Source of the DNA: Escherichia phage pO103
Length of the DNA: 39,837 nt
Sequence record: OR204651.1
Reading direction: 5' to 3' (one strand)
Shown: in pieces, positions 1 to 39,837 of the stretch
How the letters are laid out: each line of letters starts with the position of its first letter
Position numbering within the stretch: the stretch's first letter is position 1
Notes under the pieces: generated by a model
Seen by the model: the letters and a program-made list of their open reading frames with translations, nothing else
Told to the model about the DNA's origin: nothing
Database searches by the model: none
Program-made: the position numbers and the translations under genes

Positions 1-59
1 TCTCATAGTTCATACACACCGAGTTCCCCCCACCTATGGCCTCCTTCAGTTCCACCCAA

Positions 60-330
60 AGAGTCGGCCCCTTATGGTAACTTATGGTTTACTTAATGTC
101 AATCCTTATGTGAGACATTGAGTTAACTTTAGGTGTTACCACTAGATGTGGTGTGTGGGGGACATTATGACCACTATATGTAGTCCTCTCTGTGTCCCTA
201 TCTGTAATCACCTTATGTTTCCTCTTTGAGTTAACACCTTATGTCACCTCTTATTAGCTACGCTAACCTTATGTCTATCCTTATGGCTGCCTCTCCTTAT
301 GTTAACCTTCAGTCGGTGCCTTCAGTCTAT
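60..330. repeat. Left-end array of CCTTATG heptamer repeats (copies at about 70, 104, 211, 237, 267, 279, 295, plus CCTTCAG variants at 306 and 319), analogous to the CCTAAAG-type repeats near T7 genome ends
   Basis: Direct reading of repeated heptamer; same heptamer recurs at the right end of the window (39699, 39754, 39780). Confidence 0.7.
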
Positions 331-378
331 AGACACCTATCGTTACCACTATTAGACCAGCCTTAAAGACCATACAGC

Positions 379-401
379 TAATGCGACTCACTATTGGGAA
401 T
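379..401 (+). promoter_or_regulatory. Phage RNAP promoter phiOL-like (TAATGCGACTCACTATTGGGAAT)
   Basis: 21/23 match to T7 class promoter core; downstream GGGAATGG identical to right-end promoter at 39271. Confidence 0.6.
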
Positions 402-611
402 GGTTGTTTATAGTCTTATTACTATTCCCTTCCTTATAGGGATAACTTAAAGACTACTTAAAGAGGACTATTTGTTACTTTAAGTATTGACTCTAAGATT
501 AGATAGTGTATTATTCATCACATCAAGGCGACACGGTAACACCGGATAGCTGAGATGCCACTAGTCAAGTGGTCAAGTAGACAACCTGATAAGTCATATG
601 AAAAACAGGTA

Positions 612-641
612 TTGACAAGAAGTAAAGAAGTACGATAAGAT
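612..641 (+). promoter_or_regulatory. Host RNAP (sigma70) early promoter A1-like: TTGACA, 18-nt spacer, TAAGAT
   Basis: Consensus -35 TTGACA at 612-617 and -10 TAAGAT at 636-641. Confidence 0.6.
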
Positions 642-703
642 ACACAACGTCAGCACAACGATTATCCTCTGAAACAACATGAGGTGTCACGGTAGGAGAG
701 GTG

Positions 704-733
704 TTGACAAGCAGTAAAGATAAGATGTAAGAT
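704..733 (+). promoter_or_regulatory. Host RNAP early promoter A2-like: TTGACA, 18-nt spacer, TAAGAT
   Basis: TTGACA at 704-709, TAAGAT at 728-733; flanking sequence resembles T7 A2. Confidence 0.6.
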
Positions 734-851
734 GTACGACATGCAGTAAGGGTGTAGGGATAGGAACCGAGAAACCTGCCCGTGACCCGCCAAGGATAAG
801 GCACTAGCCATGAGTCGAATTCGGTCACTCATCGCATAAAAGAATAACAGG

Positions 852-880
852 TTGACAGCCTCCTTTAAAAGCTGTAAGCT
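852..880 (+). promoter_or_regulatory. Host RNAP early promoter A3-like: TTGACA, 17-nt spacer, TAAGCT
   Basis: TTGACA at 852-857, TAAGCT at 875-880. Confidence 0.55.
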
Positions 881-1006
881 GTACCACATGCACTACATAA
901 CGTTCTTGTGAAGTCCCACACTGAAAGGGACTCGGTGCTAACGAAACCTGCACTTAAAGTTCTTTAACAATATGGATAAACATTCTTGATAACGCCGACT
1001 GATAGC

Positions 1007-1060
1007 GATTAACTCAAGGGCATACATTAAGTAACAGCGTGTGCTCTTTATGATAATCAC
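1007..1060 (+). promoter_or_regulatory. RNase III processing site R0.3-like (AACTCAAGG...CTCTTTATGAT imperfect hairpin)
   Basis: Shares the AACTCAAGG / CTTTATGAT arms seen at five other sites in this genome and in T7 RNase III sites. Confidence 0.5.
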
Positions 1061-1084
1061 TAACACACATAATGAGGCACTATC

Positions 1085-1543
1085 ATGATTTACACTAACG
1101 AACCTGCAAACGTATTCTATGTACTGGTATCAGCGTTCCGCTCTAACCTCTGCGACGAAGTAAATATGAGTCGTCATCGTCACATGGTTAACTCACTGCG
1201 TAATGCACCGCTTGAATACGGTAGCGTTGAGTCTACAGACTTGACTGGTTGTTATCGAGAGGCCATCGCAAGTGCACCGACTGAGGAACTGACCGTTCGT
1301 GTACGCTGTGCTAACAGAGCTCAAGCAATAGCGGTTGCACGTCTGGCGTGTAACGAGTTCGACCAAGATTGTGTATTGGTCTATAAGTCACAGACGCACA
1401 CGGCTGGCTTAGTGTACGCTCAAGGCATTACTGGCTATAAAGCTGAACGTCTGCCGGGTAGCTTCCAAGAAGTGCCTAAAGGCGCACCGCTTCAAGGTTG
1501 CTTCACGATTGATGAGTTCGGTCGCCGCTGGCAAGTACAGTAA
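1085..1543 (+). CDS. 0.3: Gene 0.3 S-adenosylmethionine-cleaving enzyme (T3-type SAMase / SAM lyase), anti-restriction
   Basis: 152 aa; near-identical in recalled motifs to T3 SAMase (MI.T.EPANVFYVLVSAFRSNLCDEVNMSRHRH ... GCFTIDEFGRRWQVQ); GAGG RBS upstream. Confidence 0.85.
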   Translation: MIYTNEPANVFYVLVSAFRSNLCDEVNMSRHRHMVNSLRNAPLEYGSVESTDLTGCYREAIASAPTEELTVRVRCANRAQAIAVARLACNEFDQDCVLVYKSQTHTAGLVYAQGITGYKAERLPGSFQEVPKGAPLQGCFTIDEFGRRWQVQ

Positions 1544-1600
1544 GTGATAAACTCAAGGTCGCTCCATGCGAGTGGCCTTTATGATTATCACTTTAACATG
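1544..1600 (+). promoter_or_regulatory. RNase III site R0.5-like (GTGATAAACTCAAGGTC...GGCCTTTATGATTATCAC)
   Basis: Long imperfect inverted repeat with conserved T7 RNase III arms. Confidence 0.6.
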
Positions 1601-1617
1601 CAATAGGACTAACACCA

Positions 1618-1817
1618 TGAGTAAACTTCTGGCAATCTCTAAAATCAAAGGCCAATGCACTGTAACACTGCGTGAGTACTATCACGGGTCAATGGGATGC
1701 ACCTATGTTGTGCGATACGGTAAACAAGTCACACATTGGGTAAACCTGATTTTAGCGCAAGAAGAGTATCAAGCCTGTGTGATACACCAAGCAACATGTG
1801 CGGGCTGGAATGACTGA
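1618..1817 (+). CDS. Hypothetical early protein (66 aa from ATG 1618; ORF open from 1566)
   Basis: ORF in early region; AGGA RBS about 10 nt upstream of ATG 1618; the 1566 start would sit inside the RNase III hairpin. Confidence 0.45.
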
Positions 1818-1850
1818 TGACGCTATTTGCACTCTATGAGGTAACACCAC

Positions 1851-2048
1851 ATGTTATATACATTTGTTGCACTCGTTTACACTCTAATCGCGCTGTACTT
1901 CCTTCGAGACTTCCGCAAGGGTCTCAAGGTACACAAGGCTAACTTCTCGCACTTAAAGTATGGCTTCCTCCCGTGCTTCACTGTCCGTGAACGCAATGGA
2001 CGCTTTAAGGCTAACAAGGTGGGTATTTTCTATGTCGCAACACACTAA
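1851..2048 (+). CDS. Hypothetical early protein, 65 aa, hydrophobic N-terminus
   Basis: ORF with GAGG RBS (1838-1841). Confidence 0.5.
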   Translation: MLYTFVALVYTLIALYFLRDFRKGLKVHKANFSHLKYGFLPCFTVRERNGRFKANKVGIFYVATH

Positions 2049-2250
2049 TGAACTGAAGAAAGGCTATAGGTCTAATGGCACACTCAACGCAGCAAACAGG
2101 CGTATCGTGAGAACGTGGCGCGAGAACAATCTCGAACGGCGCAAGGAACAGGAGCGGGCTGCATGGCATAGACGAAAGGCAAAGGTCAAAGCACAGAAGC
2201 TCGCAGCACTCGAACAAGCAGTAACCAATACATTGAACACTCTTTCTTAA
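2032..2250 (+). CDS. Hypothetical early protein, 72 aa, strongly basic (Arg/Lys-rich)
   Basis: ORF from ATG 2032 with GGTGG RBS; overlaps previous ORF by 17 nt; track ORF 1960..2250 is the same frame. Confidence 0.45.
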   Translation: MSQHTNELKKGYRSNGTLNAANRRIVRTWRENNLERRKEQERAAWHRRKAKVKAQKLAALEQAVTNTLNTLS

Positions 2251-2271
2251 ACTTAAATAGGACACAATCTA

Positions 2272-3357
2272 ATGAACTACACCGACATTCAGGCACGTCT
2301 GGAAATCATCAAGTCTCTTCCGATTAGCGACTTGGACAAGCGCCAGCCTCTTCTGGTTGCACTGGCTGCTGACATCGTGAACGGTGAAACATGTGATGGT
2401 AACGATACCGATGGCTTGACTGGCTTGGAGTATCAGGACTGGTGGGACACCTTGGACGCACTGATGCGTGATGCAGGGTTTCGCATGCTAGGCAATGGTC
2501 ACTTCAGCGCGGCCTACTCGCACGAAATGTTACCGGGTCGAGTCATTAAGGTTGGCTTTAAGAAAGAGGATTCAGGCGCTGCATACACTGCATTCTGTAG
2601 GATGCACCAAGGCCGAGCGGGTATCCCTAACGTCTATCACGTAGCACGTCATGCAGGTTGCTATACGGTTGTATTGGACCACTTGAATAGTTGCGACCGC
2701 GATAATTACGACCATGAGGTATACGCTGACCTCGCACGTTACTTTGTGGAGTCGGATTGCCATGACGCAAGCGACTTTGCACCGGGTGACTACGAGTTCA
2801 TTGAGACATGCAAGCTGATTCGTGAGTTCTTCAAAGGGATTGCATCCTTCGACATGCACAGTGGGAACATTATGTTCGACGATAACGATGTTCCGTACAT
2901 CACTGACCCAGTCAGCTTCTCACATGACCGTGAACGTGAGGACGGTTTCCCTCTGGACCCTGAAGCACTGCTGGCCGAGGTCGAGGCTGTAGCGCAAGAA
3001 CGCATGATTGAACGTTGCCGCAACCGCAAGGCCAAGCGTGACCCTAACGGAACCTTTCAGGTTAACCGCAAGGCCAACATGAAACGCCGTAAGCACAACC
3101 GTAAGTTACATGTCAAAGGTATGGCACAGTTTGTTAAAGGTTGCATCGAACGCAGGGCCATTGATAGAAACGAACGCCGTGCTGAGATGCTCATGGGGTC
3201 TGCATGGAATAACTTCTGGTTCCGCAATGGTCCCTCAGCGGCACGCAAGGTTGAACAAGTGAACGGCCTTAAGTGGCAACTAGGGGACCGCCTCGCAATC
3301 CAAGCGGGACTCCCTCTGAACATCGACAAGGTACTTGACGCTAAACTGATGGGCTGA
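2272..3357 (+). CDS. 0.7: Gene 0.7 serine/threonine protein kinase / host transcription shut-off protein
   Basis: 361 aa (T7 gp0.7 is 359 aa), position between 0.3 and gene 1, kinase-like N-terminal half. Confidence 0.8.
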   Translation: MNYTDIQARLEIIKSLPISDLDKRQPLLVALAADIVNGETCDGNDTDGLTGLEYQDWWDTLDALMRDAGFRMLGNGHFSAAYSHEMLPGRVIKVGFKKEDSGAAYTAFCRMHQGRAGIPNVYHVARHAGCYTVVLDHLNSCDRDNYDHEVYADLARYFVESDCHDASDFAPGDYEFIETCKLIREFFKGIASFDMHSGNIMFDDNDVPYITDPVSFSHDREREDGFPLDPEALLAEVEAVAQERMIERCRNRKAKRDPNGTFQVNRKANMKRRKHNRKLHVKGMAQFVKGCIERRAIDRNERRAEMLMGSAWNNFWFRNGPSAARKVEQVNGLKWQLGDRLAIQAGLPLNIDKVLDAKLMG

Positions 3358-3410
3358 TAAGGTGTATCTTCAAGGTCGGCACTGACTGCTGGCCTTTATA
3401 GATAAACTTT
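3357..3410 (+). promoter_or_regulatory. RNase III site R1.1-like (TATCTTCAAGGTCGG...GGCCTTTATAGATA)
   Basis: Conserved CAAGGTC / GGCCTTTAT arms; precedes gene 1. Confidence 0.55.
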
Positions 3411-3430
3411 CTTAACAACGTGAGGCAACA

Positions 3431-6082
3431 ATGACTAACGTAATCAATGCACCAAAGAATGACTTCTCTGACATCGCTAACGCAATCCAGCCTTACAACA
3501 TACTGGCTGACCATTACGGCGCACAGCTTGCAGCTACACAGCTTGAGTTGGAACATGAAGCGCACACCGAGGGCGAGAAGCGTTTCCTTAAGGCAATGGA
3601 GCGTCAAATCAAAGCGGGTGAGTTCGGTGACAACGCAGTGGCTAAACCTCTCCTGTCATCCCTCGCACCAAAGTTTATCGAGGCGTGGAACACTTGGTTC
3701 ACCGAAGTAGAATCTAAGCGTGGGAAACGTCCAGTGGCCTACAATCTGGTACAGAAGATTGCACCGGAAGCTGCCGCATTCATCACACTGAAAGTCACAC
3801 TGGCTTGTCTGACCAAAGAGGAATACACCAACCTACAATCGGTTGCAACTAAGATTGGTCGTAGCATTGAAGATGAGTTGCGTTTCGGACGCATTCGTGA
3901 CGAAGAAGCGAAGCACTTTAAGAATCACGTACAGGAAGCACTGAACAAGCGCGTTGGTATCGTCTACAAGAAAGCATTCATGCAAGCTGTAGAGGGCAAG
4001 ATGTTAGACGCTGGTCAACTGCAAACCAAGTGGACCACATGGACACCTGAAGAATCAATCCACGTTGGTGTACGTATGTTGGAACTGCTCATTGGGTCTA
4101 CCGGTCTCGTTGAGTTACACCGACCGTTTGCTGGTAACGTTGAGAAGGATGGCGAGTACATTCAATTAACCGAACAATATGTTGACCTTCTGTCTAAACG
4201 TGCTGGGGCACTGGCTGCAATCGCTCCGATGTACCAACCTTGCGTGGTCCCTCCGAAGCCTTGGACTTCTCCGGTTGGTGGTGGCTATTGGGCTGCTGGT
4301 CGAAAGCCTCTCTCTCTGGTTCGTACTGGTTCCAAGAAGGGACTTGAGCGTTACAACGATGTGTATATGCCTGAAGTTTACAAGGCGGTGAACATCGCAC
4401 AGAATACTCCTTGGAAGATTAACAAGAAGGTTCTGGCAGTGGTCAACGAGATTGTGAACTGGAAGCATTGCCCGGTTGAAGATGTTCCTGCTCTGGAACG
4501 TGGGGAACTCCCGGTCAAACCTGAAGACATCGACACGAACGAAGCGTCACTCAAAGCATGGAAGAAAGCGGCCTCCGCAATCTACCGCAAAGAGAAGGCT
4601 CGCGTGTCTCGCCGTATGAGCATGGAGTTCATGTTAGGTCAGGCCAATAAGTTCGCACAGTTTAAAGCTATCTGGTTCCCGATGAACATGGACTGGCGCG
4701 GTCGAGTGTATGCAGTCCCAATGTTTAACCCGCAAGGCAACGACATGACCAAAGGGCTGCTGACCTTGGCTAAAGGTAAACCGATTGGTGTCGATGGGTA
4801 CTACTGGCTGAAGATTCACGGTGCTAACACTGCTGGCGTGGACAAAGTGGACTTTGCAGAACGCATCAAGTTCATTGATGACAACCATGAGAACATCATG
4901 AGCGTTGCGGCTGACCCGATTGCTAACACTTGGTGGGCCGAGCAAGACTCTCCGTTCTGCTTCCTCGCGTTCTGCTTCGAGTATGCTGGAGTTCAACACC
5001 ACGGTATGAACTATAACTGCTCTCTTCCGCTGGCGTTTGATGGTAGCTGCTCCGGTATTCAGCACTTCTCCGCGATGCTTCGTGATGAAGTAGGTGGTCG
5101 TGCGGTTAACCTGCTACCAAGCAAGGAAGTCCAGGACATCTATCGTATTGTTGCCGAACGTGTGAACGAGATGCTCCGCGAAGCGGTAATCAACGGTACT
5201 GATAACGAAGTGGAGACCGTGACAAACAAGGACACTGGTGAAATCACTGAGAAGCTCAAGCTGGGAACGAAAGAGTTAGCTGGTCAGTGGCTGGCCTACG
5301 GTGTGACTCGCAAGGTCACTAAACGTTCTGTCATGACGTTGGCTTACGGTTCCAAAGAGTACGGCTTCCGCGACCAAGTTCTTGAGGATACCATTCAGCC
5401 AGCTATCGACGATGGCAAGGGATTGATGTTCACTCAACCGAACCAAGCTGCTGGCTATATGGCTAAACTGATTTGGGACGCTGTAACGGTGACTGTGGTC
5501 GCTGCGGTTGAAGCAATGAACTGGCTGAAGTCTGCCGCTAAACTACTGGCTGCTGAAGTCAAGGACAAGAAGACTAAAGAAGTTCTCCGCAAGCGCTGCG
5601 CGGTGCATTGGGTAACACCTGATGGCTTCCCTGTGTGGCAGGAGTATCGCAAGGCAGTACAGACTCGTTTGAACCTGATGTTCTTGGGTCAGATTCGTTT
5701 GCAGCCTACCGTGAACACCAATAAGGATAGCGGAATTGATGCACGTAAGCAGGAGTCAGGTATCGCACCTAACTTTGTTCACTCAATGGACGGTAGCCAT
5801 CTGCGAATGACTGTAGTGCGCTCCAATGAGGTCTACGGTGTGGAATCCTTCGCACTGATTCATGACTCATTTGGTACTATCCCTGCTGACGCTGGCAACC
5901 TGTTTAAAGCAGTGCGTGAAACGATGGTCAACACTTACGAAGAAAACGATGTACTCGCAGACTTCTATGAGCAATTCGCTGATCAGTTACACGAATCACA
6001 GTTAGACAAGATGCCTGAGATGCCAGCTAAAGGCGCTCTGGACCTGCAAGAAATCCTCAAGTCAGACTTCGCGTTTGCCTAA
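3431..6082 (+). CDS. 1: Gene 1 single-subunit DNA-dependent RNA polymerase
   Basis: 883 aa, same length as T7 RNAP; extensive recalled identity; specificity loop has T7-type NTNKDS. Confidence 0.98.
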   Translation: MTNVINAPKNDFSDIANAIQPYNILADHYGAQLAATQLELEHEAHTEGEKRFLKAMERQIKAGEFGDNAVAKPLLSSLAPKFIEAWNTWFTEVESKRGKRPVAYNLVQKIAPEAAAFITLKVTLACLTKEEYTNLQSVATKIGRSIEDELRFGRIRDEEAKHFKNHVQEALNKRVGIVYKKAFMQAVEGKMLDAGQLQTKWTTWTPEESIHVGVRMLELLIGSTGLVELHRPFAGNVEKDGEYIQLTEQYVDLLSKRAGALAAIAPMYQPCVVPPKPWTSPVGGGYWAAGRKPLSLVRTGSKKGLERYNDVYMPEVYKAVNIAQNTPWKINKKVLAVVNEIVNWKHCPVEDVPALERGELPVKPEDIDTNEASLKAWKKAASAIYRKEKARVSRRMSMEFMLGQANKFAQFKAIWFPMNMDWRGRVYAVPMFNPQGNDMTKGLLTLAKGKPIGVDGYYWLKIHGANTAGVDKVDFAERIKFIDDNHENIMSVAADPIANTWWAEQDSPFCFLAFCFEYAGVQHHGMNYNCSLPLAFDGSCSGIQHFSAMLRDEVGGRAVNLLPSKEVQDIYRIVAERVNEMLREAVINGTDNEVETVTNKDTGEITEKLKLGTKELAGQWLAYGVTRKVTKRSVMTLAYGSKEYGFRDQVLEDTIQPAIDDGKGLMFTQPNQAAGYMAKLIWDAVTVTVVAAVEAMNWLKSAAKLLAAEVKDKKTKEVLRKRCAVHWVTPDGFPVWQEYRKAVQTRLNLMFLGQIRLQPTVNTNKDSGIDARKQESGIAPNFVHSMDGSHLRMTVVRSNEVYGVESFALIHDSFGTIPADAGNLFKAVRETMVNTYEENDVLADFYEQFADQLHESQLDKMPEMPAKGALDLQEILKSDFAFA

Positions 6083-6089
6083 CGAAATC

Positions 6090-6112
6090 TAATACGACTC
6101 ACTATTGGGAGC
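6090..6112 (+). promoter_or_regulatory. Phage promoter phi1.1 (TAATACGACTCACTATTGGGAGC); followed by AT-rich region, candidate primary origin
   Basis: 22/23 match to T7 consensus; location equals T7 phi1.1A/B origin region. Confidence 0.85.
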
Positions 6113-6172
6113 CTACGGGCTTCCTAAACTTTAAGATAACTTTAAGTTCTAACTCTAAGAGGAAACAACAGT

Positions 6173-6322
6173 ATGCGTACCAACTTTGAACCAACCACTA
6201 AGCGCAACACCATCATCAATGAACATGGTGCTGAACGGCAGGAACGTAAAGACCGCATGAAGAAACGTCACAAAACAAAGCGTGGCAACTCTGAGAAACG
6301 CAACTGGAAGGAGGCACTCTAA
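6173..6322 (+). CDS. 1.1: Gene 1.1 small basic protein (49 aa)
   Basis: Hand-translated ORF MRTNFEPTTKRN...NWKEAL; below ORF-track cut-off; stop overlaps 1.2 start (TAATG); T7 gp1.1 is similarly small and basic. Confidence 0.6.
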   Translation: MRTNFEPTTKRNTIINEHGAERQERKDRMKKRHKTKRGNSEKRNWKEAL

Positions 6323-6594
6323 TGGGTCGCTTATACAGTGGTAACTTAATAGCATACAAAGACGCTATCGAACGACTTAAAGAAGACCACGATGCAAATG
6401 TGGTCGTTGAGACTTATCGCTATGAGGACTTCACACAACGACGGATGGTAGCCGGAGAGACACTTCGAGTGGTCTTACGGAATGGCTTAATGCTGACCGC
6501 TAAGTGTTTCGAACAGGATGATGCAGACGTTCGCTGTAATGCACAGACTGAATGGCTCCGCAAGGTACACAGTGATATGAAGCACTGGAAGTAA
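6322..6594 (+). CDS. 1.2: Gene 1.2 host dGTP triphosphohydrolase inhibitor
   Basis: 90 aa; N-terminus MGRLYSGNL matches T7 gp1.2. Confidence 0.8.
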   Translation: MGRLYSGNLIAYKDAIERLKEDHDANVVVETYRYEDFTQRRMVAGETLRVVLRNGLMLTAKCFEQDDADVRCNAQTEWLRKVHSDMKHWK

Positions 6595-6615
6595 TACGAC
6601 TCACTATTGCGAGAG
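6593..6615 (+). promoter_or_regulatory. Phage promoter phi1.3 (TAATACGACTCACTATTGCGAGA)
   Basis: Consensus -17 to -1 with variant initiating region. Confidence 0.75.
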
Positions 6616-6662
6616 GTAAACTCAAGGTCATCCGAAAGGTTGGACTTTGTGATTAACTTTTG
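6613..6662 (+). promoter_or_regulatory. RNase III site R1.3-like (TAAACTCAAGGTCATCCGAAAGGTTGGACTTTGTGATTAAC)
   Basis: Conserved arms. Confidence 0.6.
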
Positions 6663-6702
6663 TTTAAACATTAACCCATAACACACACATAGGAGTTCCA
6701 TC

Positions 6703-7785
6703 ATGGAAATCAACTTTAAGACTTCGCCACATAAAGCTGTATCATTCGTTGAGTCTGCTGTTAATAAAGCTCTCGACAAAGCTGGCTACCTGATTGCTGA
6801 CATTAAATATGATGGCGTTCGTGGTAACATTGTAGTTGACCAGTTCGGTGTGGCTGCGTGGCTGTCACGCGTCAGCAAGACCATCCCGGCACTTGAGCAC
6901 CTAAATAGTGAATCACTAAGCTACCGCTGGGTGCAGCTTCTTAGCGATGACCGCTGTATCTTCCCTGATGGCTTCATGCTTGATGGTGAACTGATGGTCA
7001 AAGGAGTAGACTTCAACACAGGGTCTGGCTTACTGAGGACCAAGTGGCTCAAGCAGAAGAACTTCATGTACACTGATTGTTCTGAGTGGGGCAAGGACTG
7101 TACGGGAAAACCTTTCGAGCTAGACGTTAAGCGACTCAAAGTTATCCTCTATGGTGTCATGCCGTTTGACTCTATGGTCTCCGGTGAGACCTACGAAGTG
7201 ATGAACCTACTGATGCGCGAGCATGTTAAGGCTATGCTTCCTGTTCTGCGCGAGCACTTCCCTGAAATCGAATGGGACATCTCTGAGAGCTACGAAGTGT
7301 ACGATATGGTAGAACTGAATGCCCTCTATGAGAAAGCCCGTGCCGATGGTCATGAAGGTCTGGTAGTCAAAGACCCGCTGGGATTCTATATGCGCGGTAA
7401 GAAGTCCGGCTACTGGAAGATGAAGCCTGAGTGTGAAGCTGATGGTGTAATCGTGGGACTCAATTGGGGGACTAAAGGTCTCGCTAATGAAGGCAAAGTT
7501 ATTGGCTTCGAGGTTCTCTTGGAGTCCGGTCGCGTAGTTAATGCCAACAACATTAGCCAAGAGTTGATGGACGAGTTCACCGAGAAGGTAAAGGAGAAGA
7601 CACTAAGTGACTGCGGGTTCTTCAGTCCATACGGAATCGGAGACAATGATGCCTGTACGCGTAACCCCTTCGAGGGCTGGCAGTGCCAAGTGGCCTACAT
7701 GGAGGAAACTCCTGATGGTTCTCTGCGTCACCCATCGTTCGTTATGTTCCGAGGAACTGAGGATAACCCAAAGGAGAAAATGTAA
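6703..7785 (+). CDS. 1.3: Gene 1.3 ATP-dependent DNA ligase
   Basis: 360 aa; adenylation motif KYDGVR; matches T7 ligase length (359 aa). Confidence 0.95.
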   Translation: MEINFKTSPHKAVSFVESAVNKALDKAGYLIADIKYDGVRGNIVVDQFGVAAWLSRVSKTIPALEHLNSESLSYRWVQLLSDDRCIFPDGFMLDGELMVKGVDFNTGSGLLRTKWLKQKNFMYTDCSEWGKDCTGKPFELDVKRLKVILYGVMPFDSMVSGETYEVMNLLMREHVKAMLPVLREHFPEIEWDISESYEVYDMVELNALYEKARADGHEGLVVKDPLGFYMRGKKSGYWKMKPECEADGVIVGLNWGTKGLANEGKVIGFEVLLESGRVVNANNISQELMDEFTEKVKEKTLSDCGFFSPYGIGDNDACTRNPFEGWQCQVAYMEETPDGSLRHPSFVMFRGTEDNPKEKM

Positions 7786-7967
7786 TGCTTATCTTTGACG
7801 AGAACGGTTGGAGAGTGTATCAACACCCACACCTGATGATATTCCACATATCAAAGTGGATGGAAGGAGATGACCGGAGAAGCTACGGGAGAACTTGGGA
7901 CTACTTTACTGTCCATGAGTGCCATAGTATTAAGGAAGTCAAAGAGTACCTACGAAACAATATGTAA
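7785..7967 (+). CDS. Hypothetical protein (60 aa), gene 1.4 position
   Basis: ORF overlapping ligase stop (ATGA-type coupling). Confidence 0.4.
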   Translation: MLIFDENGWRVYQHPHLMIFHISKWMEGDDRRSYGRTWDYFTVHECHSIKEVKEYLRNNM

Positions 7968-7975
7968 AGACAAAC

Positions 7976-8005
7976 GGTCAGTCCTTAAGGGGCTGGCCTT
8001 TTTGC
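7976..8005 (+). terminator. Early (host RNAP) rho-independent terminator TE-like: GGTCAG stem, CTGGCC, then TTTTT
   Basis: Hairpin followed by T-run just before the first class II promoter, as in T7. Confidence 0.55.
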
Positions 8006-8009
8006 GTTT

Positions 8010-8032
8010 CTATACGACTCACTATGGAGGAA
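8010..8032 (+). promoter_or_regulatory. Candidate phage promoter (phi1.5-like), variant: TATACGACTCACTAT-GGAGGA, one nt short before GG
   Basis: Core CGACTCACTAT present but -17 region and -1 deviate. Confidence 0.45.
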
Positions 8033-8039
8033 CAACCTC

Positions 8040-8120
8040 ATGCTATTTCTAATCGTCGCTATCATTGCTGCCACCTTTGCTCTCGTTATCATTGATGACA
8101 ACTGCTGGCCTGATTGCTAA
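8040..8120 (+). CDS. Small hydrophobic peptide, 26 aa (MLFLIVAIIAATFALVIIDDNCWPDC), gene 1.5 position
   Basis: GGAGG RBS 7 nt upstream; single predicted TM helix; below ORF-track cut-off. Confidence 0.35.
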   Translation: MLFLIVAIIAATFALVIIDDNCWPDC

Positions 8121-8147
8121 TATGACTCACATATGGAGGACACAACT

Positions 8148-8411
8148 ATGTTAAGACTTCACTTCAATAAATCTAATGGTATCTTTTCGGCTCGTGGTGC
8201 TGACCGCTCTACGGTTCTGGCCTCTGAGAAACACGCAGTCATCCCTAAAGTGCTTGGCTCGACCATTGAGTTAGCACCTCGTGTTCACGCTGTAATTACT
8301 ACTGGCTTATATAAAGAAGCGACCACTGGCTCCCGGCCTTTCATTCCGGTTCTCGTCACCCGTTTCCCTAAAGTCCGTCTGGTAATTGCGCGTATCAAGG
8401 AGGTGTTCTAA
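8148..8411 (+). CDS. Gene 1.6-like hypothetical protein (87 aa)
   Basis: GGAGGA RBS at 8135-8140; T7 gp1.6 is 88 aa at the same position. Confidence 0.55.
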   Translation: MLRLHFNKSNGIFSARGADRSTVLASEKHAVIPKVLGSTIELAPRVHAVITTGLYKEATTGSRPFIPVLVTRFPKVRLVIARIKEVF

Positions 8412-8878
8412 TGACTTCTTATGACGCCATGATTATCAAACTTATTAACATGAACGAAGGCAGTCCAGATCATTTGTCTAACTGTTCCTTCCACTGTGCT
8501 GGAGTTCCTTGTAGTATCTGCCCAGCCGGTTATGATGAGGATATGACATTAGGTGAAATCCGAGCGATGGACCCACGTGCTCCCATAATGCCGGAGAAAC
8601 CAGCAGAGGTAGCTCCTACAGAGGACCAACCACAAGATATAGAGGGTGTTCGGACTCCGAGCCACTATATGTTGTTTGACGACATTGAGGCTATCGAAGT
8701 GATTGCTCGTTCGATGACCCGTGAGCAGTTCAAGGGGTACTGCTTAGGGAATATCCTTAAGTATCGCCTGCGTGCTGGTAAGAAATCTGAACTGGCATTC
8801 TTAGAGAAGGACATGGCGAAAGCTGGGTTCTATGGTGAACTGTTCGAGAAACATAAGGACAAGTGCTATGATTATTAA
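8411..8878 (+). CDS. 1.7: Gene 1.7 nucleotide (dNMP) kinase homolog
   Basis: 155 aa; C-terminal region SHYMLFDDIEAIEVIARSMT.EQFKGYC.GNILKYRLRAGKKSELA.LEKD.AKA.FY.ELFEKHKDKCY matches recalled T7 gp1.7. Confidence 0.75.
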   Translation: MTSYDAMIIKLINMNEGSPDHLSNCSFHCAGVPCSICPAGYDEDMTLGEIRAMDPRAPIMPEKPAEVAPTEDQPQDIEGVRTPSHYMLFDDIEAIEVIARSMTREQFKGYCLGNILKYRLRAGKKSELAFLEKDMAKAGFYGELFEKHKDKCYDY

Positions 8879-9041
8879 GGTCGAGTATGTGGGTGAAGAT
8901 GATATAATGGCACTAGTTAAACGCCATGACATATTCTTTGCAGAGCGAACATGGGACGGTAAGTTCTATAAGATCATGAACAAGCATGACGAAGAAGTAT
9001 ATCTTTCACGTAACGAGGTGATTGAATATGACGATGCTTAG
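8868..9041 (+). CDS. Gene 1.8-like hypothetical protein (57 aa)
   Basis: ORF starting MIIKVEYVG, overlaps 1.7 stop; AAGGA RBS. Confidence 0.45.
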   Translation: MIIKVEYVGEDDIMALVKRHDIFFAERTWDGKFYKIMNKHDEEVYLSRNEVIEYDDA

Positions 9042-9132
9042 ACCGAGTGAGTGGTGTGAGCGTATGTTCGAAAAGACGGGAAACGCTGACTACCTCGAAA
9101 TGTACAACCTGTGGAAAGGGAGAGGACAATGA
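9028..9132 (+). CDS. Small ORF (34 aa, [34 protein letters not shown])
   Basis: Strong GAGGTGA RBS 6 nt upstream; stop overlaps gene 2 start (ATGA). Confidence 0.3.
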
Positions 9133-9320
9133 GCAATTTAAACAAAGGGTCACTGGTCAACGGTGACAAGAAGTTCTTCGCAACGGTAGAAGGCCAAGGC
9201 CAATCGTTCGAAGTCCCTGTGTTCGCTATGTCTATCGAAGAGGCCAACGAGTTAGCTGAGTGGCAATATGTCCCGGCTGGCTTCGCAGTGACACGCATTC
9301 GTCCAGACCGAAAGGTTTAA
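9129..9320 (+). CDS. 2: Gene 2 inhibitor of host RNA polymerase (Gp2)
   Basis: 63 aa; [10 protein letters not shown]...FEVP...[14 protein letters not shown] matches T7 Gp2. Confidence 0.85.
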
Positions 9321-9340
9321 TAGGACTCACTATTGGGGAG
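9318..9340 (+). promoter_or_regulatory. Phage promoter phi2.5 (TAATAGGACTCACTATTGGGGAG); transcript 5-prime stem-loop GGGGAGAC...GTTTCCCC
   Basis: Consensus match; precedes SSB gene. Confidence 0.8.
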
Positions 9341-9393
9341 ACACATCGTTTCCCCCACTTTTAACTTTAAGAAACCTCAAAAGGAGAAACATC

Positions 9394-10095
9394 ATGGCTT
9401 TCAATAAACGTAAAGTATTCACTTCCGCTCGTGGCGTTGCTGAACCTTACTGCTATCTGGCTAAACCAGACTTCGGTAGCGGTGACTTCAAGAACGAACG
9501 TGGTGTCTACAAAGTGTCACTGACTGTATCCAACGACGACCCTCGATGTCAGAAAATGATTGACGAGATTGTCGAAGCCCATGATACGGACTACGCTGCT
9601 CGACTCGAAGAGTACGAAGCGAACCCGCCGAAAGTTGTCAAGGGTAAGAAACCGCTGAAGCCATACGTTGGCGACATGCCTTTCATGGATAACGAAGATG
9701 GAACCACTACGTTCAACTTTAAGTGTTACGGCTCATACACTGATAAGAAGACTGGTGAGAACAAACCAATCGACTTGGCTATTGTGGACTCCAAAGGTAA
9801 GCGCATTCGTGGTGAGCGTCCGGCTATCTCAGGTGGCTCTGAACTGAAGATTAAATACACCCTGTTCCCTTACGGCTGGTCTGCTGTGGCAGGTGCTTCC
9901 GTTAAGCTGCAACTGGATTCCGTGATGCTGATTAAGCTGGTCGAGTTCGGTGGTGGTGAGGATGACTGGGGTGATGAAGTCGAAGAAGACGGTTATGTTG
10001 CTGATGAAGCACAGACCCGCAAGCCGCAGAACGACTCTGGCTGGGATGAAGAACCAGAAGAAGAGGATGATGAAGACGAAGACGGTGACTTTTAA
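9394..10095 (+). CDS. 2.5: Gene 2.5 single-stranded DNA-binding protein
   Basis: 233 aa; acidic C-terminal tail ending DEDGDF as in T7 gp2.5. Confidence 0.95.
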   Translation: MAFNKRKVFTSARGVAEPYCYLAKPDFGSGDFKNERGVYKVSLTVSNDDPRCQKMIDEIVEAHDTDYAARLEEYEANPPKVVKGKKPLKPYVGDMPFMDNEDGTTTFNFKCYGSYTDKKTGENKPIDLAIVDSKGKRIRGERPAISGGSELKIKYTLFPYGWSAVAGASVKLQLDSVMLIKLVEFGGGEDDWGDEVEEDGYVADEAQTRKPQNDSGWDEEPEEEDDEDEDGDF

Positions 10096-10515
10096 ATGAA
10101 CGTGCGGGAGAAAATCCTTGAGAGAATCAAGGTGACTCCTGCTGGATGTTGGGAGTGGACAGGTGCTGTGAACTCTAAAGGGTATGGTCAGGTATGGTGT
10201 GGAGACTCTAAGAAGACTCTATACTGTCACCGCATTATGTCCAACGCCCCAAAAGGTTCTACAGTCCTGCACTCCTGTGATAACCCATTATGTTGCAACC
10301 CTGCGCACCTATCAATTGGTACTCCTAAAGAGAACTCTGATGACATGGTGAATAAGGGTCGCTCTCACAAAGGATACAAACTATGTGATGAAGATGTGAT
10401 GGCTATTATAGAGTCCAGCGAGTCCGGCAAGCGCCTATCGCAGACCTATGGAGTCTCCCAACAGACTATCTGTGACATTAAAATGGGGAGGACTTATGGC
10501 AGGTTACGGCGCTAA
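10096..10515 (+). CDS. HNH-family endonuclease (homing-endonuclease-like), gene 2.8 position
   Basis: 139 aa; motif YCHRI...LHSCDNPLCCNPAHLSIGT plus C-terminal HTH-like segment; start coupled to 2.5 stop, 3-prime end overlaps gene 3. Confidence 0.75.
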   Translation: MNVREKILERIKVTPAGCWEWTGAVNSKGYGQVWCGDSKKTLYCHRIMSNAPKGSTVLHSCDNPLCCNPAHLSIGTPKENSDDMVNKGRSHKGYKLCDEDVMAIIESSESGKRLSQTYGVSQQTICDIKMGRTYGRLRR

Positions 10516-10948
10516 AGGAATCCGAAAGGTTGGGGCATTCCGCTCTGGCCTTGAGGACAAAGTGAGTAAACAACTCGAAGGAAAGGGTGTTAAGTTTGAT
10601 TATGAATTGTGGAAGATTCCCTATGTGGTTCCCGCAAGTAATCATGTGTACACACCAGATTTTTTATTACCTAACGGTATCTTTGTGGAGACAAAAGGCT
10701 TATGGGAAAGTGACGACCGAAAGAAGCACTTGCTGATTCGTGAACAGTACCCTGAACTGGACATCCGTCTGGTCTTTTCAAGCAGTCGCACCAAGATTTA
10801 CAAAGGGTCTCCAACAAGCTACGCAGAATTTTGTGAAAAGCATGGCATCTTATTTGCTGACAAGCTTATTCCAGTAGCGTGGCTCAAGGAAGCGTCCCGG
10901 TCCGTACCGTTTGATAAACTAAAGACCAAGAAGGAGAAGAAGAAATGA
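10496..10948 (+). CDS. 3: Gene 3 endonuclease I (Holliday junction resolvase)
   Basis: 150 aa from MAGYGAKGIRKVGAFRSGLEDK; near-identical to recalled T7 gp3; GGGGAGGA RBS. Confidence 0.9.
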   Translation: MAGYGAKGIRKVGAFRSGLEDKVSKQLEGKGVKFDYELWKIPYVVPASNHVYTPDFLLPNGIFVETKGLWESDDRKKHLLIREQYPELDIRLVFSSSRTKIYKGSPTSYAEFCEKHGILFADKLIPVAWLKEASRSVPFDKLKTKKEKKK

Positions 10949-11400
10949 GTAAGGTACAATTCAAACCACGCGCTGTGACAGAAGCAATCTTTGTCCACTG
11001 TAGCGCAACCAAAGCGTCCATGAATGTTGGGCTGCGTGAAATCCGTCAGTGGCATAAAGAACAAGGCTGGCTCGATGTAGGCTACCACTTCATTATTCGC
11101 CGTGATGGGACAATCGAAGAAGGCCGTCCGGTCGATGTCGTTGGGTCTCACGTTAAGGACTGGAACAGTAAGTCAGTCGGTGTGTGCCTCGTAGGTGGTA
11201 TCGACGATAAAGGTAAGTTCGAAGCTAACTTTACGCCAGCACAGATGCACTCTCTTAAAGAGAAACTTGCAGACCTGAAGGACATGTATCCTGATGCAGA
11301 AATTAAAGCTCATCATGACGTGGCACCTAAAGCCTGTCCGTCCTTCAACTTGAGCCGCTGGCTGAAGACTGGAGAACTGGTTACAAGCGATTGGGGTTAA
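10945..11400 (+). CDS. 3.5: Gene 3.5 lysozyme (N-acetylmuramoyl-L-alanine amidase) / RNAP inhibitor
   Basis: 151 aa; AIFVHCSATK...REIRQWHKEQGWLDVGYHFII matches T7 lysozyme. Confidence 0.95.
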   Translation: MSKVQFKPRAVTEAIFVHCSATKASMNVGLREIRQWHKEQGWLDVGYHFIIRRDGTIEEGRPVDVVGSHVKDWNSKSVGVCLVGGIDDKGKFEANFTPAQMHSLKEKLADLKDMYPDAEIKAHHDVAPKACPSFNLSRWLKTGELVTSDWG

Positions 11401-11420
11401 TAGAACTCACTATGGGAGGA
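11398..11420 (+). promoter_or_regulatory. Candidate phage promoter phi3.8-like (TAATAGAACTCACTAT-GGGAGGA, one nt short), followed by GGGAGGACCGAAAGGTTTCTCCC stem-loop
   Basis: Core ACTCACTAT plus GGGAGG; immediately after lysozyme stop. Confidence 0.5.
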
Positions 11421-11470
11421 CCGAAAGGTTTCTCCCTTTGTTCGCTAAAATTGTATAAGGAGTAATCACT

Positions 11471-13679
<2,209 letters not shown>

Positions 13680-13686
<7 letters not shown>

Positions 13687-13702
13687 GACTCACTAATGGG
13701 AC
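13680..13702 (+). promoter_or_regulatory. Candidate phage promoter phi4.3-like (AAATAAGACTCACTAATGGGACA)
   Basis: Core GACTCACTA with 3-4 mismatches in -17 to -12. Confidence 0.45.
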
Positions 13703-13746
13703 AGACACTCTGTTCCAACTTATCAATCCTCTTAAGGAGAATCACA

Positions 13747-13959
13747 ATGTTTAAATTCATCAATACTCTTGGTAAACTGGTAGTTAAAATGTACTTCCGT
13801 GAAGCTAAACGTCTGAACGACAAGGCACGTAAGGACGCTGCACAGGCTCAACGCTTGGCTAAACAGGCTCGTCTGCTGTCTGAAGATGCAAGTGCTGGCG
13901 TAACGTCTGCTGCTAAGATTGCAGCTAAAGCAACCGACCTCAACAAATTCTTCCTGTAA
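13747..13959 (+). CDS. 4.3: Gene 4.3 protein (70 aa)
   Basis: MFKFINTLGKLVVKMYFREAKRLNDKARK resembles T7 gp4.3 (70 aa); AAGGAGA RBS. Confidence 0.7.
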   Translation: MFKFINTLGKLVVKMYFREAKRLNDKARKDAAQAQRLAKQARLLSEDASAGVTSAAKIAAKATDLNKFFL

Positions 13960-13970
13960 GGGTTACTGTG

Positions 13971-14150
13971 ATGATTACGATAACCCTTGTGCTCACTCTG
14001 ATAACTGCGAGTGGGCAATCCATAAGCCAAGTCCCAATCACAGCACCGAAAGCTGAGGCATACGAGATATGTGAGCGTGAAGGTCGCTCGTGGTCTAAAA
14101 ACTTATTGAAGAATGGCAGGGTTCTTACTGCCGAATACAACTGCATATAA
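13971..14150 (+). CDS. Hypothetical small protein (59 aa), hydrophobic N-terminus (possible signal peptide or TM)
   Basis: ORF following 4.3; weak RBS. Confidence 0.4.
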   Translation: MITITLVLTLITASGQSISQVPITAPKAEAYEICEREGRSWSKNLLKNGRVLTAEYNCI

Positions 14151-14165
14151 TAGGAGTGACACATC

Positions 14166-14468
14166 ATGGCTATTAAATTCCCCGGTAACACTATCCGTCT
14201 GTCCGACACCATCGACCAGTATGCTCGTCGAGTTCACATCAACGTCCGCAACGGCAAGGTAACTCTGGTCTACCGTTGGAAAGACCGTAAGTCCACCAAG
14301 GCGCACACACAGCGTGTAACTTTGGATGACATACAGACAGGTCGTCTGACGGCTTCCATTGCTGTAGCTGCTACTGTGGCTGTAGGTGAAGATAAGACTC
14401 GTGAACTCCTGCTGTCCAAAGTGGCTGGCGAAGAGGGCATGATTCTGGCTGCGAAGTCTGGAATCTAA
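14166..14468 (+). CDS. Hypothetical protein (100 aa), gene 4.5 position
   Basis: Strong RBS TAGGAGTGA; ORF. Confidence 0.55.
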   Translation: MAIKFPGNTIRLSDTIDQYARRVHINVRNGKVTLVYRWKDRKSTKAHTQRVTLDDIQTGRLTASIAVAATVAVGEDKTRELLLSKVAGEEGMILAAKSGI

Positions 14469-14469
14469 A

Positions 14470-14516
14470 GAGTTAAACTAAAGGTCATCTCCGGGTGGCC
14501 TTCGTGATTAACTTTT
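14470..14516 (+). promoter_or_regulatory. RNase III site R4.7-like (TTAAACTAAAGGTCATCTCCGGGTGGCCTTCGTGATTAAC)
   Basis: Conserved arms. Confidence 0.55.
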
Positions 14517-14525
14517 GTATGAAAT

Positions 14526-14548
14526 CTATTCAACTCACTAATGGGAGA
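14526..14548 (+). promoter_or_regulatory. Candidate degenerate phage promoter (CTATTCAACTCACTAATGGGAGA)
   Basis: Core ACTCACTAATGGGAGA intact, upstream half divergent. Confidence 0.4.
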
Positions 14549-14556
14549 ACAACACT

Positions 14557-14955
14557 ATGCGTAATCGTAATGTAATCGAAGCTGAAATCTCTAAGCTGCA
14601 AGCTGAACTGGCTGATGTCAAAGAGTATGAATGCGCTCGTGACTCTGCGATACACATCCTGAAGAACTTAGGGTGGACCCGTAAGTACGGCAAGTGGGTG
14701 AAACCTGCCAAGGCAAACACCAAGCTGTTCGATAAGGACACCATGACCCACATTAAGGCAGGTGACTTCTGCGCATCAACTGAGACATCCTCTCTATGGT
14801 ACGTGCGCACGGTCGCTGGCAACATCTGCTGGTGCTCACGAGTGTCCCGCATTGCTCCTAATGGAACCTTAGTGACCAGCAACAACGTTGGAATCAAAGC
14901 TGAGAACCTGAAGGTAATCAACGTGAAAGACTATATGGGATACACCCATCGTTAA
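14557..14955 (+). CDS. Gene 4.7-like hypothetical protein (132 aa)
   Basis: ORF; size and position match T7 gp4.7 (135 aa). Confidence 0.55.
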   Translation: MRNRNVIEAEISKLQAELADVKEYECARDSAIHILKNLGWTRKYGKWVKPAKANTKLFDKDTMTHIKAGDFCASTETSSLWYVRTVAGNICWCSRVSRIAPNGTLVTSNNVGIKAENLKVINVKDYMGYTHR

Positions 14956-14974
14956 ACTTTAAGGAGTAAACACA

Positions 14975-17089
14975 ATGTTACTATCCGACATCGAAACAAA
15001 CGGGCTGCTGCACAACGTTAGTCAATTTCACTGTGCGGTGACTTACGACTACACAACTGACCAGTACATCCGTTATCGACCTGATGACTTTGGGGCATAC
15101 ATTGATTCACTCGAAGCTGAGGTTGCTCGCGGTGGTCTCATTGTGTTTCACAACGGGCACAAGTATGATGTTCCGGTTATCGAGAAGCTGGCAAAGCTGA
15201 TTCTGAATCGTGACGTTAAGTTCCCGAAAGAGAACGTATTGGACACCTTAGTGATGTCCCGACTGATTTACTCTAACATCAAAGACACCGATGCTGGTCT
15301 GCTCCGTGCTGGCAAGCTACCGGGTAGTCGCTTTGGGTCTCACGCTCTGGAAGCATGGGGCTACCGCTTAGGCGAAATGAAGGGTGAGTACAAGGACGAC
15401 TTTAAGAAGTCACTGGAAGAGTCTGGTGATGAATACGAAGACGGGATGGAGTGGCTGTTCTTCAACGAAGACATGATGGAATATAACGTTCAAGACGTTG
15501 TAGTCACCAAGGCACTCTTTGAGAAACTGTGTAGTAACACTTTCTATTTCCCTAACGAGACACCCGCTGGAAGCACAGAAGCAGACCGTTTCTGGAATGG
15601 TAGCATTGAGGCTGTCAAACTGGAACATGATGCTGCATGGTTGTTAGCTAAGATGGAACGTAACGGTTTTCCTATTGACATCAAGTCCTTAGAGAACCTC
15701 TACGCTGAACTGGCTGGTCGCCGTGGTGAACTGCTGGTCGAACTGACCAACACTTTCGGCTCATGGTATCAGGCCAAGGGTGGTGTTGAGGCATTCCGTC
15801 ATCCGAGAACTGGTAAGCCGCTCACTAAGTATCCTCGTGTGAAGTATCCGAAACAGGGTGGCATCTTTAAGAAGCCGAAGAACAAGAAGCAACGTGAAGG
15901 TCTGGAACCTTGTGAACTGGACACTCGTGATTATGTAGAGGGCGCTCCATATACGCCTGTAGAGCACGTTGTGTTTAACCCTGCAAGTCGTGAACACATC
16001 ACCCGTGTGCTTACCAAAGCTGGATGGGTTCCAGTTGAGTTAACTCCTAGTGGTGCACCAAAGGTAGACGATGAGGTCTTAGAGCACGTTAAGGTTGACG
16101 ACCCTGATGCACAGCGTTGCATTGAGTTGATTAAAGAATACCTTATGATTCAGAAGCGTATCGGTCAGGTTGCTGAAGGTGATAACGGCTGGCTCCGAAT
16201 GATTGGAGATGATGGTCGTATTCACGGAAGCGTTAACCCGAACGGTGCGGTAACTGGTCGTGCAACTCATAGCTTCCCTAACGTGGCACAGGTGCCTTCA
16301 ATCCGTGCTGCATATGGTGAACCTTGTCGTGCTGCTTTCGGTGCCGAGCATAACCTGAAAGACGGTAAGCCAGACCCTTGGATTCAAGTTGGTGTGGATG
16401 CGTCAGGCCTTGAGCTACGCTGCTTGGGCCACTTCATGTATCGTTATGATGAGGGTGAGTACGTTGAGACTATCCTCACTGGTGACATCCATACGAAGAA
16501 CCAATTGGCTGCTGGTCTGCCTACTCGTGATAACGCTAAGACGTTTATCTATGGGTTCCTCTATGGTGCTGGTGCTGCGAAGATTGGACAGATTGTTGGT
16601 GGCACTGCCGAAGATGGTAAGCGACTCATCAAGAACTTCCTTGAGCAAACTCCGGCTATTGCTGCATTACGTGAAGCAATCACAGGGACACTCGTCAAGG
16701 ACTCCAAGTGGGTTGGCGGTGAACAGAAAGTAACTTGGAAACGCCGTTGGGTTCGAGGCTTGGATGGTCGTAAAGTACACGTCCGTAGTCCTCACGCTGC
16801 GTTGAACACCTTGTTGCAGTCTGCTGGTGCACTTATTTGTAAACTGTGGATTGTCAAGACAGAAGAGATGCTCCTTGAGATGGGCTATAAGCACGGCTGG
16901 GATGGTGACTTCTGCCTCATGGGGTGGATACACGATGAGCAACAGCTTGCTTGCCGTACTGAAGAGATTGCCAAAGTTGTAATCGAAGTCTCTCAACAGG
17001 CTATGCGCTGGGTAGGCGACCACTTTAACTTCCGGTGCCAATTAGATACCGAAGGAAAGATGGGGCCGAATTGGGCTGTATGTCACTAA
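14975..17089 (+). CDS. 5: Gene 5 DNA polymerase (family A, with 3-prime to 5-prime exonuclease domain)
   Basis: 704 aa, identical length to T7 gp5; motifs DIETNGL (exo I), RDNAKTFIYGFLYG, HDE. Confidence 0.98.
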   Translation: MLLSDIETNGLLHNVSQFHCAVTYDYTTDQYIRYRPDDFGAYIDSLEAEVARGGLIVFHNGHKYDVPVIEKLAKLILNRDVKFPKENVLDTLVMSRLIYSNIKDTDAGLLRAGKLPGSRFGSHALEAWGYRLGEMKGEYKDDFKKSLEESGDEYEDGMEWLFFNEDMMEYNVQDVVVTKALFEKLCSNTFYFPNETPAGSTEADRFWNGSIEAVKLEHDAAWLLAKMERNGFPIDIKSLENLYAELAGRRGELLVELTNTFGSWYQAKGGVEAFRHPRTGKPLTKYPRVKYPKQGGIFKKPKNKKQREGLEPCELDTRDYVEGAPYTPVEHVVFNPASREHITRVLTKAGWVPVELTPSGAPKVDDEVLEHVKVDDPDAQRCIELIKEYLMIQKRIGQVAEGDNGWLRMIGDDGRIHGSVNPNGAVTGRATHSFPNVAQVPSIRAAYGEPCRAAFGAEHNLKDGKPDPWIQVGVDASGLELRCLGHFMYRYDEGEYVETILTGDIHTKNQLAAGLPTRDNAKTFIYGFLYGAGAAKIGQIVGGTAEDGKRLIKNFLEQTPAIAALREAITGTLVKDSKWVGGEQKVTWKRRWVRGLDGRKVHVRSPHAALNTLLQSAGALICKLWIVKTEEMLLEMGYKHGWDGDFCLMGWIHDEQQLACRTEEIAKVVIEVSQQAMRWVGDHFNFRCQLDTEGKMGPNWAVCH

Positions 17090-17108
17090 TTAACAGGAGA
17101 AATATATC

Positions 17109-17411
17109 ATGGCTATTACTAAACGTTTTAAAGTATCATTCGAAGTTACTGCTGTAATCGATAGCGAGTCTGAGAACAACCTGAATGATTTACTCGTAGA
17201 CATCGCTAAGAAAGCCGCCACTGGTGAGGAACTTAACCCGCTTAAACGTGAGTTGCTAGTTCAGGGTCTAACCTATGGGCCAGAAGGTGCTGCCACATTC
17301 TGTATCAAGCAGAGTCTTCGCAATTTTATTCGGGAGTGTCACGGCGAACTGAGTTCAACAGAGAGAAAGCACATGCGATTCTCCCCAGCTACTATTCGTG
17401 AGGTGAAGTAA
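17109..17411 (+). CDS. 5.5: Gene 5.5 protein (H-NS-binding in T7)
   Basis: 100 aa; MAITKRFKVSFEVTA and SPATIREV match T7 gp5.5. Confidence 0.75.
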   Translation: MAITKRFKVSFEVTAVIDSESENNLNDLLVDIAKKAATGEELNPLKRELLVQGLTYGPEGAATFCIKQSLRNFIRECHGELSSTERKHMRFSPATIREVK

Positions 17412-17620
17412 TGGGTGATTATCTACGTGTACTGGCGGCTATCAAAAGCTGCCCTAAGACCTTTCAGTCGAACTATGTACGCAACAATGCGTCACTGGTG
17501 GCTGAGGCTGCGAGTCGTGGCCATATCTCTTGCCTATCAGTCGATGGGCGTAATGCTGGCGCTTGGGAAGTAACAGGTTCTGGTGTTCGTTTCCTGAAGA
17601 AGATGGGAGGTTGTGTATGA
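17411..17620 (+). CDS. 5.7: Gene 5.7 protein
   Basis: 69 aa; AIKSCPKTFQSNYVRNNASLVAEAASRGHISCL identical to recalled T7 gp5.7. Confidence 0.8.
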   Translation: MGDYLRVLAAIKSCPKTFQSNYVRNNASLVAEAASRGHISCLSVDGRNAGAWEVTGSGVRFLKKMGGCV

Positions 17621-18531
17621 GCGCTCTTACACTGAAGGAGTTCTATGAGATTCGCCAAGGTAAATCCGACAAGGGTGTTCTCGTAATGGATGGTGACTGG
17701 CTGGTATTTCAGGCAATGGCTGCAAGCGAAGTCGAGACCGATTGGGGAGATGACACATGGACCTTAGAATGCGATCATGGGAAAGCGTGGAGCATTCTGG
17801 TAGACTCCATCAAGTCCTATGCCGGTCGCAAGAAGGCTTGGCGTGATGCGCCTATCGTATTGGCCTTCACTGACTCTGTGAACTGGCGTAAGGAACTGGT
17901 GGACCCTACCTATAAGGAGAACCGTAAGGCATCCCGTAAGCCTGTAGGCTACCGTGCGTTCATCGAGCGTGTTCAAGCCTTTGAGGACTGGACGTCTATC
18001 CTTGAGCCTCGCTTAGAGGGTGATGACGTAATGGGTATCATCGGGTCCGGTGCTAAACACTTTGGATTCAAGAAGGCTGTGCTGGTCTCCTGTGATAAGG
18101 ACTTTAAGACTATCCCTGATTGTGACTTCTTGTGGTGCACTACTGGTAACATCTTGACTCAAGACCAGACGACTGCCGACTACTGGCACATCTATCAGAC
18201 CATTAAGGGTGACTTGACAGATGGCTATGGTGGCATTCCGGGCTGGGGTGAGACTACCGCTGAGTGGCTGGAGAACCCATATGCATTTGAACAGGTTGAG
18301 AAAACTTTCAAGTCTGGTGCTCGTAAGGGACAGACAGTTCTCGAATGGAAAAAGGTTGACATGGGTGAGCGAACCCTATGGGAAGCCATTGTGACACTTG
18401 GCGCGAAAGCTGGGATGACCGAGCAGGAAATCATTAAGCAGGGCCAGATGGCTCGCATCCTACGTTTCGAAGAGTACAACTTTATCGACAAGGAGATTTA
18501 CCTATGGTCGCCGGAACAGTTGCGCTCGTGA
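17617..18531 (+). CDS. 6: Gene 6 5-prime to 3-prime exonuclease
   Basis: 304 aa from MSALTLKEFYEI; VMDGDWLVFQAM and GDDVMG motifs match T7 gp6; ATG overlaps 5.7 stop. Confidence 0.95.
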   Translation: MSALTLKEFYEIRQGKSDKGVLVMDGDWLVFQAMAASEVETDWGDDTWTLECDHGKAWSILVDSIKSYAGRKKAWRDAPIVLAFTDSVNWRKELVDPTYKENRKASRKPVGYRAFIERVQAFEDWTSILEPRLEGDDVMGIIGSGAKHFGFKKAVLVSCDKDFKTIPDCDFLWCTTGNILTQDQTTADYWHIYQTIKGDLTDGYGGIPGWGETTAEWLENPYAFEQVEKTFKSGARKGQTVLEWKKVDMGERTLWEAIVTLGAKAGMTEQEIIKQGQMARILRFEEYNFIDKEIYLWSPEQLRS

Positions 18532-18618
18532 TGTTCACAGCCATAGCCTTCTCTATGGTGTGGGCTGCATTTATAGCTAAGAGTGTGTAACTCTAGGCAT
18601 TCTTCTCGACAGTGAAAT

Positions 18619-18641
18619 TAATACGACTCACTATTGAGAGG
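18619..18641 (+). promoter_or_regulatory. Phage promoter phi6.5 (TAATACGACTCACTATTGAGAGG)
   Basis: Consensus match. Confidence 0.85.
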
Positions 18642-18693
18642 GGTGCCTATATGATACCTACTTTAAGTTCTAACTTTAAGGAGAACATTAACT

Positions 18694-18942
18694 ATGTTAA
18701 CCCCTATTAAGAAATACTTAGAGAACCCACAAGATATTCCTAACGTGCCTCGCGCAACTATGGAGTACCTTCAGGTTCAATTCAATGCTGGATATGCTAT
18801 TCAGTCTGGTCTAATCAACCGATTGAAACAGGCTGGGTGGTCTGAAAGCTACATCGCTGGGTTCCTCGCTGGTCTCAACTATGCGTCTCAAACCTTAGAC
18901 GACATGGAGACAGTCCGTAAGGAACTGGCAGAATCCCAATAA
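18694..18942 (+). CDS. 6.5: Gene 6.5 protein
   Basis: 82 aa ORF with AAGGAGA RBS, T7 gp6.5 position. Confidence 0.7.
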   Translation: MLTPIKKYLENPQDIPNVPRATMEYLQVQFNAGYAIQSGLINRLKQAGWSESYIAGFLAGLNYASQTLDDMETVRKELAESQ

Positions 18943-18955
18943 CACAGGAGGTCTT

Positions 18956-19228
18956 ATGTGCTTTTCGCCGAAGATTAAGACACCTAAAGTGGATACAAAC
19001 CAAGTCCGTGCGGTAGACCCTGCACCACTCACTGAGGAACCGAAAGGTGTTCTCTTTGGTGGCGAAGAGGACAACGATAGCGGAACCTCTTCTGAGGTAC
19101 CAACTGGTGGCAAGAAGTCCCTGAAGGTGGAACTGGATGACTCCGTTGAGAAATCCAAGAAGGCTGATAATACAGCCAAGCAGAAGTCCAAGTCTGGTAT
19201 TCGTACCAGTGTCTTTAAGAAGAAATAA
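18956..19228 (+). CDS. 6.7: Gene 6.7 virion (head) protein
   Basis: 90 aa Lys-rich protein, AGGAGG RBS. Confidence 0.7.
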   Translation: MCFSPKIKTPKVDTNQVRAVDPAPLTEEPKGVLFGGEEDNDSGTSSEVPTGGKKSLKVELDDSVEKSKKADNTAKQKSKSGIRTSVFKKK

Positions 19229-19246
19229 CTAGGAGGAGTTCGGTAA

Positions 19247-19645
19247 ATGGTTACAGTACATAAGTGCACAGAACGCGCGGCTGCTATTGTCTGGACTGTG
19301 GCGCACTTAGGGTTGCCAGAAGGGTTCACTACGTTAAGCGAGTACGCTGACTACGTGGATGGGCTTATGGATGACGCTGGGTACGAAGAGTTCTACTTTA
19401 AGAACGCCGAGGGTTATCCTGTGGCTTATGTAGCTCTCTGTATCAGCAATGACATACACCATAAGGGTGACATATTGGACATCACCAATATAGTCATTAA
19501 GCCGCGCTCCGGGTGTGCACCTTGTGTCTGGCGCTGGGTGTTAGCTGAGGCGACTCGTAGAGGTTGCCAGTGGGTCTCCCGTTGTGCACATGAACACGAT
19601 GGGTCAATTCGAAACGTATTCAAGAGGATATATAATCATGGGTAA
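19247..19645 (+). CDS. 7: Gene 7 host-range / virion protein
   Basis: 132 aa (T7 gp7 is 133 aa), AGGAGG RBS. Confidence 0.7.
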   Translation: MVTVHKCTERAAAIVWTVAHLGLPEGFTTLSEYADYVDGLMDDAGYEEFYFKNAEGYPVAYVALCISNDIHHKGDILDITNIVIKPRSGCAPCVWRWVLAEATRRGCQWVSRCAHEHDGSIRNVFKRIYNHG

Positions 19646-19928
19646 GAAAATCAAAAAGGCCTTTAAGAAAATCACTAAGCCAGTAGAGAAGGCTGTTAAG
19701 GGTACTGTGGGTGCGTTAGCTGGCGGTGGCGAGCCGGATGTTAAGGTTGTGGAACAAGCTGCTCCAGTAGCTGCACCGCCTCCGGCTCAAATCATCGAAC
19801 CGCCAAGTAAAGACGAAGTGGATACTGATGATGAGGCACAAACCGAATCTGGCAAGAAGAAAGCACGTTCTGGTGGTAAGAAATCCCTGAGTGTCGCTCG
19901 CAGTTCTGGTGGTGGTCTGAATATCTAA
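19638..19928 (+). CDS. 7.3: Gene 7.3 tail/adsorption protein
   Basis: 96 aa from MGKKIKKAFKK; C-terminus GGKKSLSVARSSGGGLNI matches T7 gp7.3. Confidence 0.8.
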   Translation: MGKKIKKAFKKITKPVEKAVKGTVGALAGGGEPDVKVVEQAAPVAAPPPAQIIEPPSKDEVDTDDEAQTESGKKKARSGGKKSLSVARSSGGGLNI

Positions 19929-19943
19929 TTAAGGAGGCACTAA

Positions 19944-21551
19944 ATGGCAAGCTCACAGAAACGTGAAGGCTTCGCGGAGAATGGTGCCAAGGCGGTGTAT
20001 GACTCATTGAAGAACGACCGGAACTCCTATGAGACCCGTGCGGAAAACTGTGCGAAGTACACCATCCCTTCGTTGTTCCCTAAAGACTCCGACAACGCCT
20101 CTACTGATTATACCACTCCGTGGCAAGCAGTTGGTGCTCGTGGTCTGAACAACTTGGCCTCTAAGCTCATGCTCGCTCTGTTCCCTATGCAGACGTGGAT
20201 GAAGCTAACCATATCTGAGTTCGAAGCGAAACAATTGGTTGCACAGCCAGCCGAACTGGCGAAGGTCGAAGAAGGTCTCTCAATGGTCGAGCGAATCTTG
20301 ATGAACTACATCGAGTCAAACTCATACCGTGTGACACTCTTTGAGACCCTCAAGCAGTTGGTCGTTGCAGGTAACGCTCTGCTCTACATTCCTGAGCCTG
20401 AAGGCACTTACAATCCCATGAAGTTATACCGCCTGTCTTCTTATGTTGTCCAACGAGACGCATTCGGCACGGTACTACAGATTGTGACCTTGGATAAGAC
20501 TGCCTATGCAGCACTGCCAGAAGACGTAAGAAACTCTATGGACTCCGGTCAGGAACATAAAGGCGACGAAATGATTGATGTGTACACACACATTTATCTT
20601 GACGAAGAATCTGGTGAGTACCTCAAGTACGAAGAGATTGATGGCGTTGAAATTGATGGCACAGATGCTTCTTATCCGGTGGACGCTTGTCCGTATATCC
20701 CGGTTCGCATGGTGCGCATTGACGGAGAGTCATATGGTCGTTCTTACTGTGAGGAATACTTAGGTGACTTACGGTCCCTTGAGAACCTCCAAGAAGCTAT
20801 CGTTAAGATGTCAATGATTAGCGCTAAAGTTATCGGCTTGGTTAACCCTGCTGGTATCACACAGGTTCGTCGTTTGACCAAAGCACAGACTGGTGACTTC
20901 GTGTCTGGTCGTCCAGAAGACATCTCGTTCCTTCAGCTTGAAAAGGCCGCAGACTTCTCTGTAGCGAAAGCTGTGAGTGAACAGATTGAGGGCCGACTGT
21001 CCTATGCCTTTATGTTGAACTCCGCTGTGCAACGTACTGGTGAGCGTGTGACTGCCGAAGAGATTCGTTATGTCGCATCCGAACTCGAAGATACCCTTGG
21101 TGGTGTCTATTCGATTCTCTCACAGGAACTTCAGTTGCCTATGGTTCGTGTACTGCTGAAGCAACTTCAAGCAACCAATCAGATTCCTGAGTTACCGAAA
21201 GAGGCCGTTGAGCCAACTATCAGTACCGGGATGGAAGCATTGGGTCGCGGTCAAGACCTTGATAAGCTGGAACGTTGTATCGCCGCGTGGTCTGCTCTGG
21301 CTCCTATGCAGCAAGACCCGGACATCAACATTGCGACCATTAAGTTGCGCATTGCGAACGCTATCGGCATTGACACTTCTGGTATCCTTAAGACACCTGA
21401 AGAGAAACAACAGGAGATGGCTGAGGCTGCACAAGGTACTGCACTGGAGAACGCTGCTGCGTCTGCGGGTGCTGGTGCTGGTGCGTTGGCTACTGCAAGT
21501 CCTGAGAATATGCAAGCTGCTGCTGAACAGGCAGGCATGGTTCCAAATTAA
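19944..21551 (+). CDS. 8: Gene 8 head-to-tail connector (portal) protein
   Basis: 535 aa; long stretches identical to recalled T7 gp8. Confidence 0.97.
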   Translation: MASSQKREGFAENGAKAVYDSLKNDRNSYETRAENCAKYTIPSLFPKDSDNASTDYTTPWQAVGARGLNNLASKLMLALFPMQTWMKLTISEFEAKQLVAQPAELAKVEEGLSMVERILMNYIESNSYRVTLFETLKQLVVAGNALLYIPEPEGTYNPMKLYRLSSYVVQRDAFGTVLQIVTLDKTAYAALPEDVRNSMDSGQEHKGDEMIDVYTHIYLDEESGEYLKYEEIDGVEIDGTDASYPVDACPYIPVRMVRIDGESYGRSYCEEYLGDLRSLENLQEAIVKMSMISAKVIGLVNPAGITQVRRLTKAQTGDFVSGRPEDISFLQLEKAADFSVAKAVSEQIEGRLSYAFMLNSAVQRTGERVTAEEIRYVASELEDTLGGVYSILSQELQLPMVRVLLKQLQATNQIPELPKEAVEPTISTGMEALGRGQDLDKLERCIAAWSALAPMQQDPDINIATIKLRIANAIGIDTSGILKTPEEKQQEMAEAAQGTALENAAASAGAGAGALATASPENMQAAAEQAGMVPN

Positions 21552-21571
21552 TACGACTCACTAATGGGAGA
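21549..21571 (+). promoter_or_regulatory. Phage promoter phi9 (TAATACGACTCACTAATGGGAGA)
   Basis: Consensus match. Confidence 0.85.
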
Positions 21572-21620
21572 GACAAACAGTCCTCCCTTTGAGTTCAACT
21601 TTAAGAAGGAGATAACAATT

Positions 21621-22532
21621 ATGGCTGGTGAATCTAACGCTGACGTATACGCATCTTTTGGTGTGAACTCTGCGGTTGTTGGTGGGTCTACTCCTACTGA
21701 CCACGAACAGGCTATGCTTGAACTTGATGTTGCTGCCCGTGATGGTGATGATGCAATCGAGTTAGTTAGCAACGATGACCCGTATGGCAATCCAGACCCA
21801 TTCGGTGAAGAAGATGAGAATCGTACTGAGATTCGTATCTCCACTGATGGTGAACCTGAAGTAACCGAAGAGGGTGAAATTGACTATGAAGGGACCGATG
21901 GAGAAGGCTCCGAAGAGTTTGAACCAGTTGGTGACGTTCCAGATGAACTGAACGAAGCCTCAAGTCAACTCGAAGATCACGAAGCAGGGTTCGAAGAGAT
22001 GGTCAATCAGGCTGCTGAACGTGGTCTGTCCGAAGAAACCATTGTCCGAATCCAACAGGAATACGGAGCGGACGGTCTGTCCGAAGAGTCCTATGAAGAA
22101 CTGGCTAAAGCTGGTTACTCTAAGTCCTTCGTTGACTCCTACATCCGTGGTCAGGAAGCTCTGGTAGAACAGTATGTTCAGTCCGTTATGGAGTACGCTG
22201 GCGGTGAAGCGCAGTTCCAAGCAATCTACAATCACCTCGAAGTGTCCAACCCGGATGCTGCTGAGTCTCTGATTAGTGCCTTGGAGAACCGTGACCTTTC
22301 CACTGTGAAGGCTATCGTGAATCTCGCTGGTGCAAGCCGTGCGAAGACTTTCGGTAAACCCGCTGCCCGTAGTATCTCTAAACGTGCTGTACCTGCTGCA
22401 CCTGTACGCACCAAACAGTCTGGCTTTGAGTCACAGGCTGAGATGATTGCTGCAATGTCCGACCCTCGCTATCGCCACGACAGTAAGTTCCGTGCGGAAG
22501 TTGAGCGCAAGATGATGTACAGTCAGTTCTGA
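21621..22532 (+). CDS. 9: Gene 9 scaffolding protein
   Basis: 303 aa from MAGESNADVYASFGVNSAV; acidic; AAGGAGA RBS. Confidence 0.95.
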   Translation: MAGESNADVYASFGVNSAVVGGSTPTDHEQAMLELDVAARDGDDAIELVSNDDPYGNPDPFGEEDENRTEIRISTDGEPEVTEEGEIDYEGTDGEGSEEFEPVGDVPDELNEASSQLEDHEAGFEEMVNQAAERGLSEETIVRIQQEYGADGLSEESYEELAKAGYSKSFVDSYIRGQEALVEQYVQSVMEYAGGEAQFQAIYNHLEVSNPDAAESLISALENRDLSTVKAIVNLAGASRAKTFGKPAARSISKRAVPAAPVRTKQSGFESQAEMIAAMSDPRYRHDSKFRAEVERKMMYSQF

Positions 22533-22535
22533 AAT

Positions 22536-22558
22536 TAATACGACTCACTATTGGGAGA
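22536..22558 (+). promoter_or_regulatory. Phage promoter phi10 (TAATACGACTCACTATTGGGAGA), with long structured leader before gene 10
   Basis: Consensus match; about 150-nt leader with stem-loops; strong RBS AAGGAGA. Confidence 0.9.
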
Positions 22559-22706
22559 GACTTAGACCCTGCGATGTCTGCGCTCGTAGACCTATCCAGA
22601 TGGGATGTATCTCCCTTTGAGTGATACACAATGAGAACCAACTCGTTTCAAGTAGTACCTCACACATTTAAAACTTTTATCATAAATCAACAGAAGGAGA
22701 TTCAAC

Positions 22707-23750
22707 ATGGCTAACATGACTGGTGGACAACAGATTGGTAAGGATCAAGGTAAAGGCATGAGCGCTGGCGATAAACTGGCTCTGTTCCTGAAGGTCTTCG
22801 GTGGTGAAGTTCTGACTGCATTTACCCGTACCTCCGTAACTATGAACAAACACCTCGTGCGTTCTATTCAGTCCGGTAAGTCCGCGCAGTTCCCTGTGCT
22901 GGGTCGTACCAAAGCTGCTTATCTGCAACCGGGTGAGAACCTCGATGACAAACGTAAAGACATGAAGCACACTGAGAAGACCATTAACATTGATGGTTTG
23001 CTGACTGCTGACGTTCTGATTTACGACATCGAAGACGCAATGAACCACTATGACGTGCGCTCTGAGTATACTGCTCAGTTGGGCGAGTCTCTGGCTCTGG
23101 CTGCTGATGGCGCGGTACTGGCTGAAATGGCTAAACTGTGTAACCTCCCGGCTGCATCCAATGAGAACATCGCCGGTCTTGGTACTGCAAGTGTACTGGA
23201 AGTAGGCACTGCGGCTGACCTACAAGGTGACCAAGTGAAGCTGGGTCAGGCAATCATTGCACAGTTGACTCTGGCTCGTGCTCGTCTGACTAAGAACTAC
23301 GTGCCGTCTGCTGACCGTACCTTCTACACCACTCCGGATAACTACTCCGCGATTCTGGCCGCTCTGATGCCTAACGCTGCCAACTATCAGGCGCTGATTG
23401 ACCCGTCTACTGGTTCTATCCGCAACGTCATGGGCTTTGAAGTAATCGAAGTTCCTCACCTGACTGCTGGTGGTGCTGGTGATGACCGTCCAGAAGAAGG
23501 CACAAGCCCGTCTGGTCAGAAACACGCATTCCCTGTGACTGCTACGGGTGACACTAAGGTTGCTCTGGATACCGTTGTTGGTCTGTTCTGCCACCGCTCT
23601 GCCGTTGGTACTGTGAAGCTGAAAGACATGGCGCTGGAACGTGCTCGTCGTGCTAACTATCAGGCTGACCAGATTATCGCTAAGTACGCTATGGGTCACG
23701 GTGGTCTGCGTCCAGAAGCAGTAGGTGCACTGGTTTTCAAAAAGGCTTAA
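22707..23750 (+). CDS. 10A: Gene 10A major capsid protein
   Basis: 347 aa; MANMTGGQQ.G start and extensive identity to T7 gp10A. Confidence 0.98.
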   Translation: MANMTGGQQIGKDQGKGMSAGDKLALFLKVFGGEVLTAFTRTSVTMNKHLVRSIQSGKSAQFPVLGRTKAAYLQPGENLDDKRKDMKHTEKTINIDGLLTADVLIYDIEDAMNHYDVRSEYTAQLGESLALAADGAVLAEMAKLCNLPAASNENIAGLGTASVLEVGTAADLQGDQVKLGQAIIAQLTLARARLTKNYVPSADRTFYTTPDNYSAILAALMPNAANYQALIDPSTGSIRNVMGFEVIEVPHLTAGGAGDDRPEEGTSPSGQKHAFPVTATGDTKVALDTVVGLFCHRSAVGTVKLKDMALERARRANYQADQIIAKYAMGHGGLRPEAVGALVFKKA

Positions 23751-23875
23751 CTTCTCGCAAACTCGTAGGGGACAATGAGTCCCTTACTGAAGTTGAGCAA
23801 GAGCTAACGCCACAGCAGAAAGCTGCTCGTACCCGTGCTGCTAACAAGGCGGCAAAACTAGCTGCTGAACAGTAA
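22707..23875 (+). CDS. 10B: Gene 10B minor capsid protein produced by programmed -1 frameshift near 23732-23741
   Basis: The -1 frame is open from the 10A C-terminus for about 46 codons to TAA at 23873-23875; slippery G GTT TTC AAA at the 10A end. Confidence 0.6.
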
Positions 23876-23886
23876 TAACTATATGA

Positions 23887-23928
23887 AACCCCTTGGGTGC
23901 CTTTGCGGGTGCTTGAGGGGTTTTTTTT
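23887..23928 (+). terminator. T-phi-like terminator for phage RNAP (CCCCTTGGGTGCCTTTGCGGGTGCTTGAGGGG + T8)
   Basis: Hairpin plus T-run closely resembling T7 T-phi, directly after gene 10. Confidence 0.85.
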
Positions 23929-23956
23929 CAACTCACTAATGGGAGGACATTTAACT

Positions 23957-24547
23957 ATGCGCTCATATGAAACAACGCTTGAGACAGGCGAAGAGTTGTC
24001 GGCTATCAACGACATCTTGGCCTCTATCGGTGAACCTCCAGTATCAACCCTTGAGGGAGATGCCAACGCAGACGTAGCGAACGCTCGACGTATCCTCAAT
24101 AAGATTAACCGTCAGATTCAATCTAAGGGCTGGACGTTCAACATTGAGGAAGGTCAACAGTTGCTACCTGATGTGTTCAACGGATTGATTCCCTACATGT
24201 CTGACTACTTGGCTGTGTTCTCGGATGGCGGTGCCACTGCCTATGTGAACCGTGGTGGTTACGTGTATGACCGGGACAATCGTACCGATGTCTTTAATGA
24301 ACCTATCACAGTGACAATTATCAAACTGCGAGAGTTCTACGAGATGCCTGAATGCTTCCGATACTGGATTGTCACCAAGGCTGCTCGACAGTTTAACAAC
24401 CGATTCTTTGGAGCACCTGAGATTGATGCTGTCTTAGCTGAAGAGGAACAGGAAGCCAAAATGCAGTGCACCGAATACGAGTTAGACTTCGGTAACTTCA
24501 ACATGCTTGACGGTGATGCCTTCACTGGTGGTCTGCTGTCTCGCTAA
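23957..24547 (+). CDS. 11: Gene 11 tail tubular protein A
   Basis: 196 aa from [39 protein letters not shown]; matches T7 gp11. Confidence 0.95.
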
Positions 24548-24572
24548 TCGTAATAACTTAAGGAGGTCTCTA

Positions 24573-26954
24573 ATGGCTCTTATTTCACAATCCGTCAAGA
24601 ACCTGAAAGGCGGTATCAGTCAACAGCCAGACATCTTAAGGTTCCCCGAGCAGGGCGCTGAACAGATTAATGGCTGGTCGTCTGAAACTGAAGGTCTCCA
24701 GAAGAGGCCACCTTTTGTATTCATCAAGACCCTTAGCGACGCTGGTGGTCTAGGGGCTAACCCTCTCGTTCACTTGATTAACCGAGATGAGCATGAGCGT
24801 TACTATGTGGTGTTCACTGGTGGTACTATCAGGGTATTCGACCTTGATGGTAAGGAGTATACGGTTACTGGTGATATGACCTACGTTGGTACTCCAAATC
24901 CACGAGATGACCTCCGTATGGTTACTGTGGCAGACTATACGTTCATCGTTAACCGGAATTGGACCGTTTCTGCTAACACCATTCCAGTATACCCCCTGAA
25001 CCCAAAGGGCGACTGTTTGATTAACATCCGTGGTGGCCAGTATGGGAGAACCTTCCAGATTGGCATTAATGGCGGTGTACATGCATCACTTACTATTGCG
25101 AATGGTAGCGCACCCGAACATGTAAACCAGACAGATGCTCAATGGATTGCTGAACAGTTGGCTGCTCAACTGAGAGCGAATCTTACGCAGCATGGGTGGG
25201 CAGTCGACGTTGGACAGGGCTACATTCACATCAAGAGCACTGGAGGAGGTCAGGTGGATAGTGTATGGACTAAGGATGGTTATGGGAACCAGTTGATGAA
25301 CGCTGTGATACATACTACACAGTCATTCTCTAAGTTACCACTTGAGGCTCCACATGGGTACACTGTGCAAATCGTTGGGGACACCTCTAAGACCTCTGAC
25401 GCATTCTATGTTCAGTACGATGCAGGACGTAAGGTCTGGAAGGAAGTCGTAGGGTGGAACGTACAGTCTGGTATCCATCGACCATCAATGCCACATGCGC
25501 TGATTCGTAAGCCGGATGGGTCGTTCTCTCTTGAGGTTCTTCCTTGGGAGGACCGTAAGTGTGGTGATATGGACACAAACCCGGACCCGTCACTTGTTGG
25601 TCAGAAGATTAACGATGTGTTCTTCTTCAGGAATAGATTAGGGTTCCTCGCTGGTGAGAACATTGTGATGTCCCGTACATCAAAGTATTTCAACCTGTTC
25701 CCGGCTTCGGTGGCTAACCTGTCAGATGATGACCCGATTGACGTAGCGGTGTCTCATAACAGAATCTCTCTACTGAAGTATGCGGTCCCATTCTCCGAAG
25801 AGTTACTCCTTTGGTCCGACCAAGCACAGTTCGTTCTGTCTGCTCAAGGCATCCTCTCACCGAAGACCGTAGAGCTAAACCTCACTACCGAGTTCGATGT
25901 GTCAGACCGAGCGAGACCTTATGGGATTGGTCGTGGTGTATACTTTGCGTCACCCCGCGCCTCATATACGTCACTAAACCGTTACTATGCGGTACAGGAT
26001 GTTAGCTCTGTTAAGTCTGCTGAGGATATGAGTGCGCACGTTCCGAGCTACATTCCGAATGGTGTATTCTCTATTCGTGGGTCAGGTACTGAGAACTTCG
26101 TGTCTGTGTTATCTGCTAATGCTCCTAGCAAGATATTCATCTACAAGTTCCTGTATCTAAACGAAGAGATTGCACAACAGTCATGGTCTCATTGGGAACT
26201 TGGTAGTAACGTAACGGTTCTGGCGTGCGACTCTATCGGGTCCACCATGTACCTTGTGTTACGCAACCAGTCCCACACTTGGATGTGCCGTGCTCACTTT
26301 ACGAAGAACAGCATTGACTTCCTTGAAGAACCTTATCGCATCTACATAGATAACAAGCTGGAGATAACAATTCCCGAAGGCTCATACGATGATGACACAT
26401 ATGAGACTGTTATCTATCCAAGCCACTTCTACGGAATGAAGAACTATCTAGGTAAGTTCTACATTGTGGCGATGGATGGTAAGGTAACAGGGTTTGATGA
26501 GCCTCATGGTGGATGGCCTGATGGTGAACCTCGCTTGACCCTTACTGGGAACCGAGAAGGTGAGACCGTCTACATTGGGCTGGCAATAGACTTCCGCTAC
26601 GTGTTCTCTAAGTTCCTCATCAAGAAGACCGCAGATGATGGGTCAACAGCTACAGAGGATATAGGCCGCTTACAGCTTCGTCGAGCGTGGGTCAACTATG
26701 AGGACTCAGGCGCATTCGTTGTGGAGGTAGAGAATACATCCAGACTGTTCAGCTATGACATGGCAGGTGCCCGTTTGGGTTCCAATGCGCTACGTGCTGG
26801 TGGACTTAACGTTGGTACAGGTCAGTTCCGCTTCCCGGTTGCTGGCAATGCACAGTTGAACGAGGTTCGTATCATCTCCGACCACACTACGCCACTAAAC
26901 GTTATTGGCTGTGGCTGGGAGGGCAACTACCTTCGTCGTACTTCTGGTATCTAA
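24573..26954 (+). CDS. 12: Gene 12 tail tubular protein B
   Basis: 793 aa from MALISQSVKNLKGGISQQPDIL; AAGGAGG RBS. Confidence 0.95.
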   Translation: MALISQSVKNLKGGISQQPDILRFPEQGAEQINGWSSETEGLQKRPPFVFIKTLSDAGGLGANPLVHLINRDEHERYYVVFTGGTIRVFDLDGKEYTVTGDMTYVGTPNPRDDLRMVTVADYTFIVNRNWTVSANTIPVYPLNPKGDCLINIRGGQYGRTFQIGINGGVHASLTIANGSAPEHVNQTDAQWIAEQLAAQLRANLTQHGWAVDVGQGYIHIKSTGGGQVDSVWTKDGYGNQLMNAVIHTTQSFSKLPLEAPHGYTVQIVGDTSKTSDAFYVQYDAGRKVWKEVVGWNVQSGIHRPSMPHALIRKPDGSFSLEVLPWEDRKCGDMDTNPDPSLVGQKINDVFFFRNRLGFLAGENIVMSRTSKYFNLFPASVANLSDDDPIDVAVSHNRISLLKYAVPFSEELLLWSDQAQFVLSAQGILSPKTVELNLTTEFDVSDRARPYGIGRGVYFASPRASYTSLNRYYAVQDVSSVKSAEDMSAHVPSYIPNGVFSIRGSGTENFVSVLSANAPSKIFIYKFLYLNEEIAQQSWSHWELGSNVTVLACDSIGSTMYLVLRNQSHTWMCRAHFTKNSIDFLEEPYRIYIDNKLEITIPEGSYDDDTYETVIYPSHFYGMKNYLGKFYIVAMDGKVTGFDEPHGGWPDGEPRLTLTGNREGETVYIGLAIDFRYVFSKFLIKKTADDGSTATEDIGRLQLRRAWVNYEDSGAFVVEVENTSRLFSYDMAGARLGSNALRAGGLNVGTGQFRFPVAGNAQLNEVRIISDHTTPLNVIGCGWEGNYLRRTSGI

Positions 26955-26982
26955 ACGAAAACACCCCGACTCAATAAGTGAA

Positions 26983-27005
26983 CAATACGACTCACTATTG
27001 GGAAG
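26983..27005 (+). promoter_or_regulatory. Phage promoter phi13 (CAATACGACTCACTATTGGGAAG)
   Basis: Consensus match. Confidence 0.8.
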
Positions 27006-27032
27006 GGGTTTATACTATAGGAGAGAAACTCT

Positions 27033-27446
27033 ATGTTAATAATCAGACCTACCAAAGAAACAGACTTCGAGAGATTCACCCCGTCACCGGAAGACATCGC
27101 TGAGGCACACGCTTATGGGATTGAACCTAGCTTTCCACCAGCCTCTGAGTGTGTCACTATGTCACTTCATGGGATGCCTGTGGCTATCGGTGGTAACTGT
27201 GGGGACCAAGTGTGGTTCGTAACGTCTGCTGAAGTGTGGAAATTGAGTATGAAGACCCGAAGGGAGTTCCGAAAGCTCATTCTGGAATATCGTGATACCA
27301 TGCTCAAACAGTATCCGATTATCTGGAACTACGTTTGGGTCGGCAACAAGTCCCACATTAGGTTCTTGAAGTCAATCGGTGCGGTATTCCACAATGAGTT
27401 TACTGGTGACAGTAATCAATTCCAACTATTCACAATAGGAGGTTAA
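27033..27446 (+). CDS. 13: Gene 13 internal virion protein A
   Basis: 137 aa, T7 gp13 position and size. Confidence 0.85.
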   Translation: MLIIRPTKETDFERFTPSPEDIAEAHAYGIEPSFPPASECVTMSLHGMPVAIGGNCGDQVWFVTSAEVWKLSMKTRREFRKLILEYRDTMLKQYPIIWNYVWVGNKSHIRFLKSIGAVFHNEFTGDSNQFQLFTIGG

Positions 27447-27448
27447 CT

Positions 27449-28042
27449 ATGTGCTGGATGGCTGCAATTCCTATAGCAATGACTGGCACTTCCATGCTTA
27501 TTGGAGGCATACAAGCTAATCAGGCAAAGGCTGCACAGATTGACCAAGGCAGACGACAAAGTTGGCAGATGATTAAGGAGATGAACTATAACGATGCTAA
27601 CCTCAAGTTAGAATCTCGTGACCTCATTGATTCCACTGTCCAAGACTTGACTCAAGCCAACATGAACCGAGTGAGGAACATGGGGACAATCCGAGCGGCT
27701 ATCGGTGAGGGAATGCTTGAAGGTAACTCTATGGAACGTGTAGCTCGCGTTACTGAGGGTGACTTCCTTCGAGAGTCCCAAGGTCTCACTGAGAACTACA
27801 AACGTGACTACAGTGCCATCTTAGGTAAGCGATATGCCAACCGAGAGAACACAGTGAGTCAAATCAATGAAATCAACAAGTCTGCACCTAAGCTGAAAAG
27901 CAAGAAGTCAATACTTCTGGACGCTCTGGTAGCGGCTGGGGCTTCTGCTGGGGCTGCTGCTGCAAGTGGGGCTTTCGATAGCAAGACTCCGAACAAGCCT
28001 GCTCCAATTGTTGCCGCTAAAGGCACTAAGACCGGGAGGTAA
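27449..28042 (+). CDS. 14: Gene 14 internal virion protein B
   Basis: 197 aa, T7 gp14 position and size. Confidence 0.9.
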   Translation: MCWMAAIPIAMTGTSMLIGGIQANQAKAAQIDQGRRQSWQMIKEMNYNDANLKLESRDLIDSTVQDLTQANMNRVRNMGTIRAAIGEGMLEGNSMERVARVTEGDFLRESQGLTENYKRDYSAILGKRYANRENTVSQINEINKSAPKLKSKKSILLDALVAAGASAGAAAASGAFDSKTPNKPAPIVAAKGTKTGR

Positions 28043-28048
28043 GAAATA

Positions 28049-30325
28049 ATGAGTAAGTTAGCACAAGCATTGGGTGGCATGAACGCTCCGTCTACTAGTC
28101 GTCTGCGTGGCACTGGTCGTGTGGAAGTGAAGGCTGCAACCGTCTATGAAGACCCTAAGTATGCCGAGAAGTCTAAGCTGATTGGCACTGTAGGTAAACT
28201 TGCTGAGATGGGTGCGGATGCCTACATGAAGTATGACCAGCGCCAGAAGGACAAAGCAGACGAGCGCTCTAACGAGATTATTCGTAAGCTGACTCCAGAA
28301 CAGCGCCGTGAGGCCATTAAGAACGGAACCCTGTTATATCAGGATGACCCATACGCGATGGAAGCACTTAAGATTAAGACTGGTCGTAACGCTGCATACC
28401 TCGTAGATGACGAAGTGGCACAGAAGGTTAAGAACGGTGAGTTCCGCACTCGTCAGGAGTTGGAAGAGTTCCGTCACAGCCGACTGCAAGAAGCCGCTAA
28501 GAACTATGCGGAACAGTTCGGTATCGATGAGACTGATGAGTTCTATCAGAAGGGATTCAACTCCGACATCACCGAGCGTAACATTGCTCTCTATGGTGCA
28601 CATGATAACTTCCTTAGTGACCAAGCTAAGAAGGGCGCTGTAATCAATAGTCGCGTTGAGTTGAACTCTGTGTTGAACGACCCGGAAACCCTACGTTCTC
28701 CGTATGCTGGTGAGTTCTTTGAGAACTACTTCAGTGCTGGATTGACGACTGGTAGTATCCCTAGCGATGACCAAGCGTTCACCATGATTAGCCAAGGTCT
28801 TTCTGATGTGGTTAACCGTGAGGGCGGTGGTCAGTTCCTTCAACAGATTGAGAATCGTAAGGTAAAGCTGCATGGCAAGGAGACTACCTTCAAGGAACTG
28901 ATGGGTGCCGAACAGTGGAACAACTTGATGGTCAAGGCTCAACATAATGAGTTCCAGTTGAATGCCAAGAGGACCGAGGCGTTCCAACTCAATGTGAACT
29001 CTGCGTTGAACCAAGAGAATGTGAACACTGGTTGGGAACAGCTACAATCCATCAAGGCAGAACTGGATACACTGCAACCTGGCGAAGAGATGACACCTGA
29101 ACGTCAGGCTCTAATCAGCGCACAGACGCAGATGCAGGACCGCATGAAGCGAGAGACCGCTGAGTTAGCCAAGGAAATGGATAGGCAACAGAAGTCCATG
29201 AACAAGATGAAAGTCATCGACGCACAGTTCCAGAAGCGACTCAATGGTCAATACGTGTCTACCGCGTATAGCGATATGCCAACCAACGAGAACACTGGTG
29301 AGTTCACTCATAGTGACATGGTTAACTACGCTAACAAGAAGCTGGCTGACATTGATGCTATGAACATCACTGAAGCACAGAAGGACCGAATGAAGCTGGA
29401 CTACCTCAAGGCTGACTCCGAGAAGGGTGCTTTCCGTACTGCGGTTGGTGAACTGATTGGTGACGCTGAACAGGAATGGTCGAGTGCTGTGATTAATGGT
29501 AAGTTGCCAGAAGACCCTGTGGCTATCAATGCTCTGCGTCGTATGCGTAATGCTGACCCTGAACTGTTTGCTGCACTCTATCCGAACAACGCTGAGATGT
29601 TCTTAACGATGGACCAGATGGACAACCAAGGGTTAAACCCTCAGTTACTTCTGGATGCCGATAAATCACGTAAGAGTCTCACCAAAGAGATGCGATACGA
29701 GGACGATAAGGCGTGGCAGTCCACCATGAACAACTCAGAGTCTCCTGAGATTAAGTACATGCCAGCCTCATTACAGGCGAGTGCTCGTAAGATTTACGAC
29801 TCTGTGAAGTGGCGTACAGGTAACCCAGACGCTGCAATGCAACAGGTCGATAAGTATCTCAAAGAGAACACTACGACTTTCACTGCTGATGGCGTTGATG
29901 GTGATACCATTGGTGTCTTGACGATAAACTCTTTGCGTGTGACCGATGACCCGGACTCTTGGAAACAAGGTAAGGACATTATCGAAACAGCCGCTAAGAA
30001 ACTCGCTGAGACTAACCCTTGGGTGACTAACAAGCAACTCACTGTGTTCGAGCGTGGTGACTCTATCTACCTGATGGACACTACCGGACAGATTAACATT
30101 CGATACGACAAGCAGTTGCTCTCTAAGATGTACCAAGAGAACCAAGCGAAGCTGGACGAGGAAGCCCGTAACAAGGCACTCAAAGATGCCAACAAGCGAA
30201 CCCTACATACACGAGCTATGAACCGCAAGCGTGAACGTGAAGCTAAGAAGCCTAAACGCTCTGGCAGCATGTACGATAGCGTGAGTGGCAAGGGTATTCT
30301 GGATACGCTGACTGGTAAAGACTAA
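28049..30325 (+). CDS. 15: Gene 15 internal virion (core) protein C
   Basis: 758 aa, T7 gp15 position (T7 gp15 is 747 aa). Confidence 0.95.
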   Translation: MSKLAQALGGMNAPSTSRLRGTGRVEVKAATVYEDPKYAEKSKLIGTVGKLAEMGADAYMKYDQRQKDKADERSNEIIRKLTPEQRREAIKNGTLLYQDDPYAMEALKIKTGRNAAYLVDDEVAQKVKNGEFRTRQELEEFRHSRLQEAAKNYAEQFGIDETDEFYQKGFNSDITERNIALYGAHDNFLSDQAKKGAVINSRVELNSVLNDPETLRSPYAGEFFENYFSAGLTTGSIPSDDQAFTMISQGLSDVVNREGGGQFLQQIENRKVKLHGKETTFKELMGAEQWNNLMVKAQHNEFQLNAKRTEAFQLNVNSALNQENVNTGWEQLQSIKAELDTLQPGEEMTPERQALISAQTQMQDRMKRETAELAKEMDRQQKSMNKMKVIDAQFQKRLNGQYVSTAYSDMPTNENTGEFTHSDMVNYANKKLADIDAMNITEAQKDRMKLDYLKADSEKGAFRTAVGELIGDAEQEWSSAVINGKLPEDPVAINALRRMRNADPELFAALYPNNAEMFLTMDQMDNQGLNPQLLLDADKSRKSLTKEMRYEDDKAWQSTMNNSESPEIKYMPASLQASARKIYDSVKWRTGNPDAAMQQVDKYLKENTTTFTADGVDGDTIGVLTINSLRVTDDPDSWKQGKDIIETAAKKLAETNPWVTNKQLTVFERGDSIYLMDTTGQINIRYDKQLLSKMYQENQAKLDEEARNKALKDANKRTLHTRAMNRKREREAKKPKRSGSMYDSVSGKGILDTLTGKD

Positions 30326-30348
30326 CAGACCACGATAGGAGGTTCCAA

Positions 30349-33300
30349 GTGGATAAGTATAACCCGAACGAACCGCATGAATATGATGCGTTATTTCAAC
30401 AAGCTGCTGACACACATGGAGTCTCCTACGGCCTTCTTCGGAAGGTCGGTTGGGTAGAGTCCCGATTCAAACCTACGGCCCAATCACAAACAGGGCCACG
30501 AGGTGTCATGCAGTTCACTAAGGCAACTGGTCAGGCTTACGGCCTACAGTCTGATGAGGACTTCAACGACCCGGCTAAGTCTATTGATGCTGGTGCTCGT
30601 TACCTTGCAGACCTCGTTAAGAAGTACAATGGGGATGAACTGAAAGCTGCCCTTGCGTACAACCAAGGCGAGGGCCGAAACGGTAAGCCTCAACTGGAAG
30701 CCTACGACTCCGGTAACTTTGCTGGTATTGGTGATGAAGGACGTAACTATTTGCGCTCACTTCTGGATGTCGCTAAGTCTCCGAAGAGTGGTGACATTGA
30801 GTCATTTGGTGGTATCACCCCAAAGGGTAAAGGGATTCCGTTCGATGCTGCTATGAGTGGTATCGGGAAGAAAGGAAAGGTAACTACAGAACTCCCTGAG
30901 TCTCACTCAATGTCCTTTCAAGGTAAAGAACAGGCCGCTCCCAATCAGCCGTTCGGTAAAGACTATTGGGAAGCAAAAGGAACAACTCTTGACGAAGCCA
31001 ATGAGCGTTCAACCTTCTTCGGATTCGGTAGTGCTGCTGAAGCAGAACTCTCCAACTCAACCTTGGGCGTTGCCTTCCGTGCTGGTAAGCGTGACAATGG
31101 TTTTGATGTGCTCACTGATGTACTTCAACCGACACGGTTTAATAGCCACATTTGGTCGCCTGAAGAACTCGACAAGATTCGCAAAGAAGTGAAGAACCCT
31201 GCGTACATGAACGTTGTACTTGGTGGTTCCGCTGAGAACCTTGATGAGCTAATCAAGTTGGCTAACGAGAACTTCGAGGCTGACGCTAAGGCTGCTGAAG
31301 CTGGACTTGGTGCCAAGCTGTCTGCTGGCCTGATTGGTGCTGGTGTGGACCCGTTGACCTACGTCCCAATCGCAGGGACTACAGCCAAGGGATTCAAGCT
31401 GGTGAACAAGGCACTGATGGTTGGTGCTCAAGCTGGTGCACTCAACGTTGCCTCCGAGGGTCTGCGTACATCCGTTGCTGGTGGTGAGGCTCACTATGCT
31501 GAAGCTGCTCTTGCTGGTATGTTGCTTGCTGGTGGACTCACTGCGGTTGCTGATGGTGTTGCTGCTGGTCTCCGTAAGTCTGGTGCTGAGCAGGTTGAGA
31601 ACCCCTTTGCTGCTGCACAGATGCGCTTTGAGGCTCGTGAGACTGCACGTAACACTGGTGGATATGACGGAAGTCGTATGCCTCCTAGTGAAGACAGAGT
31701 GTTCTCACAGCACAACGGCGTTGAGTATGCTCCTCTCGAAACTGAACCGGGTGCGGTAGTCCTGAAGGATGGCTCAATCATTAGTGATACTAACTTGGCT
31801 AACCCAATGACTGCCAGAGAGTTCGCTGAAGTGGACCCTGAACGTGCTGCTTGGGGATTGCCTATGCGTGGACTAAGTGAAATTGGCTTGAAAACTCTAA
31901 GTTCAGAACACGCTGAAATCCGTGGTCTCGCTAAGGACTTAGTGCGCTCCCCTACAGGTATGGAGTCAGGCTCAAACGGTAAGTTTGGTTCTACTACATC
32001 GGACATCATAGAGAGACTGCGCAGTCTCAACCATCGAACCTACAATAACCTATATGGTGCAATGAAGGAAGCGATGGCTGACCCTGAGTGGTCTGTGGGC
32101 ATGTTCAAGAGTGGTGCTGAAGGTGCCCGTCAACAAATCTATCGTCGTATTAGTGAGGCTATCGAGAGACCTGAACTTCAGGCTAACTTGACCAAGGAAG
32201 AACGTAAGGTGATGGACATCGTGAAGGAACACTATGACCTCAAGCGTGAGATGATGGAGAACCCGTCGATGTTCGGTAACAAGGCCACCTCTATCTTCCC
32301 TAACAGTCGTCACAAAGGGACTTACGTTCCTCATGTGTACTCGCGGGAAGCCAAGCAGTTGTACTCACAGGTTCTTGGTGGCACTGATGGTTTACAGGAA
32401 GCAGTTGCCGCAAGTTTGATGGCATCATATCATGTACGTCCTGAAGTCAAGGCCCGTATTGATGAGTATCTACGTGAGATTCACGCTGATGAGTTCGAGA
32501 AGGCAACCAAAGGTGCACAAGCTGCTGCGGACGCTGAGAACTTCCTGAGAGGTGCTGAGGCTGCTCCGGTAATGCCTGACTCATTGGTGACTGGCGGTAA
32601 CTCAACTAGCATCACTAAGGTCTCTAACGGAGAACTCCAAGGTGATTACTTCGCTGGTAAGCGAGACTACTCTGGTGAGACTCCTTACAAGGTGGATGGT
32701 GATTTTGTCTATTATACAGCTAAGACCGCTGATGGCTCTGAGTTCGCGGTGGATGTGTTCACCAAAAAAGGTGACCACGTGGGTGGCGTGGAGTTTGCTA
32801 AACGTGAGGGCGATGTATGGCATAACCCAAGCCTTGAGGTGTCCGAGAAGTACCGCCGCAAAGGTATCGCTACAGAGATGTACCGCATTGCTGAGACCGA
32901 GAGTCCTGACTATGTGTATCGTGGTACAGACGAATCCGTTGGTGGCGTTCGTACCCCCGATGGTCAAGCATTCCGTAAAGCCTACGACTCCACCCCGGCT
33001 AAACCTTCAGAGCGCCAGAAGTTTGGCACAGGAGAGAAGGTGGAACCAAAGGTAGACGAAGAGGAAATGCTTATCCAGATGGCTGAGGAATACGCCATGA
33101 AAAAGGCATATGGTATTGCAAAGACCGATGAGTTCAACTCTTCAAGTGTCATTGACGATAACATTGAGGGTCTCGTAGGTATTGAGAACAACTCATTCCT
33201 TGAAGCCCGTAACCTATTCGATTCTGATGTACCAATCACTCTACCGAATGGACAACAGTTCTCTGTGAATGACCTCCGTGACTTCGATATGAAGCATGTT

Positions 33301-34860
33301 ATGCCAGCATATGACCGCCGTGTTGATGGTGATATTGCTATCATGGGAGGTACAGGCATGACTACTGCTGAACTCAAGGACGCTATTATGGCTCTTGATA
33401 AGAAGTCTGAAGGTAAAGGCACAATGAAAGGTGAAGTGGAAGCGCTTAAGGATTTCGTTAAGATTGTCACTGGTCGTGCTCGACGTAATCAGGATACTGT
33501 AGGTGACACTATGGTCCGTGCTCTGTCCGATATGTCCTTCTTTACGAAGAACGCATATATGGGCTTGCAGAACCTAACCGAAATCTCCGGTATGTTGCAG
33601 AAGGGTAATATCCGTGCGATGCTTCATGGCATTCCGGTACTGCGTGACTTAGCGTTCCGCAACAAGCCAGTCTCTGGTAGTGAACTCAAAGAACTCCACT
33701 CTATGGTGTTCGGTAAAGAGTTTGATGACTTAGTCCGACCGACTCGTCAAGACATCATTCAGCGACTCCGTGAGTCCACCGATACACCTGATGTTGCTGC
33801 AAAGGTTGTTGGGACCATTAAGCACACAACTCAAGAACTGGCGGCTCGCTCACCTCTGACCAAGTTCCTCAATGGTACGTCAAACTACCTTCTGGACATG
33901 GCCCGGCAGGGTGTGATGGGTGATGTGGTAACTCATGCTATTACTGGCAAGGGTGCCAACAAGTGGATTAAAGGTGACATGCTGAAGTCTGCGAGTATCT
34001 CTAAGGAACAGTGGGAGGGCATTCAGGCTCTCATCCGTGAGAACGTTACCCGTGGGGAAGATGGTAAGTTTACCTTCAAGGACAAGAAGGCTCTGGCTAA
34101 TGACCCTCGTGCTATGGACTTGTGGCGCTTGGCTGACAAGGTTGCTGATGAAACGATGCTTCGACCTCATAAGGTGTCCTTACAGGATTCCCATGCGTTC
34201 GGTGCACCTGCTAAGTTGGTCCTTCAGTTTAAGTCATTCGTAATCAAGTCGATGAACTCTAAGTTTATCCGCTCTGGTCACGAAGCCTTTAAGAACCATC
34301 GTGCTATGGACATGGCGCTGACCTATGCAATCTCTGGTGGTATCGCTGGCTCCTACTATGTGGCACAGGCCCACTTGAAGGCTGCTGGTCTTCCTAAAGA
34401 GCAACAGAATGACTACCTGAAGAAAGCTCTAGACCCGAAGATGATTGCCTACGCAGCGGCCTCCAGAAGTTCACACTTAGGGTCTCCGTTGAGTATCGCT
34501 AACTTCTTTATGGGTGCTGCTGGATACGACCAAGGTCTTATGGTTCGCTCTACGATTCTCCCTAAAGGAGAGGATAAGAAAGAACGGAACAAGGCGGTAA
34601 CTTCTCGTGACATGGGTGATTCCATTATGGGTGCTATTGGTGAACAGGTTCCTGCTCTTGGGTTCGCTGGTGCTACTTTCGCTGCTGGTCGAAATGCTTA
34701 TGGTGTCCTTACGGCTCCAAACAAAGTGACCGAGCGTGAGATGATGACTGGCTTAATGAACGCCCACAGAGAGATGATTCCTAACGACCCACTCTCCCAG
34801 CAAATGCTAATTAAGTTCTATGAGGCCAATGGTGTTCACCTTAAGTCTGACAAGAAGTAA
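30349..34860 (+). CDS. 16: Gene 16 internal virion protein D, N-terminal lytic transglycosylase domain; about 185 aa longer than T7 gp16; GTG start
   Basis: 1503 aa; N-terminus VDKYNPNEPHEYDALFQ with transglycosylase motif GWVESRF; GTG start 6 nt after AGGAGG; C-terminus matches T7 gp16. Confidence 0.95.
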   Translation: MDKYNPNEPHEYDALFQQAADTHGVSYGLLRKVGWVESRFKPTAQSQTGPRGVMQFTKATGQAYGLQSDEDFNDPAKSIDAGARYLADLVKKYNGDELKAALAYNQGEGRNGKPQLEAYDSGNFAGIGDEGRNYLRSLLDVAKSPKSGDIESFGGITPKGKGIPFDAAMSGIGKKGKVTTELPESHSMSFQGKEQAAPNQPFGKDYWEAKGTTLDEANERSTFFGFGSAAEAELSNSTLGVAFRAGKRDNGFDVLTDVLQPTRFNSHIWSPEELDKIRKEVKNPAYMNVVLGGSAENLDELIKLANENFEADAKAAEAGLGAKLSAGLIGAGVDPLTYVPIAGTTAKGFKLVNKALMVGAQAGALNVASEGLRTSVAGGEAHYAEAALAGMLLAGGLTAVADGVAAGLRKSGAEQVENPFAAAQMRFEARETARNTGGYDGSRMPPSEDRVFSQHNGVEYAPLETEPGAVVLKDGSIISDTNLANPMTAREFAEVDPERAAWGLPMRGLSEIGLKTLSSEHAEIRGLAKDLVRSPTGMESGSNGKFGSTTSDIIERLRSLNHRTYNNLYGAMKEAMADPEWSVGMFKSGAEGARQQIYRRISEAIERPELQANLTKEERKVMDIVKEHYDLKREMMENPSMFGNKATSIFPNSRHKGTYVPHVYSREAKQLYSQVLGGTDGLQEAVAASLMASYHVRPEVKARIDEYLREIHADEFEKATKGAQAAADAENFLRGAEAAPVMPDSLVTGGNSTSITKVSNGELQGDYFAGKRDYSGETPYKVDGDFVYYTAKTADGSEFAVDVFTKKGDHVGGVEFAKREGDVWHNPSLEVSEKYRRKGIATEMYRIAETESPDYVYRGTDESVGGVRTPDGQAFRKAYDSTPAKPSERQKFGTGEKVEPKVDEEEMLIQMAEEYAMKKAYGIAKTDEFNSSSVIDDNIEGLVGIENNSFLEARNLFDSDVPITLPNGQQFSVNDLRDFDMKHVMPAYDRRVDGDIAIMGGTGMTTAELKDAIMALDKKSEGKGTMKGEVEALKDFVKIVTGRARRNQDTVGDTMVRALSDMSFFTKNAYMGLQNLTEISGMLQKGNIRAMLHGIPVLRDLAFRNKPVSGSELKELHSMVFGKEFDDLVRPTRQDIIQRLRESTDTPDVAAKVVGTIKHTTQELAARSPLTKFLNGTSNYLLDMARQGVMGDVVTHAITGKGANKWIKGDMLKSASISKEQWEGIQALIRENVTRGEDGKFTFKDKKALANDPRAMDLWRLADKVADETMLRPHKVSLQDSHAFGAPAKLVLQFKSFVIKSMNSKFIRSGHEAFKNHRAMDMALTYAISGGIAGSYYVAQAHLKAAGLPKEQQNDYLKKALDPKMIAYAAASRSSHLGSPLSIANFFMGAAGYDQGLMVRSTILPKGEDKKERNKAVTSRDMGDSIMGAIGEQVPALGFAGATFAAGRNAYGVLTAPNKVTEREMMTGLMNAHREMIPNDPLSQQMLIKFYEANGVHLKSDKK

Positions 34861-34861
34861 T

Positions 34862-34884
34862 CAATACGACTCACTATTGGGAAG
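34862..34884 (+). promoter_or_regulatory. Phage promoter phi17 (CAATACGACTCACTATTGGGAAG)
   Basis: Consensus match; 5-prime hairpin GGGAAG...CTTCCC. Confidence 0.8.
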
Positions 34885-34929
34885 GCTAACACAGCTTCCC
34901 TTTATTATACCCAACTAAGGAGGTACATT

Positions 34930-36399
34930 ATGGCTCTTAATATTCGTACCGTAATGACTTACCCACTTACTGGCGCGGTAGATTTTCCTATCACGTTTGA
35001 GTATCTGGCCCGTAAGTTTGTCACGGTGACTCTCATTGGTAAAGACCGTAAAGAACTGGTTCTAAATCAGGACTTCAGGTTCACCACTAAGACTCAAATC
35101 ACAACTACTCGTGCATGGACTGCTGCTGATGGCTACCAGCTTATCGAGATTCGTCGCTTCACCTCTGCGACTGAACGTCTGGTTGACTTTGCTGATGGCT
35201 CTATCCTTCGTGCATTCGACTTGAACATTTCTCAGATTCAAACACTGCATGTTGCAGAAGAAGCCCGTGACTTAACAGCGGATACAATTGGTGTAAACAA
35301 CGATGGCAACCTAGATGCCCGTGGTCGCCGTATCGTGAACCTAGCGAACGCTGTGGATGATGGTGATGCTCTTTCATTTGGTCAAGTTAAGACCATGAAC
35401 CAGAACTCATGGCAAGCACGCAATGAATCCTTACAGTTCCGCAATGAGGCTGAGACCTTCCGTAACCAAGCGGAGGGCTTTAAGAATGAGTCCGGAACTA
35501 ACGCTACGAATACCTATAAGTGGCGTAATGAGGCTGAGGGGTTCCGTGATGAGGCCGAACAGTTCAAGAACACTGCGACACAACAGGCTACCGATGCTGG
35601 TAACTCTGCGGCTGCTGCTCACCAATCCGAGGTGAACGCTGAGAACTCAGCTACCGCTTCCGCTAACTCTGCTACCTTGGCAGAACAGCAGGCAGACCGT
35701 GCGGAACGTGAAGCAGACAAGTTGGGTAACTGGAATGCTCTTGCAGGGACGATACAAGATGTTTCTGGAGAGGATGTTACTTGGAGAGGAATACAGACAG
35801 CAAAGGGGTTCCAATTGATTGAGGGTGCTAATAAACCATCGTACATAGTTGGACGGGCGGATAACAGTAACTCTTGGTACGTCGGTAAGGGCACTGCAGG
35901 TTCTCCAGAGGTGGCCTTACACAGTTATGACCTCGACACCTCAATTCTCTTAAAAAGTGACCACATTGTATTAAACAAACCGCTAAATGTGAATGGGGAG
36001 GTTAGGACCCTGAACTCCGCATTACAAAACGACGGTGATATACGAGGCGGCAGATGGGGGGGTACACTAGGTGATACCATTCAAAGAAATCGTGTGAATT
36101 ATCAAAGGGTCTTTTCGGGTACGTGGTTGCAAGGTCAAACAGTTACATTCACAGATGCGCCAATAGGACGACAATTCATTATGATAGGAGTCAATACAGG
36201 AGCAGCCATAGAGTATGTATCAGCATGTACGCCAGTCGCTGGGGAAACATTCTGGGTAAATATCGGGAACTGGAGCTACAAAATAGGCACTTCACAGGAT
36301 GGTTGGGGGGCCGTTATACACGCATCACAGGATATCCATGGCGGAGTCCCTGGCGCAATTGCGGAGGTCTACGTTATCAGGACTGATTTAGATAAATAG
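34930..36399 (+). CDS. 17: Gene 17 tail fiber protein; conserved N-terminal domain, divergent C-terminal receptor-binding region
   Basis: 489 aa; first ~270 aa match T7 gp17 (FEYLARKFV, MNQNSWQARNE.LQFRNEAETFRNQAEGFKNES); remainder unlike T7. Confidence 0.95.
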   Translation: MALNIRTVMTYPLTGAVDFPITFEYLARKFVTVTLIGKDRKELVLNQDFRFTTKTQITTTRAWTAADGYQLIEIRRFTSATERLVDFADGSILRAFDLNISQIQTLHVAEEARDLTADTIGVNNDGNLDARGRRIVNLANAVDDGDALSFGQVKTMNQNSWQARNESLQFRNEAETFRNQAEGFKNESGTNATNTYKWRNEAEGFRDEAEQFKNTATQQATDAGNSAAAAHQSEVNAENSATASANSATLAEQQADRAEREADKLGNWNALAGTIQDVSGEDVTWRGIQTAKGFQLIEGANKPSYIVGRADNSNSWYVGKGTAGSPEVALHSYDLDTSILLKSDHIVLNKPLNVNGEVRTLNSALQNDGDIRGGRWGGTLGDTIQRNRVNYQRVFSGTWLQGQTVTFTDAPIGRQFIMIGVNTGAAIEYVSACTPVAGETFWVNIGNWSYKIGTSQDGWGAVIHASQDIHGGVPGAIAEVYVIRTDLDK

Positions 36400-36412
36400 C
36401 ACAGGAGGTCGT

Positions 36413-36619
36413 ATGTTATCTCTAGATTTTAACAATGAGTTAGTCAAGGCTGCACCAATTGCTGGTGTGGCTGGAGCGGATGGTGTGGCTCGTCTCTTTT
36501 GGGGACTGTCACTTAACGAGTGGTTCTACGTAGCCGCAATTGCCTACACAGTGGCTCAAATTGGTGCCAAGGTAGTCGATGTGATTATCAAATGGAAGAA
36601 GGAGGGTAAAGATGTCTGA
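36413..36619 (+). CDS. 17.5: Gene 17.5 holin
   Basis: 68 aa; MLSLDFNNEL.KAAPI...GLSLNEWFYVAAIAYTV.QIGAKVVD matches T7 holin. Confidence 0.9.
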   Translation: MLSLDFNNELVKAAPIAGVAGADGVARLFWGLSLNEWFYVAAIAYTVAQIGAKVVDVIIKWKKEGKDV

Positions 36620-36878
36620 TAAGTCCTTAATTCAATTTCTTGAGATGCTGGACACTGAGATGGCTCAACGTATGCTGAAAGACCTTCAGGATGACGATAA
36701 GCGCACACCTCAACTGTACAACGCTATCGGGAAACTATTAGAGCGCCATAAGTTCCAAGTCTCCAAGTTACAGCCAGACCGTAACATCCTTGGTGGACTG
36801 GCAGATGGACTAGAAGAGTACCAGAACCTAGTGGGCGCTGACGGTCTCACTGAAGATGAGAAGTACACACTGAACTGA
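36612..36878 (+). CDS. 18: Gene 18 terminase small subunit
   Basis: 88 aa; KSLI.FLEMLDT.MAQRML matches T7 gp18. Confidence 0.9.
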   Translation: MSDKSLIQFLEMLDTEMAQRMLKDLQDDDKRTPQLYNAIGKLLERHKFQVSKLQPDRNILGGLADGLEEYQNLVGADGLTEDEKYTLN

Positions 36879-36928
36879 TAGAATAACTCAAGGCCACTAC
36901 ATCTAGTGGTCTTTATGATATTTTATCA
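36876..36928 (+). promoter_or_regulatory. RNase III site R18.5-like (AATAACTCAAGGCCACTACATCTAGTGGTCTTTATGATATTTTATCAC)
   Basis: Conserved arms and hairpin. Confidence 0.6.
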
Positions 36929-36976
36929 CAACTCGCGGTAACGCACGTTGAAATCTGAAAATATGGGAGGGTAGTT

Positions 36977-37423
36977 ATGCTCAAGAATTTAAAGAGCTAC
37001 GCCATAATCGCTGCGTTTGCCTTGGGAATTACCCTTGCGTATAACCACGGATATGACAAAGCTAACACTAAATGGGAACAGGAGGTGCACAATGAGTACG
37101 TTAAGAAAGTTAAGGCGACTGAGGATAAACAAGTTGCTATCAACGAAATCTCACGACAATACCAAGAAGACCTTGCGGCGCTGGAGGGCAGCACTGATAG
37201 GGTCATTAATGATTTGCGTAACGATGATAAGCGCTTGCGCGTCAAACTATCAGCCACCACACGAGAACTCCAAGATAACGGTGGATGCCTCGTTGATGGT
37301 CGAGCCGAACTTGACGAAGAGTTTAGTAAGCGTCTTATCGGAGTAACTCAAAGAGGGGATGCGTGGATTCGTGCGCTCCAAGATACAATCAAAGAAATGC
37401 AAACTAAGAAGGAGGCTAAGTAA
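36977..37423 (+). CDS. 18.5: Gene 18.5 i-spanin (Rz-like)
   Basis: 148 aa, N-terminal TM segment, coiled-coil-like body. Confidence 0.85.
37092..37346 (+). CDS. 18.7: Gene 18.7 o-spanin (Rz1-like lipoprotein) embedded in the +1 frame of 18.5
   Basis: 84 aa from [11 protein letters not shown]; lipobox-like MISAC; C-terminus SLMVEPNLT matches T7 gp18.7; GGAGGTG RBS. Confidence 0.8.
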   Translation: MSTLRKLRRLRINKLLSTKSHDNTKKTLRRWRAALIGSLMICVTMISACASNYQPPHENSKITVDASLMVEPNLTKSLVSVLSE

Positions 37424-39183
37424 TGTCACAATCCCAAGAAGCTAAGAATGCGTTAATCATAGCGCAACTTAAGGGTGACTTCGTAGCATTCCTGTTCGTC
37501 CTATGGAAGGCTCTGAACTTACCTAAACCAACCAAGTGTCAGATTGATATGGCACGTACACTCGCTAACGGCGACCACAAGAAGTTTATCCTTCAGGCGT
37601 TCCGTGGTATCGGCAAGTCCTTTATCACATGTGCGTTCGTTGTGTGGGTCTTATGGCGTGACCCTCAACTCAAGATACTCATCGTGTCTGCCTCTAAGGA
37701 ACGTGCTGATGCTAACTCCATCTTCATCAAGAACATCATTGACCTGCTGCCATTTCTCGAAGAGTTGAAACCTCGACCGGGACAGCGTGACTCCGTGATT
37801 AGCTTCGACGTTGGCTTGGTTAAACCAGACCACTCACCCTCTGTGAAGTCTGTGGGTATCACTGGTCAGTTAACTGGTAGCCGTGCTGACATCATCATTG
37901 CAGATGACGTTGAGGTTCCCGGTAATAGCTCTACGAGTTCTGCCCGTGAGAAGCTCTGGACGTTGGTAACTGAGTTTGCTGCATTGCTTAAGCCACTTCC
38001 TACCTCTCGTGTTATCTACCTTGGCACACCTCAAACCGAGATGACGCTCTACAAGGAACTTGAGGATAACAAAGGGTACAGCACGGTAATCTGGCCAGCA
38101 CAGTATCCACGTAATGATGCTGAGGCTCTCTACTATGGGGACCGCTTGGCTCCGATGCTTAAGGTTGAATATGATGAGGGCTTCGAGTTACTTCGTGGTC
38201 AACCTACTGACCCTGTTCGATTCGACATGGATGACCTCCGTGAACGTGAACTCGAATATGGTAAAGCTGGCTACACGCTTCAGTTCATGCTTAACCCTAA
38301 CCTTAGTGATGCCGAGAAGTACCCGCTACGACTCCGTGACGCTATCGTGTGCGCTGTGGACCCTGAACGTGCCCCATTGTCTTACCAGTGGTTGCCGAAC
38401 CGTCAGAACCGCAATGAGGAGCTACCTAACGTTGGTCTGAAGGGCGATGACATCCATGCGTTCCATACGTGCTCTTCAAGAACCGCTGAGTATCAGTCTA
38501 AGATTCTGGTCATTGACCCAAGTGGTCGTGGTAAGGATGAGACCGGGTATGCAGTCCTCTACTCACTTAACGGTTATATCTACTTGATGGAAGTCGGTGG
38601 GTTCCGTGGTGGTTACGATGATGCTACCCTAGAGAAGCTCGCTAAGAAGGCCAAGCAGTGGAAGGTACAGACAGTCGTCCATGAGTCCAACTTCGGTGAC
38701 GGTATGTTCGGTAAGATTTTCTCTCCGATTCTCCTGAAGCACCACAAGTGTGCCTTAGAGGAAATCCGTGCTAAAGGCATGAAGGAGATGCGAATCTGCG
38801 ATACTATCGAACCGTTGATGGGTGCACACAAGCTGGTCATTCGTGATGAGGTTATCCGTGAGGACTACCAGACTGCTCGTGACCTTGATGGGAAACATGA
38901 TGTTCGCTACAGTGCGTTCTATCAGATGACCCGTATGACCCGTGAGCGAGGCGCTGTGGCACACGATGACCGACTTGATGCTATCGCATTGGGTATAGAG
39001 TTCCTGCGTGAAGGGATGCTTGTGGACAGCCGTGTAGGTGAAGAAGAGATGACCCTTGAGTTCCTTGAACACCACATGGAGAAACAGACCATTGGTGGTG
39101 ATGCTATCCATAGCTACGATGTTGGTGGCGTGGACATCTACTACGAGGACGACGGAGACTCTAGCTGCTTCATTGAGTGGTAA
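37423..39183 (+). CDS. 19: Gene 19 terminase large subunit
   Basis: 586 aa, same length as T7 gp19; ATPase and nuclease domains. Confidence 0.97.
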
Positions 39184-39270
39184 TAGATAAGTATGCGGGA
39201 AAGGTGCATAGGTAAGCACTTAGTACCGCTACGTTACCGTTAAGTAACTTACTGATATACATGAAGAAAT

Positions 39271-39293
39271 TAATACGACTCACTATTGGGAAT
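39271..39293 (+). promoter_or_regulatory. Phage promoter phiOR (TAATACGACTCACTATTGGGAAT)
   Basis: Consensus match; same +1 to +8 as phiOL. Confidence 0.85.
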
Positions 39294-39451
39294 GGCACCC
39301 TAAGACAACTTAAAGACACTTAAAGACTGCATATGCAAAGTGCATACTTAGTGACTAACTCTAAGAGACCCTTACAGTGAGGGATGATAGTAATTGTAAT
39401 TACATCCCTAACTATCAGTGTAACCATCAAGTATAACAAGGAGGACGCTCT

Positions 39452-39607
39452 ATGCGATTACTATCCGTGCTTAAGACACTAGCAACGCATCGAGTGACCT
39501 ATAAATTTCTCGTTGTACTTGCTGCTTCCATTGGTCTCGCATCTAGTGTTGAACACATCGGTGAACTGGAGACTCTGCTTTGTTCTCTACTCACTTGTGT
39601 TCCTTAG
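39452..39607 (+). CDS. Gene 19.5-like small hydrophobic protein (51 aa)
   Basis: AAGGAGG RBS 7 nt upstream; position downstream of phiOR as T7 19.5. Confidence 0.5.
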   Translation: MRLLSVLKTLATHRVTYKFLVVLAASIGLASSVEHIGELETLLCSLLTCVP

Positions 39608-39635
39608 ACTGCTCATTGGCGCTTAGCGCGCTCTT

Positions 39636-39673
39636 AGTGATTATGGTCGATATACATCTTCCCTATAATCACT
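39636..39673. repeat. Inverted repeat AGTGATTAT ... ATAATCACT (9-bp arms, 20-nt loop) near right end; preceded by palindrome AGCGCGCT
   Basis: Direct reading; right-end location suggests role in concatemer processing or packaging. Confidence 0.5.
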
Positions 39674-39698
39674 GTAAGAAGTCAACTCTAAGAGTAAC

Positions 39699-39786
39699 CC
39701 TTATGTACCCTCTATGGTCTACAGGGTCTCTTAGGGTCTCTCACGTAGTCTCACCTTATGATAGCCACTCTGTGGTTAACCTTATG
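39699..39786. repeat. Right-end CCTTATG heptamer repeats (39699, 39754, 39780) and GGTCTCT direct repeats
   Basis: Same heptamer as left-end array. Confidence 0.6.
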
Positions 39787-39837
39787 AGATACTTGATGTA
39801 CCCCTTTAAGAATCCTACAGAAAAATCTGAGTGGGTA

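What the first reader, a model, noticed from the sequence alone, without database searches (positions are those of the whole stretch)
1085..1543. Mosaic early region: T3-type SAMase in a phage with T7-type RNAP specificity
Gene 0.3 here is the T3-family SAM-cleaving enzyme, not the T7 Ocr DNA mimic. Yet the RNA polymerase specificity loop (NTNKDS) and every phage promoter are T7-type (CGACTCACTA core), not T3-type (CCCTCACTAAAG). The genome therefore combines T3-like anti-restriction with T7-like transcription specificity, implying past recombination between lineages.
Basis: partly seen in the sequence, partly recalled or inferred. Interest (0 to 1): 0.5.

Follow-up and report, generated by a model that had tools for sequence, protein, structure and literature searches.

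The report
Ordinary Berlinvirus SAM-lyase early gene
The window is a whole T7-like phage genome of the known genus Berlinvirus, and pairing a T3-type SAM-cleaving anti-restriction gene with T7-like promoters is normal for that genus, not evidence of a special hybrid.

Summary
ORF 1085-1543 is a T3-type SAM lyase: Pfam PF23780 E 4.6e-41, 88% identical to the solved T3 enzyme, catalytic E68/Q94/D95 kept. No Ocr homologue is present. The RNA polymerase carries T7-type contact residues (R96, K98, R746, N748, R756, Q758). All 14 phage promoters have a T7-like core, and no T3-type core exists.

The genome is a Berlinvirus. Median protein identity is 96% to A7, 94% to WW1 and P151, and 91-92% to BA14 and Kvp1. 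It is 65% to both T7 and T3, so it is a third lineage and not a T7xT3 hybrid.

All eight SAMase-bearing Berlinviruses I examined combine a SAMase with the same T7-type contact residues. BA14 and Kvp1, the two with annotated promoters, share the window's promoter consensus TAATACGACTCACTATTGGGAGA. The Kvp1 paper (2008) already describes the T3-like early genes. N748 is shared with T7 and the more distant K1F, so it looks ancestral.

Synonymous-site divergence of gene 0.3 matches the backbone, so there was no recent T3 import. The 0.3 slot does exchange alleles across the subfamily: the SAMase tree contradicts the polymerase tree. Relatives A7 and P151 have also imported a T7-like ocr cassette, bounded by RNase III-type hairpins.

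The feature is already known and of low interest.

The parts
379..401 (+). Phage promoter phiOL (TAATGCGACTCACTATTGGGAAT)
   Evidence: Core match. It scores 27.2 bits with a T7 promoter matrix, 1.9 with a T3 matrix and 27.5 with a BA14 matrix.
487..733 (+). Three sigma-70-type early promoters (487-514, 612-641, 704-733) upstream of gene 0.3
   Evidence: Each matches 10 of 12 consensus positions. They are collinear with the host-RNAP promoters annotated in BA14. Inference: gene 0.3 is an early gene read by host RNA polymerase.
1008..1072 (+). Weak hairpin upstream of 0.3, at the position of RNase III site R0.3 in T3
   Evidence: Fold -11.5 kcal/mol, z -2.0. T3 annotates R0.3 at the same relative position. 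This assignment is tentative.
1085..1543 (+). Gene 0.3: T3-type S-adenosylmethionine lyase (SAMase), 152 aa, with an internal in-frame ATG at codon 28 (nt 1166), where T3 annotates 0.3B
   Evidence: Identified; catalytic residues checked. Identity is 100% to P151, 96% A7, 93% WW1, 88% T3 and 82% BA14/Kvp1.
1541..1597 (+). R0.5-type RNase III hairpin directly after the 0.3 stop codon
   Evidence: Fold -23 kcal/mol, z -5.4, 0 of 200 shuffles as stable. It is 94% identical to T7 1429-1481. The same sequence is annotated as the R0.5 RNase III site in T7.1. Related copies occur in about 600 phage records.
1617..1817 (+). 66-aa early ORF of unknown function (phrog_6500)
   Evidence: phrog_6500 E 3.5e-43. 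It lies downstream of SAMase here but upstream of SAMase in WW1.
1851..2048 (+). Gene 0.6-like ORF (phrog_2385)
   Evidence: phrog_2385 E 5.5e-28. Its DNA matches the 0.6 regions of BA14, Kvp1 and T3.
2272..3357 (+). Gene 0.7 serine/threonine kinase
   Evidence: phrog_2828 E 5e-178. Identity is 92% to A7 and 52-53% to both T7 and T3.
3431..6082 (+). Gene 1 single-subunit RNA polymerase; N748 codon at 5672-5674, NTNKDS at 5714-5731
   Evidence: Pfam RNA_pol E 2.5e-111. Identity is 97-99% to Berlinvirus, 76% to T7 and 75% to T3. Residues 96/98/746/748/756/758 are R K R N R Q, as in T7.
6090..39293 (+). Thirteen further phage promoters. Their 23-nt sites start at 6090, 6592, 8010, 9318, 13681, 14526, 18619, 21549, 22536, 23924, 26983, 34862 and 39271.
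   Evidence: Found. Consensus is TAATACGACTCACTATTGGGAGA, the same as the BA14 and Kvp1 consensus. T7-matrix scores are 14.5-36.7 bits and T3-matrix scores -4.7 to 17.9.

Best explanation
Gene 0.3 (1085-1543) encodes an active T3-type SAM lyase. It is the first early gene, transcribed by host RNA polymerase from the promoters at 487-733, and its message is bounded by RNase III-type hairpins. By analogy with T3, it cleaves S-adenosylmethionine and binds the host SAM synthetase MetK. That starves SAM-dependent type I restriction and BREX of their cofactor before the rest of the genome enters. The phage is an ordinary member of genus Berlinvirus. In that genus a SAMase in the 0.3 slot and a polymerase with T7-type promoter contacts go together as the normal state. 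The T7-like promoter specificity is inherited from the common ancestor of these phages, not acquired by recombination. SAMase versus Ocr is a swappable cassette in the 0.3 slot, not a marker of a T3 or T7 lineage. Shown here: gene identity, residue conservation, genus membership, promoter set, and the lack of any signal of recent transfer. Inferred: enzymatic activity, MetK binding, RNase III processing, and cross-recognition by T7 polymerase.
For: Identity and intact active site: with residue roles.

Early-gene context.

Genus membership:
- DNA is 88-93% identical over 80-90% of the window to Berlinvirus genomes only.
- Per-gene medians are 96% to A7 and 65% to both T7 and T3.

Combination typical of the genus:
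- Eight SAMase-bearing Berlinviruses all have residues K98, R746, N748, R756 and Q758.
- The BA14 and Kvp1 annotated promoter consensus is identical to the window's.
- It is described for Kvp1 in PMC2579914.

No recent import: four-fold-site identity of 0.3 does not differ significantly from the backbone against T3, BA14, A7 or WW1.

N748 looks ancestral: it is present in K1F, Berlinvirus and T7, while T3 and K11 differ.

The 0.3 type is independent of polymerase type:
- SAMase occurs with four different contact-residue sets.
- K1F (Ocr) and a CR44b-like phage (SAMase) have polymerases 98.2% identical.
- SAMase is found in 473 phage records and Ocr in 572, across many genera.
Against: - Gene 0.3 is the most T3-like gene in the genome: 88% aa, rank 1 of 32.
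- Its dS to T3 (1.20) is lower than the polymerase's (2.02, saturated). Its dS to BA14 (0.92) is about twice the polymerase's (0.47).
- The SAMase tree is incongruent with the polymerase tree. So 0.3 has not been strictly vertical over the deeper history of the genus.
- K5, a MetK-contact residue in T3, is N here.
- No activity was measured.
- Calling N748 ancestral rests on a small NJ tree rooted on K1F.
Confidence: 0.85

Rival explanations
1. One reading: this particular genome is a recombinant that joined a T3-lineage anti-restriction gene to a T7-lineage transcription system.
For: - SAMase is 88% identical to T3's and is the top-ranked gene against T3.
- The polymerase contact residues and the promoter core are T7-type.
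Against: - Polymerase identity is 76% to T7 and 75% to T3, but 97-99% to Berlinvirus.
- The whole genome is equidistant from T7 and T3: medians 65.2 and 64.7, with 4 genes nearer T3 and 3 nearer T7 by more than 5 points.
- Synonymous sites of 0.3 against T3 are near saturation like the backbone: 0.55 against 0.435, p 0.07.
- The same combination occurs in all eight SAMase-bearing Berlinviruses examined.
Confidence: 0.03
2. Older, genus-level mosaicism. The T3-type 0.3 allele moved horizontally between ancestors of Teetrevirus and Berlinvirus, and alleles keep being replaced within Berlinvirus. The early region is then mosaic in deep history even though this genome is typical. This is compatible with the best explanation, not exclusive of it.
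For: - Berlinvirus polymerases are 96-99% alike, yet their SAMases fall into three allele classes. Class III (PYps49T/DS_BP2) is only 67-71% identical to the others.
- T3-group SAMases group with classes I and II at 100% bootstrap, and Berlinvirus SAMase monophyly gets 0%.
- T3 and K11 are equally far from each other in polymerase (75%) as T3 is from Berlinvirus, but their SAMases are 42% identical against 88%.
- dS is compressed.
- The site pattern switches at nt 375 of the gene: 37:2 becomes 0:17, Fisher p 1.7e-12.
Against: - The gene is short (152 codons), dS is above 1, and trees are NJ only.
- Strong purifying selection can inflate aa identity.
- The intragenic switch is explained most simply by WW1 acquiring a BA14-like 3' end (98% identical). 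That needs no exchange with T3.
- The direction and number of events are unresolved.
Confidence: 0.5
3. The ORF is a decayed or repurposed SAMase homologue that no longer cleaves SAM, for example acting only through MetK binding or not at all.
For: - K5N at a MetK-contact position.
- The subclade containing the window has about 18 aa changes relative to the state shared by T3 and BA14.
- dN/dS is higher than for the polymerase: 0.08-0.24 against 0.03-0.10.
Against: - The ORF is full length and aligns to T3 without gaps.
- E68, Q94 and D95 are intact.
- dN/dS is well below 1.
- The protein is 100% conserved in P151.
Confidence: 0.05

Closest known systems
Berlinvirus phages with a gene 0.3 SAMase (BA14 EU734171, Kvp1 FJ194439, vB_ShiP-A7 MK685668, vB_YenP_WW1 OP161218, P151 PP083182)
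   Same: - Same gene order, with a 152-aa SAMase in the first early slot.
- Polymerase 98-99% identical.
- Identical promoter consensus TAATACGACTCACTATTGGGAGA in BA14 and Kvp1, the two with annotated promoters.
- The SAMase protein is 100% identical to P151's.
   Different: - No database genome exceeds about 93% DNA identity over 85-90% of the window.
- The window lacks the ocr cassette of A7 and P151.
- It orders SAMase and orf66 differently from WW1.
- Its genes 11-12, gene 17, gene 3 and ligase are divergent.
Phage T3 gene 0.3 SAM lyase (PDB 7OCK, 8BB1)
   Same: 88% aa identity with no gaps. Catalytic E68/Q94/D95 and MetK contacts I2/T4/Q103/T104 are conserved. It has the same slot after the early promoters, an internal start at codon 28, and an R0.5-type hairpin after the stop codon.
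   Different: The genomic backbone is only about 65% identical. T3 polymerase has D748/R98/K96 and CCC at -12 to -10 of its promoters. K5 is N here. Synonymous sites are nearly saturated (dS 1.2).
Phage T7 transcription system (RNA polymerase and class II/III promoters)
   Same: R96, K98, R746, N748, R756 and Q758 are identical. The specificity loop matches at 26 of 32 positions. The promoter consensus is identical from -17 to -2.
   Different: The polymerase is only 76% identical overall. E222 is G. Promoter position -1 is T (13 of 14) instead of A. T7 carries Ocr, not SAMase, in the 0.3 slot.
T3 as a described recombinant (a T7 promoter annotated upstream of gene 17 that T3 polymerase does not use)
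   Same: It is a documented case of T7-group genomes exchanging segments. The T3 record itself annotates a non-functional T7 promoter at 32757-32779.
   Different: In T3 a foreign, unusable promoter marks the exchanged segment. In the window every promoter fits the resident polymerase, and nothing marks 0.3 as foreign.

Membership tests
S-adenosylmethionine lyase family (Pfam PF23780; T3 SAMase type) | Profile match above the curated threshold over the full domain | tested here: met
   140.3 bits against a cut-off of 28, residues 13-151 on profile positions 1-132 of 133; phrog_2226 E 1.7e-52.
S-adenosylmethionine lyase family (Pfam PF23780; T3 SAMase type) | Active-site residues E68, Q94 and D95 (T3 numbering) | tested here: met
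   All are identical in a gap-free alignment. Their roles come from mutagenesis reported in bioRxiv 10.1101/2023.02.27.530186.
S-adenosylmethionine lyase family (Pfam PF23780; T3 SAMase type) | MetK-binding surface (N-terminal I2/T4/K5 and loop Q103/T104) | tested here: inconclusive
   I2, T4, Q103 and T104 are conserved, but K5 is N. The effect on binding is unknown.
S-adenosylmethionine lyase family (Pfam PF23780; T3 SAMase type) | Cleavage of SAM to MTA and homoserine lactone; relief of type I R-M / BREX restriction | not testable with these tools
   Needs an enzyme assay and plating tests.
Genus Berlinvirus (Studiervirinae) | Genome-wide nucleotide similarity to genus members, with collinear gene order | tested here: met
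   88-93% identity over 80-90% of both halves of the window, to classified Berlinviruses only. Median aa identity is 88-96%.
Genus Berlinvirus (Studiervirinae) | Genus-specific promoter consensus and polymerase | tested here: met
   The consensus is identical to BA14 and Kvp1. The polymerase is 96-99% identical to nine Berlinvirus polymerases.
T7-type promoter specificity class | Polymerase contact residues N748, R746, R756, Q758, K98 and R96 | tested here: met
   All are identical to T7. T3 differs at 96, 98 and 748. The importance of these residues is taken from PMC8874028.
T7-type promoter specificity class | Promoter bases -12 to -10 = CGA and -17 to -13 = TAATA | tested here: met
   12-14 of the 14 promoters carry the T7 base at each of -12, -11 and -10, and the consensus equals T7 from -17 to -2.
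T7-type promoter specificity class | Actual cross-recognition by T7 RNA polymerase, given -1 T instead of A | not testable with these tools
   Needs in vitro transcription.
T3-type promoter specificity class | D748/R98 in the polymerase and CCC at -12 to -10 in promoters | tested here: not met
   The polymerase has N748/K98. The T3 core pattern gives only chance-level hits. T3-matrix scores are -4.7 to 17.9 bits against 14.5-36.7 for the T7 matrix.
Ocr DNA-mimic anti-restriction protein | A homologue of T7 gp0.3 Ocr encoded in the genome | tested here: not met
   tblastn with T7, A7 and P151 Ocr gave a best E-value of 4.3.

The most novel reading that the evidence does not exclude
In the window/A7/WW1/P151 subclade, the early region may be built from cassettes, each bounded by a copy of a roughly 50-nt R0.5-type RNase III hairpin. 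That hairpin is conserved at 84-94% across hundreds of Studiervirinae. It would then serve two roles: RNA-processing site, and portable homology for recombination. Through it, anti-defence genes (SAMase, Ocr, orf66) could be inserted, deleted, reordered or stacked between phage genera. The window would be the SAMase-only state of a slot that relatives have filled with SAMase plus a T7-derived ocr.
Probability: 0.35. Interest if true: 0.4.

Novelty: already known. Interest (0 to 1): 0.15.

Why it matters
It matters little as a discovery. A SAMase in the 0.3 slot combined with T7-like promoters is the published, typical state of Berlinvirus.

The useful correction is conceptual. SAMase versus Ocr is not a T3 versus T7 lineage marker. 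It is a swappable anti-restriction cassette found with at least four polymerase specificities. The T7-type N748 contact looks ancestral.

If the hairpin-bounded cassette idea held, it would give a concrete mechanism for how T7-like phages shuffle and stack anti-defence genes. That is relevant to choosing or engineering therapeutic phages against hosts carrying type I R-M or BREX.

Tried and rejected
1. Recent T3-to-window transfer of 0.3. Rejected: four-fold-site identity does not differ significantly from the backbone.

2. The T3-like 3' end of 0.3 (92% nt over the last 84 nt) as a T3-derived tract. Not claimed: only 8 of 12 four-fold sites are identical. The site-pattern switch is explained more simply by WW1 taking a BA14-like 3' end, which is 98% identical.

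3. A hidden Ocr remnant in the window. None found.

4. T3-type promoters. None found.

5. Rfam and tRNA scans of the whole window. Nothing found.

6. Literature.
   - Searches for BA14 together with SAMase found no paper in the held library.
   - Chen and Schneider 2005 is not held.
   - The older work on BA14 polymerase template specificity could not be read, so it is not cited.

7. Exact terminal repeat. The window holds only one copy.

8. AlphaFold2 model of the gp16 insertion without an alignment. Mean pLDDT was 41, so it was unusable and no fold search was run.

9. Pfam found no family for the 0.7 kinase or orf83. PHROGs did.

Full report
WHAT THE WINDOW IS

The 39,837-base window is a complete T7-like phage genome with one copy of the terminal repeat. 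Megablast of both halves finds only genus Berlinvirus as close kin. These include A7, P483, P151, WW1, D226, BA14, Kvp1, 285P and FE44, at 88-93% identity over 80-90% of the query. Nothing is closer than that.

Per-gene tblastn gives the following median protein identities:

| Reference | Median aa identity |
|---|---|
| A7 | 95.9% |
| WW1 | 94.2% |
| P151 | 93.7% |
| Kvp1 | 92.2% |
| BA14 | 91.4% |
| Berlin | 88.2% |
| T7 | 65.2% |
| T3 | 64.7% |

Of the 29 genes shared with both T7 and T3, four are nearer T3 and three nearer T7 by more than five points. The genome is a third lineage, equidistant from T7 and T3. It is not a hybrid of them.

CHECK OF THE OBSERVATION

All parts of the observation are real.

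Gene 0.3:
- ORF 1085-1543 is 152 aa.
- It matches Pfam PF23780 (S-AdoMet lyase) at E 4.6e-41 and phrog_2226 at E 1.7e-52.
- It matches the solved T3 SAM lyase (7OCK/8BB1) at E 1.8e-89, with 88% identity and no gaps.
- The residues whose mutation abolishes T3 SAMase catalysis (E68, Q94, D95) are conserved. So are most MetK contacts (I2, T4, Q103, T104). K5 is N.
- No Ocr homologue exists in the window.

Promoters:
- The T7-like core CGACTCACTA occurs 15 times on the + strand, against 2.6 expected.
- Fourteen of these sites are full 23-nt promoters.
- The T3 core is absent.

RNA polymerase:
- It carries T7-type residues at the positions known to set T7 versus T3 specificity: R96, K98, N748, plus R746, R756 and Q758. 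Their roles are taken from PMC8874028.

Two refinements:
The classical determinant is N748, in QTRLNLMF.
- The promoters equal T7 only from -17 to -2. Position -1 is T in 13 of 14 window promoters, against A in 16 of 17 T7 promoters.

WHY THE COMBINATION IS NOT A MOSAIC OF THIS GENOME

Polymerase. It is 97-99% identical to Berlinvirus polymerases, 76% to T7 and 75% to T3. T7 and T3 are 82% identical to each other.

Polymerase tree. In an NJ tree rooted on K1F, Berlinvirus branches outside a group holding T7, T3 and K11/KP32. N748 is found in K1F, Berlinvirus and T7. T3 has D and K11 has K. The simplest reading is that the T7-type contact is ancestral and that T3's is derived.

Promoters. The window's consensus TAATACGACTCACTATTGGGAGA is letter for letter the consensus of the promoters annotated in BA14 and Kvp1.

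Genus-wide pattern. All eight SAMase-bearing Berlinviruses examined have the same contact residues. The Kvp1 paper of 2008 already states that Kvp1 has T3-like gp0.3, 0.6 and 0.7, and promoters closest to phage Berlin (PMC2579914).

Neutral sites. At four-fold degenerate sites, gene 0.3 diverges from each reference about as the backbone does:

| Reference | Gene 0.3 | Backbone | p |
|---|---|---|---|
| T3 | 0.55 | 0.435 | 0.07 |
| BA14 | 0.65 | 0.71 | 0.26 |
| A7 | 0.89 | 0.80 | 0.06 |
| WW1 | 0.85 | 0.80 | 0.46 |

So the high protein identity to T3 (88%, the top gene of 32) mostly reflects constraint. It does not indicate a recent transfer.

WHAT IS TRUE IN THE RECOMBINATION IDEA

The 0.3 slot does not follow the backbone over deeper time.

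- Allele classes. Berlinvirus polymerases are 96-99% alike, but their SAMases form three classes:
  - class I: window, P151, A7, WW1;
  - class II: BA14, Kvp1, 82-88% identical to class I;
  - class III: PYps49T, DS_BP2, only 67-71% identical to the others.
- Tree conflict. The SAMases of T3 and phiSG-JL2 are 85-89% identical to classes I and II. In 500 NJ bootstraps, the T3 group joins classes I and II to the exclusion of class III in 100%. Berlinvirus SAMases are monophyletic in 0%.
- Synonymous distances:

| Pair | dS, gene 0.3 | dS, polymerase |
|---|---|---|
| window-T3 | 1.20 | 2.02 |
| window-BA14 | 0.92 | 0.47 |
| window-A7 | 0.19 | 0.29 |

- Switch inside the gene. In nt 1-375 the informative sites support (window, WW1 | T3, BA14) over (window, T3 | WW1, BA14) by 37 to 2. 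In nt 376-459 they support (window, T3 | WW1, BA14) by 17 to 0. Fisher p is 1.7e-12. The simplest cause is WW1 having taken a BA14-like 3' end, which is 98% identical.
- Same swap in another genus. K1F (Ocr) and a CR44b-like Kayfunavirus (SAMase) have polymerases 98.2% identical.
- Spread. SAMase homologues occur in 473 phage records and Ocr in 572, across many genera. SAMase is found with four different polymerase contact sets.

So the gene in the 0.3 slot is a swappable anti-restriction module, and allele exchange across the subfamily is real. It is a property of the group. It does not make the T7-like transcription system of this phage foreign.

THE REAL T7-DERIVED PIECE IS IN THE RELATIVES, NOT HERE

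A7 carries ocr upstream of its SAMase. P151 carries ocr-0.4 downstream of a SAMase whose protein is identical to the window's.

These ocr segments are 90% (A7) and 86% (P151) identical to T7 DNA. The proteins are 95.6% and 90.6% identical to T7 Ocr. The backbone is only about 65-73% identical to T7 at the DNA level. These segments are imports from a T7-like lineage.

Each extra cassette is bounded by a copy of the hairpin that lies at 1541-1597 in the window:
- It folds at -23 kcal/mol, z -5.4.
- It is 94% identical to T7 1429-1481, which is annotated as the R0.5 RNase III site in T7.1.
- A7, WW1 and P151 have two copies each. The window has one. BA14, Kvp1 and Berlin have none.
- The 66-aa ORF at 1617-1817 sits after SAMase here and before it in WW1.
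- Copies of the hairpin at 84-94% identity occur in about 600 phage records, at several genome positions.

My inference, not shown, is that these conserved processing sites also serve as recombination joints for gain, loss and reordering of cassettes.

MECHANISM

Gene 0.3 follows three sigma-70-type promoters, so host polymerase should read it as the first early gene.

The rest is by homology with T3, as described in eLife 2021 PMC7877911 and bioRxiv 10.1101/2023.02.27.530186. The protein should cleave SAM as a lyase. It should also bind MetK, lowering SAM and disabling type I restriction and BREX.

Activity, MetK binding with N5, RNase III cleavage, and use of the -1 T promoters by T7 polymerase are all untested.

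VERDICT

The feature is already known and its interest is low.

THINGS SEEN IN PASSING

The genome is mosaic elsewhere relative to its nearest kin:
- Genes 11-12 are at most 85% identical to anything in the phage collection.
- The tail fibre's best matches are T3/T7-type fibres at only 61%.
- Gene 3 is divergent, and a fragment like T7 gene 2.8 lies next to it.
- There is a Kvp1-type HNH endonuclease.
- A rare 188-aa GNAT-like insertion sits inside the ejected core protein gp16. It is found in only 13 of 50,697 phage records.

Noticed in passing
window 32488-33051 (inside gp16, 30349-34860, GTG start): The internal virion protein gp16 is 1503 aa, against 1315-1318 aa in BA14, P151 and T7. The difference is a 188-aa insertion. 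Scanned alone, the insertion passes the Pfam GNAT acetyltransferase threshold: PF00583, 24.1 bits against 20.7, with an RRKGIA motif. The insertion occurs in only 13 of 50,697 phage records, always inside gp16. The hosts are scattered: Klebsiella, Yersinia, Shigella, Pectobacterium and Enterobacter phages. A7 has it plus a further coiled-coil-like stretch. An enzyme domain in a protein that is ejected into the cell could be an injected effector. The single-sequence AlphaFold model was unusable (pLDDT 41).
   Followed up: partly
window 34930-36399: The best matches of the gp17 tail fibre in the whole phage collection are T3, T7M, YpP-R and phiA1122 fibres, at only 60.7% identity over 87%. Berlinvirus fibres match less well: 52-59% aa over 60-69% of the protein, against 76% over 60% for T7 and T3. 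The protein has the T7 tail-fibre N-terminal domain and a gp37 trimerisation region at aa 300-379. This is a new fibre allele and a real cross-lineage mosaic piece.
   Followed up: partly
window 23939-26954: Tail tube genes 11 and 12 are at most 85% identical at the DNA level to anything in the phage collection. Their four-fold-site identity to A7, WW1 and BA14 is 42-53%. For those three references pooled over all genes it is 0.71-0.80. This block comes from an unsampled lineage.
   Followed up: partly
window 10184-10948: A 55-aa ORF (10184-10351) resembles part of T7 homing-endonuclease gene 2.8, at 79% nt. It lies just upstream of gene 3. Gene 3 (10448-10948) is about 80% aa identical to every reference, with saturated synonymous sites, unlike its neighbours. 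This may be a scar of endonuclease-driven replacement.
   Followed up: no
window 13234-13686: An HNH homing endonuclease (Pfam HNH_3 E 2.2e-12, with a C-terminal HTH) is 98% identical to the copy after gene 4 in Kvp1. A7 and WW1 lack it.
   Followed up: no
L004 (A7) 38595-38984 and L008 (P151) 28335-28930: Two close relatives carry both a SAMase and a T7-derived ocr, in opposite orders. Each ocr cassette is flanked by copies of the R0.5-type hairpin. The P151 SAMase is not annotated in its GenBank record.
   Followed up: yes
L006 (phage Berlin) 1-1280: The type phage of the genus, Berlin, has no gene 0.3 at all: neither SAMase nor Ocr is annotated, and tblastn with the window's SAMase finds nothing. 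So the slot can also be empty.
   Followed up: partly
window 1-200 and 39600-39837: Only one copy of the terminal repeat is present. The left end (TCTCATAGTT...) matches the terminal repeats of BA14 and Kvp1, but the window's right end does not repeat it.
   Followed up: yes
window 6322-6594, 6703-7785, 17109-17411: Genes 1.2, 1.3 (ligase) and 5.5 differ sharply among otherwise close relatives. For example, gene 1.2 is 97% identical to A7 but 31% to WW1, and gene 5.5 is 93% to A7 but 47-60% to the others. These are further allele-swap sites.
   Followed up: no

Follow-up and report, generated by a model that had tools for sequence, protein, structure and literature searches.

The closest described systems lie in the early regions of T7, T3 and phiYeO3-12, and the protein families considered here are already known, having been named since the genome papers of those phages. 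In T7, genes 0.3–0.7 are dispensable according to the PhageMaP study of that phage (PMC11482910), and a product referred to as Gp0.6 has been reported to bind and inhibit the host protein MreB (Molshanski-Mor 2014, as cited in passages of PMC5624674, PMC5502672 and PMC6965359). Expression of that product is reported to make cells lemon-shaped and to lyse them; the active T7 polypeptide may be 0.6A, a fusion or a 72-aa protein. Among the T3-type genes, 0.6 and 0.65 are both entered as function unknown in the genome paper of phage AP5, which also records a TMHMM-positive transmembrane domain in the AP5 homologue of gp0.6 (PMC4283147).

We compared these systems with a stretch of DNA of 39,837 bases (the window), which is the complete genome of a T7-group (Studiervirinae) phage; the phage-collection records nearest to its early region are those of Berlinvirus phages such as P694, at ∼94% identity. 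Between a gene 0.3-type SAMase and a gene 0.7-type kinase (Table 1), the original prediction had placed three ORFs of 66, 65 and 72 aa, and these match the ORF list and the sequence exactly; we refer to them as ORF1, ORF2 and ORF3. It had also assigned them to the class I early region, in a slot for host-directed accessory genes, and the promoters bear this out. Phage RNA polymerase promoters with the consensus AATACGACTCACTATTGGGA are found only at position 380 and from 6091 onwards, and three strong sigma-70-type promoters lie within 487–733. This layout makes the block from gene 0.3 through gene 1, with the three ORFs included, a class I early operon served by the host polymerase, comparable to those of T7 and T3. 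A scan of the genome with the T3-type promoter consensus returned no match, the consensus used by this phage being T7-like. All three ORFs are conserved early genes of a T3/T7-like phage that belong to families already named, and we consider it quite likely that they are best explained as three early genes, encoding gp0.45, a T3-type gp0.6 and a free 0.6B-type protein, whose products act as host-directed modulators.

Table 1. Coordinates of the three early genes, their flanks and associated elements in the window
Feature	Position	Strand	Basis
Gene 0.3-type S-adenosylmethionine lyase (SAMase), 152 aa; left flank	1085..1543	+	Pfam PF23780 E 4.6e-41; phrog_2226 E 1.7e-52
R0.5-type RNase III processing hairpin of the early transcript	~1542..1595	+	Fold energy; alignment with T3 R0.5
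ORF1, 66 aa, gp0.45 family; ATG 1617, TGA 1817	1617..1817	+	phrog_6500; tblastn; pN/pS 0.16
ORF2, 65 aa, T3-type gp0.6 family	1851..2048	+	phrog_2385 E 5.5e-28; pN/pS 0.30
ORF2/ORF3 overlap junction (ATG...CAC TAA TGA), left breakpoint of the ORF3 cassette	2030..2050	+	Sliding identity
ORF3, 72 aa, homologous to the +1-frame downstream portion of T7 'gp0.6B'; ATG 2032, TAA 2250	2032..2250	+	phrog_8393; T7 identity
Gene 0.7-type Ser/Thr protein kinase, 361 aa; right flank	2272..3357	+	phrog_2828 E 5e-178

All three ORFs are coding, and each is under purifying selection in its own frame. Measured by the Nei-Gojobori method against homologous loci, pooled in-frame pN/pS is 0.16 for ORF1, 0.30 for ORF2 and 0.17 for ORF3, and it rises to 1.07–2.15 when the ORF coordinates are shifted by one or two bases; pairwise dN/dS against homologous loci ranges from 0.06 to 0.49. 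Matches to PHROG profiles span the full length of ORF1 and ORF2, and residues 5–54 of ORF3. That the three might be chance open frames within an untranslated leader or spacer is suggested by their shortness and by the outcome of Pfam and NCBIfam searches, which, like searches against PDB sequences, gave no match for any of them. We regard this explanation as almost certainly wrong: it is refuted by the pN/pS values, since the purifying selection is frame-specific, and it is at odds with the conservation of lengths and starts in phage records or protein clusters numbering from 61 to over 150, with the Shine-Dalgarno sequence that stands before each ORF and with the confident structure predictions obtained for two of the three. 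Other frames of the region fared differently in the same analysis. A 41-aa ORF at 1817–1942 is unsupported, shifted-frame pN/pS being at least 1.07 on the plus strand, and the minus-strand ORFs of the region have no support, the shifted-frame values having been computed for the plus strand only.

The first of these genes starts further downstream than had been proposed. The original prediction opened the region at 1566, where there is an in-frame ATG upstream of ORF1, and this ATG lies in the loop of the RNase III-type hairpin at 1542–1595, which folds with −23.1 kcal/mol (z = −3.7 versus shuffles). The hairpin aligns with the annotated R0.5 site of T3 and with the equivalent intergenic sequence of T7, and many columns of the alignment are invariant in all five sequences. 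Homologues of ORF1 in other phages begin at the position equivalent to 1617. The location of the upstream ATG in the hairpin loop, together with these homologue starts, identifies the segment given in Table 1 as the real ORF1. An 83-aa form of ORF1 beginning at 1566 was ruled out, as its ATG falls in the conserved hairpin loop and the N-terminal extensions called in some sequence records are not conserved.

By homology, ORF1 is the gp0.45 of phages phiYeO3-12, phiSG-JL2 and 13a. It matches phrog_6500 with an E value of 3.5e-43, over residues 1–66 of the 66-position profile, and its identity to the annotated gp0.45 is 88% in phiYeO3-12, 92% in phiSG-JL2 and 67% in 13a; tblastn located it in 159 phage records, annotated '0.45' genes among them. 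The likeness to gp0.45 of these phages includes the place of the gene after the R0.5 hairpin and the AGGA Shine-Dalgarno sequence (PMC4925675), which in the window lies 8 nt upstream of the ATG, and there is no material difference between them. The order of R0.5 hairpin, ORF1 and ORF2 is also found in P694 and D226, the latter holding the same trio of ORF1, ORF2 and ORF3 types, and T3 and T7 themselves are without a gp0.45 gene.

The AlphaFold2 model of ORF1 consists of four beta-strands and a C-terminal helix, with a mean pLDDT of 85 in the best model and of 58–66 in the other four. Foldseek against viral models returned only uncharacterised phage proteins of ∼60 aa, and the ORF1-family profile, run against 1.84 billion representative proteins, gave 18 matches, nearly all of them stand-alone proteins of 60–90 aa; the two long matches are repeat or adhesin proteins and most likely spurious. 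An AP2 or integrase arm-binding DNA-binding fold, in which a three-stranded sheet packs on a helix, was considered as a candidate for ORF1. Among aligned relatives, Y34-G35, A47, H57 and C61 are invariant and C54 is mostly conserved. A C-x2-H-x3-C-A-G motif falls on one face of the predicted C-terminal helix and may form a metal or thiol site; in the model, the invariant His/Cys face of this helix is likely an interaction or metal site.

ORF2 is a T3-type gp0.6, with 69% identity to T3 gp0.6 (NP_523298) and membership of a family that comprises at least 157 protein clusters in a large protein collection. With the T3 protein it shares the 65-aa length, the N-terminal hydrophobic helix, the tail and the genomic position, and what differs is the gene that follows, which is 0.65-type in T3 and 0.6B-type here. 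Its ATG is preceded at 8 nt by a GAGGT Shine-Dalgarno sequence. Residues 1–18 form a hydrophobic helix (Kyte-Doolittle mean 2.09), followed by RDFRK and then by the conserved basic tail, and the protein as a whole has a pI of 10.2. In the family alignment the segment N49–G58 (NGRFKANKVG) is invariant and ORF2 has all 24 of the 24 invariant columns, although its Cys42 replaces an Arg that is conserved at 90% or more in the family. A single N-terminal membrane anchor is thus predicted, and under the positive-inside rule the basic tail would be expected on the cytoplasmic side.

The first 17 nt of ORF3, which is in the +1 frame, overlap the end of ORF2, and the Shine-Dalgarno sequence AAGGTGG lies 9 nt upstream of its ATG. 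Residues 5–54 match positions 53–102 of the 111-position profile phrog_8393 (E 6.7e-13), and the protein is 81% identical, over 72 of 72 residues, to the T7 ORF at nt 1781–1996. It was found by tblastn in 61 phage records, and the family has 39 invariant columns in 30 sequences. T7 0.6B, called '0.62' in the Kluyvera phage Kvp1, resembles ORF3 in its slot directly 5′ of gene 0.7, in having the same ATG and in a 17-nt, +1-frame overlap with the preceding gene. The preceding gene, however, is 0.6A in T7 and a T3-type gp0.6 here, which rules out for this phage the 111-aa fusion of the T7 reference; T7 0.6A was not detected in the window by tblastn, only the last ∼20 codons of ORF2 resembling the 0.6A tail. 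The T3 0.65 protein (phrog_10380) agrees with ORF3 in slot, frame and overlap, as well as in its small size and strongly basic character (pI 11.4), but there is no detectable homology between the two past the first ∼6 residues, which are common because of the overlap. A homology of the ORF3 type to T3 0.65 that had been suspected by eye (A-x-N-K/R-x-L/I-M/V-R) was rejected, hhalign giving probabilities of 0.2% for T3 0.65 and 16% for P694_12, and phrog_10380 is matched by T3 0.65 and P694_12 and not by ORF3.

The original prediction had described the third ORF as strongly basic, and it is: the pI is 11.5 and the net charge +11, with 17 K+R versus 6 D+E. Its remark that no recognised protein resembles any of them does not survive the identities of 88–92% to gp0.45 for ORF1, 69% to T3 gp0.6 for ORF2 and 81% to T7 0.6B for ORF3. 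Homology to characterised proteins of the T3 gene 0.6 family had been named as evidence against it; the homology is present, and the word 'characterised' applies weakly, as T3 gp0.6 is listed with unknown function (PMC4283147) and a target, MreB, has been reported for T7 Gp0.6 alone (cited in PMC5624674 and PMC5502672). Structure prediction followed by Foldseek, the route that it had suggested, produced predicted folds for ORF1 and ORF3 and an informative structural match for neither. For ORF3, AlphaFold2 predicts one helix, over residues 20–71, behind a short N-terminal loop (mean pLDDT 88); the last 18 residues of this helix are amphipathic with a hydrophobic moment of 1.4. Searches of Pfam, NCBIfam, PDB and Foldseek gave ORF3 no family or fold match; two weak Foldseek hits with E values of 8–9, both chains in small-ribosomal-subunit structures, are meaningless. 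A single long helix of this kind gives no fold-level support to the explanation that we prefer.

To place the start of ORF3 we rely on a comparison of 12 loci that carry this type of gene. It follows a T3-type gp0.6 in five (the window, Kvp1, JSS1, LPST144 and D226) and the unrelated T7 0.6A in six (the T7 reference, re-sequenced T7, A7, N30, C5 and one IMG/VR contig). Its own ATG is present at all 12 loci, and in 11 of them both the place of the ATG and the 17-nt overlap are the same. In phage NC-A the gene does not overlap the one upstream but lies in the same frame, after a TGA, with a GAGG Shine-Dalgarno sequence and an ATG of its own; in JSS1 a 15-residue insertion is found just past the start. 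The ORF3 type is swapped as a cassette with its left edge at this ATG. Sliding identity of the window to P694, in which a 0.65-type gene occupies the slot, is 86–100% up to ∼2050, 3–63% from there to ∼2230 and 100% thereafter, whereas identity to A7, in which 0.6A lies upstream, is at most 63% up to ∼2050 and 86–100% after it; the right breakpoint falls at ∼2230–2260. The last ∼20 codons of T3-type gp0.6 and of T7 0.6A are alike (RERNGRFKANKVGIFYVATH versus RELRINRKINKIGSGYDRTH), and these similar 3′ ends hold the Shine-Dalgarno sequence of the downstream gene as well as the junction. From the two unrelated upstream genes, the ATG at every locus and the cassette edge at that ATG, we infer that ORF3 is a separate gene whose translation would be coupled to that of ORF2 by way of the 17-nt overlap. 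A CDS of 72 aa is already given by GU071091 and by most gene callers. In the window, the ORF3 frame is open upstream as far as 1960, an opening that is not conserved; a TAG shuts the frame three codons before the ATG in T7-type loci, and T3 and P694 likewise have a same-frame TAG ahead of their 0.65-type gene. A 96-aa ORF3 beginning at ATG 1960 was ruled out by these stops.

On the pattern of the T7 reference annotation, ORF2 and ORF3 would instead be a single polypeptide, joined by a +1 frameshift programmed at the ORF2 stop or immediately ahead of it, with no independent ORF3. The 'possible gene 0.6B' of NC_001604 is a two-piece join over 337 nt with 0.6A, the same is repeated in RAST-style notes of the JSS1 and ESh3 records, and phrog_8393 is built on the fused 111-aa form; the +1 relation and the 17-nt overlap, both conserved at 11 of the 12 loci, would also fit a frameshift, as would the open upstream frame of the window. 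Even so, we judge it very improbable. A frameshift would have to accommodate either of two unrelated proteins as upstream partner, a breakpoint at the ATG, an ATG that is present at every locus and is served in the window by a good Shine-Dalgarno sequence, and the same-frame, non-overlapping arrangement of NC-A. The TAG of T7-type loci confines any shift to ∼8 codons, in which there is no slippery motif, and the upstream opening of the window is not shared. Judged by what holds for +1 frameshift sites of the prfB kind, CAC, the last sense codon, is unable to re-pair once shifted to +1 (ACU), which also argues against it.

With ORF3 as a separate gene, T7 too would probably make a free 72-aa protein of the 0.6B type. 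Re-sequenced T7 (GU071091) has a separate '0.6B protein' CDS at 1781–1999, and the T7 reference NC_001604 is without one A at ∼nt 1896, which leaves the C-terminus of its '0.6B' out of frame with respect to all relatives. On the phrog_8393 profile, T7 0.6A occupies positions 1–53 and the T7 counterpart of ORF3 positions 53–104; going by this alignment, PHROG 8393 is chimeric, with two unrelated proteins in one profile.

In the explanation that we favour, the three ORFs would be separate, translated, non-structural class I early genes, transcribed by the host RNA polymerase from A-type promoters at ∼487–733. RNase III would cut the transcript at the R0.5-type hairpin and so free a three-gene RNA from the gene 0.3 message. 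From this RNA, ORF1 would be made as gp0.45, a small soluble beta/alpha domain, and ORF2 as a T3-type gp0.6 held by its single N-terminal membrane anchor with the conserved basic tail toward the cytoplasm. ORF3 would be made as a free 72-aa protein from its own ATG, which lies within the 3′ end of ORF2 with a Shine-Dalgarno sequence in front of it, its translation being coupled to ORF2, and all three products would be dispensable host-directed modulators.

What the products act on can be approached mainly by analogy. Because T7 Gp0.6 is reported as an MreB inhibitor, the likeliest target area of ORF3, possibly together with membrane-bound ORF2, would be the inner-membrane face and MreB or the cell-shape machinery; we hold this specific target as a tentative suggestion that is somewhat doubtful. 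ORF3 is homologous to half of the gene 0.6 coding region of T7, and 0.6A is absent from the window but for its last ∼20 codons, so that the analogy fails if the MreB-active T7 product is 0.6A. A more far-reaching version, which we think improbable, sees the conserved active part of the T7 'gene 0.6' growth inhibitor in the 72-aa basic-helix protein of the ORF3 type instead of in 0.6A. In phages of the Berlinvirus type this protein would work with the coupled, membrane-anchored T3-type gp0.6 as a two-part, membrane-tethered inhibitor of MreB or the elongasome, and the '0.6B frameshift' of T7 would be an artefact of the 1983 sequence and its annotation.

Two other readings of function, both of which we consider unlikely, have to be set against host-directed modulation of this kind. 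At least one of the three proteins could inhibit a bacterial anti-phage defence system and not host physiology. The ORFs adjoin known counter-defence genes of the early region (SAMase here, Ocr in T7), and their spread among close relatives is patchy and cassette-like, as is typical of counter-defence genes, with ORF1 absent from T3 and T7 and the ORF3 type alternating with the 0.65 type; dispensability in laboratory hosts, as given in excerpts of PMC11482910, would also fit. However, the searches made showed no sequence or fold similarity to characterised anti-defence proteins, and the 39 invariant columns of ORF3 are more in keeping with a conserved host target than with one in an arms race. 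In the same excerpts, the T7 PhageMaP data give 0.3, 0.4 and 4.7 as genes predicted to counter the Ec86 retron, and no defence-specific effect of 0.6A/B is named there (PMC11482910).

The other reading, to which we give about the same low weight, takes ORF3 as a basic helix rich in arginine that binds nucleic acid and has a short dimerising zipper at its C-terminus; its target would be RNA, the ribosome or DNA, and not MreB. Its pI of 11.5 and net charge of +11, the predicted continuous helix over 20–71 with 18 amphipathic residues at its end and the small-ribosomal-subunit origin of both weak Foldseek matches are in line with this. The composition of ORF3, which we take to resemble that of arginine-rich RNA-binding motifs, serves as a lead only. 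Yet no significant match was obtained to any nucleic-acid-binding family, Foldseek E values of 8–9 carry no meaning, and small proteins that bind membranes or the acidic surfaces of other proteins commonly have a high positive charge as well.

Three early genes with host-directed products thus remain the explanation that we prefer, and their comparative value is modest: the coding sequence of T7 '0.6B' behaves like a gene that stands by itself, can be exchanged and has a start codon of its own. For work on the reported T7 MreB inhibitor, this phage provides a natural 'swap' control, in which the same downstream protein is found with a different upstream partner.

Comparison of the T7 reference sequence with re-sequenced T7 located a one-base difference that affects the downstream part of '0.6B', the T7 homologue of the 72-aa basic protein ORF3. 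NC_001604 is one A short relative to GU071091 (AAGG-ACAAG versus AAGGAACAAG), and because this base is absent, the C-terminus of '0.6B' in the reference is out of frame and reads …DKRGRRGIDERKRLKPRNSPHLNRH. In the re-sequenced T7 records (39,778 and 39,938 bp) and in all relatives examined, the C-terminus is …EQERAAWHRRKEKVKAKKLAALEQALANTLNAIS.

The 111-position PHROG profile phrog_8393 is a chimera of two unrelated proteins, in which positions 1-53 correspond to T7 0.6A and positions 53-104 to a separate 72-aa protein; a match to phrog_8393 can therefore denote either of them. The 72-aa ORF3 homologue of phage vB_Eco_D226 (MN080711, locus positions 901-1119) carries the label 'DNA-directed RNA polymerase', clearly a wrong annotation for a protein of this size. 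In NC-A, represented by an IMG/VR copy, a shortened 0.6A gene terminates at a TGA stop, and the 0.6B-type gene lies 12 nt downstream of the 0.6A end, in the same frame and with its own GAGG Shine-Dalgarno sequence. The NC-A junction is a natural 'uncoupled' arrangement of a 0.6B-type gene.

Within ORF1, the gp0.45-family protein, a C-x2-H-x3-C-A-G motif on the C-terminal helix is kept among distant gp0.45 relatives (33-44% identity), across which H57 and C61 are invariant, and this conservation suggests a putative metal-binding or reactive-thiol site. A 41-aa ATG frame shares its first base with the end of the ORF1 stop codon (TGATGA) and carries no conservation signal, since shifted-frame pN/pS is at least 1.07. 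In ORF2, the T3-type gp0.6 protein, codon 42 (window 1974-1976) encodes Cys (…GFLPCFTV), whereas Arg stands at this position in at least 90% of the family (…PRFTV), and this is the sole deviation of ORF2 from nearly invariant family columns.

Coordinates of features in the window and in the comparison loci
Feature	Location	Remark
Phage-polymerase promoters	window 380, 6091, 6593, 9319, 13682, 18620, 21550, 22537, 26984, 34863, 39272	
ORF1 C-x2-H-x3-C-A-G motif	window 1776-1805	residues 54-63
41-aa ATG ORF	window 1817-1942	crosses ORF2 start in a different frame
Missing A in NC_001604	L001 about 1096-1097	T7 nt about 1896; comparison with L011 (GU071091)
NC-A 0.6A/0.6B junction	L009 about 1740-1770	
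P694 R0.5-type hairpin copies	L003 about 1030-1130 and 1640-1725	

Although gene 0.3 of pO103 is a T3-type SAMase, its promoters are T7-like and not T3-type: the window holds eleven phage-polymerase promoters with the T7-like core AATACGACTCACTATTGGGA, and the T3 promoter consensus ATTAACCCTCACTAAAGGGA had zero matches in the window, even when 3 mismatches were allowed.

The early region of P694 (KP090454) carries an insert between the SAMase gene and 0.45, made up of a gene for a 120-aa acidic Ocr-like protein and a gp0.4 homologue. KP090454 gives P694_8, the Ocr-like protein, the label 'protein kinase'. P694 has the R0.5-type RNase III hairpin twice; the two copies flank the inserted cassette and look like its borders. 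Since the cassette adds an Ocr-like gene, P694 has the SAMase and an Ocr-like gene together.

Follow-up and report, generated by a model that had tools for sequence, protein, structure and literature searches.

Is the polymerase of Escherichia phage pO103 tolerant of the bases just before the transcription start, or does it hold a preference of its own there? The question arises at positions 6090-6112, which read TAATACGACTCACTATTGGGAGC. A preliminary description of this DNA held that the strongest promoters differ from those of T7 at -1 and in their flanks, and proposed a polymerase tolerant at -1 and -2 together with a graded promoter hierarchy. The window, by which we mean the whole stretch of DNA analysed (39,837 bases, OR204651.1), holds the whole genome of a T7-like phage from the genus Berlinvirus. 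Its identity to other members (vB_ShiP-A7, 285P, Kvp1, FE44, BA14 and others) is 88-93%, and a search of the phage collection found no record nearer to it than these. We consider it quite likely that the sites are Berlinvirus promoters for the phage's own RNA polymerase, and that T at -1 is a selected preference fixed in this lineage and not relaxed specificity.

The promoter family with T at -1 is not new, as it has been annotated for Berlinvirus (BA14, Kvp1) since 2008. The GenBank records of BA14 (NC_011040) and Kvp1 (FJ194439) carry 16 and 14 annotated phage promoters, respectively, with the same consensus as the window. Lingohr et al. 2008 (PMC2579914) give promoter logos for Kvp1 and Berlin (Fig. 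2) and describe the Kvp1 promoters as closest to those of phage Berlin. A literature search with the exact 23-mer string gave no match, and a shorter string led to a paper on the PP74 polymerase (PMC11475235). For annotation, the sites are standard Berlinvirus phage-polymerase promoters with T at -1 as the genus consensus, which is routine. The correction that they call for is conceptual: -1 is fixed here, not loose.

The promoter set of the window

The core CACTAWWGGGA occurs 10 times in the window, always on the plus strand, with 0.06 occurrences expected by chance. An iterated PWM scan found 15 sites, each on the plus strand and scoring 26-39 bits, whereas no site in 20 shuffled genomes scored above 10.6. 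A sixteenth, weak site at 8118, on the same strand, is the ortholog of the annotated phi1.6 of BA14. The promoters lie at the canonical positions of the T7 group: phiOL, upstream of genes 1.1, 1.3, 1.5, 1.6, 2.5, 4, 4.3, 4.7, 6.5, 9, 10, 11, 13 and 17, and phiOR. Their consensus is TAATACGACTCACTATT-GGGAGA (here and below the hyphen separates -1 from +1), with a total information of 31.8 bits. Like other promoters of the T7 group (Studiervirinae), they form a repeated element of ~23 bp (-17 to +6) on the coding strand at gene junctions, in a genome that carries a cognate polymerase gene. Judged from sequence, they most likely serve the T7-like single-subunit RNA polymerase that the phage itself encodes (gene 1, 3431-6082). 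As promoters they belong to the Berlinvirus family (BA14, Kvp1, 285P, Berlin, PP74, vB_ShiP-A7), three marks of which are found in the window: a consensus with T (sometimes G) at -1, orthologous positions and flanks, and a polymerase of the Berlinvirus lineage.

The PWM scores fall into tiers; each interval below begins at -17. The highest score belongs to phi10 (22536-22558, TAATACGACTCACTATT-GGGAGA, 39.1 bits), the sole perfect consensus 23-mer in the window. At 37-38 bits follow phi9 (21549-21571, TAATACGACTCACTAAT-GGGAGA, 37.7), phi13 (26983-27005) and phi17 (34862-34884), which both read CAATACGACTCACTATT-GGGAAG and score 37.3, and phiOR (39271-39293, TAATACGACTCACTATT-GGGAAT, 37.1), the ortholog of BA14 phiOR. 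The flagged site itself, phi1.1 (6090-6112, TAATACGACTCACTATT-GGGAGC), starts 8 nt past the gene 1 stop and is the ortholog of phi1.05 of BA14 and Kvp1. It stands at 36-37 bits with phi6.5 (18619-18641, TAATACGACTCACTATT-GAGAGG, 36.2), which has A at +2, and phi1.3 (6592-6614, TAATACGACTCACTATT-GCGAGA, 35.8), which overlaps the end of gene 1.2. Lower down are phi2.5 (9318-9340, TAATAGGACTCACTATT-GGGGAG, 33.9) and phiOL (379-401, TAATGCGACTCACTATT-GGGAAT, 33.8; the ortholog of BA14 phiOL) at ~34 bits. At ~31 bits come phi4.3 (13681-13703, CAATAAGACTCACTAAT-GGGACA, 30.8) and phi4.7 (14526-14548, CTATTCAACTCACTAAT-GGGAGA, 30.5), the latter identical to the annotated phi4.7 of BA14. The tier of 27-29 bits holds phi1.5 (8010-8032, CTATACGACTCACTATG-GAGGAA, 28.9), phi11 (23924-23946, TTTTTCAACTCACTAAT-GGGAGG, 27.5) and phi3.8/4 (11398-11420, TAATAGAACTCACTATG-GGAGGA, 26.8); phi1.5 and phi3.8/4 have G at -1. 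The weak phi1.6 (8118-8140, TAATATGACTCACATAT-GGAGGA) reaches 14.8 bits (11.8 in the first scan, with a chance maximum of 10.6) and is present in seven of seven genomes.

This hierarchy is conserved among the relatives and mirrors the class II/class III pattern of T7, the score being a proxy for strength. The graded hierarchy proposed earlier is thus visible in the PWM tiers, but T7 has the same one. The T or A at -2, the mismatches at -17 to -11 and the variable +4 to +6 probably combine into a strength gradient like that between class II and class III. Several details of the preliminary description change with the full alignment. Its reading of the strong promoters holds in general, but phi6.5 (18619) reads TATTGAGAGG / CACTATTGAGAGG, with TATT-GAGAGG and not GGGA. 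The flank difference narrows to +4 to +6 (AGA, AAG, AAT, AGC, AGG), where the window departs from T7 class III, while the flank upstream (..gaaat) is shared with T7. Among the class II sites, the one placed at 13680 starts at 13681. The mismatches assigned to -17 to -12 do occur, at -17, -16, -13 and -12, but that range was too narrow, as they reach -11 (A at 11398 and 14526).

BA14 and Kvp1 share the consensus TAATACGACTCACTATT-GGGAGA with the window, and several of their 23-mers are identical to those of the window. Their promoter set also corresponds to that of the window junction for junction (phiOL, 1.05/1.1, 1.3, 1.5, 1.6, 2.5, 3.8/4, 4.3, 4.7, 6.5, 9, 10, 13, 17 and OR), with phi11 as in Kvp1. 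The differences are small. At phi1.3 and phi2.5 the window has TATT where BA14 and Kvp1 have TAAT, phi1.6 has an extra mismatch at -12, and the second promoter that accompanies gene 1.05 is absent. Gene 1.05 itself, present in BA14, Kvp1, 285P and PP74, is absent from the window (6082-6173); a single promoter instead of two therefore stands between genes 1 and 1.1, as also in vB_ShiP-A7 and Berlin. PP74, another Berlinvirus, agrees with the window in its set of 16 promoter sites and in their consensus.

The T7 class III consensus, TAATACGACTCACTATA-GGGAGA, is identical to that of the window from -17 to -2 and from +1 to +6. T7 also shares the two-tier arrangement, the gene-map positions and the specificity residues of the polymerase. 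The six consensus promoters of T7 (five of class III and phiOR) are identical 23-mers, whereas in the window only phi10 is perfect.

Two local features touch the weaker sites. A Tphi-like terminator hairpin, AAACCCCTTGGGTGCC..GGGTGCTTGAGGGGTTTTTTTT (-25.5 kcal/mol; 23885-23946, folded over 23881-23935), lies directly upstream of gene 11; a simple terminator scan missed it, and folding revealed it. Its U-tract forms -17 to -13 of phi11, which accounts for the upstream mismatches of this promoter. T3 and Kvp1 have a similar order, terminator then phi11. At phi1.5 and phi1.6 (8027-8042 and 8135-8150), the first transcribed bases, G(G)AGGA, also serve genes 1.5 and 1.6 as Shine-Dalgarno sequences and lie 7-8 nt ahead of the ATG (at 8040 for gene 1.5). 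The mRNAs from these two promoters would have almost no 5' leader, and the added Shine-Dalgarno constraint can explain their departure from GGGAGA.

Base usage at -1 and -2

Among the 15 sites of the window, -1 is T in 13 and G in 2, and never A or C. The 17 annotated T7 promoters have A in 16 and T in one (Fisher p = 5e-6), which bears out the reported difference from T7 at this position. CACTATAG and CACTAAAG occur nowhere in the window, and none of its 15 sites has A at -1. The T7-specific promoter form (Teseptimavirus, consensus TAATACGACTCACTATAGGGAGA) has this A (TATA-GGG) in its consensus and in every strong late promoter, unlike the window sites. The T7-type binding region from -17 to -5, TAATACGACTCAC, is read by R746, N748, R756, Q758 and the loop at residues 93-101; the consensus of the window is identical there. 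The information at -1 is 1.3 bits in the window versus 1.5 bits in T7. Both have 1.0 bit at -2, with T in 11 and A in 4 of the window sites and T in 12 and A in 5 of the T7 promoters. Position -2 is therefore variable, as had been stated, but likewise in T7. Since T7 itself shows both, the T/A choice at -2 and the graded hierarchy are ordinary properties of the T7 group and not distinctive.

The PWM finds 15-16 orthologous sites each in vB_ShiP-A7, 285P, BA14, Kvp1, Berlin and PP74; those of 285P, vB_ShiP-A7, Berlin and PP74 come from the scan, as these records have no phage-promoter annotation. For the tally across genomes we used a matrix in which the -2 and -1 columns were neutralised. In 101 sites from seven Berlinvirus genomes, -1 is T in 84 and G in 17, with no A and no C, but these genomes are related (88-93% identity), so that the sites are not independent and shared ancestry adds to the uniformity. 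Ten more Berlinvirus-type contigs, partially covered, gave 90 sites with T in 80, G in 9 and A in one. Applied to T7, the blind matrix finds each of the 17 annotated promoters (A 16, T 1); sites of the A type would therefore have shown up too. A scan biased toward T was considered as the source of the uniform T and rejected, since the matrix blind to -2 and -1 gives the same result. In addition, an exact match to the 21-mer with T at -1 was found in 17 IMG/VR contigs, 14 of Berlinvirus type and 3 of T7 type, most of them genome-sized.

An alternative, which we consider improbable, is that the polymerase reads -1 and -2 loosely, so that A would serve equally well and T would be a neutral base spread by ancestry or by gene conversion among promoters. 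Several observations on other T7-group phages fit it, as does the T/A variation at -2 in the window. T7 RNA polymerase on the exact -1 A to T variant of its promoter gave 73.3 against a wild-type mean of 169 +/- 19, or ~43%, from one barcode (Komura 2018, S2 File). The class II promoter phi2.5 of T7, TAATACGACTCACTATT-AGGGAA (CACTATT-AGGGAA), has T at -1, and so do its orthologs in relatives of T7. Two of the close ones (IMG/VR L043:5040-5062 and L037:8917-8939) have exactly TAATACGACTCACTATTGGGAGA, the Berlinvirus consensus 23-mer, as their phi2.5. Stenotrophomonas phage IME15 (L021), with a polymerase 90% identical to that of T7, is mixed at -1 in class II (A, T and C) and has A in every class III promoter. 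T3 promoters (AATTAACCCTCACTAAA-GGGAGA) have the same architecture with A at -1 in 8 and C in 6, never T. They differ from the window at -10 to -12, which are read by D748, and -2 is always A in T3; in the window, -2 varies between T and A. From the ~43% activity of T7 RNA polymerase on T, the phi2.5 of T7 relatives, IME15 and the A or C of T3, it follows that, in the T7 group, the base at -1 varies by lineage and modulates strength, with T fixed in the Berlinvirus lineage. The first three also mean that T7-type polymerases tolerate T at -1, so discrimination at this position does not hold for the family in general.

Within Berlinvirus, however, the tally speaks against relaxation. A is found in none of the 101 and one of the 90 sites, while the adjacent -2 flips between T and A several times at orthologous sites (phi1.3, phi2.5); at -1 the only changes are from T to G. 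The information at -1 matches that of T7, and one Berlinvirus polymerase, that of PP74, reportedly gave no output after a one-base promoter change, as discussed below. The evidence thus favors a -1 preference that was switched and is constrained in Berlinvirus, and the tolerance at -1 proposed earlier is not supported. Besides T, only G would be tolerated, as seen in weak class II promoters, in which transcription may start one base earlier.

The gene 1 RNA polymerase and the proposed sensing of -1

Gene 1 (3431-6082, plus strand) encodes a single-subunit RNA polymerase of 883 aa, which shares 98% identity with BA14 gp1 and 76% with T7 gp1. It is 97-99% identical to the polymerases of BA14, Kvp1, 285P, vB_ShiP-A7 and Berlin, and 93% to that of PP74. 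The catalytic residues D812, Y639 and H784 are conserved. The T7-type residues that read the promoter bases are kept as well, namely K95-R96-G97-K98-R99 in the AT-rich loop and R746, N748, R756 and Q758 in the specificity loop, as are V237 and W422. Their retention explains why the -17 to -5 region is identical to that of T7, although the enzyme as a whole is further from T7 (76%) than that of T3 is (82%), which has D748. With the duplex-binding half (-17 to -5) of T7 type and the reading residues kept, promoter binding most likely proceeds as in T7, by homology.

The intercalating hairpin (230-245) is different. It reads HRQNAGVVGQDSETIE in T7 and HRPFAGNVEKDGEYIQ in the window, with N233F, G238E and Q239K fixed in seven Berlinvirus enzymes. 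At 76 positions in all, T7, T3 and IME15 agree with each other and differ from the residue fixed in the seven Berlinvirus enzymes, including N233F, G238E, S128K, T133N, Y418M, S628K and Q786M. A literature search for structural statements on T7 RNA polymerase and the template base at -1 (W422) yielded nothing of use. T at -1 lies in the region melted at initiation, and the preference for it would be matched to this polymerase lineage, probably acting as a discriminator against T7-type promoters.

Experiments on relatives bear on this idea. In a screen of 26 polymerases (PMC11475235), the PP74 RNA polymerase ('R6') was the best enzyme and highly active on its cognate promoter TAATACGACTCACTATTGGGAA, which matches the phiOR type of the window at 22 of 22 positions and the phiOL type at 21 of 22. 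The authors report that a single nucleotide change in the promoter abolished its output in a coupled reticulocyte system; the initially transcribed sequences may also have differed between the templates, and the result applies to an enzyme whose AT-rich loop differs from that of the window polymerase (R96S, K98P). Among the 26 library promoters, none is one base away from that of PP74, whereas the T7 control promoter is, at -1. By elimination, then, the changed promoter would be that of T7, with A at -1. For BA14, cross-transcription experiments (Mertens & Hausmann 1982, as cited in a 2026 paper, PMC13600099) are described as showing a functional difference from both T7 and T3. PP74 gene 1 (L010, 2059-4710) has KSGPRP in the AT-rich loop, versus KRGKRP in T7 and the other Berlinvirus enzymes, and the PP74 promoters still have TAATAC at -17 to -12.

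A stronger form of the lineage-fixed preference would make -1 a near-binary switch of specificity between the polymerases of Berlinvirus and T7, despite identical duplex-reading residues. We put this forward tentatively and consider it somewhat less probable than its opposite. The -1 base (template A versus T) might be sensed in the melted strand, during open-complex formation or synthesis of the first bond, through lineage-fixed changes such as N233F, G238E and Q239K in the hairpin, or S128K, T133N and Y418M. Such discrimination would be asymmetric, since T7 RNA polymerase retains ~43% of its activity on T.

The fixed -1 together with the PP74 result suggests that T7-family enzymes with identical recognition loops may be separated by the base before the start. 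This bears on the prediction of cognate promoters for new single-subunit polymerases, as used in mRNA manufacture, and on the design of orthogonal T7-like expression pairs. If true, the switch at -1 would amount to a one-base orthogonal polymerase/promoter pair with its specificity determinant outside the known recognition loops.

Start-site register, 5' hairpins and genome context

The assignment of T to -1 depends on the register, and we regard it as very unlikely that the conserved T lies elsewhere because transcription starts at the T or one base downstream, or because the spacing is unlike that of T7. The 23-mers of the window align to those of T7 without gaps, and 13 of the 15 sites match at 22 of 23 consensus positions. 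The alignment of all sites, which had been proposed as a check, thus keeps the register, and the recovery of all 17 T7 promoters by the matrix blind to -1 and -2 points the same way. T7-family polymerases have a strong preference for a purine start, usually G. One-base ambiguities do exist at 8010, 11398 and phi1.6. The label 'one nt short' is apt for 8010 and 11398, which read CACTATG-G in the fixed register. A gapped alignment for all sites was rejected, being justified only for 11398 and possibly for 8010.

Predicted RNA folding offers a second view of the start. Six predicted transcripts open in a stable hairpin that pairs from the first G after -1 onward (z -1.8 to -5.1). They belong to phi1.1 (6107-6124), phi2.5 (9335-9355), phi3.8/4 (11414-11436), phi4.3 (13698-13716), phi9 (21566-21587) and phi17 (34879-34900), all identified by folding on the plus strand; T7 phi10 and phi17 transcripts behave alike. 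The predicted folding energy is -13.3 kcal/mol for the phi1.1 hairpin and -13.0 kcal/mol for that of phi2.5.

Across seven Berlinvirus genomes, compensatory changes keep these hairpins. The phi17 hairpin is GGGAAG..CUUCCC in the window and GGGGAG..CUCCCC in Berlin, and that of phi1.05/1.1 is GGGAGCC..GGCUUCC in the window and GGGAGACCC..GGGUUUCCC in BA14 and Kvp1. At phi2.5, one added G is paired by one added C. This conservation supports the assignment of +1 and explains the variation at +4 to +6. At phi1.1, phi2.5, phi4.3, phi9 and phi17 the hairpin begins at the first G after the T, and the T is unpaired in most orthologs, which argues against a shifted register. The folded sequences thus support a predicted transcription start at +1, the first G after -1.

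The exception is phi3.8/4 (11398, CACTATG-GGAGGA). Its hairpin gains ~3.7 kcal/mol in seven of seven genomes when the G at '-1' is included, and the BA14 annotators moved a promoter by a single base. Both the hairpin gain and the register picked by these annotators fit a start one base upstream, which gives the 'one nt short' reading of this site independent support. These points, with the ambiguities at 8010, 11398 and phi1.6, are what speaks for a shifted register.

Finally, T at -1 could be kept for another reason, either to insulate the promoters from the T7-type polymerases of co-infecting relatives or as part of an overlapping DNA signal; shared hosts among related phages and the unused T7-type promoter annotated in T3 make cross-recognition a real issue in the group, but T7 RNA polymerase at ~43% on the -1 T promoter makes for poor insulation in that direction, and no common coding or structural signal spans the 15 sites, some of which overlap gene ends while others are intergenic, so we give this explanation hardly any weight.

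The genome around the promoters has the gene order of T7 and BA14. A terminal direct repeat was sought between its ends (1-400 against 39238-39837) and none was found, the sole similarity being that between the phiOL and phiOR promoters. In the relatives the terminal repeats are ~180-230 bp, and the record is therefore probably trimmed or collapsed at its ends.

Two ORFs resemble the HNH homing endonuclease of gene 2.8. The first (10096-10515) sits at the T7 position and is 80% identical to T7 gp2.8 and 36% to the BA14 copy. The second (13099-13686) is a more divergent copy, and its end overlaps the phi4.3 promoter. The internal virion protein D, gp16 (30349-34860), has 1503 aa, compared with ~1315 aa in BA14 and T7. 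Its best local match covers only the first ~710 aa, and long versions are also found in PP74 (1502 aa) and vB_ShiP-A7 (1644 aa). Mosaicism with T7-like phages appears at 34930-36399, 8411-8878 and 19247-19645. The gp1.7 of the window aligns better with that of T7, and the window has a homolog of gene 7, 46% identical to T7 gp7, a gene that the BA14 annotation does not contain. In the tail fibre gp17 (34930-36399), the N-terminal ~294 aa are 76% identical to T7 and 52% to BA14.

Follow-up and report, generated by a model that had tools for sequence, protein, structure and literature searches.

Gene 1.5 and a conserved 28-aa gene before gene 4: two small predicted membrane-helix genes of a T7-like phage

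Bacteria produce small inner-membrane proteins that act as regulators (AcrZ, MgrB and MgtS) or as type I toxins (Ibs, TisB and DinQ). These proteins are shorter than 50 aa and have a single helix, some of them are toxic when overexpressed, and the two groups offer two models for small membrane peptides encoded by phages.

Among T7-like phages a gene for such a peptide, gene 1.5, is annotated in T7, T3, BA14, Kvp1, 285P, Yepe2 and phiYeO3-12, and experiments on it have been published for T7 and T3. Ligase-deleted T7 and two T3 lines acquired knock-outs of gene 1.5 in parallel, and in T3 the loss of the gene by a nonsense mutation was selected (PMC2696425); in the view of the authors of that study the conserved function of gene 1.5 probably touches DNA metabolism. 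In a preprint, 53 T7 genes were cloned in pBAD33 and 34 of the 53 proteins, Gp1.5 among them, were toxic in minimal medium, so that toxicity of Gp1.5 is not specific (bioRxiv 10.64898/2026.01.27.700999). Stringent-like rpoB alleles suppressed the toxicity of four proteins, among them Gp1.5, and did so in a ppGpp0 background too, and a two-hybrid test of T7 Gp1.5 against RelA, SpoT and RpoZ gave no consistent interaction (bioRxiv 10.64898/2026.01.27.700999). These phenotypes, like the purifying selection described below, are indirect evidence that gp1.5 is made during infection; in T3 and T7 the protein would be expressed, biologically active and dispensable. All these experimental data concern gp1.5 proteins that are just 36–56% identical to the peptide described below. 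Inducible expression, which a sequence-only reading of the present DNA had proposed, is already reported for T7 Gp1.5 in that preprint. Our literature searches on ribosome profiling of T7 small proteins returned nothing relevant, and no proteomic data were found either.

The DNA analysed here, a stretch of 39.8 kb (the window), is that of a T7-like phage and carries a ligase gene, T7-type promoters, the gene 3.5 amidase and the gene 4 primase/helicase. A megablast search places it in the genus Berlinvirus (Autographiviridae/Autotranscriptaviridae, Studiervirinae); it has 90–93% identity across 25 kb to Shigella phage A7 and Escherichia phages P483, D226 and nasanit, and BA14, 285P and Kvp1 are further relatives. 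The sequence-only reading had singled out two ORFs, one of 26 aa at 8040–8120 with a GGAGG and one of 28 aa at 11471–11557 with an AAGGAG. Both are present in the window, the GGAGG 9 nt and the AAGGAG 8 nt before the respective ATG (Table 1). Both Shine-Dalgarno (SD) sequences are strong, as that reading had it, and well spaced; the GGAGG of the 26-aa ORF is not an independent site, though, as it is a part of promoter phi1.5.

Table 1. Features of the window around the two small genes, and the third small ORF that passed the scan
Feature	Position	Strand	Basis and remarks
Early transcription terminator TE	7976..8008	+	Terminator scan: 10-pair stem at 7976-7998 followed by TTTTTGCGTT
Promoter phi1.5 (CTATACGACTCACTATGGAGGAA)	8010..8032	+	Start of transcription at ~8027 (+/-1); fits the promoter consensus of the window
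SD GGAGG of gene 1.5	8026..8030	+	Read from the sequence; equals positions -1 to +4 of phi1.5
Gene 1.5	8040..8120	+	26 aa, MLFLIVAIIAATFALVIIDDNCWPDC; ATG at 8040, TAA at 8118-8120
Promoter phi1.6 (TAATATGACTCACATATGGAGGA)	8118..8140	+	Begins with the TAA stop of gene 1.5
Gene 1.6 (87 aa)	8148..8411	+	Annotated in relatives; always follows gene 1.5
Promoter upstream of gene 4 (TAATAGAACTCACTATGGGAGGA)	11398..11420	+	Promoter scan; overlaps the amidase stop codon
5'-terminal transcript stem-loop (GGAGGACCGAAAGGTTTCTCC)	11415..11435	+	In both the minimum-free-energy and the centroid folds; kept in relatives
SD AAGGAG of the 28-aa ORF	11457..11462	+	Read from the sequence; TAAGGAG conserved in relatives
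Unnamed conserved gene, 28-aa single-helix microprotein	11471..11557	+	ATG at 11471, TAG at 11555-11557; phrog_25193
SD AGGAG of gene 4A	11556..11560	+	Overlaps the TAG of the 28-aa ORF; ETEP21B annotates a ribosome_binding_site here
Gene 4A, DNA primase/helicase	11568..13277	+	ORF list, annotation of relatives and start mapping; ATG at 11568
Gene 6.3	18504..18590	+	Third ORF passing the scan; annotated in BA14

To see how unusual such ORFs are, we scanned every ATG-ORF of 20–45 aa and required an SD of at least 5 bases together with a 17-residue hydrophobic window. Three ORFs out of 168 passed on the plus strand and none out of 159 on the minus strand, while 200 first-order Markov simulations of the window gave a mean of 0.005 ORFs. 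With three ORFs observed, all on the coding strand, the observation is real and far from chance. The summed apparent free energy of the 17-residue stretch is −4.95 kcal/mol in the 26-aa peptide and −1.95 kcal/mol in the 28-aa peptide on a Hessa-type scale (Hessa et al. 2005).

The scan bears directly on the reading that the two ORFs are not genes but chance open frames in intergenic spacers, placed behind a promoter-derived GGAGG or AGGAG. Both ORFs are indeed very short, automatic annotation skips both in most relatives and the GGAGG of the first does belong to a promoter. Still, this reading is strongly disfavoured and we consider it extremely improbable, given the excess over expectation, the conservation of the 26-aa peptide across genera with variation at third codon positions, length differences that stay in frame (both described below) and the published genetic and toxicity phenotypes of gp1.5. 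Both ORFs are very probably real genes. The claim that they are genuine small genes for single-helix hydrophobic peptides is borne out by the comparative data, which reveal selection on both peptides. The term 'unannotated' was an overstatement in a broadly reasonable interpretation: most GenBank records of relatives do omit both genes, but several relatives annotate one or both of them, and each gene has its own PHROG family.

Its position, its profile match and its architecture identify the 26-aa ORF as gene 1.5 of the T7 group. The order on the window, TE, phi1.5, gene 1.5, phi1.6 and gene 1.6, is also the layout in T7, T3, BA14 and Kvp1, where the terminator is annotated at the same position as well. 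The promoter consensus derived from the window itself is TAATACGACTCACTAT(T)GGGAG; phi1.5 differs from the annotated phi1.5 of BA14 by two mismatches (at −12 and −11) and has the same geometry as phi1.5 of T7 and T3. Since the GGAGG coincides with promoter positions −1 to +4, transcripts started at phi1.5 carry the SD at their extreme 5′ end, in a leader of 13 nt. The same fusion of promoter and SD is found in T7 (GGAGGTACACACCATG), in T3 and in the clade of Klebsiella phages, with leaders of 11–13 nt. Overlap of phi1.6 with the end of gene 1.5 is present in the BA14 annotation too. The annotated genes are 81 nt long at the identical position in BA14, 285P and Kvp1, 78 nt long in T3 and 90 nt long in T7.

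The peptide matches profile phrog_10145 from end to end (E=4.3e-17, residues 1–26 against profile positions 1–26 of 26). A tblastn search located it in 147 phage records, most of which have no annotation of the gene; the hosts are Yersinia, Escherichia, Salmonella, Klebsiella, Serratia, Enterobacter, Erwinia and Pectobacterium. An ORF of phage P151 that is not annotated encodes a peptide with 100% identity to the window gp1.5. The translations can be aligned as MLFLI...DDNCWPDC (Berlinvirus), MWLILFAIVATLGLMVADDNIWPDC (T3) and MMYLMPLLIVIVGCLALHCSDDDMPDGHA (T7).

For a broader sample we drew 70 loci from IMG/VR, anchored on gp1.6. A gp1.5-like ORF lies directly upstream of gene 1.6 in all 70 loci; six loci missed by a strict filter were resolved by manual inspection as one tail variant, one GTG start, two tail-end frame variants and two script misses. 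All 70 products combine a membrane helix with an acidic tail, even though identity to the window peptide outside the Berlinvirus type is just 8–56%; very divergent types include MSINLILIIVFILAAIVWSMNDEPPKGA, MDNILYLYLFLILLMVITYPDDNWPET and MNPLWLIVIVFVASWVFIWLDDNWPSGPTAGAHKE. The plan of the family, to which the window gp1.5 conforms, is a peptide of 25–35 aa with a helix that begins at residues 1–4 and is followed by [DN][DE][DNE], an optional residue and [W/M/P]-P. In the gp1.5 alignment M1 and P24 are invariant and D20 is at least 90% conserved.

Selection acts on this peptide. Among 11 distinct Berlinvirus-type sequences of gene 1.5 the numbers of variable columns at the first, second and third codon positions are 10, 6 and 16, and dN/dS, 0.27 for the whole gene, is 0.51 for the helix and 0.016 for the tail. 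For 27 distinct sequences of the Klebsiella-phage type dN/dS is 0.12, compared with 1.2 and 7.9 in the shifted frames. Gene 1.5 is therefore a protein-coding gene, with the tail as its most constrained part.

This difference between tail and helix matters for the question of what the peptides do. They could be real and yet non-specific: short, very hydrophobic helices that act on the inner membrane itself, disturbing or depolarising it as Ibs, TisB, DinQ or pinholins do, with no protein partner, and that in this way help to shut down host physiology. Several properties fit such bulk damage. The gp1.5 peptide is extremely hydrophobic, as the free energy over its 17 residues indicates, its helix accepts many conservative substitutions, as the dN/dS value for that part reflects, and T7 Gp1.5 is toxic when overexpressed; moreover, the gap between the amidase and primase genes harbours one to three unrelated small membrane-helix ORFs in different clades, which suggests that hydrophobicity itself is selected. 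Nonetheless, a near-invariant tail with the pattern D-D/E-x-x-W/P-P across genera is not required for bulk damage, and simple depolarisation does not account for a toxicity that is conditional (seen in minimal medium only) and that RNA polymerase alleles suppress. The genes also reside in the class II DNA-metabolism region rather than in the lysis cassette. We regard non-specific membrane damage as unlikely, and the far stronger constraint on the tail than on the helix favours a specific interaction instead.

The second ORF, at 11471–11557, is a member of PHROG 25193 and the first cistron past the gene 4 promoter. The profile is matched over its full length (phrog_25193, E=2.6e-22, residues 1–28 against profile positions 1–28 of 28). 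The gene is contained in 51 phage records, mostly without annotation; where annotated, it appears as 'unknown product' in BA14 (AS7_0018), as 'unknown' in 285P (LXB_018) and as a hypothetical protein in FE44 and BSP161. Our literature search found nothing on this gene, and the family has no gene name. A promoter is annotated at the equivalent position in BA14, in Kvp1 (as phi4A) and in ETEP21B. Between the promoter and the ORF there are a stem-loop, an A/T-rich spacer and a TAAGGAG, a layout similar to the leader of T7 gene 10. T3 annotates an RNase III site, R3.8, at the place equivalent to the stem-loop. This 5′-terminal stem-loop, outside the ORF, is the only real-looking RNA element that we saw. 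A search of Rfam at a permissive threshold returned no family at either ORF and one spurious lncRNA match elsewhere, and the predicted folds of the two regions do not exceed shuffled sequence in stability (z=−0.47 and +0.57).

Within Berlinvirus only 12 of the 87 columns of the 28-aa ORF vary, and dN/dS in frame, at 0.31, is barely below the 0.36 of the +1 frame; this measure is uninformative here because conservation at the nucleotide level is too high. In its place we used an allele count, the phase of indels and divergent lineages. The allele count in Berlinvirus is seven synonymous and six non-synonymous (P=0.045 in frame versus 0.14 and 0.97 in the other frames), and substitutions in the helix are all conservative except for one Cys-to-Gly. 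The divergent lineages are the stronger evidence. Counterparts are present in Yersinia pestis phages (MYNLKEHVFVILICVLIIGGACLRPFL, 84 nt) and in an Erwinia phage (MNKNDLEVIIPYALIFFVGFLLKLYGVY, 87 nt); in both, the middle of the ORF has strongly diverged while the start, the SD, the open frame and the hydrophobic core are kept. All length differences between lineages are multiples of three: −3 nt in the Y. pestis clade and +12 nt in PC127 and BP12A, where the extra 12 nt are an in-frame duplication and the SD, the position of the start and the hydrophobic core are the same. The invariant 3′ end of the ORF (CTGCGTCCGTTCCT) could reflect the ribosome-binding region of gene 4 rather than the peptide.

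Throughout Berlinvirus the stop codon of the 28-aa ORF is located 10 nt before the ATG of gene 4A and inside the SD of gene 4A. In the Klebsiella-phage clade the small ORF and the primase start overlap as ATGA and the SD of the primase gene is weak or absent; judged from sequence, this is the classic signature of translational coupling. Dependence of the downstream gene looks real in the Klebsiella-phage clade only. In the window coupling is not required, as gene 4A itself comes with a good SD.

These arrangements raise the question of whether the peptides are incidental to a role of the two ORFs in cis. The 28-aa ORF would then be a leader that loads or unmasks the start of gene 4A, and gene 1.5 a short spacer whose translation keeps the mRNA occupied by ribosomes from two promoters up to gene 1.6. 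The stop codon inside the gene 4A SD and the ATGA overlaps of the Klebsiella phages, in front of a primase start without SD, are what such a role predicts; likewise, the SD of gene 1.6 in the same clade is formed by the final codons of gene 1.5 (AAAGGAGCA). The 3′ end of the 28-aa ORF is conserved at synonymous sites too, and in the minimum-free-energy fold the SD of gene 4A is paired with the final codons of this ORF. The fold is not significant, however, with the z=−0.47 given above, and the same holds for the other region. A pure coupling device would not need the hydrophobic helix of 17–20 residues that is kept in every lineage, and the pN/pS values of the analogues in Klebsiella phages, 0.12 for a 39-aa family and 0.30 for a 31-aa family versus 0.9–2.7 in control frames, would be unexpected for one. 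In the window both gene 4A and gene 1.6 have strong SDs of their own and gene 1.6 is also preceded by a promoter of its own; in T3-type phages the slot before gene 4 contains no ORF; and the selection for nonsense loss of gene 1.5 in T3 implies that the peptide matters (PMC2696425). A mainly cis-acting role seems to us quite improbable.

Several assignments to known classes of small ORFs were considered and rejected. The 28-aa ORF is not a remnant of T7 gene 3.8, although both products start with MRK: one locus of our sample, L094, has both, an intact small membrane-helix ORF and, after it, the HNH gene, and they are therefore distinct genes. A holin or pinholin function was rejected since both ORFs are in the class II region behind class II promoters and not in a lysis cassette. 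The 28-aa ORF is near the amidase gene 3.5, and neither ORF has a dual start or a charged C-terminal domain. The holin of the T7 group is gene 17.5, as stated for a T7-like phage (PMC3080317). A lipoprotein or secreted peptide was rejected as well, for gp1.5 has no basic residue and the window peptide contains no [LVI][ASTVI][GAS]C; the lipobox-like IVGC of T7 gp1.5 is not conserved in the family. As to the context of type I toxins, no opposite-strand sigma-70 promoter-like site was seen within or right beside either ORF. Neither peptide is a holin, a lipoprotein or a documented type I toxin. Sequence searches of Pfam, NCBIfam and PDB produced no significant match, and the one Pfam entry listed was Vpu, a weak match to the Klebsiella-phage peptide (E=0.47, below the cut-off).

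The explanation that we favour, and consider probable, is that both are genuine genes of the class II (DNA-metabolism) region whose products are single-pass inner-membrane microproteins acting on a partner. Gene 1.5, as the first gene past the early terminator, would be transcribed from phi1.5 and by read-through from upstream. Peptides as short as these would still be inside the ribosome at release, so their insertion into the inner membrane would be post-translational. In gp1.5 residues 1–18 would form the membrane helix, and the acidic tail DDNCWPDC, without a basic residue, would be the functional determinant. The whole peptide lacks basic residues and the net charge of the tail is −3; as the tail is purely acidic, it is most likely periplasmic (N-in/C-out). 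There the tail may bind a specific partner, either a protein shared by the Enterobacterales or one that the phage encodes. By this explanation gene 1.5 would be non-essential and would yet affect fitness.

The product of the 28-aa gene would likewise be a membrane microprotein, basic at its N-terminus, helical at about residues 8–24 and ending in LRPFL. The basic MRK start, together with a single Arg after the helix, suggests an N-in orientation. As the ORF terminates inside the gene 4A SD, its translation may also deliver ribosomes to the primase/helicase start. These details of partner binding and of coupling are put forward tentatively, as somewhat less likely than not.

A bolder version can be formulated, in which gp1.5 is a host-takeover microprotein whose invariant acidic Trp-Pro tail docks onto a membrane protein conserved in Enterobacterales, and the cistron before gene 4 is a conserved translational gate to the primase/helicase in T7-like genera. 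We think it rather doubtful. If true, the docking of gp1.5 would link envelope or energy physiology to phage DNA metabolism, and would explain the repeated loss of the gene when ligase is limiting, the relief by stringent-like RNA polymerase alleles and a tail more constrained than the helix.

Given that both peptides are already catalogued, the finding of two small membrane-peptide genes is correct but already known, and nothing here overturns current understanding. Modest additions made by this work are the family-wide motif of the gp1.5 tail with its extreme constraint, and a conserved arrangement of the stop codon of a small membrane-helix cistron relative to the start of gene 4. The comparative data point to the acidic tail of gp1.5 as functional determinant, and to the coupling geometry before the primase gene. 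Two or three conserved genes per T7-like genome (gene 1.5, the ORF before gene 4 and gene 6.3) fall under common ORF-length cut-offs; most deposited relatives lack these small genes in their annotation, which should therefore be completed by synteny. They are among the last genes without an assigned function in the best-studied phage family.

In comparison with the bacterial small membrane proteins, the two phage peptides have no known sequence similarity to them and no recognised antisense RNA or toxin–antitoxin context, and their genes stand behind phage promoters. Other T7-like phages fill the slot before gene 4 differently. In T7 it holds gene 3.8 (HNH endonuclease), which is the first cistron past phi3.8 and overlaps the start of gene 4A by 26 nt; its product is an unrelated soluble protein of 121 aa of the homing-endonuclease type. 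In Klebsiella T7-like phages the slot between the amidase and primase genes is occupied by one to three small membrane-helix ORFs, for example MNKFKEHFADSWPLYVYASAFVIGALRVLLP and MSNLKDFDIIPLLAYGVLGLWGVTFLIAFFMSCVDGTAL (PHROG 13077). These have the same position as the 28-aa ORF and a similar N-terminus, M-x-K/N-L/F-K-E, and the 31-aa form MNKFKEHFADSWPLYVYASAFVIGALRVLLP has a G-A-L-R motif in common with it, in near-identical codons. They are under purifying selection. They are longer, and their end overlaps the primase start as ATGA, whereas the 28-aa ORF stops 10 nt upstream. Homology with the 28-aa ORF is plausible, the cross-hits between such short sequences reaching only E=0.1–0.2.

The 28-aa peptide is identical to that of 285P and 93% identical to that of BA14, with the same position between phi4A and gene 4A and the same overlap of stop codon and SD. 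The window gp1.5 has 85–92% identity to the proteins of BA14, Kvp1 and 285P, from which it differs by a few conservative substitutions in the helix, and is similar in size to the described gp1.5 proteins of T7 (NP_041965, 29 aa), T3 (NP_523306, 25 aa) and BA14, Kvp1 and 285P (26 aa), which with PHROG 10145 and 12128 represent the known family. T7 gp1.5 is 36% identical to the window peptide and has a longer tail (HCSDDDMPDGHA). The known gp1.5 proteins and the window peptide have in common a helix that starts from Met1, an acidic tail and a conserved Pro.

Across T7-like genera, genes for small membrane peptides seem to be gained and lost particularly often in the gap between the amidase and primase genes. 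In many Berlinviruses (BA14, 285P, A7, nasanit and PYPS50), the amidase stop codon and the gene 4 promoter are separated by an additional cassette of ∼97 nt, its product being a further membrane-helix peptide of 29–30 aa (MMIIHEMGLYDLIYRLAFMLAMVYILTRKD, phrog_25602); this cassette is absent from the equivalent junction of the window. The annotation of phage A7 wrongly labels the phrog_25602 peptide ‘carbohydrate ABC transporter permease’.

In some Klebsiella T7-like phages, the small membrane-helix ORF is separated from the primase gene by an inserted HNH endonuclease gene like gene 3.8 of T7 (MRKSYKQY...). At one such locus, L094, the HNH gene starts at the ATG of an ATGA overlap with the end of the small ORF, an arrangement that fits insertion of a homing endonuclease into a translationally coupled junction.

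What looks like a small accessory-gene insertion lies between gene 1.3 (ligase) and the early terminator TE. This segment of roughly 180 nt, containing a 60-aa ORF annotated as hypothetical in phage nasanit, is present in a minority of Berlinviruses only, as seen from two-piece matches in the genome comparison, and is absent from BA14, Kvp1 and most other Berlinviruses compared.

A third small membrane-helix ORF with a Shine-Dalgarno (SD) sequence is present in the window; it corresponds to gene 6.3 annotated in BA14. The ORF and the end of gene 6 overlap, and a phage promoter (18619) follows the ORF closely. Gene 6.3 also falls under the ORF cut-off that hid the other two peptides, and was not listed in the sequence-only reading.

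Table. Coordinates of features in the window and in related-phage loci (L handles)
Feature	Coordinates	Strand	Remarks
Phage promoters 1–8	379, 6090, 6592, 8010, 8118, 9318, 11398, 13681	+	consensus match
Phage promoters 9–16	14526, 18619, 21549, 22536, 23924, 26983, 34862, 39271	+	consensus match
60-aa ORF, MLIFDENGWRVYQHPHLMIFHISKWMEGDDRRSYGRTWDYFTVHECHSIKEVKEYLRNNM	7785-7967	+	directly after ligase gene, overlapping ligase stop
Conserved 5′-terminal stem-loop, GGAGGACCGAAAGGTTTCTCC	11415-11435	+	start of gene 4 promoter transcript
Gene 6.3 ORF, 28 aa, MVAGTVALVMFTAIAFSMVWAAFIAKSV	18504-18590	+	SD and membrane helix
∼97-nt cassette	L005 301-393; L011 442-531		window equivalent: 11398-11400 junction
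HNH gene insertion	L094 about 2020-2480; also L052, L059, L089, L093

The window has ∼16 matches to phage-polymerase promoters (consensus TAATACGACTCACTAT(T/A)GGGAG), and all 16 listed are on the plus strand. The initiation region is off-consensus in phi1.5, phi1.6 and the gene 4 promoter, where G at −1 is followed by GAGG or GGAGG; in phi1.5 and phi1.6 the SD of the next gene downstream arises from this deviation.

The stem-loop with which the transcript from the gene 4 promoter begins has an equivalent in Erwinia phage pEa_SNUABM_57, GGGAGACCACACGGTTTCCC, which is nearly identical to the stem-loop of the T7 gene 10 leader. In T3, RNase III site R3.8 is annotated at the position equivalent to this stem-loop.

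Follow-up and report, generated by a model that had tools for sequence, protein, structure and literature searches.

The 39,837-nt genome of Escherichia phage pO103 (OR204651.1), the whole of which is referred to here as the window, was placed in the genus Berlinvirus, among the T7-like Studiervirinae, by comparison with its relatives. Its gene 10 is 99.8% identical to that of Escherichia phage P694 and 88-94% identical to those of BP12A, P483, BA14, Kvp1, and FE44. The T7-like major capsid identity of the gene proposed to host the frameshift was established by matches of the 10A product to the Pfam family Gp10A-like (PF21703, E 7.8e-106), to phrog_267, and to solved T7-like capsid proteins with E-values down to 6e-176 (5e-167 for T7 10A, PDB 2xvr). 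The last codons of 10A read CTG GTT TTC AAA AAG GCT TAA, with the UAA stop at 23748-23750. On the minus strand, a 120-aa TTG-initiated ORF (23737-24099) lies antisense to the 10B tail, the Tphi-type terminator, and the first part of gene 11. As all recognised genes are on the plus strand, this ORF is probably spurious. No direct terminal repeat was detected, as no left-end prefix of at least 20 nt recurred in the last 600 nt (1-600 against 39238-39837). Since T7-like genomes normally carry such a repeat, the pO103 record may be trimmed or permuted. The features around the end of gene 10 are collected in Table 1.

Table 1. Features in and around gene 10 of pO103, with their positions in the window.
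Feature	Position	Strand	Basis
phi10-equivalent promoter for the phage RNA polymerase, ahead of gene 10, TAATACGACTCACTATTGGGAGA	22536..22558	+	Pattern scan
Gene 10A, major capsid protein, 347 aa (0 frame)	22707..23750	+	ORF list; Pfam; annotation of relatives as major capsid protein
Slippery heptamer G_GUU_UUC (T7 type), most likely slip point	23732..23738	+	Sequence; comparison with T7 and relatives
Overlapping second shifty motif C_AAA_AAG (A_AAG preceded by AAA), possible extra slip point	23738..23744	+	Sequence
10B-specific tail, -1 frame, 45 codons + TAA	23738..23875	+	Translation; homology to T7 10B tail; phrog_12582
Two-stem RNA hairpin, candidate 3' stimulator	23745..23798	+	Fold, covariation, RNAalifold, covariance model
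Tphi-type terminator hairpin (18 pairs, G-U rich) + U tract	23885..23928	+	Fold; homology

Beginning at 23684, the -1 frame runs for 63 sense codons before it reaches the TAA at 23873-23875, and it is open across the 10A stop, as the preliminary description had stated. A second TAA follows in frame (23876-23878), forming a tandem stop TAA TAA (23873-23878) that ends the 10B frame. With the coordinates join(22707..23738, 23738..23875), 10B is predicted to comprise 389 aa and 41.3 kDa, compared to 347 aa and 36.8 kDa for 10A. After a slip on GUU_UUC, it would consist of 344 residues common to 10A followed by QKGLTSRKLVGDNESLTEVEQELTPQQKAARTRAANKAAKLAAEQ. The addition of 42 residues given in the preliminary description holds as the net gain but not as the trans-frame count, as 45 trans-frame residues (QKGLTS...LAAEQ) would replace the last three of 10A. 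Likewise, the stretch G GTT TTC AAA AAG is present at 23732-23744 but lies within the last five codons of 10A, not the last six. In the 0 frame, GGTTTTC falls on codons 343-344 of 347, in the same register as in T7 and three codons before the 10A stop. The tryptic peptide predicted across the GUU_UUC junction is PEAVGALVFQK, and the predicted tail peptides are GLTSR and LVGDNESLTEVEQELTPQQK, while the junction predicted for K345, ...VFKKGLTSRKLVGDNE, would be indistinguishable from 10A after trypsin.

Taken alone, neither the open -1 frame nor the heptamer goes beyond chance. The -1 frame stayed open in 16% of shuffles of the 3' region, and a -1 extension of at least 42 codons was found in 10 of the 38 plus-strand ORFs of the window. 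GGTTTTC occurs three times in the window against 4.8 expected occurrences, the other plus-strand copy (15665) being in the wrong register, and G_GUU_UUC is an imperfect X_XXY_YYZ heptamer. The significance of the site derives from the comparison with relatives.

The 10B tail was found to be 49% identical to the T7 10B tail (BLASTP, E 5e-11) and matched phrog_12582, annotated as “head protein” (E 1.9e-15). As no start codon (ATG, GTG, TTG, CTG, or ATH) occurs in the 63-codon open -1 frame, the tail can be produced only by recoding from 10A, and independent initiation is excluded. In 23 distinct tail sequences drawn from the T7, Berlin, and related groups, 13 of the 16 residues of the core LTPxQKAARTRAANKA are invariant. 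Variable nucleotides in this core occur at the third codon position of 16 of 16 codons, at the first of five, and at the second of one, while over the whole tail 28, 23, and 41 of 43 columns vary at the first, second, and third codon positions, respectively. Judged by this comparison, the tail evolves as protein-coding sequence in the -1 frame, under strong purifying selection across genera.

The distribution of the tail was compared in gene 10 ends taken from 80 viral contigs and from reference phages; 73 of these ends were distinct. Extensions were counted as conserved if they were of the TRAANK type or the 80-95 codon type, and a shifty motif was defined as a Z_ZZN tetranucleotide, either U_UUC/U or A_AAG/A, lying in frame within the final ten codons. 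The motif was present in all 44 ends with a conserved extension, whereas a conserved extension was found in none of the 22 ends without the motif, whose valine codon ahead of TTC is typically the synonymous GTC or GTG (Fisher p 6e-13, with no correction for common descent).

Several relatives depart from the common arrangement. L012/L131 (IMGVR_UViG_2700988866_000001) carries a GAG to TAG change in the tail at the equivalent of window position 23795, which truncates 10B 16 codons past the 10A stop and also breaks a U-G pair in the lower stem of the hairpin. It is a natural shortened-tail mutant, and the full-length tail is thus not indispensable. In L009, L021, L023, L079, and L053/L054/L060/L062/L068, the GTT_TTC slip motif leads into unrelated extensions of 85-91 codons, which look Ig-like, as in T3. 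The 10A genes of these loci are closely related, and the base before GTT_TTC is G, except for a C in L021 and L023; here the slip site has been retained and the displayed module swapped, the extensions standing in place of the TRAANK tail. In L043 and L063 (IMGVR_UViG_3300034349_000001 and 3300034127_000003), 10A ends with ...CTG GTT TTT ACT CCG GCA GCG TAA and the -1 frame is open for 471 codons beyond the 10A stop. This may be an unusually long frameshift extension, or the frame may run into the downstream genes by chance.

In pO103, 10B is very probably produced as it is from T7 gene 10, by programmed -1 ribosomal frameshifting with the slip on G_GUU_UUC. Most ribosomes on the capsid mRNA would halt at the UAA at 23748-23750 and release the 347-aa 10A, while a minority would slip by -1 with tRNA-Val and tRNA-Phe on the heptamer, with tRNA-Phe moving from UUC onto UUU and tRNA-Val from GUU onto GGU. 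The slipped ribosomes would read CAA AAA GGC and onward to the tandem stop at 23873, giving the 389-aa 10B as a minor capsid protein with its 45-residue basic C-terminal tail displayed on the head. During the slip, with GUU and UUC in the P and A sites, the two-stem hairpin would sit at the mRNA entrance of the ribosome, and the adjacent AAA_AAG may add some slippage.

In a 2016 review of recoding (PMC5009743), T7 gene 10 is listed in the X_XXY_YYZ heptamer class with X_XX = G_GU (site G_GU U_UUC), and two citing papers give 10B as about a tenth of 10A in T7 virions (PMC5009743, PMC1635266). For Kvp1, a 43.6-kDa virion band was identified as 10B by MALDI MS/MS through 10B-specific residues, with the -1 frameshift at TTTTCA (PMC2579914). 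Sequence comparison identifies the pO103 site as the orthologue of the frameshift site in T7 gene 10. The proposal that a programmed -1 frameshift makes 10B, already put forward in the preliminary description, is supported by this orthology, the tail homology, the coding constraint, the lack of a start codon, and the Kvp1 mass spectrometry. The mechanism is already known, with an orthologous site and protein-level proof in the same genus, and the additions made here are modest. They comprise the join coordinates, a second shifty motif that overlaps the first, and the covarying hairpin, a candidate for a proximal stimulator; the preliminary description had neither singled out AAA_AAG as a slip point of its own nor mentioned the hairpin.

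The heptamer G_GUU_UUC is identical in T7 and in all relatives with a TRAANK-type tail, with the exceptions of BA14 (TTA), L018 (G_GUA_AAG), and three loci with A_GUU_UUC. Alternatively, the main slip point could be the adjacent (C)_AAA_AAG, with tRNA-Lys moving from AAG to AAA, which would yield ...VFKKGLTS instead of ...VFQKGLTS and thus K rather than Q at residue 345. This motif is in frame in pO103, and P-site re-pairing would amount to two of three pairs at both sites. In E. coli, A_AAG is the classic tetranucleotide prone to shifting, and no heptamer is more shifty than A_AAA_AAG (PMC5009743). In BA14 (L001 1333-1345, the equivalent of window 23732-23744), the site reads GGTTTTAAAAAAG; the TTC to TTA change weakens the T7-type site and creates U_UUA_AAA as well as a perfect dnaX-type A_AAA_AAG, and the tail is kept. 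The first base of the lower stem of the hairpin is also altered in BA14, from G to U.

Across the relatives, however, GUU_UUC is nearly invariant while C_AAA_AAG is not conserved. At its place are found AAC AAG (Kvp1), AAA ACG (P483), ACA GCG (A7), AAG ACG, GCG GCG, and others, and the tail is kept without AAA_AAG in these three phages and in all T7-group phages. In addition, the Kvp1 mass spectrometry puts the shift at TTTTCA, and the hairpin begins 6 nt past GGUUUUC but 0 nt past AAA_AAG, outside the norm of 6-9 nt. By conservation and spacing, AAA_AAG is disfavoured and unlikely to be the main slip point, while some contribution to the frameshift alongside G_GUU_UUC is possible. An upstream Shine-Dalgarno-like stimulator was also considered and rejected, as only a weak GUAGGUG is present, which is not conserved among relatives.

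The hairpin has a 10-bp lower stem (23745-23754/23789-23798) that includes the 10A stop and a 9-bp upper stem (23765-23773/23779-23787) with the loop AAUGA, joined by a 10-nt internal loop. Folding of 23739-23802 gave a minimum free energy of -25.3 kcal/mol, with 77% of the ensemble and a z of -4.5 against dinucleotide shuffles. The same two-stem hairpin was obtained from a 196-nt fold and was predicted by RNAalifold, which was not told the structure. In a covariation test on 12 distinct sequences, 99.1% of cells were paired and 9 of the 19 pairs showed changes on both sides, the compensatory changes being seen across four genera and coming from few lineages, namely L015/fPS-86 (Helsettvirus), L036/DU_PP_II, and P483/A7. 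None of 500 shuffles reached the observed pairing and covariation, and shifted registers fell to 32-56% paired. The upper stem in L015/fPS-86 and L036/DU_PP_II is of wholly different sequence, and still a 9-bp stem with a 5-nt loop, while within Berlinvirus the variable positions of the region are those of the spacer and the loop. The covariance model also found the hairpin in Morganella phage MP2, a Minipunavirus (41 bits), with a further C-G to G-C swap in the lower stem and a longer upper stem. A pattern scan of viral contigs for further variants returned mostly chance matches and two new variants.

An analogous fold is predicted for the T7 group, with a lower stem that starts 5 nt past the heptamer and also holds the UAA. 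No covariation was seen in this fold, the sequence variation there being too small, and the covariance model did not recognise the T7-group fold beyond the heptamer.

Stimulator structures on the 3' side typically start 6-9 nt past the heptamer (PMC5009743), and a stable structure was found here at 6 nt. This spacing is held in 12 of the 12 sequences while the sequence of the spacer varies. From structure and spacing, we infer that the conserved hairpin stimulates frameshifting. A passage of PMC1635266 gives less than 1% frameshifting for the bare T7 heptamer against about 10% in its native context, so the 3' context matters. The role proposed for the hairpin fits this difference.

The hairpin could also be real and serve otherwise, as an RNase III-type processing signal, a stability element, or a modulator of 10A termination, which we consider rather improbable. 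Its architecture of two stems around an asymmetric internal loop presumably resembles the T7 RNase III signals, and in the T7 group as in the Berlinvirus group, the lower stem takes in the 10A stop. Covariation proves structure and not function, and the stimulator described for T7, in a passage of PMC5009743, is distal and lies in Tphi. The constant spacing nevertheless argues for a role in frameshifting, no RNase III site is annotated at this position in the records of T7, BA14, or Kvp1, and no Rfam family match was found anywhere in the window.

The hairpin is not mentioned in the genome papers of Kvp1 and AP5, both of which include pseudoknot searches; the primary T7 papers may have considered it. 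As a tentative proposal, with a little less than even chances in our estimate, a proximal hairpin that is unannotated in the examined records and papers would drive the frameshift in Berlinvirus, Helsettvirus, Pectobacterium phage DU_PP_II, and Minipunavirus, with the 10A stop sequestered in its lower stem, and slips on both GUU_UUC and AAA_AAG in pO103 would give two 10B isoforms differing at residue 345. If true, these phages would carry a canonical cassette of heptamer, spacer, and structure, unlike T7 with its unexplained long-range Tphi effect. The covarying hairpin offers a proximal candidate for stimulating this frameshift, the 3' signals of which are still called unexplained in T7.

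Downstream of the tail, a terminator is annotated at the Tphi-equivalent place in BA14, Kvp1, and T7, and the Tphi-like hairpin of pO103 contains CCCC at 23889-23892. For T7, frameshifting is reported to be influenced by the CCCC of Tphi, an effect that PMC5009743 calls unexplained, and by analogy the Tphi region may contribute to frameshifting in pO103. A simple terminator and promoter scan found nothing because the Tphi stem is G-U-rich and the promoters are of the phage type. Promoter phi10 is annotated at the position equivalent to 22536..22558 in BA14 and Kvp1. A second phage-type promoter-like sequence, CAACTCACTAATGGGAGGA, lies at 23929-23950 between the Tphi U tract and gene 11 (ATG 23958), where Kvp1 has an annotated phi11 promoter, and the promoter matches otherwise fall at 6090, 6592, 14533, 18619, 21549, 22536, and 39271. 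The internal loop CUCGCAAA (23754-23761) of the two-stem hairpin is complementary to the Tphi loop UUUGCGGG (23902-23909), with 8 pairs in the window. This long-range pairing was rejected as a coincidence, as it is broken by a C at 23904 in P694, BA14, Kvp1, and BP12A.

The -1 ORF might instead be an unexpressed relic or a chance open frame, with 10A as the sole product. The length of the open frame is not significant alone, the nearest record, P694, has no 10B annotation, and one relative (L012) has a premature stop in the tail. Such a relic or chance frame is very improbable in view of the purifying selection on the -1 translation across genera, the tight tie between conserved extension and shifty motif, the tandem stop that closes the frame, and the 10B demonstrated in the same genus for Kvp1. 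Transcriptional slippage, in which the phage RNA polymerase would insert an additional nucleotide (U in the T4 run, A in the A5 run), would presumably give peptide products identical to those of ribosomal slippage, and homopolymer runs do lie at the site, but runs of 4-5 are far shorter than those known to give productive polymerase slippage. With the covarying RNA structure at the canonical ribosomal spacer distance, the tail kept in relatives with an interrupted A run, and the T7 case treated as ribosomal with tRNA re-pairing logic in a passage of PMC5009743, it is hardly credible.

Existing records treat 10B unevenly. The Kvp1 record has a joined 10B CDS that “results from ribosomal frameshifting”, BP12A notes a “potential frame slippage site”, BA14 is described as “similar to C-terminal tail of gp10B”, and BSP161 and FE44 have 10B or minor capsid entries. 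The tail is entered as a separate small “hypothetical” or “head” gene in L177 171-326 (fPS-86 g033), L178 201-332 (MP2_gp39), L180 237-356 (SRT7 gp12), and AP5 ORF32 (PMC4283147). The finding matters mostly for annotation: in P694 and many relatives, 10B is either left out or its tail appears as a protein of its own, despite the lack of a start codon. As the 10B tail is the surface-exposed handle in T7 phage display, knowledge of the junction and of the regulating RNA is useful for engineering Berlinvirus phages.

Among known frameshift systems, E. coli dnaX shares with pO103 a stable hairpin after a stretch of lysine codons, AAA_AAG, and its exact A_AAA_AAG is found in BA14. In the dnaX cassette, A_AAA_AAG is preceded at about 10 nt by a Shine-Dalgarno sequence and followed at 5-6 nt by a stem-loop, whereas pO103 has C_AAA_AAG, an abutting hairpin with a 0-nt spacer, and no conserved Shine-Dalgarno-like element. 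Gene 10 of T3 and phiYeO3-12 likewise makes a minor capsid protein by a -1 frameshift at the end of a homologous capsid gene. In T3, the shift occurs at C_CCA_AAG (lysine) and adds an 86-residue Ig-like domain, while pO103 has neither: CCA_AAG is absent at the 10A end, and the 45-aa tail is of the helical/basic type with no Ig-like match.

T7 and pO103 both have a Gp10A-like capsid gene with G_GUU_UUC three codons before the 10A stop, a shift in the -1 direction, a homologous tail with the LTPxQKAARTRAANKA core, and a Tphi with CCCC after the tail. The pO103 tail is 8 residues shorter (45 compared to 53 trans-frame codons), and in its first half the two sequences are unrelated. After the heptamer, pO103 has AAA AAG and T7 has AAA GUG, Tphi lies about 150 nt from the slip site compared to more than 200 nt, and the proximal hairpin has covariation support in the pO103 group but none in the T7 group.

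The Kluyvera phage Kvp1, also a Berlinvirus, is 92% identical to pO103 over the gene 10 end stretch. It differs by AAC AAG, without the second shifty motif, and by a tail that is 3 residues longer (...ARKEAELAATE). In the Kvp1 paper, “no typical slippage site” was noted, and attention was drawn to a pseudoknot in the region of the terminator rather than to the proximal hairpin (PMC2579914). The heptamers of Kvp1 and pO103 are identical, the hairpin sequences differ only in the loop, and the tails agree until the last 10 residues.

Follow-up and report, generated by a model that had tools for sequence, protein, structure and literature searches.

A phi11-like promoter element joined to the T-run of the T-phi terminator ahead of gene 11 in Escherichia phage pO103

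What lies between the T-phi terminator and gene 11 of Escherichia phage pO103: a weak promoter for genes 11 and 12, or the remains of one? An earlier note on this DNA had posed the question in these terms. The window that we analysed is the whole of sequence record OR204651.1 (39,837 nucleotides), the complete genome of a T7-like phage in the genus Berlinvirus. Among its relatives, Escherichia phage D226 is about 91% identical over 25 kb, and P694 is 97% identical in the 1 kb around the T-phi/gene 11 junction. We believe, with a probability of roughly 0.55, that the element is a phi11 promoter with an eroded 5' part, which the phage RNA polymerase would still bind and use as a weak promoter for genes 11 and 12. 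The data show its anatomy, its homology with annotated phi11, the purifying selection on its core and the T7-type polymerase of the phage; binding, initiation, promoter strength and any physiological benefit are what we infer.

The layout is as the earlier note described it, with the T-run of T-phi leading straight into a phage-promoter-like element 5' of gene 11. The genes on either side are capsid gene 10A/10B and that of tail tubular protein A (Table 1). The element is intergenic: it follows the 10B stop (23878), precedes the ATG of gene 11, and lies on the + strand, co-oriented with these genes. Already open 5' of the 10A stop, the -1 frame continues to 23878, and 10B is an annotated frameshift product in Kvp1 and T3. 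A gene 10 frameshift signal, GGTTTTCAAAAAG, is present at 23732-23744, just 5' of the 10A stop; the -1 frame adds about 43 codons up to TAATAA, and this 10B tail ends 7 nt ahead of the T-phi hairpin. The next phage promoter 3' of gene 12 in our promoter list is at 26983. A simple scan found no host sigma-70 promoter at the site, and we found no tRNA genes in the window.

T-phi itself is a strong prediction. The hairpin RNA folds with -25.1 kcal/mol (z = -5.2; none of 200 shuffles was as good), and the homologous sequence is annotated as a terminator in BA14, Kvp1 and T3. With its hairpin and U-run it matches the description of a class I terminator for T7-type RNA polymerase, so we treat it as a predicted terminator. 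In pO103 the stem ends in GAAACCCCTTGGGTGCCTTTGCGGGTGCTTGAGGGG and eight T follow. The T-run after T-phi has 6-10 T among relatives, and we saw no obvious correlation between its length and the presence of phi11, as 6-10 T occur in both classes. Even junctions that are otherwise nearly identical differ in this length (6 to 10 T), which may reflect true slippage or errors in sequencing a homopolymer. If it is slippage, it could drive erosion of the upstream part of the promoter. D226, S523 and JSS1 have GAGGGT or GAGGCG in place of GAGGGG at T-phi. A simple terminator scan of 22000-26000 did not report T-phi in spite of its highly significant fold; the stem is rich in G-U pairs. Since the scan missed T-phi, its negative results for T7-type terminators are not trustworthy.

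Table 1. Coordinates of the features discussed, in positions of the pO103 window.
Feature	Position	Strand	Basis or remark
Phage single-subunit RNA polymerase, gene 1	3431..6082	+	76% identical to T7 RNAP
phi1.5-like site CACTATGGAGG	8010-8032		23.4 bits (ungapped PWM)
phi1.6-like site CACATATGGAGG	8118-8140		12.7 bits (ungapped PWM)
phi3.8-like site CACTATGGGAGG	11398-11420		18.9 bits (ungapped PWM)
Reference promoter phi4.7, CTATTCAACTCACTAATGGGAGA, closest relative of the candidate	14526..14548	+	identical 23-mer annotated 'phi4.7' in BA14
Gene 10A	stop 23748-50, ends 23750	+	capsid gene 10A/10B flanks the site upstream
Tandem stops TAATAA, end of -1-frame gene 10B tail	23873..23878	+	upstream limit of the intergenic region
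T-phi terminator hairpin (predicted)	23885..23924	+	18-bp stem with G-U pairs, 4-nt loop; G+C-rich part 23889-23920
T8 run, terminator U-tract	23921..23928	+	last five bases (23924-28) are promoter positions -17..-13
Candidate phi11-like promoter TTTTTCAACTCACTAATGGGAGG, -17..+6	23924..23946	+	weight matrix and alignment; predicted +1 G23941
Invariant core ACTCACTAATGGGAGG, -10..+6	23931..23946	+	comparison of 17 Berlinvirus genomes
Shine-Dalgarno GGAGG of gene 11	23942..23946	+	within promoter +2..+6; 11 nt 5' of ATG
Gene 11, tail tubular protein A	23958..24547	+	ORF; homologous regions annotated gp11 / tail tubular protein A; first gene downstream
Gene 12, tail tubular protein B	24573..26954	+	ORF with internal start MALISQ...; second gene of the putative phi11 unit

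The T8 run passes without a spacer into CAACTCACTAATGGGAGG (23929-23946), which is followed by ACATTTAACT and the gene 11 ATG. For the register of the element we relied on alignment with mapped T7 promoters. This predicts initiation at G23941 and moves it upstream of the transcript ends at 23943-23945 that had been proposed. The genome has 12 clear phage promoters with the consensus TAATACGACTCACTATTGGGAGA. The exact 18-mer CAACTCACTAATGGGAGG occurs once in the genome, and with up to three mismatches it is found at 8 sites against 0.02 expected, all of them the phage's own promoters. When we scored about 80,000 positions with a weight matrix trained on the 12 other pO103 promoters, the candidate reached 22.8 bits and ranked 14th genome-wide, while the best non-promoter background was 5.7 bits. 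The weakest accepted promoter, phi4.7, has 27.7 bits, or 20.0 bits when it is left out of the model.

The departures from consensus are concentrated upstream. At -17..-13 the candidate has TTTTT against TAATA, with 2 of 5 positions identical and 5 of 5 A/T, so by identity this segment does not pass as the usual AT-rich element. These five positions lie inside the T8 run, so that the full 23 bp are not separate from it, and the T-tract reaches upstream to -20. The T-tract had been thought to replace -17 to -12; the substitution is real, and it covers only -17..-13, as the consensus C is kept at -12 and is followed by A instead of G at -11. That A is the sole deviation at -12..-5, where CAACTCAC agrees with the phage's own consensus CGACTCAC at 7 of 8 positions. 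From -10 to +5 the sequence is consensus, and over the recognition positions -17..-11 as a whole 4 of 7 are off. The segment -4..+6, TAATGGGAGG, fits TAWTGGGAGR with G at +1, and at -4..+5 it is the same as in pO103 phi9 and phi4.7.

How unusual is such a promoter? The candidate matches pO103 phi4.7 at 20 of 23 positions, the differences being only at -17, -15 and +6, and the two share the 19 nt TTCAACTCACTAATGGGAG. To call the element truncated, as had been done, is correct in that its upstream part is shortened relative to phi11, and it is overstated for a site that is three positions from phi4.7 and in which the replaced segment is all A/T. The phi4.7 of pO103 is the positional homologue of the mapped T7 phi4.7, CTATTCGACTCACTATAGGAGAT. 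Like the candidate, the class II phi4.7 promoters of T7 and BA14 have T at -16 and -13 and carry a Shine-Dalgarno sequence inside +1..+6, with the ATG 8-10 nt later; A at -11 is found in BA14 and pO103. Unlike the candidate, they lie before gene 4.7, keep A at -15 and have no terminator fused to them. A at -11 is also natural in the mapped T7 promoters phiOL and phi3.8, as T at -16 and -13 is in T7 phi4.7, and an overlap of the promoter with the Shine-Dalgarno sequence of the next gene is the normal layout in T7 phi1.5, 1.6, 4.3 and 4.7. T at -15 is without precedent among the natural promoters of pO103 or T7. The CA-ACTCAC form may plausibly have arisen by ectopic conversion from phi4.7; phi4.7 is unchanged in relatives with other phi11 forms.

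Three further promoter-like sites in the window have a -1/+1 region that is one base shorter, and by position they are analogues of T7 phi1.5, phi1.6 and phi3.8 (Table 1). One of them is part of a second terminator-to-promoter junction at 7985-8032, where a hairpin and T-run, GGGGCTGGCCTTTTTGCGTTT, directly precedes the phi1.5-like sequence CTATACGACTCACTATGGAGGAA (8010-8032). In Kvp1 the homologous pair is annotated, with the terminator at 8007-8034 and phi1.5 at 8041-8063.

We next compared the junction across relatives, with Berlinvirus genomes sampled by BLAST and metagenomes by pattern. The junction forms a graded series with at least six upstream forms ahead of the core ACTCACTAATGGGAGG. 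After the T-run, the sequence CGTACCACTAATAG precedes the core in Kvp1, P1338, CECAV_058, PhiV-1, CarlSpitteler and Carena (form a), CGTAATAG in JSS2, BP12A, SWJM-03 and LPST144 (form b), CTTAATG in JSS1 and ErnstBeyeler (form c), and the G/C-rich CGTGTG in PP74 (form d). In pO103, P694, SPLA4 and D226 only CA is left between the T-run and the core (form e), and two metagenome contigs have GCA (form f). The core is missing from BA14, S523, FE44, PC127, PZJ0206, RN5i1, Yep-phi and other Yersinia phages, which have CGCTACAA(CA)GGAGG or GCTTATGAGGAGG (form g). The three GenBank records that share the pO103 form all lack a phi11 annotation.

The candidate can be identified as phi11 because it lies between T-phi and gene 11 and is homologous to annotated phi11, by alignment with Kvp1 and by its layout with T3. 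The phi11 of Kluyvera phage Kvp1 (FJ194439), CTAATAGACTCACTAATGGGAGG, comes from the same genus and the same place, and has an identical 16-nt core that doubles as the gene 11 Shine-Dalgarno sequence, with alignable flanks. Upstream, Kvp1 still has CTAATAG (TAATA-G, which lacks one base of the consensus), with CGTACCA between it and the T-run, and the gap is 6 nt; in pO103, CTAATAG is gone and the T-run adjoins CA-ACTCAC. The Kvp1 promoter is a PHIRE prediction and was not mapped (Lingohr et al. 2008, PMC2579914). The comparison shows the pO103 element to be a shortened descendant or relative of the fuller phi11 that is annotated in Kvp1 and T3.

Several other observations bear on the history of this region. 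The type of the 10B tail (23805-23880) is that of JSS2 and BP12A in pO103 and P694, and that of Kvp1 and BA14 in SPLA4 and D226, and all four phages share one phi11 form and one gene 11 5' end despite their different 10B tails. Such mosaic tails with a common phi11 form suggest recombination breakpoints at the conserved terminator/promoter block. In T7-type contigs (L034, which is IMGVR_UViG_2974599467_000001, 7626-7650, and L031), T-phi is followed by GCTTTAATGGGAGG or GCTTTAGTGGGAGG. These resemble the T3 sequence (L135, 2885-2925) GCTTTAA-CCCTCACTAAC-AGGAGG with the promoter core deleted, a reciprocal kind of phi11 erosion, and they hint at an ancestral phi11 in Studiervirinae with several losses. 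A contig from another T7-like lineage, IMGVR_UViG_2700988933_000001 (551-600), has a T-phi-type hairpin whose T8 leads straight into CTCGCTATAGGAGA and then an ATG; a T-run may have come to adjoin the 3' half of a promoter independently here.

If the element were only a remnant, its core should vary like other unconstrained sequence. We looked at 17 core-bearing Berlinvirus genomes, which had been retrieved by BLAST without reference to the core; over its first 75 nt, gene 11 has 15 distinct haplotypes among them. None of the ten sites at -10..-1 and none of the six at +1..+6 is variable, against 16 of 25 third-codon positions in gene 11 (64%), which indicates selection on the core. Codon positions 1 and 2 of gene 11 vary at 4 of 50 sites, and the T-phi hairpin at 4 of 35. 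Under third-position drift, the chance of zero variable sites at -10..-1 would be about 0.36^10, or about 4e-5, which is a crude figure because the sequences are related. Directly 3' of the core, the 8-10 nt spacer between the Shine-Dalgarno sequence and the ATG has 9 versions in the 17 genomes, and upstream of -10 the sequence is free to vary (6 versions, including that of PP74). The Shine-Dalgarno sequence alone accounts for 6 of the 16 invariant bases. Point-mutated cores were not found among the sampled genomes, so the core is either perfect or absent, and what is conserved is precisely the portion of the promoter that serves the specificity loop, melting and initiation. This pattern fits a site that the polymerase still uses and not neutral decay.

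Could the phage polymerase use a promoter with a T-tract in place of its upstream element? The gene 1 polymerase keeps R746, N748, R756, Q758 and the AT-rich-loop core KRGKRP, and the pO103 promoter consensus is that of T7 from -17 to -3. With the T7 base-contact residues and the same consensus over this range, T7 data are a fair proxy. In the part of S2 of Komura et al. (2018, PMC5937735) that we used, which reports a T7 promoter barcode assay, wild type has an activity of about 169. Single A>T changes there give 192 at -13, 116 at -15 and 115 at -16, and so keep 68-114% activity. The variant TTATAAAACTCACTATAGG (-16T, -12A, -11A) has 26, or 15%, TATTTAAACTCACTATAGC (-15T, -13T, -12A, -11A, +2C) has 9.0, or 5%, and GAATACAACTCACTATAGA has 7.9; in the same part, most variants with at least four substitutions have less than 1% activity. 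This part of the table has neither the exact pO103 upstream variant nor the double and triple T-substitutions nearest to it, and we used neighbouring variants. In a preprint (10.1101/619395), replacing TAATA with another AT-rich sequence had little effect and CGCGG nearly abolished promoter-dependent initiation; the experiments used hairpin oligonucleotides and bear on the AT-rich segment qualitatively only. From these values we estimate that the candidate might have a few percent to about 15% of the strength of a consensus promoter, in the weak class II range.

Putting this together, we propose that indels beside the terminator T-run removed the canonical TAATACG in pO103, P694, SPLA4 and D226, and that through this loss the T-tract came to fill -17..-13. 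The part read by the specificity loop (-10..-5) and the melting and initiation region (-4..+6) are intact, and ribosomes would bind at +2..+6 to translate gene 11. Most of the late transcription from phi6.5, phi9 and phi10 would stop in the T-run. The phage polymerase would bind the adjoining core weakly, its AT-rich recognition loop tolerating the all-T minor groove and A at -11 being tolerated as in phi4.7. Initiation at G23941 would then give a short-leader mRNA, 5'-GGGAGGACAUUUAACUAUG..., for genes 11 and 12 and up to the promoter at 26983, and this mRNA would add to what is made by read-through of T-phi. The same read-through is also an argument against a weak promoter, because the polymerases passing over it would occlude it. 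We found no mapped phi11 transcripts from T3, phiYeO3-12 or Berlinvirus in the literature. Many Berlinviruses and T7 do without phi11, so any benefit must be dispensable.

The invariant core tips us towards a retained weak function, one of the two options that had been offered for the element; the other, a non-functional phi11 relic with genes 11 and 12 transcribed by T-phi read-through only, as in T7, is less likely but a real possibility. In favour of a relic are the unconstrained upstream recognition segment, with six versions that include a G/C-rich one in PP74, and the absence of phi11 from T7 and many Berlinviruses. Most multiply substituted T7 promoters in the part of the Komura et al. 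data used here (PMC5937735) have less than 1% activity in vitro, which also fits. GGGAGG would be required as a Shine-Dalgarno sequence in any case, and the rest of the core might be kept by ribosome binding or standby, by hitch-hiking with the conserved terminator and gene 11 on either side of it, or by spreading through recombination. What this does not readily account for is the ten bases 5' of the Shine-Dalgarno sequence (ACTCACTAAT), which are invariant in 17 genomes that have 9 spacer versions and 64% third-codon variation. Neutral decay also predicts partly mutated cores, and none were found, and the conserved block is exactly the polymerase-contact and melting/initiation part. It is improbable that the block acts instead at the RNA level, with ACUCACUAAUGGGAGG in read-through transcripts signalling translation initiation or processing at gene 11, such as by a small hairpin that masks the Shine-Dalgarno sequence. 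The block does overlap that sequence, and CUCA pairs with UGGG in the fold of the full region. However, the fold 3' of the terminator is not significant (-5.6 kcal/mol, z = -1.5), no Rfam family matched at threshold (the only match, with E = 0.55, was spurious), every pO103 promoter inherently contains this partial palindrome, and relatives without phi11 translate gene 11 from a plain GGAGG.

Two other explanations start from the geometry of the junction. In one, which we consider unlikely, the T-tract is not a mere leftover of erosion and is the working AT-rich upstream element of a functional phi11. The junction would then be a module of about 60 bp that stops most late transcription and restarts a metered fraction of it 13-20 bp further downstream, perhaps through recapture of released polymerase, and the invariant -10..+6 core would be a natural minimal T7-type promoter. 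The other, to which we give very little credit, has polymerase held or recaptured just past its release point without productive initiation, and so modulating T-phi efficiency as a roadblock or affecting polymerase recycling. Its support is geometric only: the release site in the T-run is 13-20 bp 5' of +1, and a terminator and a promoter are also paired at TE/phi1.5. The fuller phi11 forms are 4-14 nt further from the T-run and equally conserved, so the precise overlap is not the conserved feature. Chance resemblance was considered and dismissed as next to impossible, with 8 sites against 0.02 expected, a score 17 bits above background and homologous sites at the same place in relatives.

Should the eroded phi11 be active, genes 11 and 12 in part of Berlinvirus would not depend solely on T-phi read-through as in T7, and models of late gene dosage for T7-like phages would be affected. 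The site would also show, in a natural case, to what extent the upstream half of a T7-type promoter can degrade or become a T-tract and stay in use, with some value for the design of graded promoters of the T7 type and of compact terminator-promoter junctions. If it is inactive, it is a snapshot of promoter loss. Either way the general picture of T7-group transcription is unchanged, and the interest is modest and mainly for T7 transcription specialists and promoter engineers.

Among known systems, T7 has a homologous terminator and gene 11, with the Shine-Dalgarno sequence a few bases past the T-run as in pO103. Unlike pO103, its junction reads GCTGAAAGGAGG, with no promoter core, and Dunn and Studier reportedly concluded in 1983 that T7 genes 11 and 12 depend on T-phi read-through. 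T3 phi11 (NC_003298, annotated at 22395-22417) shares with pO103 the order of T-phi, a non-consensus promoter with +2..+6 as the Shine-Dalgarno sequence, and gene 11. In contrast to pO103, T3 belongs to another genus and its phi11 has T3 specificity (CCCTCACTAA), begins 4 nt 3' of T-phi with all 23 bp outside the T-run, and has an upstream part, CTTTAAC, that is close to the T3 consensus. A phage promoter directly 3' of T-phi was thus already known from T3 and Kvp1, as was a class II-like non-consensus promoter that carries the Shine-Dalgarno sequence of the next gene. What is specific to the pO103 case is the terminator T-run in place of the upstream element, together with a -10..+6 core that is invariant family-wide while the upstream part is free.

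Follow-up and report, generated by a model that had tools for sequence, protein, structure and literature searches.

The tail fibre protein gp17 of T7-type phages is a homotrimer, present as six fibres per virion, that binds reversibly to host lipopolysaccharide (LPS), and T7 itself binds rough LPS. It is with the tip of its trimeric gp17 fibre that T7 first, and reversibly, touches the host surface, as stated in PMC7693777 with reference to Garcia-Doval and van Raaij (2012). PMC7693777 and PMC11680406 treat horizontal transfer of gp17 C-terminal domains as established, and the latter gives Sxt1 versus T3 as a parallel case of an exchanged gp17 distal part within the Studiervirinae. In such cases a conserved N-terminal anchor is combined with a swapped receptor-binding C-terminus and an altered host range. 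Gene 17 of Escherichia phage pO103 (sequence record OR204651.1; the window analysed here is the whole stretch of 39,837 nucleotides) likewise follows this scheme. However, its joint is found at a hinge (aa 262-273) rather than solely behind the anchor of about 150 aa, there is mosaicism within the exchanged part too, and the accompanying break in codon usage is unusually sharp and family-wide.

Compared with T7 gp17 (PDB entries 4A0T/4A0U for the C-terminal and 7BOZ/7EY9 for the N-terminal part), the pO103 protein has the same gene position, the adaptor domain PF03906, the shaft and the same order of pyramid and tip. It lacks the stretch that matches roughly T7 residues 295-365, from hinge to pyramid, which is why the fibre is 64 residues shorter than that of T7. 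In the distal half 51 of 173 residues are identical between the two proteins, and 20 of 83 in the tip. Codon usage in this half is near uniform in pO103, whereas that of T7 is nearly typical; the distal half of Shigella phage A7, which is unrelated to that of pO103, is also atypical in its codons. The long tail fibre of T4-type phages has only the pyramid domain PF20744 in common with pO103, which carries neither a T4-type needle nor a gp38-type adhesin.

By its nucleotide similarity pO103 can be classed as a Berlinvirus-like phage of the T7 group, being 89-93% identical over 25 kb to Shigella phage A7, Yersinia phage WW1, 285P and BA14. Judged by the order of open reading frames, gene 17 (Table 1) is located between the gene for gp16, which has an SLT domain, and the holin gene, and the order gp16-gene 17-class II holin is collinear with the annotation of A7 and T7. 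The T7 annotation places promoter phi17 at the position equivalent to that of the putative late promoter, and the 25-36 nt motif of the phi17-equivalent promoter recurs at other intergenic sites of A7. The record of the protein (WMM35705.1) names it 'non-contractile tail fiber protein'. Within gp17, the PF03906 match covers the full Pfam profile, and the domain matches the T7 gp17 N-terminal structures 7boz/8dsp. The shaft, which is presumably a coiled coil as in T7 gp17, is identical to T7 residues 150-274 at 106 of 125 positions, and codon usage is typical both here and in the N-terminal domain. The junction patch links the hinge straight to the pyramid, with the Gp34_trimer intermediate domain absent, and the pyramid is homologous to T7 gp17 371 to ~464 and to T4 gp37_trimer.

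Table 1. Features in and around gene 17 of pO103 (positions in the window)
Feature	Position	Strand	Basis
Putative T7-type late promoter 5' of gene 17, phi17 equivalent, AATACGACTCACTATTGGGAAGG	34863..34885	+	consensus only
Gene 17, tail fibre protein gp17, WMM35705.1, 489 aa	34930..36399	+	ORF, exact protein match, PF03906 + PF20744
N-terminal tail-attachment domain Phage_T7_tail, aa 1-161	34930..35412	+	PF03906, E = 2.2e-54
T7-like shaft, aa 162-273, with hinge at its end	35413..35748	+	identity to T7 and contigs
Conserved hinge ADKLGNWNALAG, aa 262-273	35713-35748	+	nearly invariant in 14 aligned fibres
5' recombination joint and codon-usage change point	35720..35748	+	sliding 60-nt identity, codon change point
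Short-fibre junction patch, aa 274 to ~317, L012-like	35749..35880	+	60-nt window identity
Pyramid-type beta domain, aa 294 to ~389	35809..36096	+	PF20744, E = 5.2e-15, aa 300-379
Predicted tip domain, eight-stranded beta-sandwich, aa 390-484	36097..36381	+	tip-alone structure model
Stop codon and 13-nt spacer with gene 17.5 ribosome-binding site; 3' boundary of the variable module	36397..36412	+	

The conservation of about 270 N-terminal residues with T7, noted in the sequence-only reading that preceded this analysis, was borne out: 214 of the first 273 residues are identical, and phmmer aligned gp17 2-293 to T7 2-294. At the DNA level, similarity is lost where that reading had placed the loss. 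No megablast match to a T7-group phage extends beyond query position 815-819, which is about nt 35748, and among six comparators (A7, T7, NC-A, pO111, P1338 and Yep_9) similarity ends at 35372-35748, every one of them having lost it by 35725-35748, and returns at 36401-36414, just 3' of the stop codon. The similarity to A7 is the first to end (35372, about aa 148), and cultured relatives such as A7 have unrelated distal halves. A sensitive blastn search with 35740-36399 against 50,697 phage records gave no match.

At the protein level, however, the loss claimed by the earlier reading is not complete. In a phmmer comparison with PDB sequences, aa 294-399 align to 4a0t_A (E = 8.6e-12), with about 30% identity to the T7 gp17 C-terminal domain. 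For the pyramid stretch, tblastn found about 30% identity to gp17 of T7, T3 and 13a and 31-35% identity, over about 120 residues, to Tequatrovirus/T-even and Aeromonas phage fibres. Profile-profile comparison (hhalign) with T7-type C-termini reached a probability of 98.5% over 155 columns. From these alignments, identity to T7 drops from 78% to about 25-30% within one architecture, with the type of protein unchanged. An AF2 monomer model of 196 residues had pLDDT values below 50 in the pyramid part, as expected where an interdigitated trimer would form, and Foldseek named 4A0T/4A0U for this model, its TM-scores being meaningless beyond that. The tip, modelled alone as a monomer from a two-sequence alignment, is predicted to have the fold of the T7 gp17 tip, an eight-stranded beta-sandwich as in PDB 4A0T. 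No Pfam domain of an enzymatic beta-helix or catalytic type was found in gp17 after the T7-type anchor, and a tailspike or depolymerase identity was rejected, the distal part consisting of a pyramid and a small beta-sandwich.

Codon usage changes at the same place. Of the 42 plus-strand genes called, all but gene 17 were used as reference. The codons AGA, AGG, ATA, GGA, GGG, CGA and ACA, reported as enriched from about 35740, occur 8 times in codons 2-270 and 38 times in codons 271-489, whereas the amino acids present and the codon choice in the other genes would predict 15.4 and 14.8 (z = 6.8 for the latter), and a CAI-like index decreases from 0.742 to 0.558 between the two parts. Because these seven codons had been chosen post hoc, an independent score, log P(codon given amino acid), was calculated for a frame of 219 codons slid through every gene long enough. 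On this score 35740-36396 ranks first in atypicality among 5514 such frames (z = -8.7), the lowest value outside gene 17 being -2.5, and the best two-segment change points fall on codons 268-273 (nt 35731-35746). The signal is synonymous, and both the coordinates and the codon enrichment proposed earlier hold far beyond chance. The chief component of the shift is an increase of third-position A from 0.16 to 0.31 across the change point. Overall GC of the tip module (0.464) is within one SD of that of the genome (0.484), so that a plain GC plot would miss the break. GC content was likewise discarded as an explanation, the segment lying less than one SD from the genome.

The last 217 codons of gene 17 are almost unbiased in their usage. 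Compared with a few reference sets serving as donor codon models, the module is best described by uniform usage (per-codon likelihood -1.157), followed by weakly expressed E. coli genes (-1.277), its own genome (-1.302), T4-like phage (-1.312), T7 (-1.340) and ribosomal genes (-1.884). The module is marked by absent bias, not by a recognizable foreign one, and since uniform usage fits best, no type of donor genome is indicated by its codons.

When 1.84 billion representatives were searched exhaustively with HMMER, one full-length match emerged, P0001, a T7-type gp17 of 568 aa with 62% identity. The other 38 matches are partial, with 27-45% identity, and lie mostly in the pyramid. Word-index protein searches with the C-terminal 224 aa or with a two-sequence alignment came back empty, which is a false negative and no evidence of rarity. 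Using full-length P0001 as query recovered P0043-P0054. These fibres, 490-611 aa in length, carry the tip family as well and stem from sequencing-run and metagenome assemblies and, in one case, from a MAG protein. The tip family is found in at least 13 gp17 clusters, 12 with the pyramid and one (P0054) on another stalk. Locus scans of viral, metagenome and genome contig collections gave only pyramid relatives of 40-42% identity or nothing, and no closer relative. The proteins that match the module at full length are T7-group gp17s only.

This metagenomic family (P0001 and P0043-P0054; contigs L012-L018) has the tip family, the hinge and the codon anomaly in common with pO103. Two or three N-terminal types occur, T7-like MANVIKTVLTYQL and Berlinvirus-like MANKISTVRTYPL or MALKLRTVMTYPL. 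The shaft is shared, except for a longer one in P0048, and the hinge ADKLGNWNALAG is nearly invariant across the family alignment. The long members P0045-P0048 and P0001 have an additional domain of the Gp34_trimer type (PF21446, about 80 residues), which pO103, P0050 and P0051-P0053 lack. P0049, a short fibre, has kept part of the intermediate region, and the junction of P0050 is identical to that of pO103. While P0050-P0053 thus share the short architecture, many members differ from pO103 by the presence of PF21446, by another shaft (P0048) or by another stalk (P0054). In the alignment the fibre family is combinatorial, its members differing in N-terminal type, shaft, intermediate domain, pyramid or stalk, and tip. 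In the look-ups made, pO103 was the only member of the tip family tied to a named, cultured phage, and among the others a name was attached to P0053 alone ('MAG TPA').

Six contigs carrying the module were read (L012, L013, L014, L016, L017 and L018). Identity to T7 amounts to 90% for L013 and to 75-78% for L012 and L018, while L014, L016 and L017 share 88-91% identity with pO103. One module family thus occurs on both T7-like and Berlinvirus-like backbones and is therefore exchanged horizontally. Amino-acid identity of the tip between pO103 and the six carriers is 49-76%, and DNA identity of the module among carriers is approximately 58-85%. Three carriers illustrate how the closest relative changes along the gene (Table 2); in the N-terminal domain of the fibre, L012 is 70% identical to pO103.

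Table 2. Identity of three carrier contigs to pO103
Segment	L016	L012	L013
gp16 3' end	95.4%	61.9%	63.6%
Shaft	96.8%	93.9%	90.7%
aa 274-294	68.8%	100%	96.9%
Pyramid	79.5%	80.2%	82.6%
Tip	79.6%	62.2%	85.3%
Holin + terS	94.2%	71.6%	78.4%

When identity is followed in steps of 60 nt, pO103 agrees with L016 at 97-100% until about 35720. At the joint itself the best match passes from L016 (98-100%) to L012 (100%). From 35700 to 35880 it is 95-100% identical to L012, with L016 at 67-73%, and 3' of 35880 no relative exceeds 83-93% per window. The switch from L016-like to L012-like sequence gives direct evidence of a crossover at the hinge, where codon usage changes, together with mosaicism inside the module. 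The recombination joint near 35720-35748 is real, as the earlier reading had it. For pyramid and tip no donor or relative closer than about 85% DNA identity was found.

That the exchange was recent, as the earlier reading had concluded from codon bias, is not supported. In all six carriers the codons 3' of the hinge are atypical in comparison with the other genes of the same contig (z = -2.7 to -11.5), with 36-51 of the listed rare codons against 13-23 expected and a third-position A of 0.27-0.31 against 0.17-0.20, whereas the 5' part of the fibre gene is typical in each. The distal half of the pO103 fibre therefore matches T7-group relatives that have the same codon bias, an outcome that the earlier reading had itself named as counting against it. 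As the anomaly has been kept despite 15-40% DNA divergence among the modules, it is an old and stable trait of the family. Rare codons also coincide at the same sites in relatives more often than expected, which could reflect selection for them but is accounted for equally well by shared ancestry.

Substitution rates between pO103 and L016, calculated according to Nei-Gojobori (Table 3), point in the same direction. The dS of the tip falls within the range of the flanking genes (0.14-0.45), so that, to judge by silent sites, tip and backbone do not differ in age. Its dN exceeds the flanking values of 0.00-0.09, and amino-acid change in the tip is many times faster than in most flanking genes. 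Junction and pyramid, with a dS above that of the flanks, may have been replaced and not inherited.

Table 3. Synonymous and nonsynonymous divergence between pO103 and L016
Segment	dS	dN
Tip	0.33	0.225
Junction + pyramid	0.73	0.199
gp15	0.45	0.046
gp16	0.30	0.093
Holin	0.28	0.013
terS	0.30	0.000
Rz	0.14	0.017
terL	0.21	0.014

The dS excess of junction and pyramid is consistent with a recombinant patch.

The segment 35749-36399 is probably the receptor-binding distal half of a T7-type gp17 that belongs to a distinct, recombination-mobile allele family, of which the pO103 version is a mosaic and in which near-uniform codon usage is long-standing. The module consists of a short linker, the pyramid beta-domain and the predicted eight-stranded beta-sandwich tip. 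Homologous recombination probably carries the tip family from Berlinvirus-like to T7-like genomes and back, with crossovers at the hinge ADKLGNWNALAG, at sites within the module and at the gene end. In pO103, the N-terminal domain and shaft are like those of Berlinvirus-like relatives and a patch of about 150 nt matches a short-fibre T7-like phage, followed by a pyramid and tip that have no close relative. The near-uniform codons may result from weak or ineffective synonymous selection in a fast-evolving and often recombining segment, and the tip, presumably trimeric, would set host specificity. This is ordinary shuffling of tail-fibre modules and no fresh import from a foreign genome, and the attribute 'foreign' given to the module in the sequence-only reading is not supported, the module being a divergent T7-type pyramid and tip.

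A recent capture from outside the T7 group, with the codon usage as the un-ameliorated signature of the donor, would fit the extreme codon anomaly, the empty blastn search of the phage records, the Pfam domain named after T4 gp37 together with the weak tblastn matches of T-even fibres, and a third-position A of 0.31 that resembles that of T4-like phage (0.29). However, every full-length match to the module is a T7-group gp17, the remaining matches being low-identity ones mostly to the pyramid, and the predicted fold of the tip is that of T7 gp17. Moreover, the anomaly recurs in six of six carriers with tip DNA identities down to 58%, tip dS versus L016 equals backbone dS, and a T4-like codon model (-1.312) fits no better than that of the own genome (-1.302) and is outdone by uniform usage (-1.157). 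We consider such a capture very improbable, and a T4-like donor was rejected on codon grounds by the comparison with the own genome. Only marginally less improbable is the opposite reading, in which no recent swap took place, module and Berlinvirus-like backbone descended together by vertical inheritance, and the low identity to L016 reflects accelerated amino-acid evolution alone. The tip dS in the range of the flanks combined with a far higher dN agrees with it, as does the presence of this family in L014, L016 and L017, whose backbones are related. It conflicts with the nearly complete identity of the patch 35700-35880 to L012 despite the distant backbone of that contig, with the intermediate domain that is present in L016 and not in pO103, and with a tip that is closest to the T7-like L013 and not to L016.

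The rare codons themselves could be under selection if local slow translation aids co-translational folding and trimerisation of pyramid and tip. The anomaly is kept in all carriers, its break inside one gene leaves expression level without explanatory value, and at conserved R, I, G, T and L sites the coincidence of rare codons with relatives is above independence (e.g. 16 vs 8.5, and 14 vs 8.8 expected with L013). This coincidence is, however, confounded by ancestry, given that in most comparisons 68-84% of the codons at conserved residues are identical, and the excess is small in the most distant tips (7 vs 4.7 for L012 and 4 vs 3.4 for L018). The homologous pyramid and tip of T7 fold without such a bias, and in a near-uniform usage slow codons are not specifically enriched, which makes this explanation unlikely. 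A broader version, in which the uniform usage that starts at the hinge is maintained by selection (slow translation, chaperone-free trimerisation) or re-seeded from phages growing on hosts with other tRNAs, is likewise unlikely; if true, mobile receptor-binding modules could quite generally be predicted from a codon discontinuity. That codon choice is constrained by an overlapping gene, be it in a different frame or on the opposite strand, can practically be dismissed. Open frames do exist at 36123-36386 (plus strand, 87 aa) and 35619-35894 (minus strand, 91 aa), but stops break up the minus-strand frame in six of six homologous sequences and the plus-strand frame in four of six (L016, L013, L012 and L018), being open in L017 and L014.

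In terms of phage biology, ordinary module shuffling as favoured here is well-understood mosaicism, and a mildly interesting twist is that codon bias disappears throughout the family, precisely from the hinge onwards. The result defines an exchangeable host-recognition cassette bounded within a few codons (35749-36399), with joints at the hinge and the stop codon, and these limits can be used for fibre swapping and probe design. It also shows that a sharp codon break in a tail-fibre gene rightly flags a mobile module and its joint. The break alone neither dates the transfer nor proves an origin outside the phage group, since a module family may carry such a bias as a stable trait.

The host of pO103 is an O103 strain with O-antigen, unlike the rough-LPS target of T7. 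A tail-fibre protein of the phage was reportedly described by Chen et al. in 2023 (Anal Chem 95:18407) under a title that contains the words 'tail fiber protein'. According to the summaries of this work given in two reviews (PMC11891642, PMC13433624), the recombinant pO103-ORF42 tail-fibre protein served as an O103-specific probe and did not cross-react with strains of non-target O-antigens. We infer that ORF42 is gp17 from the wording of the title, from the absence of another tail-fibre gene in the part of the window examined, and from the order of accessions. The tip domain presumably forms the receptor-binding surface, with the O-antigen or another serogroup-linked structure as candidate receptors. 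The accession numbers of pO103 and pO111 are consecutive, which is consistent with the assignment of ORF42 to gp17.

The metagenomic fibre clusters carrying a tip of the pO103 type suggest that the tail fibre gp17 is divisible at more than its hinge. In P0054 (523 aa), similarity to the tip family begins at ...LNVNGEVRTLNSALQNDGDIRGG, and the tip sits on another stalk that lacks the pyramid domain (columns 330-480 of the family alignment A5). This arrangement suggests a second exchange point that would lie between pyramid and tip, at about 36000-36050 of the window. P0048 (611 aa), in turn, has the distal half of the long family members, which possess an additional Gp34_trimer-type domain, but a longer, alanine/arginine-rich shaft replaces the T7-like one. 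Therefore, the fibre shaft, too, seems to be exchangeable as a module.

Queried with the C-terminal module of pO103 alone or with its two-sequence profile, the word-index protein search gave no match. Given that the full-length query recovered relatives at 50-80% identity from the same protein collection, such negatives, obtained with short and divergent queries, are not evidence that relatives are absent.

Gene 17 of Shigella phage A7, whose distal fibre half is without DNA similarity to that of pO103, is atypical in codon usage from about codon 252 onward (z of -1.5 to -4.5 per 50 codons as far as codon 551), whereas codon usage in T7 gene 17 is nearly uniform along the gene. A codon discontinuity may be a common feature of the mobile distal modules of Berlinviruses. 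The Endonuclease_7-family gene of the T7-like contig encoding P0050 possibly encodes a homing endonuclease close to the region of the fibre and packaging genes; pO103 has no ORF at the matching position.

Coordinates of the features discussed
Feature	Location	Remark
Endonuclease_7-family gene	L012 (contig encoding P0050) 8630-9055	between Rz-like gene and next gene
Gene 17 of Shigella phage A7	L001 (A7) 22409-24274	
gp16	window 30349-34860	1503 aa in pO103
T7-type promoter consensus AATACGACTCACTATTGGGAAGG	window 34863-34885	45 nt 5' of gene 17

The gp16 protein of pO103 is longer than that of T7 (1318 aa). Its variable middle part is the site of a borderline GNAT acetyltransferase match (aa 795-851, about 32731-32901; E = 5.5e-4; bit score 20.6, just under the cut-off of 20.7), and the gp16 alignment of pO103 with A7 is interrupted near 32507-32550, where A7 has approximately 385 additional bases. 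The T7-type promoter motif of pO103 was found again at other intergenic sites in the related phage A7.

Follow-up and report, generated by a model that had tools for sequence, protein, structure and literature searches.

The right end of the Escherichia phage pO103 genome record as the probable left half of a concatemer junction of T7 type from a Berlinvirus-like phage

Organization of the right end of the genome

The sequence analysed here, referred to below as the window, is the whole 39,837-nt stretch of Escherichia phage pO103 (sequence record OR204651.1), which begins with TCTCATAGTTCA and ends with ...AAAAATCTGAGTGGGTA. It belongs to a Berlinvirus-like phage of the T7 group: its right 25 kb is 89-93% identical to Berlinvirus genomes over 88-91% of the length, with Shigella phage A7, vB_YenP_WW1, 285P and PYPS50 among the best matches and no closer record found. 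For the last 538 bases there are 93 matching phage records; 81 of them span 80% or more of the query, and identity reaches 92-96% in the best matches over the full length. The features of the right end, and those of the left end to which it would be joined in a concatemer, are as follows (a slash marks a predicted cut).

37423-39183, plus strand: gene 19, large terminase of 586 aa (open reading frame; Pfam Terminase-T7_RNaseH-like, E = 8e-40)
39276-39291, plus strand: phiOR promoter core, the final rightward promoter ahead of the junction (exact core match, CGACTCACTATTGGGA)
39452-39607, plus strand: gene 19.5, 51 aa, the last gene (open reading frame; annotated as 19.5 in BA14 and Kvp1)
39625-39632, no strand: palindrome AGCGCGCT, unconserved and private to the window
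39632-39679, no strand: imperfect palindrome with a core of two 9-bp arms (39636-39644 and 39665-39673), a hairpin being possible on either strand
39699-39705, plus strand: first CCTTATG heptamer of the right-hand array, kept in 11 of 12 relatives
39723-39742, plus strand: tandem 10-bp units AGGGTCTCTT and AGGGTCTCTC, each with GGGTC, a pentamer of T7-primase type
39754-39760, plus strand: second CCTTATG heptamer of the right-hand array, kept in 12 of 12 relatives
39780-39786, plus strand: third CCTTATG heptamer of the right-hand array, kept in 12 of 12 relatives
39802-39837, plus strand: conserved block CCCTTTAAGAATCCTACAGAAAAATCTGAGTGGGTA, ending at the predicted left-end cut GGGTA/TCTCATAG
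1-199, plus strand: predicted left terminal repeat, single copy, with boundaries TCTCATAG... and ...TGTGTCCCT homologous to those of T7, T3 and BA14
200-206, plus strand: ATCTGTA, differing in one base from the class II pause/termination signal of T7, ATCTGTT, directly right of the repeat and after TGTCCCT
211-301, plus strand: left-hand short-repeat array with five CCTTATG copies (at 211, 237, 267, 279 and 295)
384-399, plus strand: phiOL promoter core (exact core match; annotated in BA14)

It is the gene 19 product that would be expected to act on the junction. The promoter core CGACTCACTATTGGGA is matched 14 times in the window, always on the plus strand, against 0.29 matches expected, and its copy at 39276 has homologues in the annotated BA14 phiOR and in the phi19.2 promoter of Kvp1. 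In ErnstBeyeler, PcCB251 and BP12A the interval between gene 19 and phiOR holds an extra gene (each at 1-405 of the extracted locus), which is annotated in ErnstBeyeler as a putative homing endonuclease; the window has no extra gene there, gene 19 ending at 39183 and phiOR starting at 39276. Just downstream of phiOR lie two CTTAAAGAC units (39309-39327), which mirror the CTTAAAGA units found downstream of phiOL (446-453 and 457-464). Promoter-associated secondary origins are known in T7, and the CTTAAAGAC units may be linked to such origins.

Coding potential of the region

In the window no open reading frame of at least 20 codons lies wholly within 39608-39837 or reaches beyond 39626, and scans of the region for sigma-70 promoters and intrinsic terminators found none. 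The region is nevertheless annotated as protein-coding in three relatives: an 'unknown product' of BA14 (39380-39697, i.e., 481-798 of the extracted locus) and the corresponding frames of FE44 (779-1111) and BP12A (779-1069, both in extracted-locus coordinates) overlap gene 19.5 and cross the region, those of BA14 and FE44 extending into the terminal repeat. Against a coding function stands the fact that the longest plus-strand frame entering the region in the window ends at 39626, while the indels among the relatives are mostly not multiples of three, and those of 1, 2, 11 and 23 bp break any frame. As no open reading frame continues beyond 39626 and the frame is broken in the window as well as in other relatives, we rejected this explanation as extremely improbable, and the coding annotations over the region in BA14, FE44 and BP12A are probably spurious.

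Terminal repeat

The sequence-only reading of this DNA had held that the window stops before the right copy of the terminal repeat, and this is confirmed: TCTCATAGTTCA occurs at position 1 only, and no 15-mer of 1-199 recurs in the window. The repeat is thus present once, and its right copy would start directly after 39837. In BA14, FE44 and PcCB251, the right terminal repeat is annotated as starting at the base that follows the homologue of the last base of the window (in BA14, the right-end match stops at 39622 and the annotated right repeat occupies 39623-39816), while in Kvp1 the annotated right repeat starts one base later than in these three phages. In two circularly permuted assemblies (P694, 3988/3989; vB_YenP_WW1, 10739/10738), the sequence passes straight from the homologue of 39837 to that of position 1, and a virtual junction, made by joining the end of the window to its start, can be aligned with the real junctions of 12 relatives without interruption.

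The start of the repeat, TCTCAYAG, is common to the window, T7, T3 and BA14. Its right edge is set by TGTCCCT/ATCTGT, which is common to T7, T3 and BA14 (with repeats of 160, 231 and 194 bp, respectively) and on account of which the repeat in the window is predicted to span 1-199. It would thus be 5 bp longer than that of BA14, and the virion genome would amount to about 40,036 bp. The predicted boundaries agree with the T3 ends mapped by high-throughput sequencing, TCTCATAGTTCAAG... and ...GTACATCTCTATGTGTCCCT (PMC3896407), and the 194-bp repeats of Kvp1 were verified by primer walking (PMC2579914); in the case of the phage studied here, the virion ends and the repeat length of 199 bp are predictions by homology. 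The predicted repeat itself holds CCTTATG at 70 and 104. A run of C residues near 24-31, inside the repeat, differs in length among relatives.

CCTTATG repeats at the two ends

The three right-end CCTTATG heptamers noticed in the earlier reading are indeed present at 39699, 39754 and 39780, all on the plus strand, and share their motif with the left-end array; nor are they peculiar to this phage, the first being retained in 11 and each of the other two in all 12 of the relatives. The window as a whole contains 16 copies of CCTTATG against 3.9 expected, a number reached in none of 100 shuffles. Ten of the 16 fall within 440 bp at the two ends, three to the left of the repeat, two inside it and five to the right, all on the plus strand and none there on the minus strand (binomial P ~2e-16). 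The whole genome of BA14 likewise has 16 plus-strand copies, 11 of them at its ends, and that of T7 has 22 plus-strand copies of CCTAAAG, 17 of them clustered within ~340 bp of its two ends. The CCTTATG copies are thus the version of the T7 CCTAAAG arrays found in this lineage. Apart from this, CCTAAAG is strand-biased also in the window (nine plus, one minus) and in BA14 (nine plus, none minus), though it is not their junction repeat.

A search with a degenerate pattern of the cut-site block retrieved 28 viral contigs, both heptamer types included; each contains either CCTTATG or CCTAAAG near the junction, never both. The switch from CCTAAAG (T7 and T3) to CCTTATG (Berlinvirus) accompanies the change of ATCTGTT to ATCTGTA just right of the repeat.

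Within one and the same right-end stretch, 1 of 21 heptamer columns is variable in relatives, compared with 38 of 100 spacer columns (Fisher P = 0.0015), and we conclude that the heptamers are under constraint. The opposite possibility is that they are functionless by-products of slippage or recombination in tolerant non-coding DNA, carried along with the required repeat boundaries and pause site. It would fit with the variation of copy number and spacing among close relatives and with the large indels between copies; in the left-hand array, for instance, the motif is kept in relatives, with four to six copies over the compared span in differing arrangements. We regard it as unlikely, since the heptamer bases vary far less than the spacers, all ten end copies have one orientation, the arrays flank and occupy the repeat in three genera, and the motif has been switched wholesale between lineages and not mixed. 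It is unlikely that any single heptamer is required, and the repeat boundary together with the pause site would be the critical part.

To our knowledge, no function has been established for the heptamer arrays, even in T7. Our best guess is that constrained heptamers of this kind would form a multi-site binding array for a phage protein engaged in DNA maturation. It is a more speculative suggestion, in which we place little confidence, that this protein is lineage-specific (e.g., the small terminase gp18 or another maturation factor) and that the switch of motif reflects co-evolving maturation specificity between genera.

Pentamers of T7-primase type (TGGTC twice, GGGTC twice) occur on the plus strand of 39608-39837 at 39644, 39715, 39724 and 39734, with none on the minus strand; four are found where 0.95 are expected (P = 0.016), and only 0.9% of 230-bp segments hold as many. 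In T7, phiOR is a secondary origin. With the phiOR promoter upstream, the region might thus serve replication of the genome end instead of packaging, the primase sites and the phiOR-linked secondary origin placing the last lagging-strand primer near the right end. The enrichment is modest, however, and was found after the fact, the specificity of the sites is assumed from T7 primase, and the heptamers, the palindrome and the invariant cut-site block would be left unexplained. Consequently, we find this explanation improbable and favour a role of the region in junction processing.

Inverted repeats and palindromes

The 9-bp-arm inverted repeat of the sequence-only reading was recovered as described, with perfect arms AGTGATTAT (39636-39644) and ATAATCACT (39665-39673) separated by a 20-nt spacer. 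Perfect inverted repeats with arms of at least 9 bp and a short spacer occur only twice in the whole 39.8-kb window, and the chance of finding one in a simulated 230-bp region is ~0.02. The other one, TACTTAAAG/CTTTAAGTA (455-486), is situated ~60 bp downstream of phiOL, among the repeated CTTAAAGA units. Folding of 39632-39679 as DNA yields, for one strand and the other, -7.7 and -8.5 kcal/mol, with z values of -3.45 and -3.61.

The palindrome is by no means absent from related genomes: in an alignment of 13 sequences, 13% of its columns are variable, compared with 15% for the coding tail of gene 19.5 and 56% for the surrounding repeat region. In FE44 and PYPS50 the arms carry a compensated double change (A-T to T-A, AGTGATaAT/ATtATCACT). 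The stem covariation within Berlinvirus amounts to this single double change in two phages, and it is not significant in a shuffle control.

Genomes of T7 and T3 type possess a 14-pair hairpin that starts 204-227 bp before the repeat; in the window, the arms extend from 202 bp to 165 bp left of the first base of that repeat. The T7 hairpin differs from that of T3 at ten places, eight of which fall in four pairs. All four are compensated, and all cells pair; slid controls of this comparison gave no compensated pairs, and the two sequences fold to an identical structure. The Berlinvirus palindrome, however, has no sequence alignment with the T7/T3 hairpin, is offset by ~20 nt relative to the shared CCCTATA motif, and has a spacer of 20 nt, compared with 3 nt in T7. 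At best, the two are analogous in position.

Chung, Nardone and Hinkle (1990) reportedly proposed a hairpin-forming site as an intermediate in the duplication of the repeat. Our literature search on where exactly the hairpin end of T7 is located returned secondary mentions only; the end seen experimentally would map to the hairpin ~200 bp left of the repeat.

The palindrome might alternatively act in RNA, forming a stem-loop within the 3' untranslated mRNA of gene 19.5 that would serve, e.g., for processing or stabilisation. Rightward transcription from phiOR and from promoters upstream crosses the region, its RNA fold reaches -13.6 kcal/mol with a z of -2.4, z values of -3.3 and -4.0 with identical structures are obtained for the counterparts in T7 and T3, and compensated changes suit RNA as well as DNA. 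On the other hand, all tested stem pairs are Watson-Crick in each of the sequences, with no G-U (one BP12A cell is unpaired), and the hairpin is therefore equally possible on both DNA strands. We know of no RNase III site after gene 19.5 in T7, which also counts against an RNA function. Furthermore, an Rfam scan of 39000-39837 with E up to 1 gave no match, and a hairpin end, possibly a processing intermediate, has been reported on the DNA of T7 concatemers (according to the summary in PMC4281155 and the title cited in PMC4925675). An action in RNA thus appears rather unlikely to us, and we retain the DNA hairpin as the preferred interpretation of the palindrome.

The second palindrome pointed out earlier, AGCGCGCT at 39625-39632, is present in the window, although its proposed role as a junction signal does not withstand comparison with relatives. 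Its C at 39627 is replaced by T or G in 11 of 12 relatives, Kvp1 having no base there, so that the site mostly reads AGTGCGCT. Palindromes of 8 bp number 58 in the window, i.e., ~0.33 per 230 bp, a frequency with which this one fits chance, and it is probably a chance occurrence.

Three other repeats of the region were considered. The 8-bp palindrome GGTTAACC (39774), unconserved among relatives, was treated as chance. The inverted repeat I3 (39762-39770 with 39829-39837) was rejected since its left arm differs in most relatives, and I2 (39685-39694 with 39728-39737), considered as a counterpart of the T7 repeat ATGGTCTATC/GATAGGCCAT, which lies 93-130 bp before the terminal repeat of that phage, does not correspond to it in sequence.

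Pre-repeat block and putative pause signal

Two elements overlooked in the earlier reading adjoin the predicted repeat on its two sides. The 36-bp block at the end of the window is near-invariant in 12 Berlinvirus relatives. The match of its last 17 bases and of the first nine bases of the repeat extends to T3 and T7, the 17 bases being almost identical, and 30 of its 36 bases are common to T3. The C-run preceding and entering the block (39801-39804) comprises three to seven C among relatives, and these length differences, like those of the C-run inside the repeat, could be due to slippage or to sequencing error.

On the other side of the repeat, ATCTGTA (200-206) shares six of seven bases with the T7 class II signal ATCTGTT, differing in the seventh. 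It is found in all Berlinvirus relatives with data, whereas genomes of T7 and T3 type have ATCTGTT, and the place homologous to 200-206 is annotated in BA14 as 'concatemeric junction'. ATCTGTW occurs once on the plus strand and six times on the minus strand of the window, with corresponding numbers of 1 vs. 9 in BA14 and 1 vs. 8 in T7, and the sole plus-strand copy is always situated just right of the left terminal repeat. The pause-type heptamer is thus kept off the transcribed strand except at the junction, a skew that fits selection against polymerase pause signals inside genes.

In the case of T7, the complex of RNA polymerase and lysozyme pauses at this signal and, by interacting with both gp18 and gp19, starts maturation (PMC3276506). 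Since any base change in the signal has been reported to abolish class II termination by T7 RNA polymerase, pausing at ATCTGTA by the polymerase of the phage studied here is only putative. The 36-bp block and ATCTGTA would be the elements with the best claim to a signal role.

Comparison with other T7-like phages

The layout of the T7 junction, in which the terminal repeat is preceded by the right-hand short repeats and followed by a pause site for RNA polymerase and then the left-hand short repeats, has been known since 1983, when Dunn and Studier reportedly described these right-hand and left-hand short repeats together with a terminal repeat of 160 bp and ATCTGTT as the class II pause site. 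The window shares with T7 the order of phiOR, gene 19.5, a hairpin ~200 bp left of the repeat, same-orientation heptamers, the repeat, ATCTGT and phiOL, the presence of heptamers on both sides of the repeat and inside it, the boundaries TCTCAYAG and TGTCCCT, and the uniqueness of the pause-type heptamer on the plus strand. It differs from T7 in the heptamer (CCTTATG vs. CCTAAAG), in the last base of the pause-type signal (ATCTGTA vs. ATCTGTT), in the predicted repeat length (199 bp vs. 160 bp) and in the sequence of the palindrome.

As regards T3, whose pac elements are pacB, the one that gp18 recognises, and pacC, where gp19 cleaves, its left end starts identically with TCTCATAGTTCA, it has the same type of terminase, and it contains an analogous hairpin with the four pairs compensated relative to T7, but its heptamers are CCTAAAG, its signal is ATCTGTT and its repeat is 231 bp long. 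The region is orthologous to that of the Berlinvirus phages BA14, Kvp1, FE44, PcCB251, P694 and A7 (92-96% identity), and these relatives share its heptamer, palindrome, 36-bp block and ATCTGTA. Unlike them, the window has no right repeat copy and carries its private AGCGCGCT palindrome. It also keeps an 11-bp unit that is absent from BA14, P694, FE44 and 285P.

The anatomy of the region and its conservation, like the lineage specificity and the strand bias of its repeats, are matters of direct observation. As far as can be judged from the sequences compared, 39608-39837 is, with a probability of about 0.85, a non-coding stretch that forms the left half of the T7-type junction between concatemer units of a Berlinvirus-like phage; its role in concatemer processing and packaging is one that we infer by homology.

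Model of junction processing

The heptamers, the 9-bp inverted repeat and AGCGCGCT had all been put forward as candidates for concatemer-junction processing. In the case of the heptamers and the inverted repeat, which are conserved beyond their surroundings, this candidacy is reasonable by homology; AGCGCGCT drops out. The events proposed below are modelled on T7 and T3, and every functional step is transferred by homology from these phages.

A concatemer would read from 39837 into a single repeat (1-199), ATCTGTA and the left-hand heptamer array. Late rightward transcription, with phiOR (39276) as the nearest promoter, would cross gene 19.5, the palindrome, the heptamers and the repeat, and the phage RNA polymerase would pause at the signal of class II type that adjoins the repeat on its right. 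The paused complex may then aid the terminase (gp18/gp19) to begin processing, a cut at CCCT/ATCTGT giving the right end. T7 DNA is packaged with its right end first, and were the same to hold here, 39608-39837 would be among the first DNA to enter the capsid. In the packaging reaction gp18 recognises PacB and gp19 cleaves at PacC (PMC9860248). Our literature search for the mapped extent of pacB returned secondary mentions only, and no element of the window is equated here with pacB.

A second cut or nick at GGGTA/TCTCA, beside the 36-bp block, would produce the left end of the next genome. The terminal repeat would be duplicated by DNA synthesis, perhaps primed from a hairpin, and the palindrome at 39632-39679 may be the counterpart of the hairpin-forming site that was proposed as the duplication intermediate.

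Implications

The arrangement described here is already known and is ordinary for the T7-like family; it is without novelty in that the terminal repeat, the 'concatemeric junction' and the promoters phiOL and phiOR are already marked in the GenBank record of BA14. Nothing is changed in what is known of T7-type DNA maturation. In practical terms, the record is best treated as carrying one copy of a direct terminal repeat of ~199 bp. The presence of a palindrome ~200 bp left of the repeat in three genera, despite the turnover of its sequence, lends modest support to an old model. If the heptamers were indeed a binding array for a lineage-specific protein, this would provide a handle on the function of the heptamer arrays.
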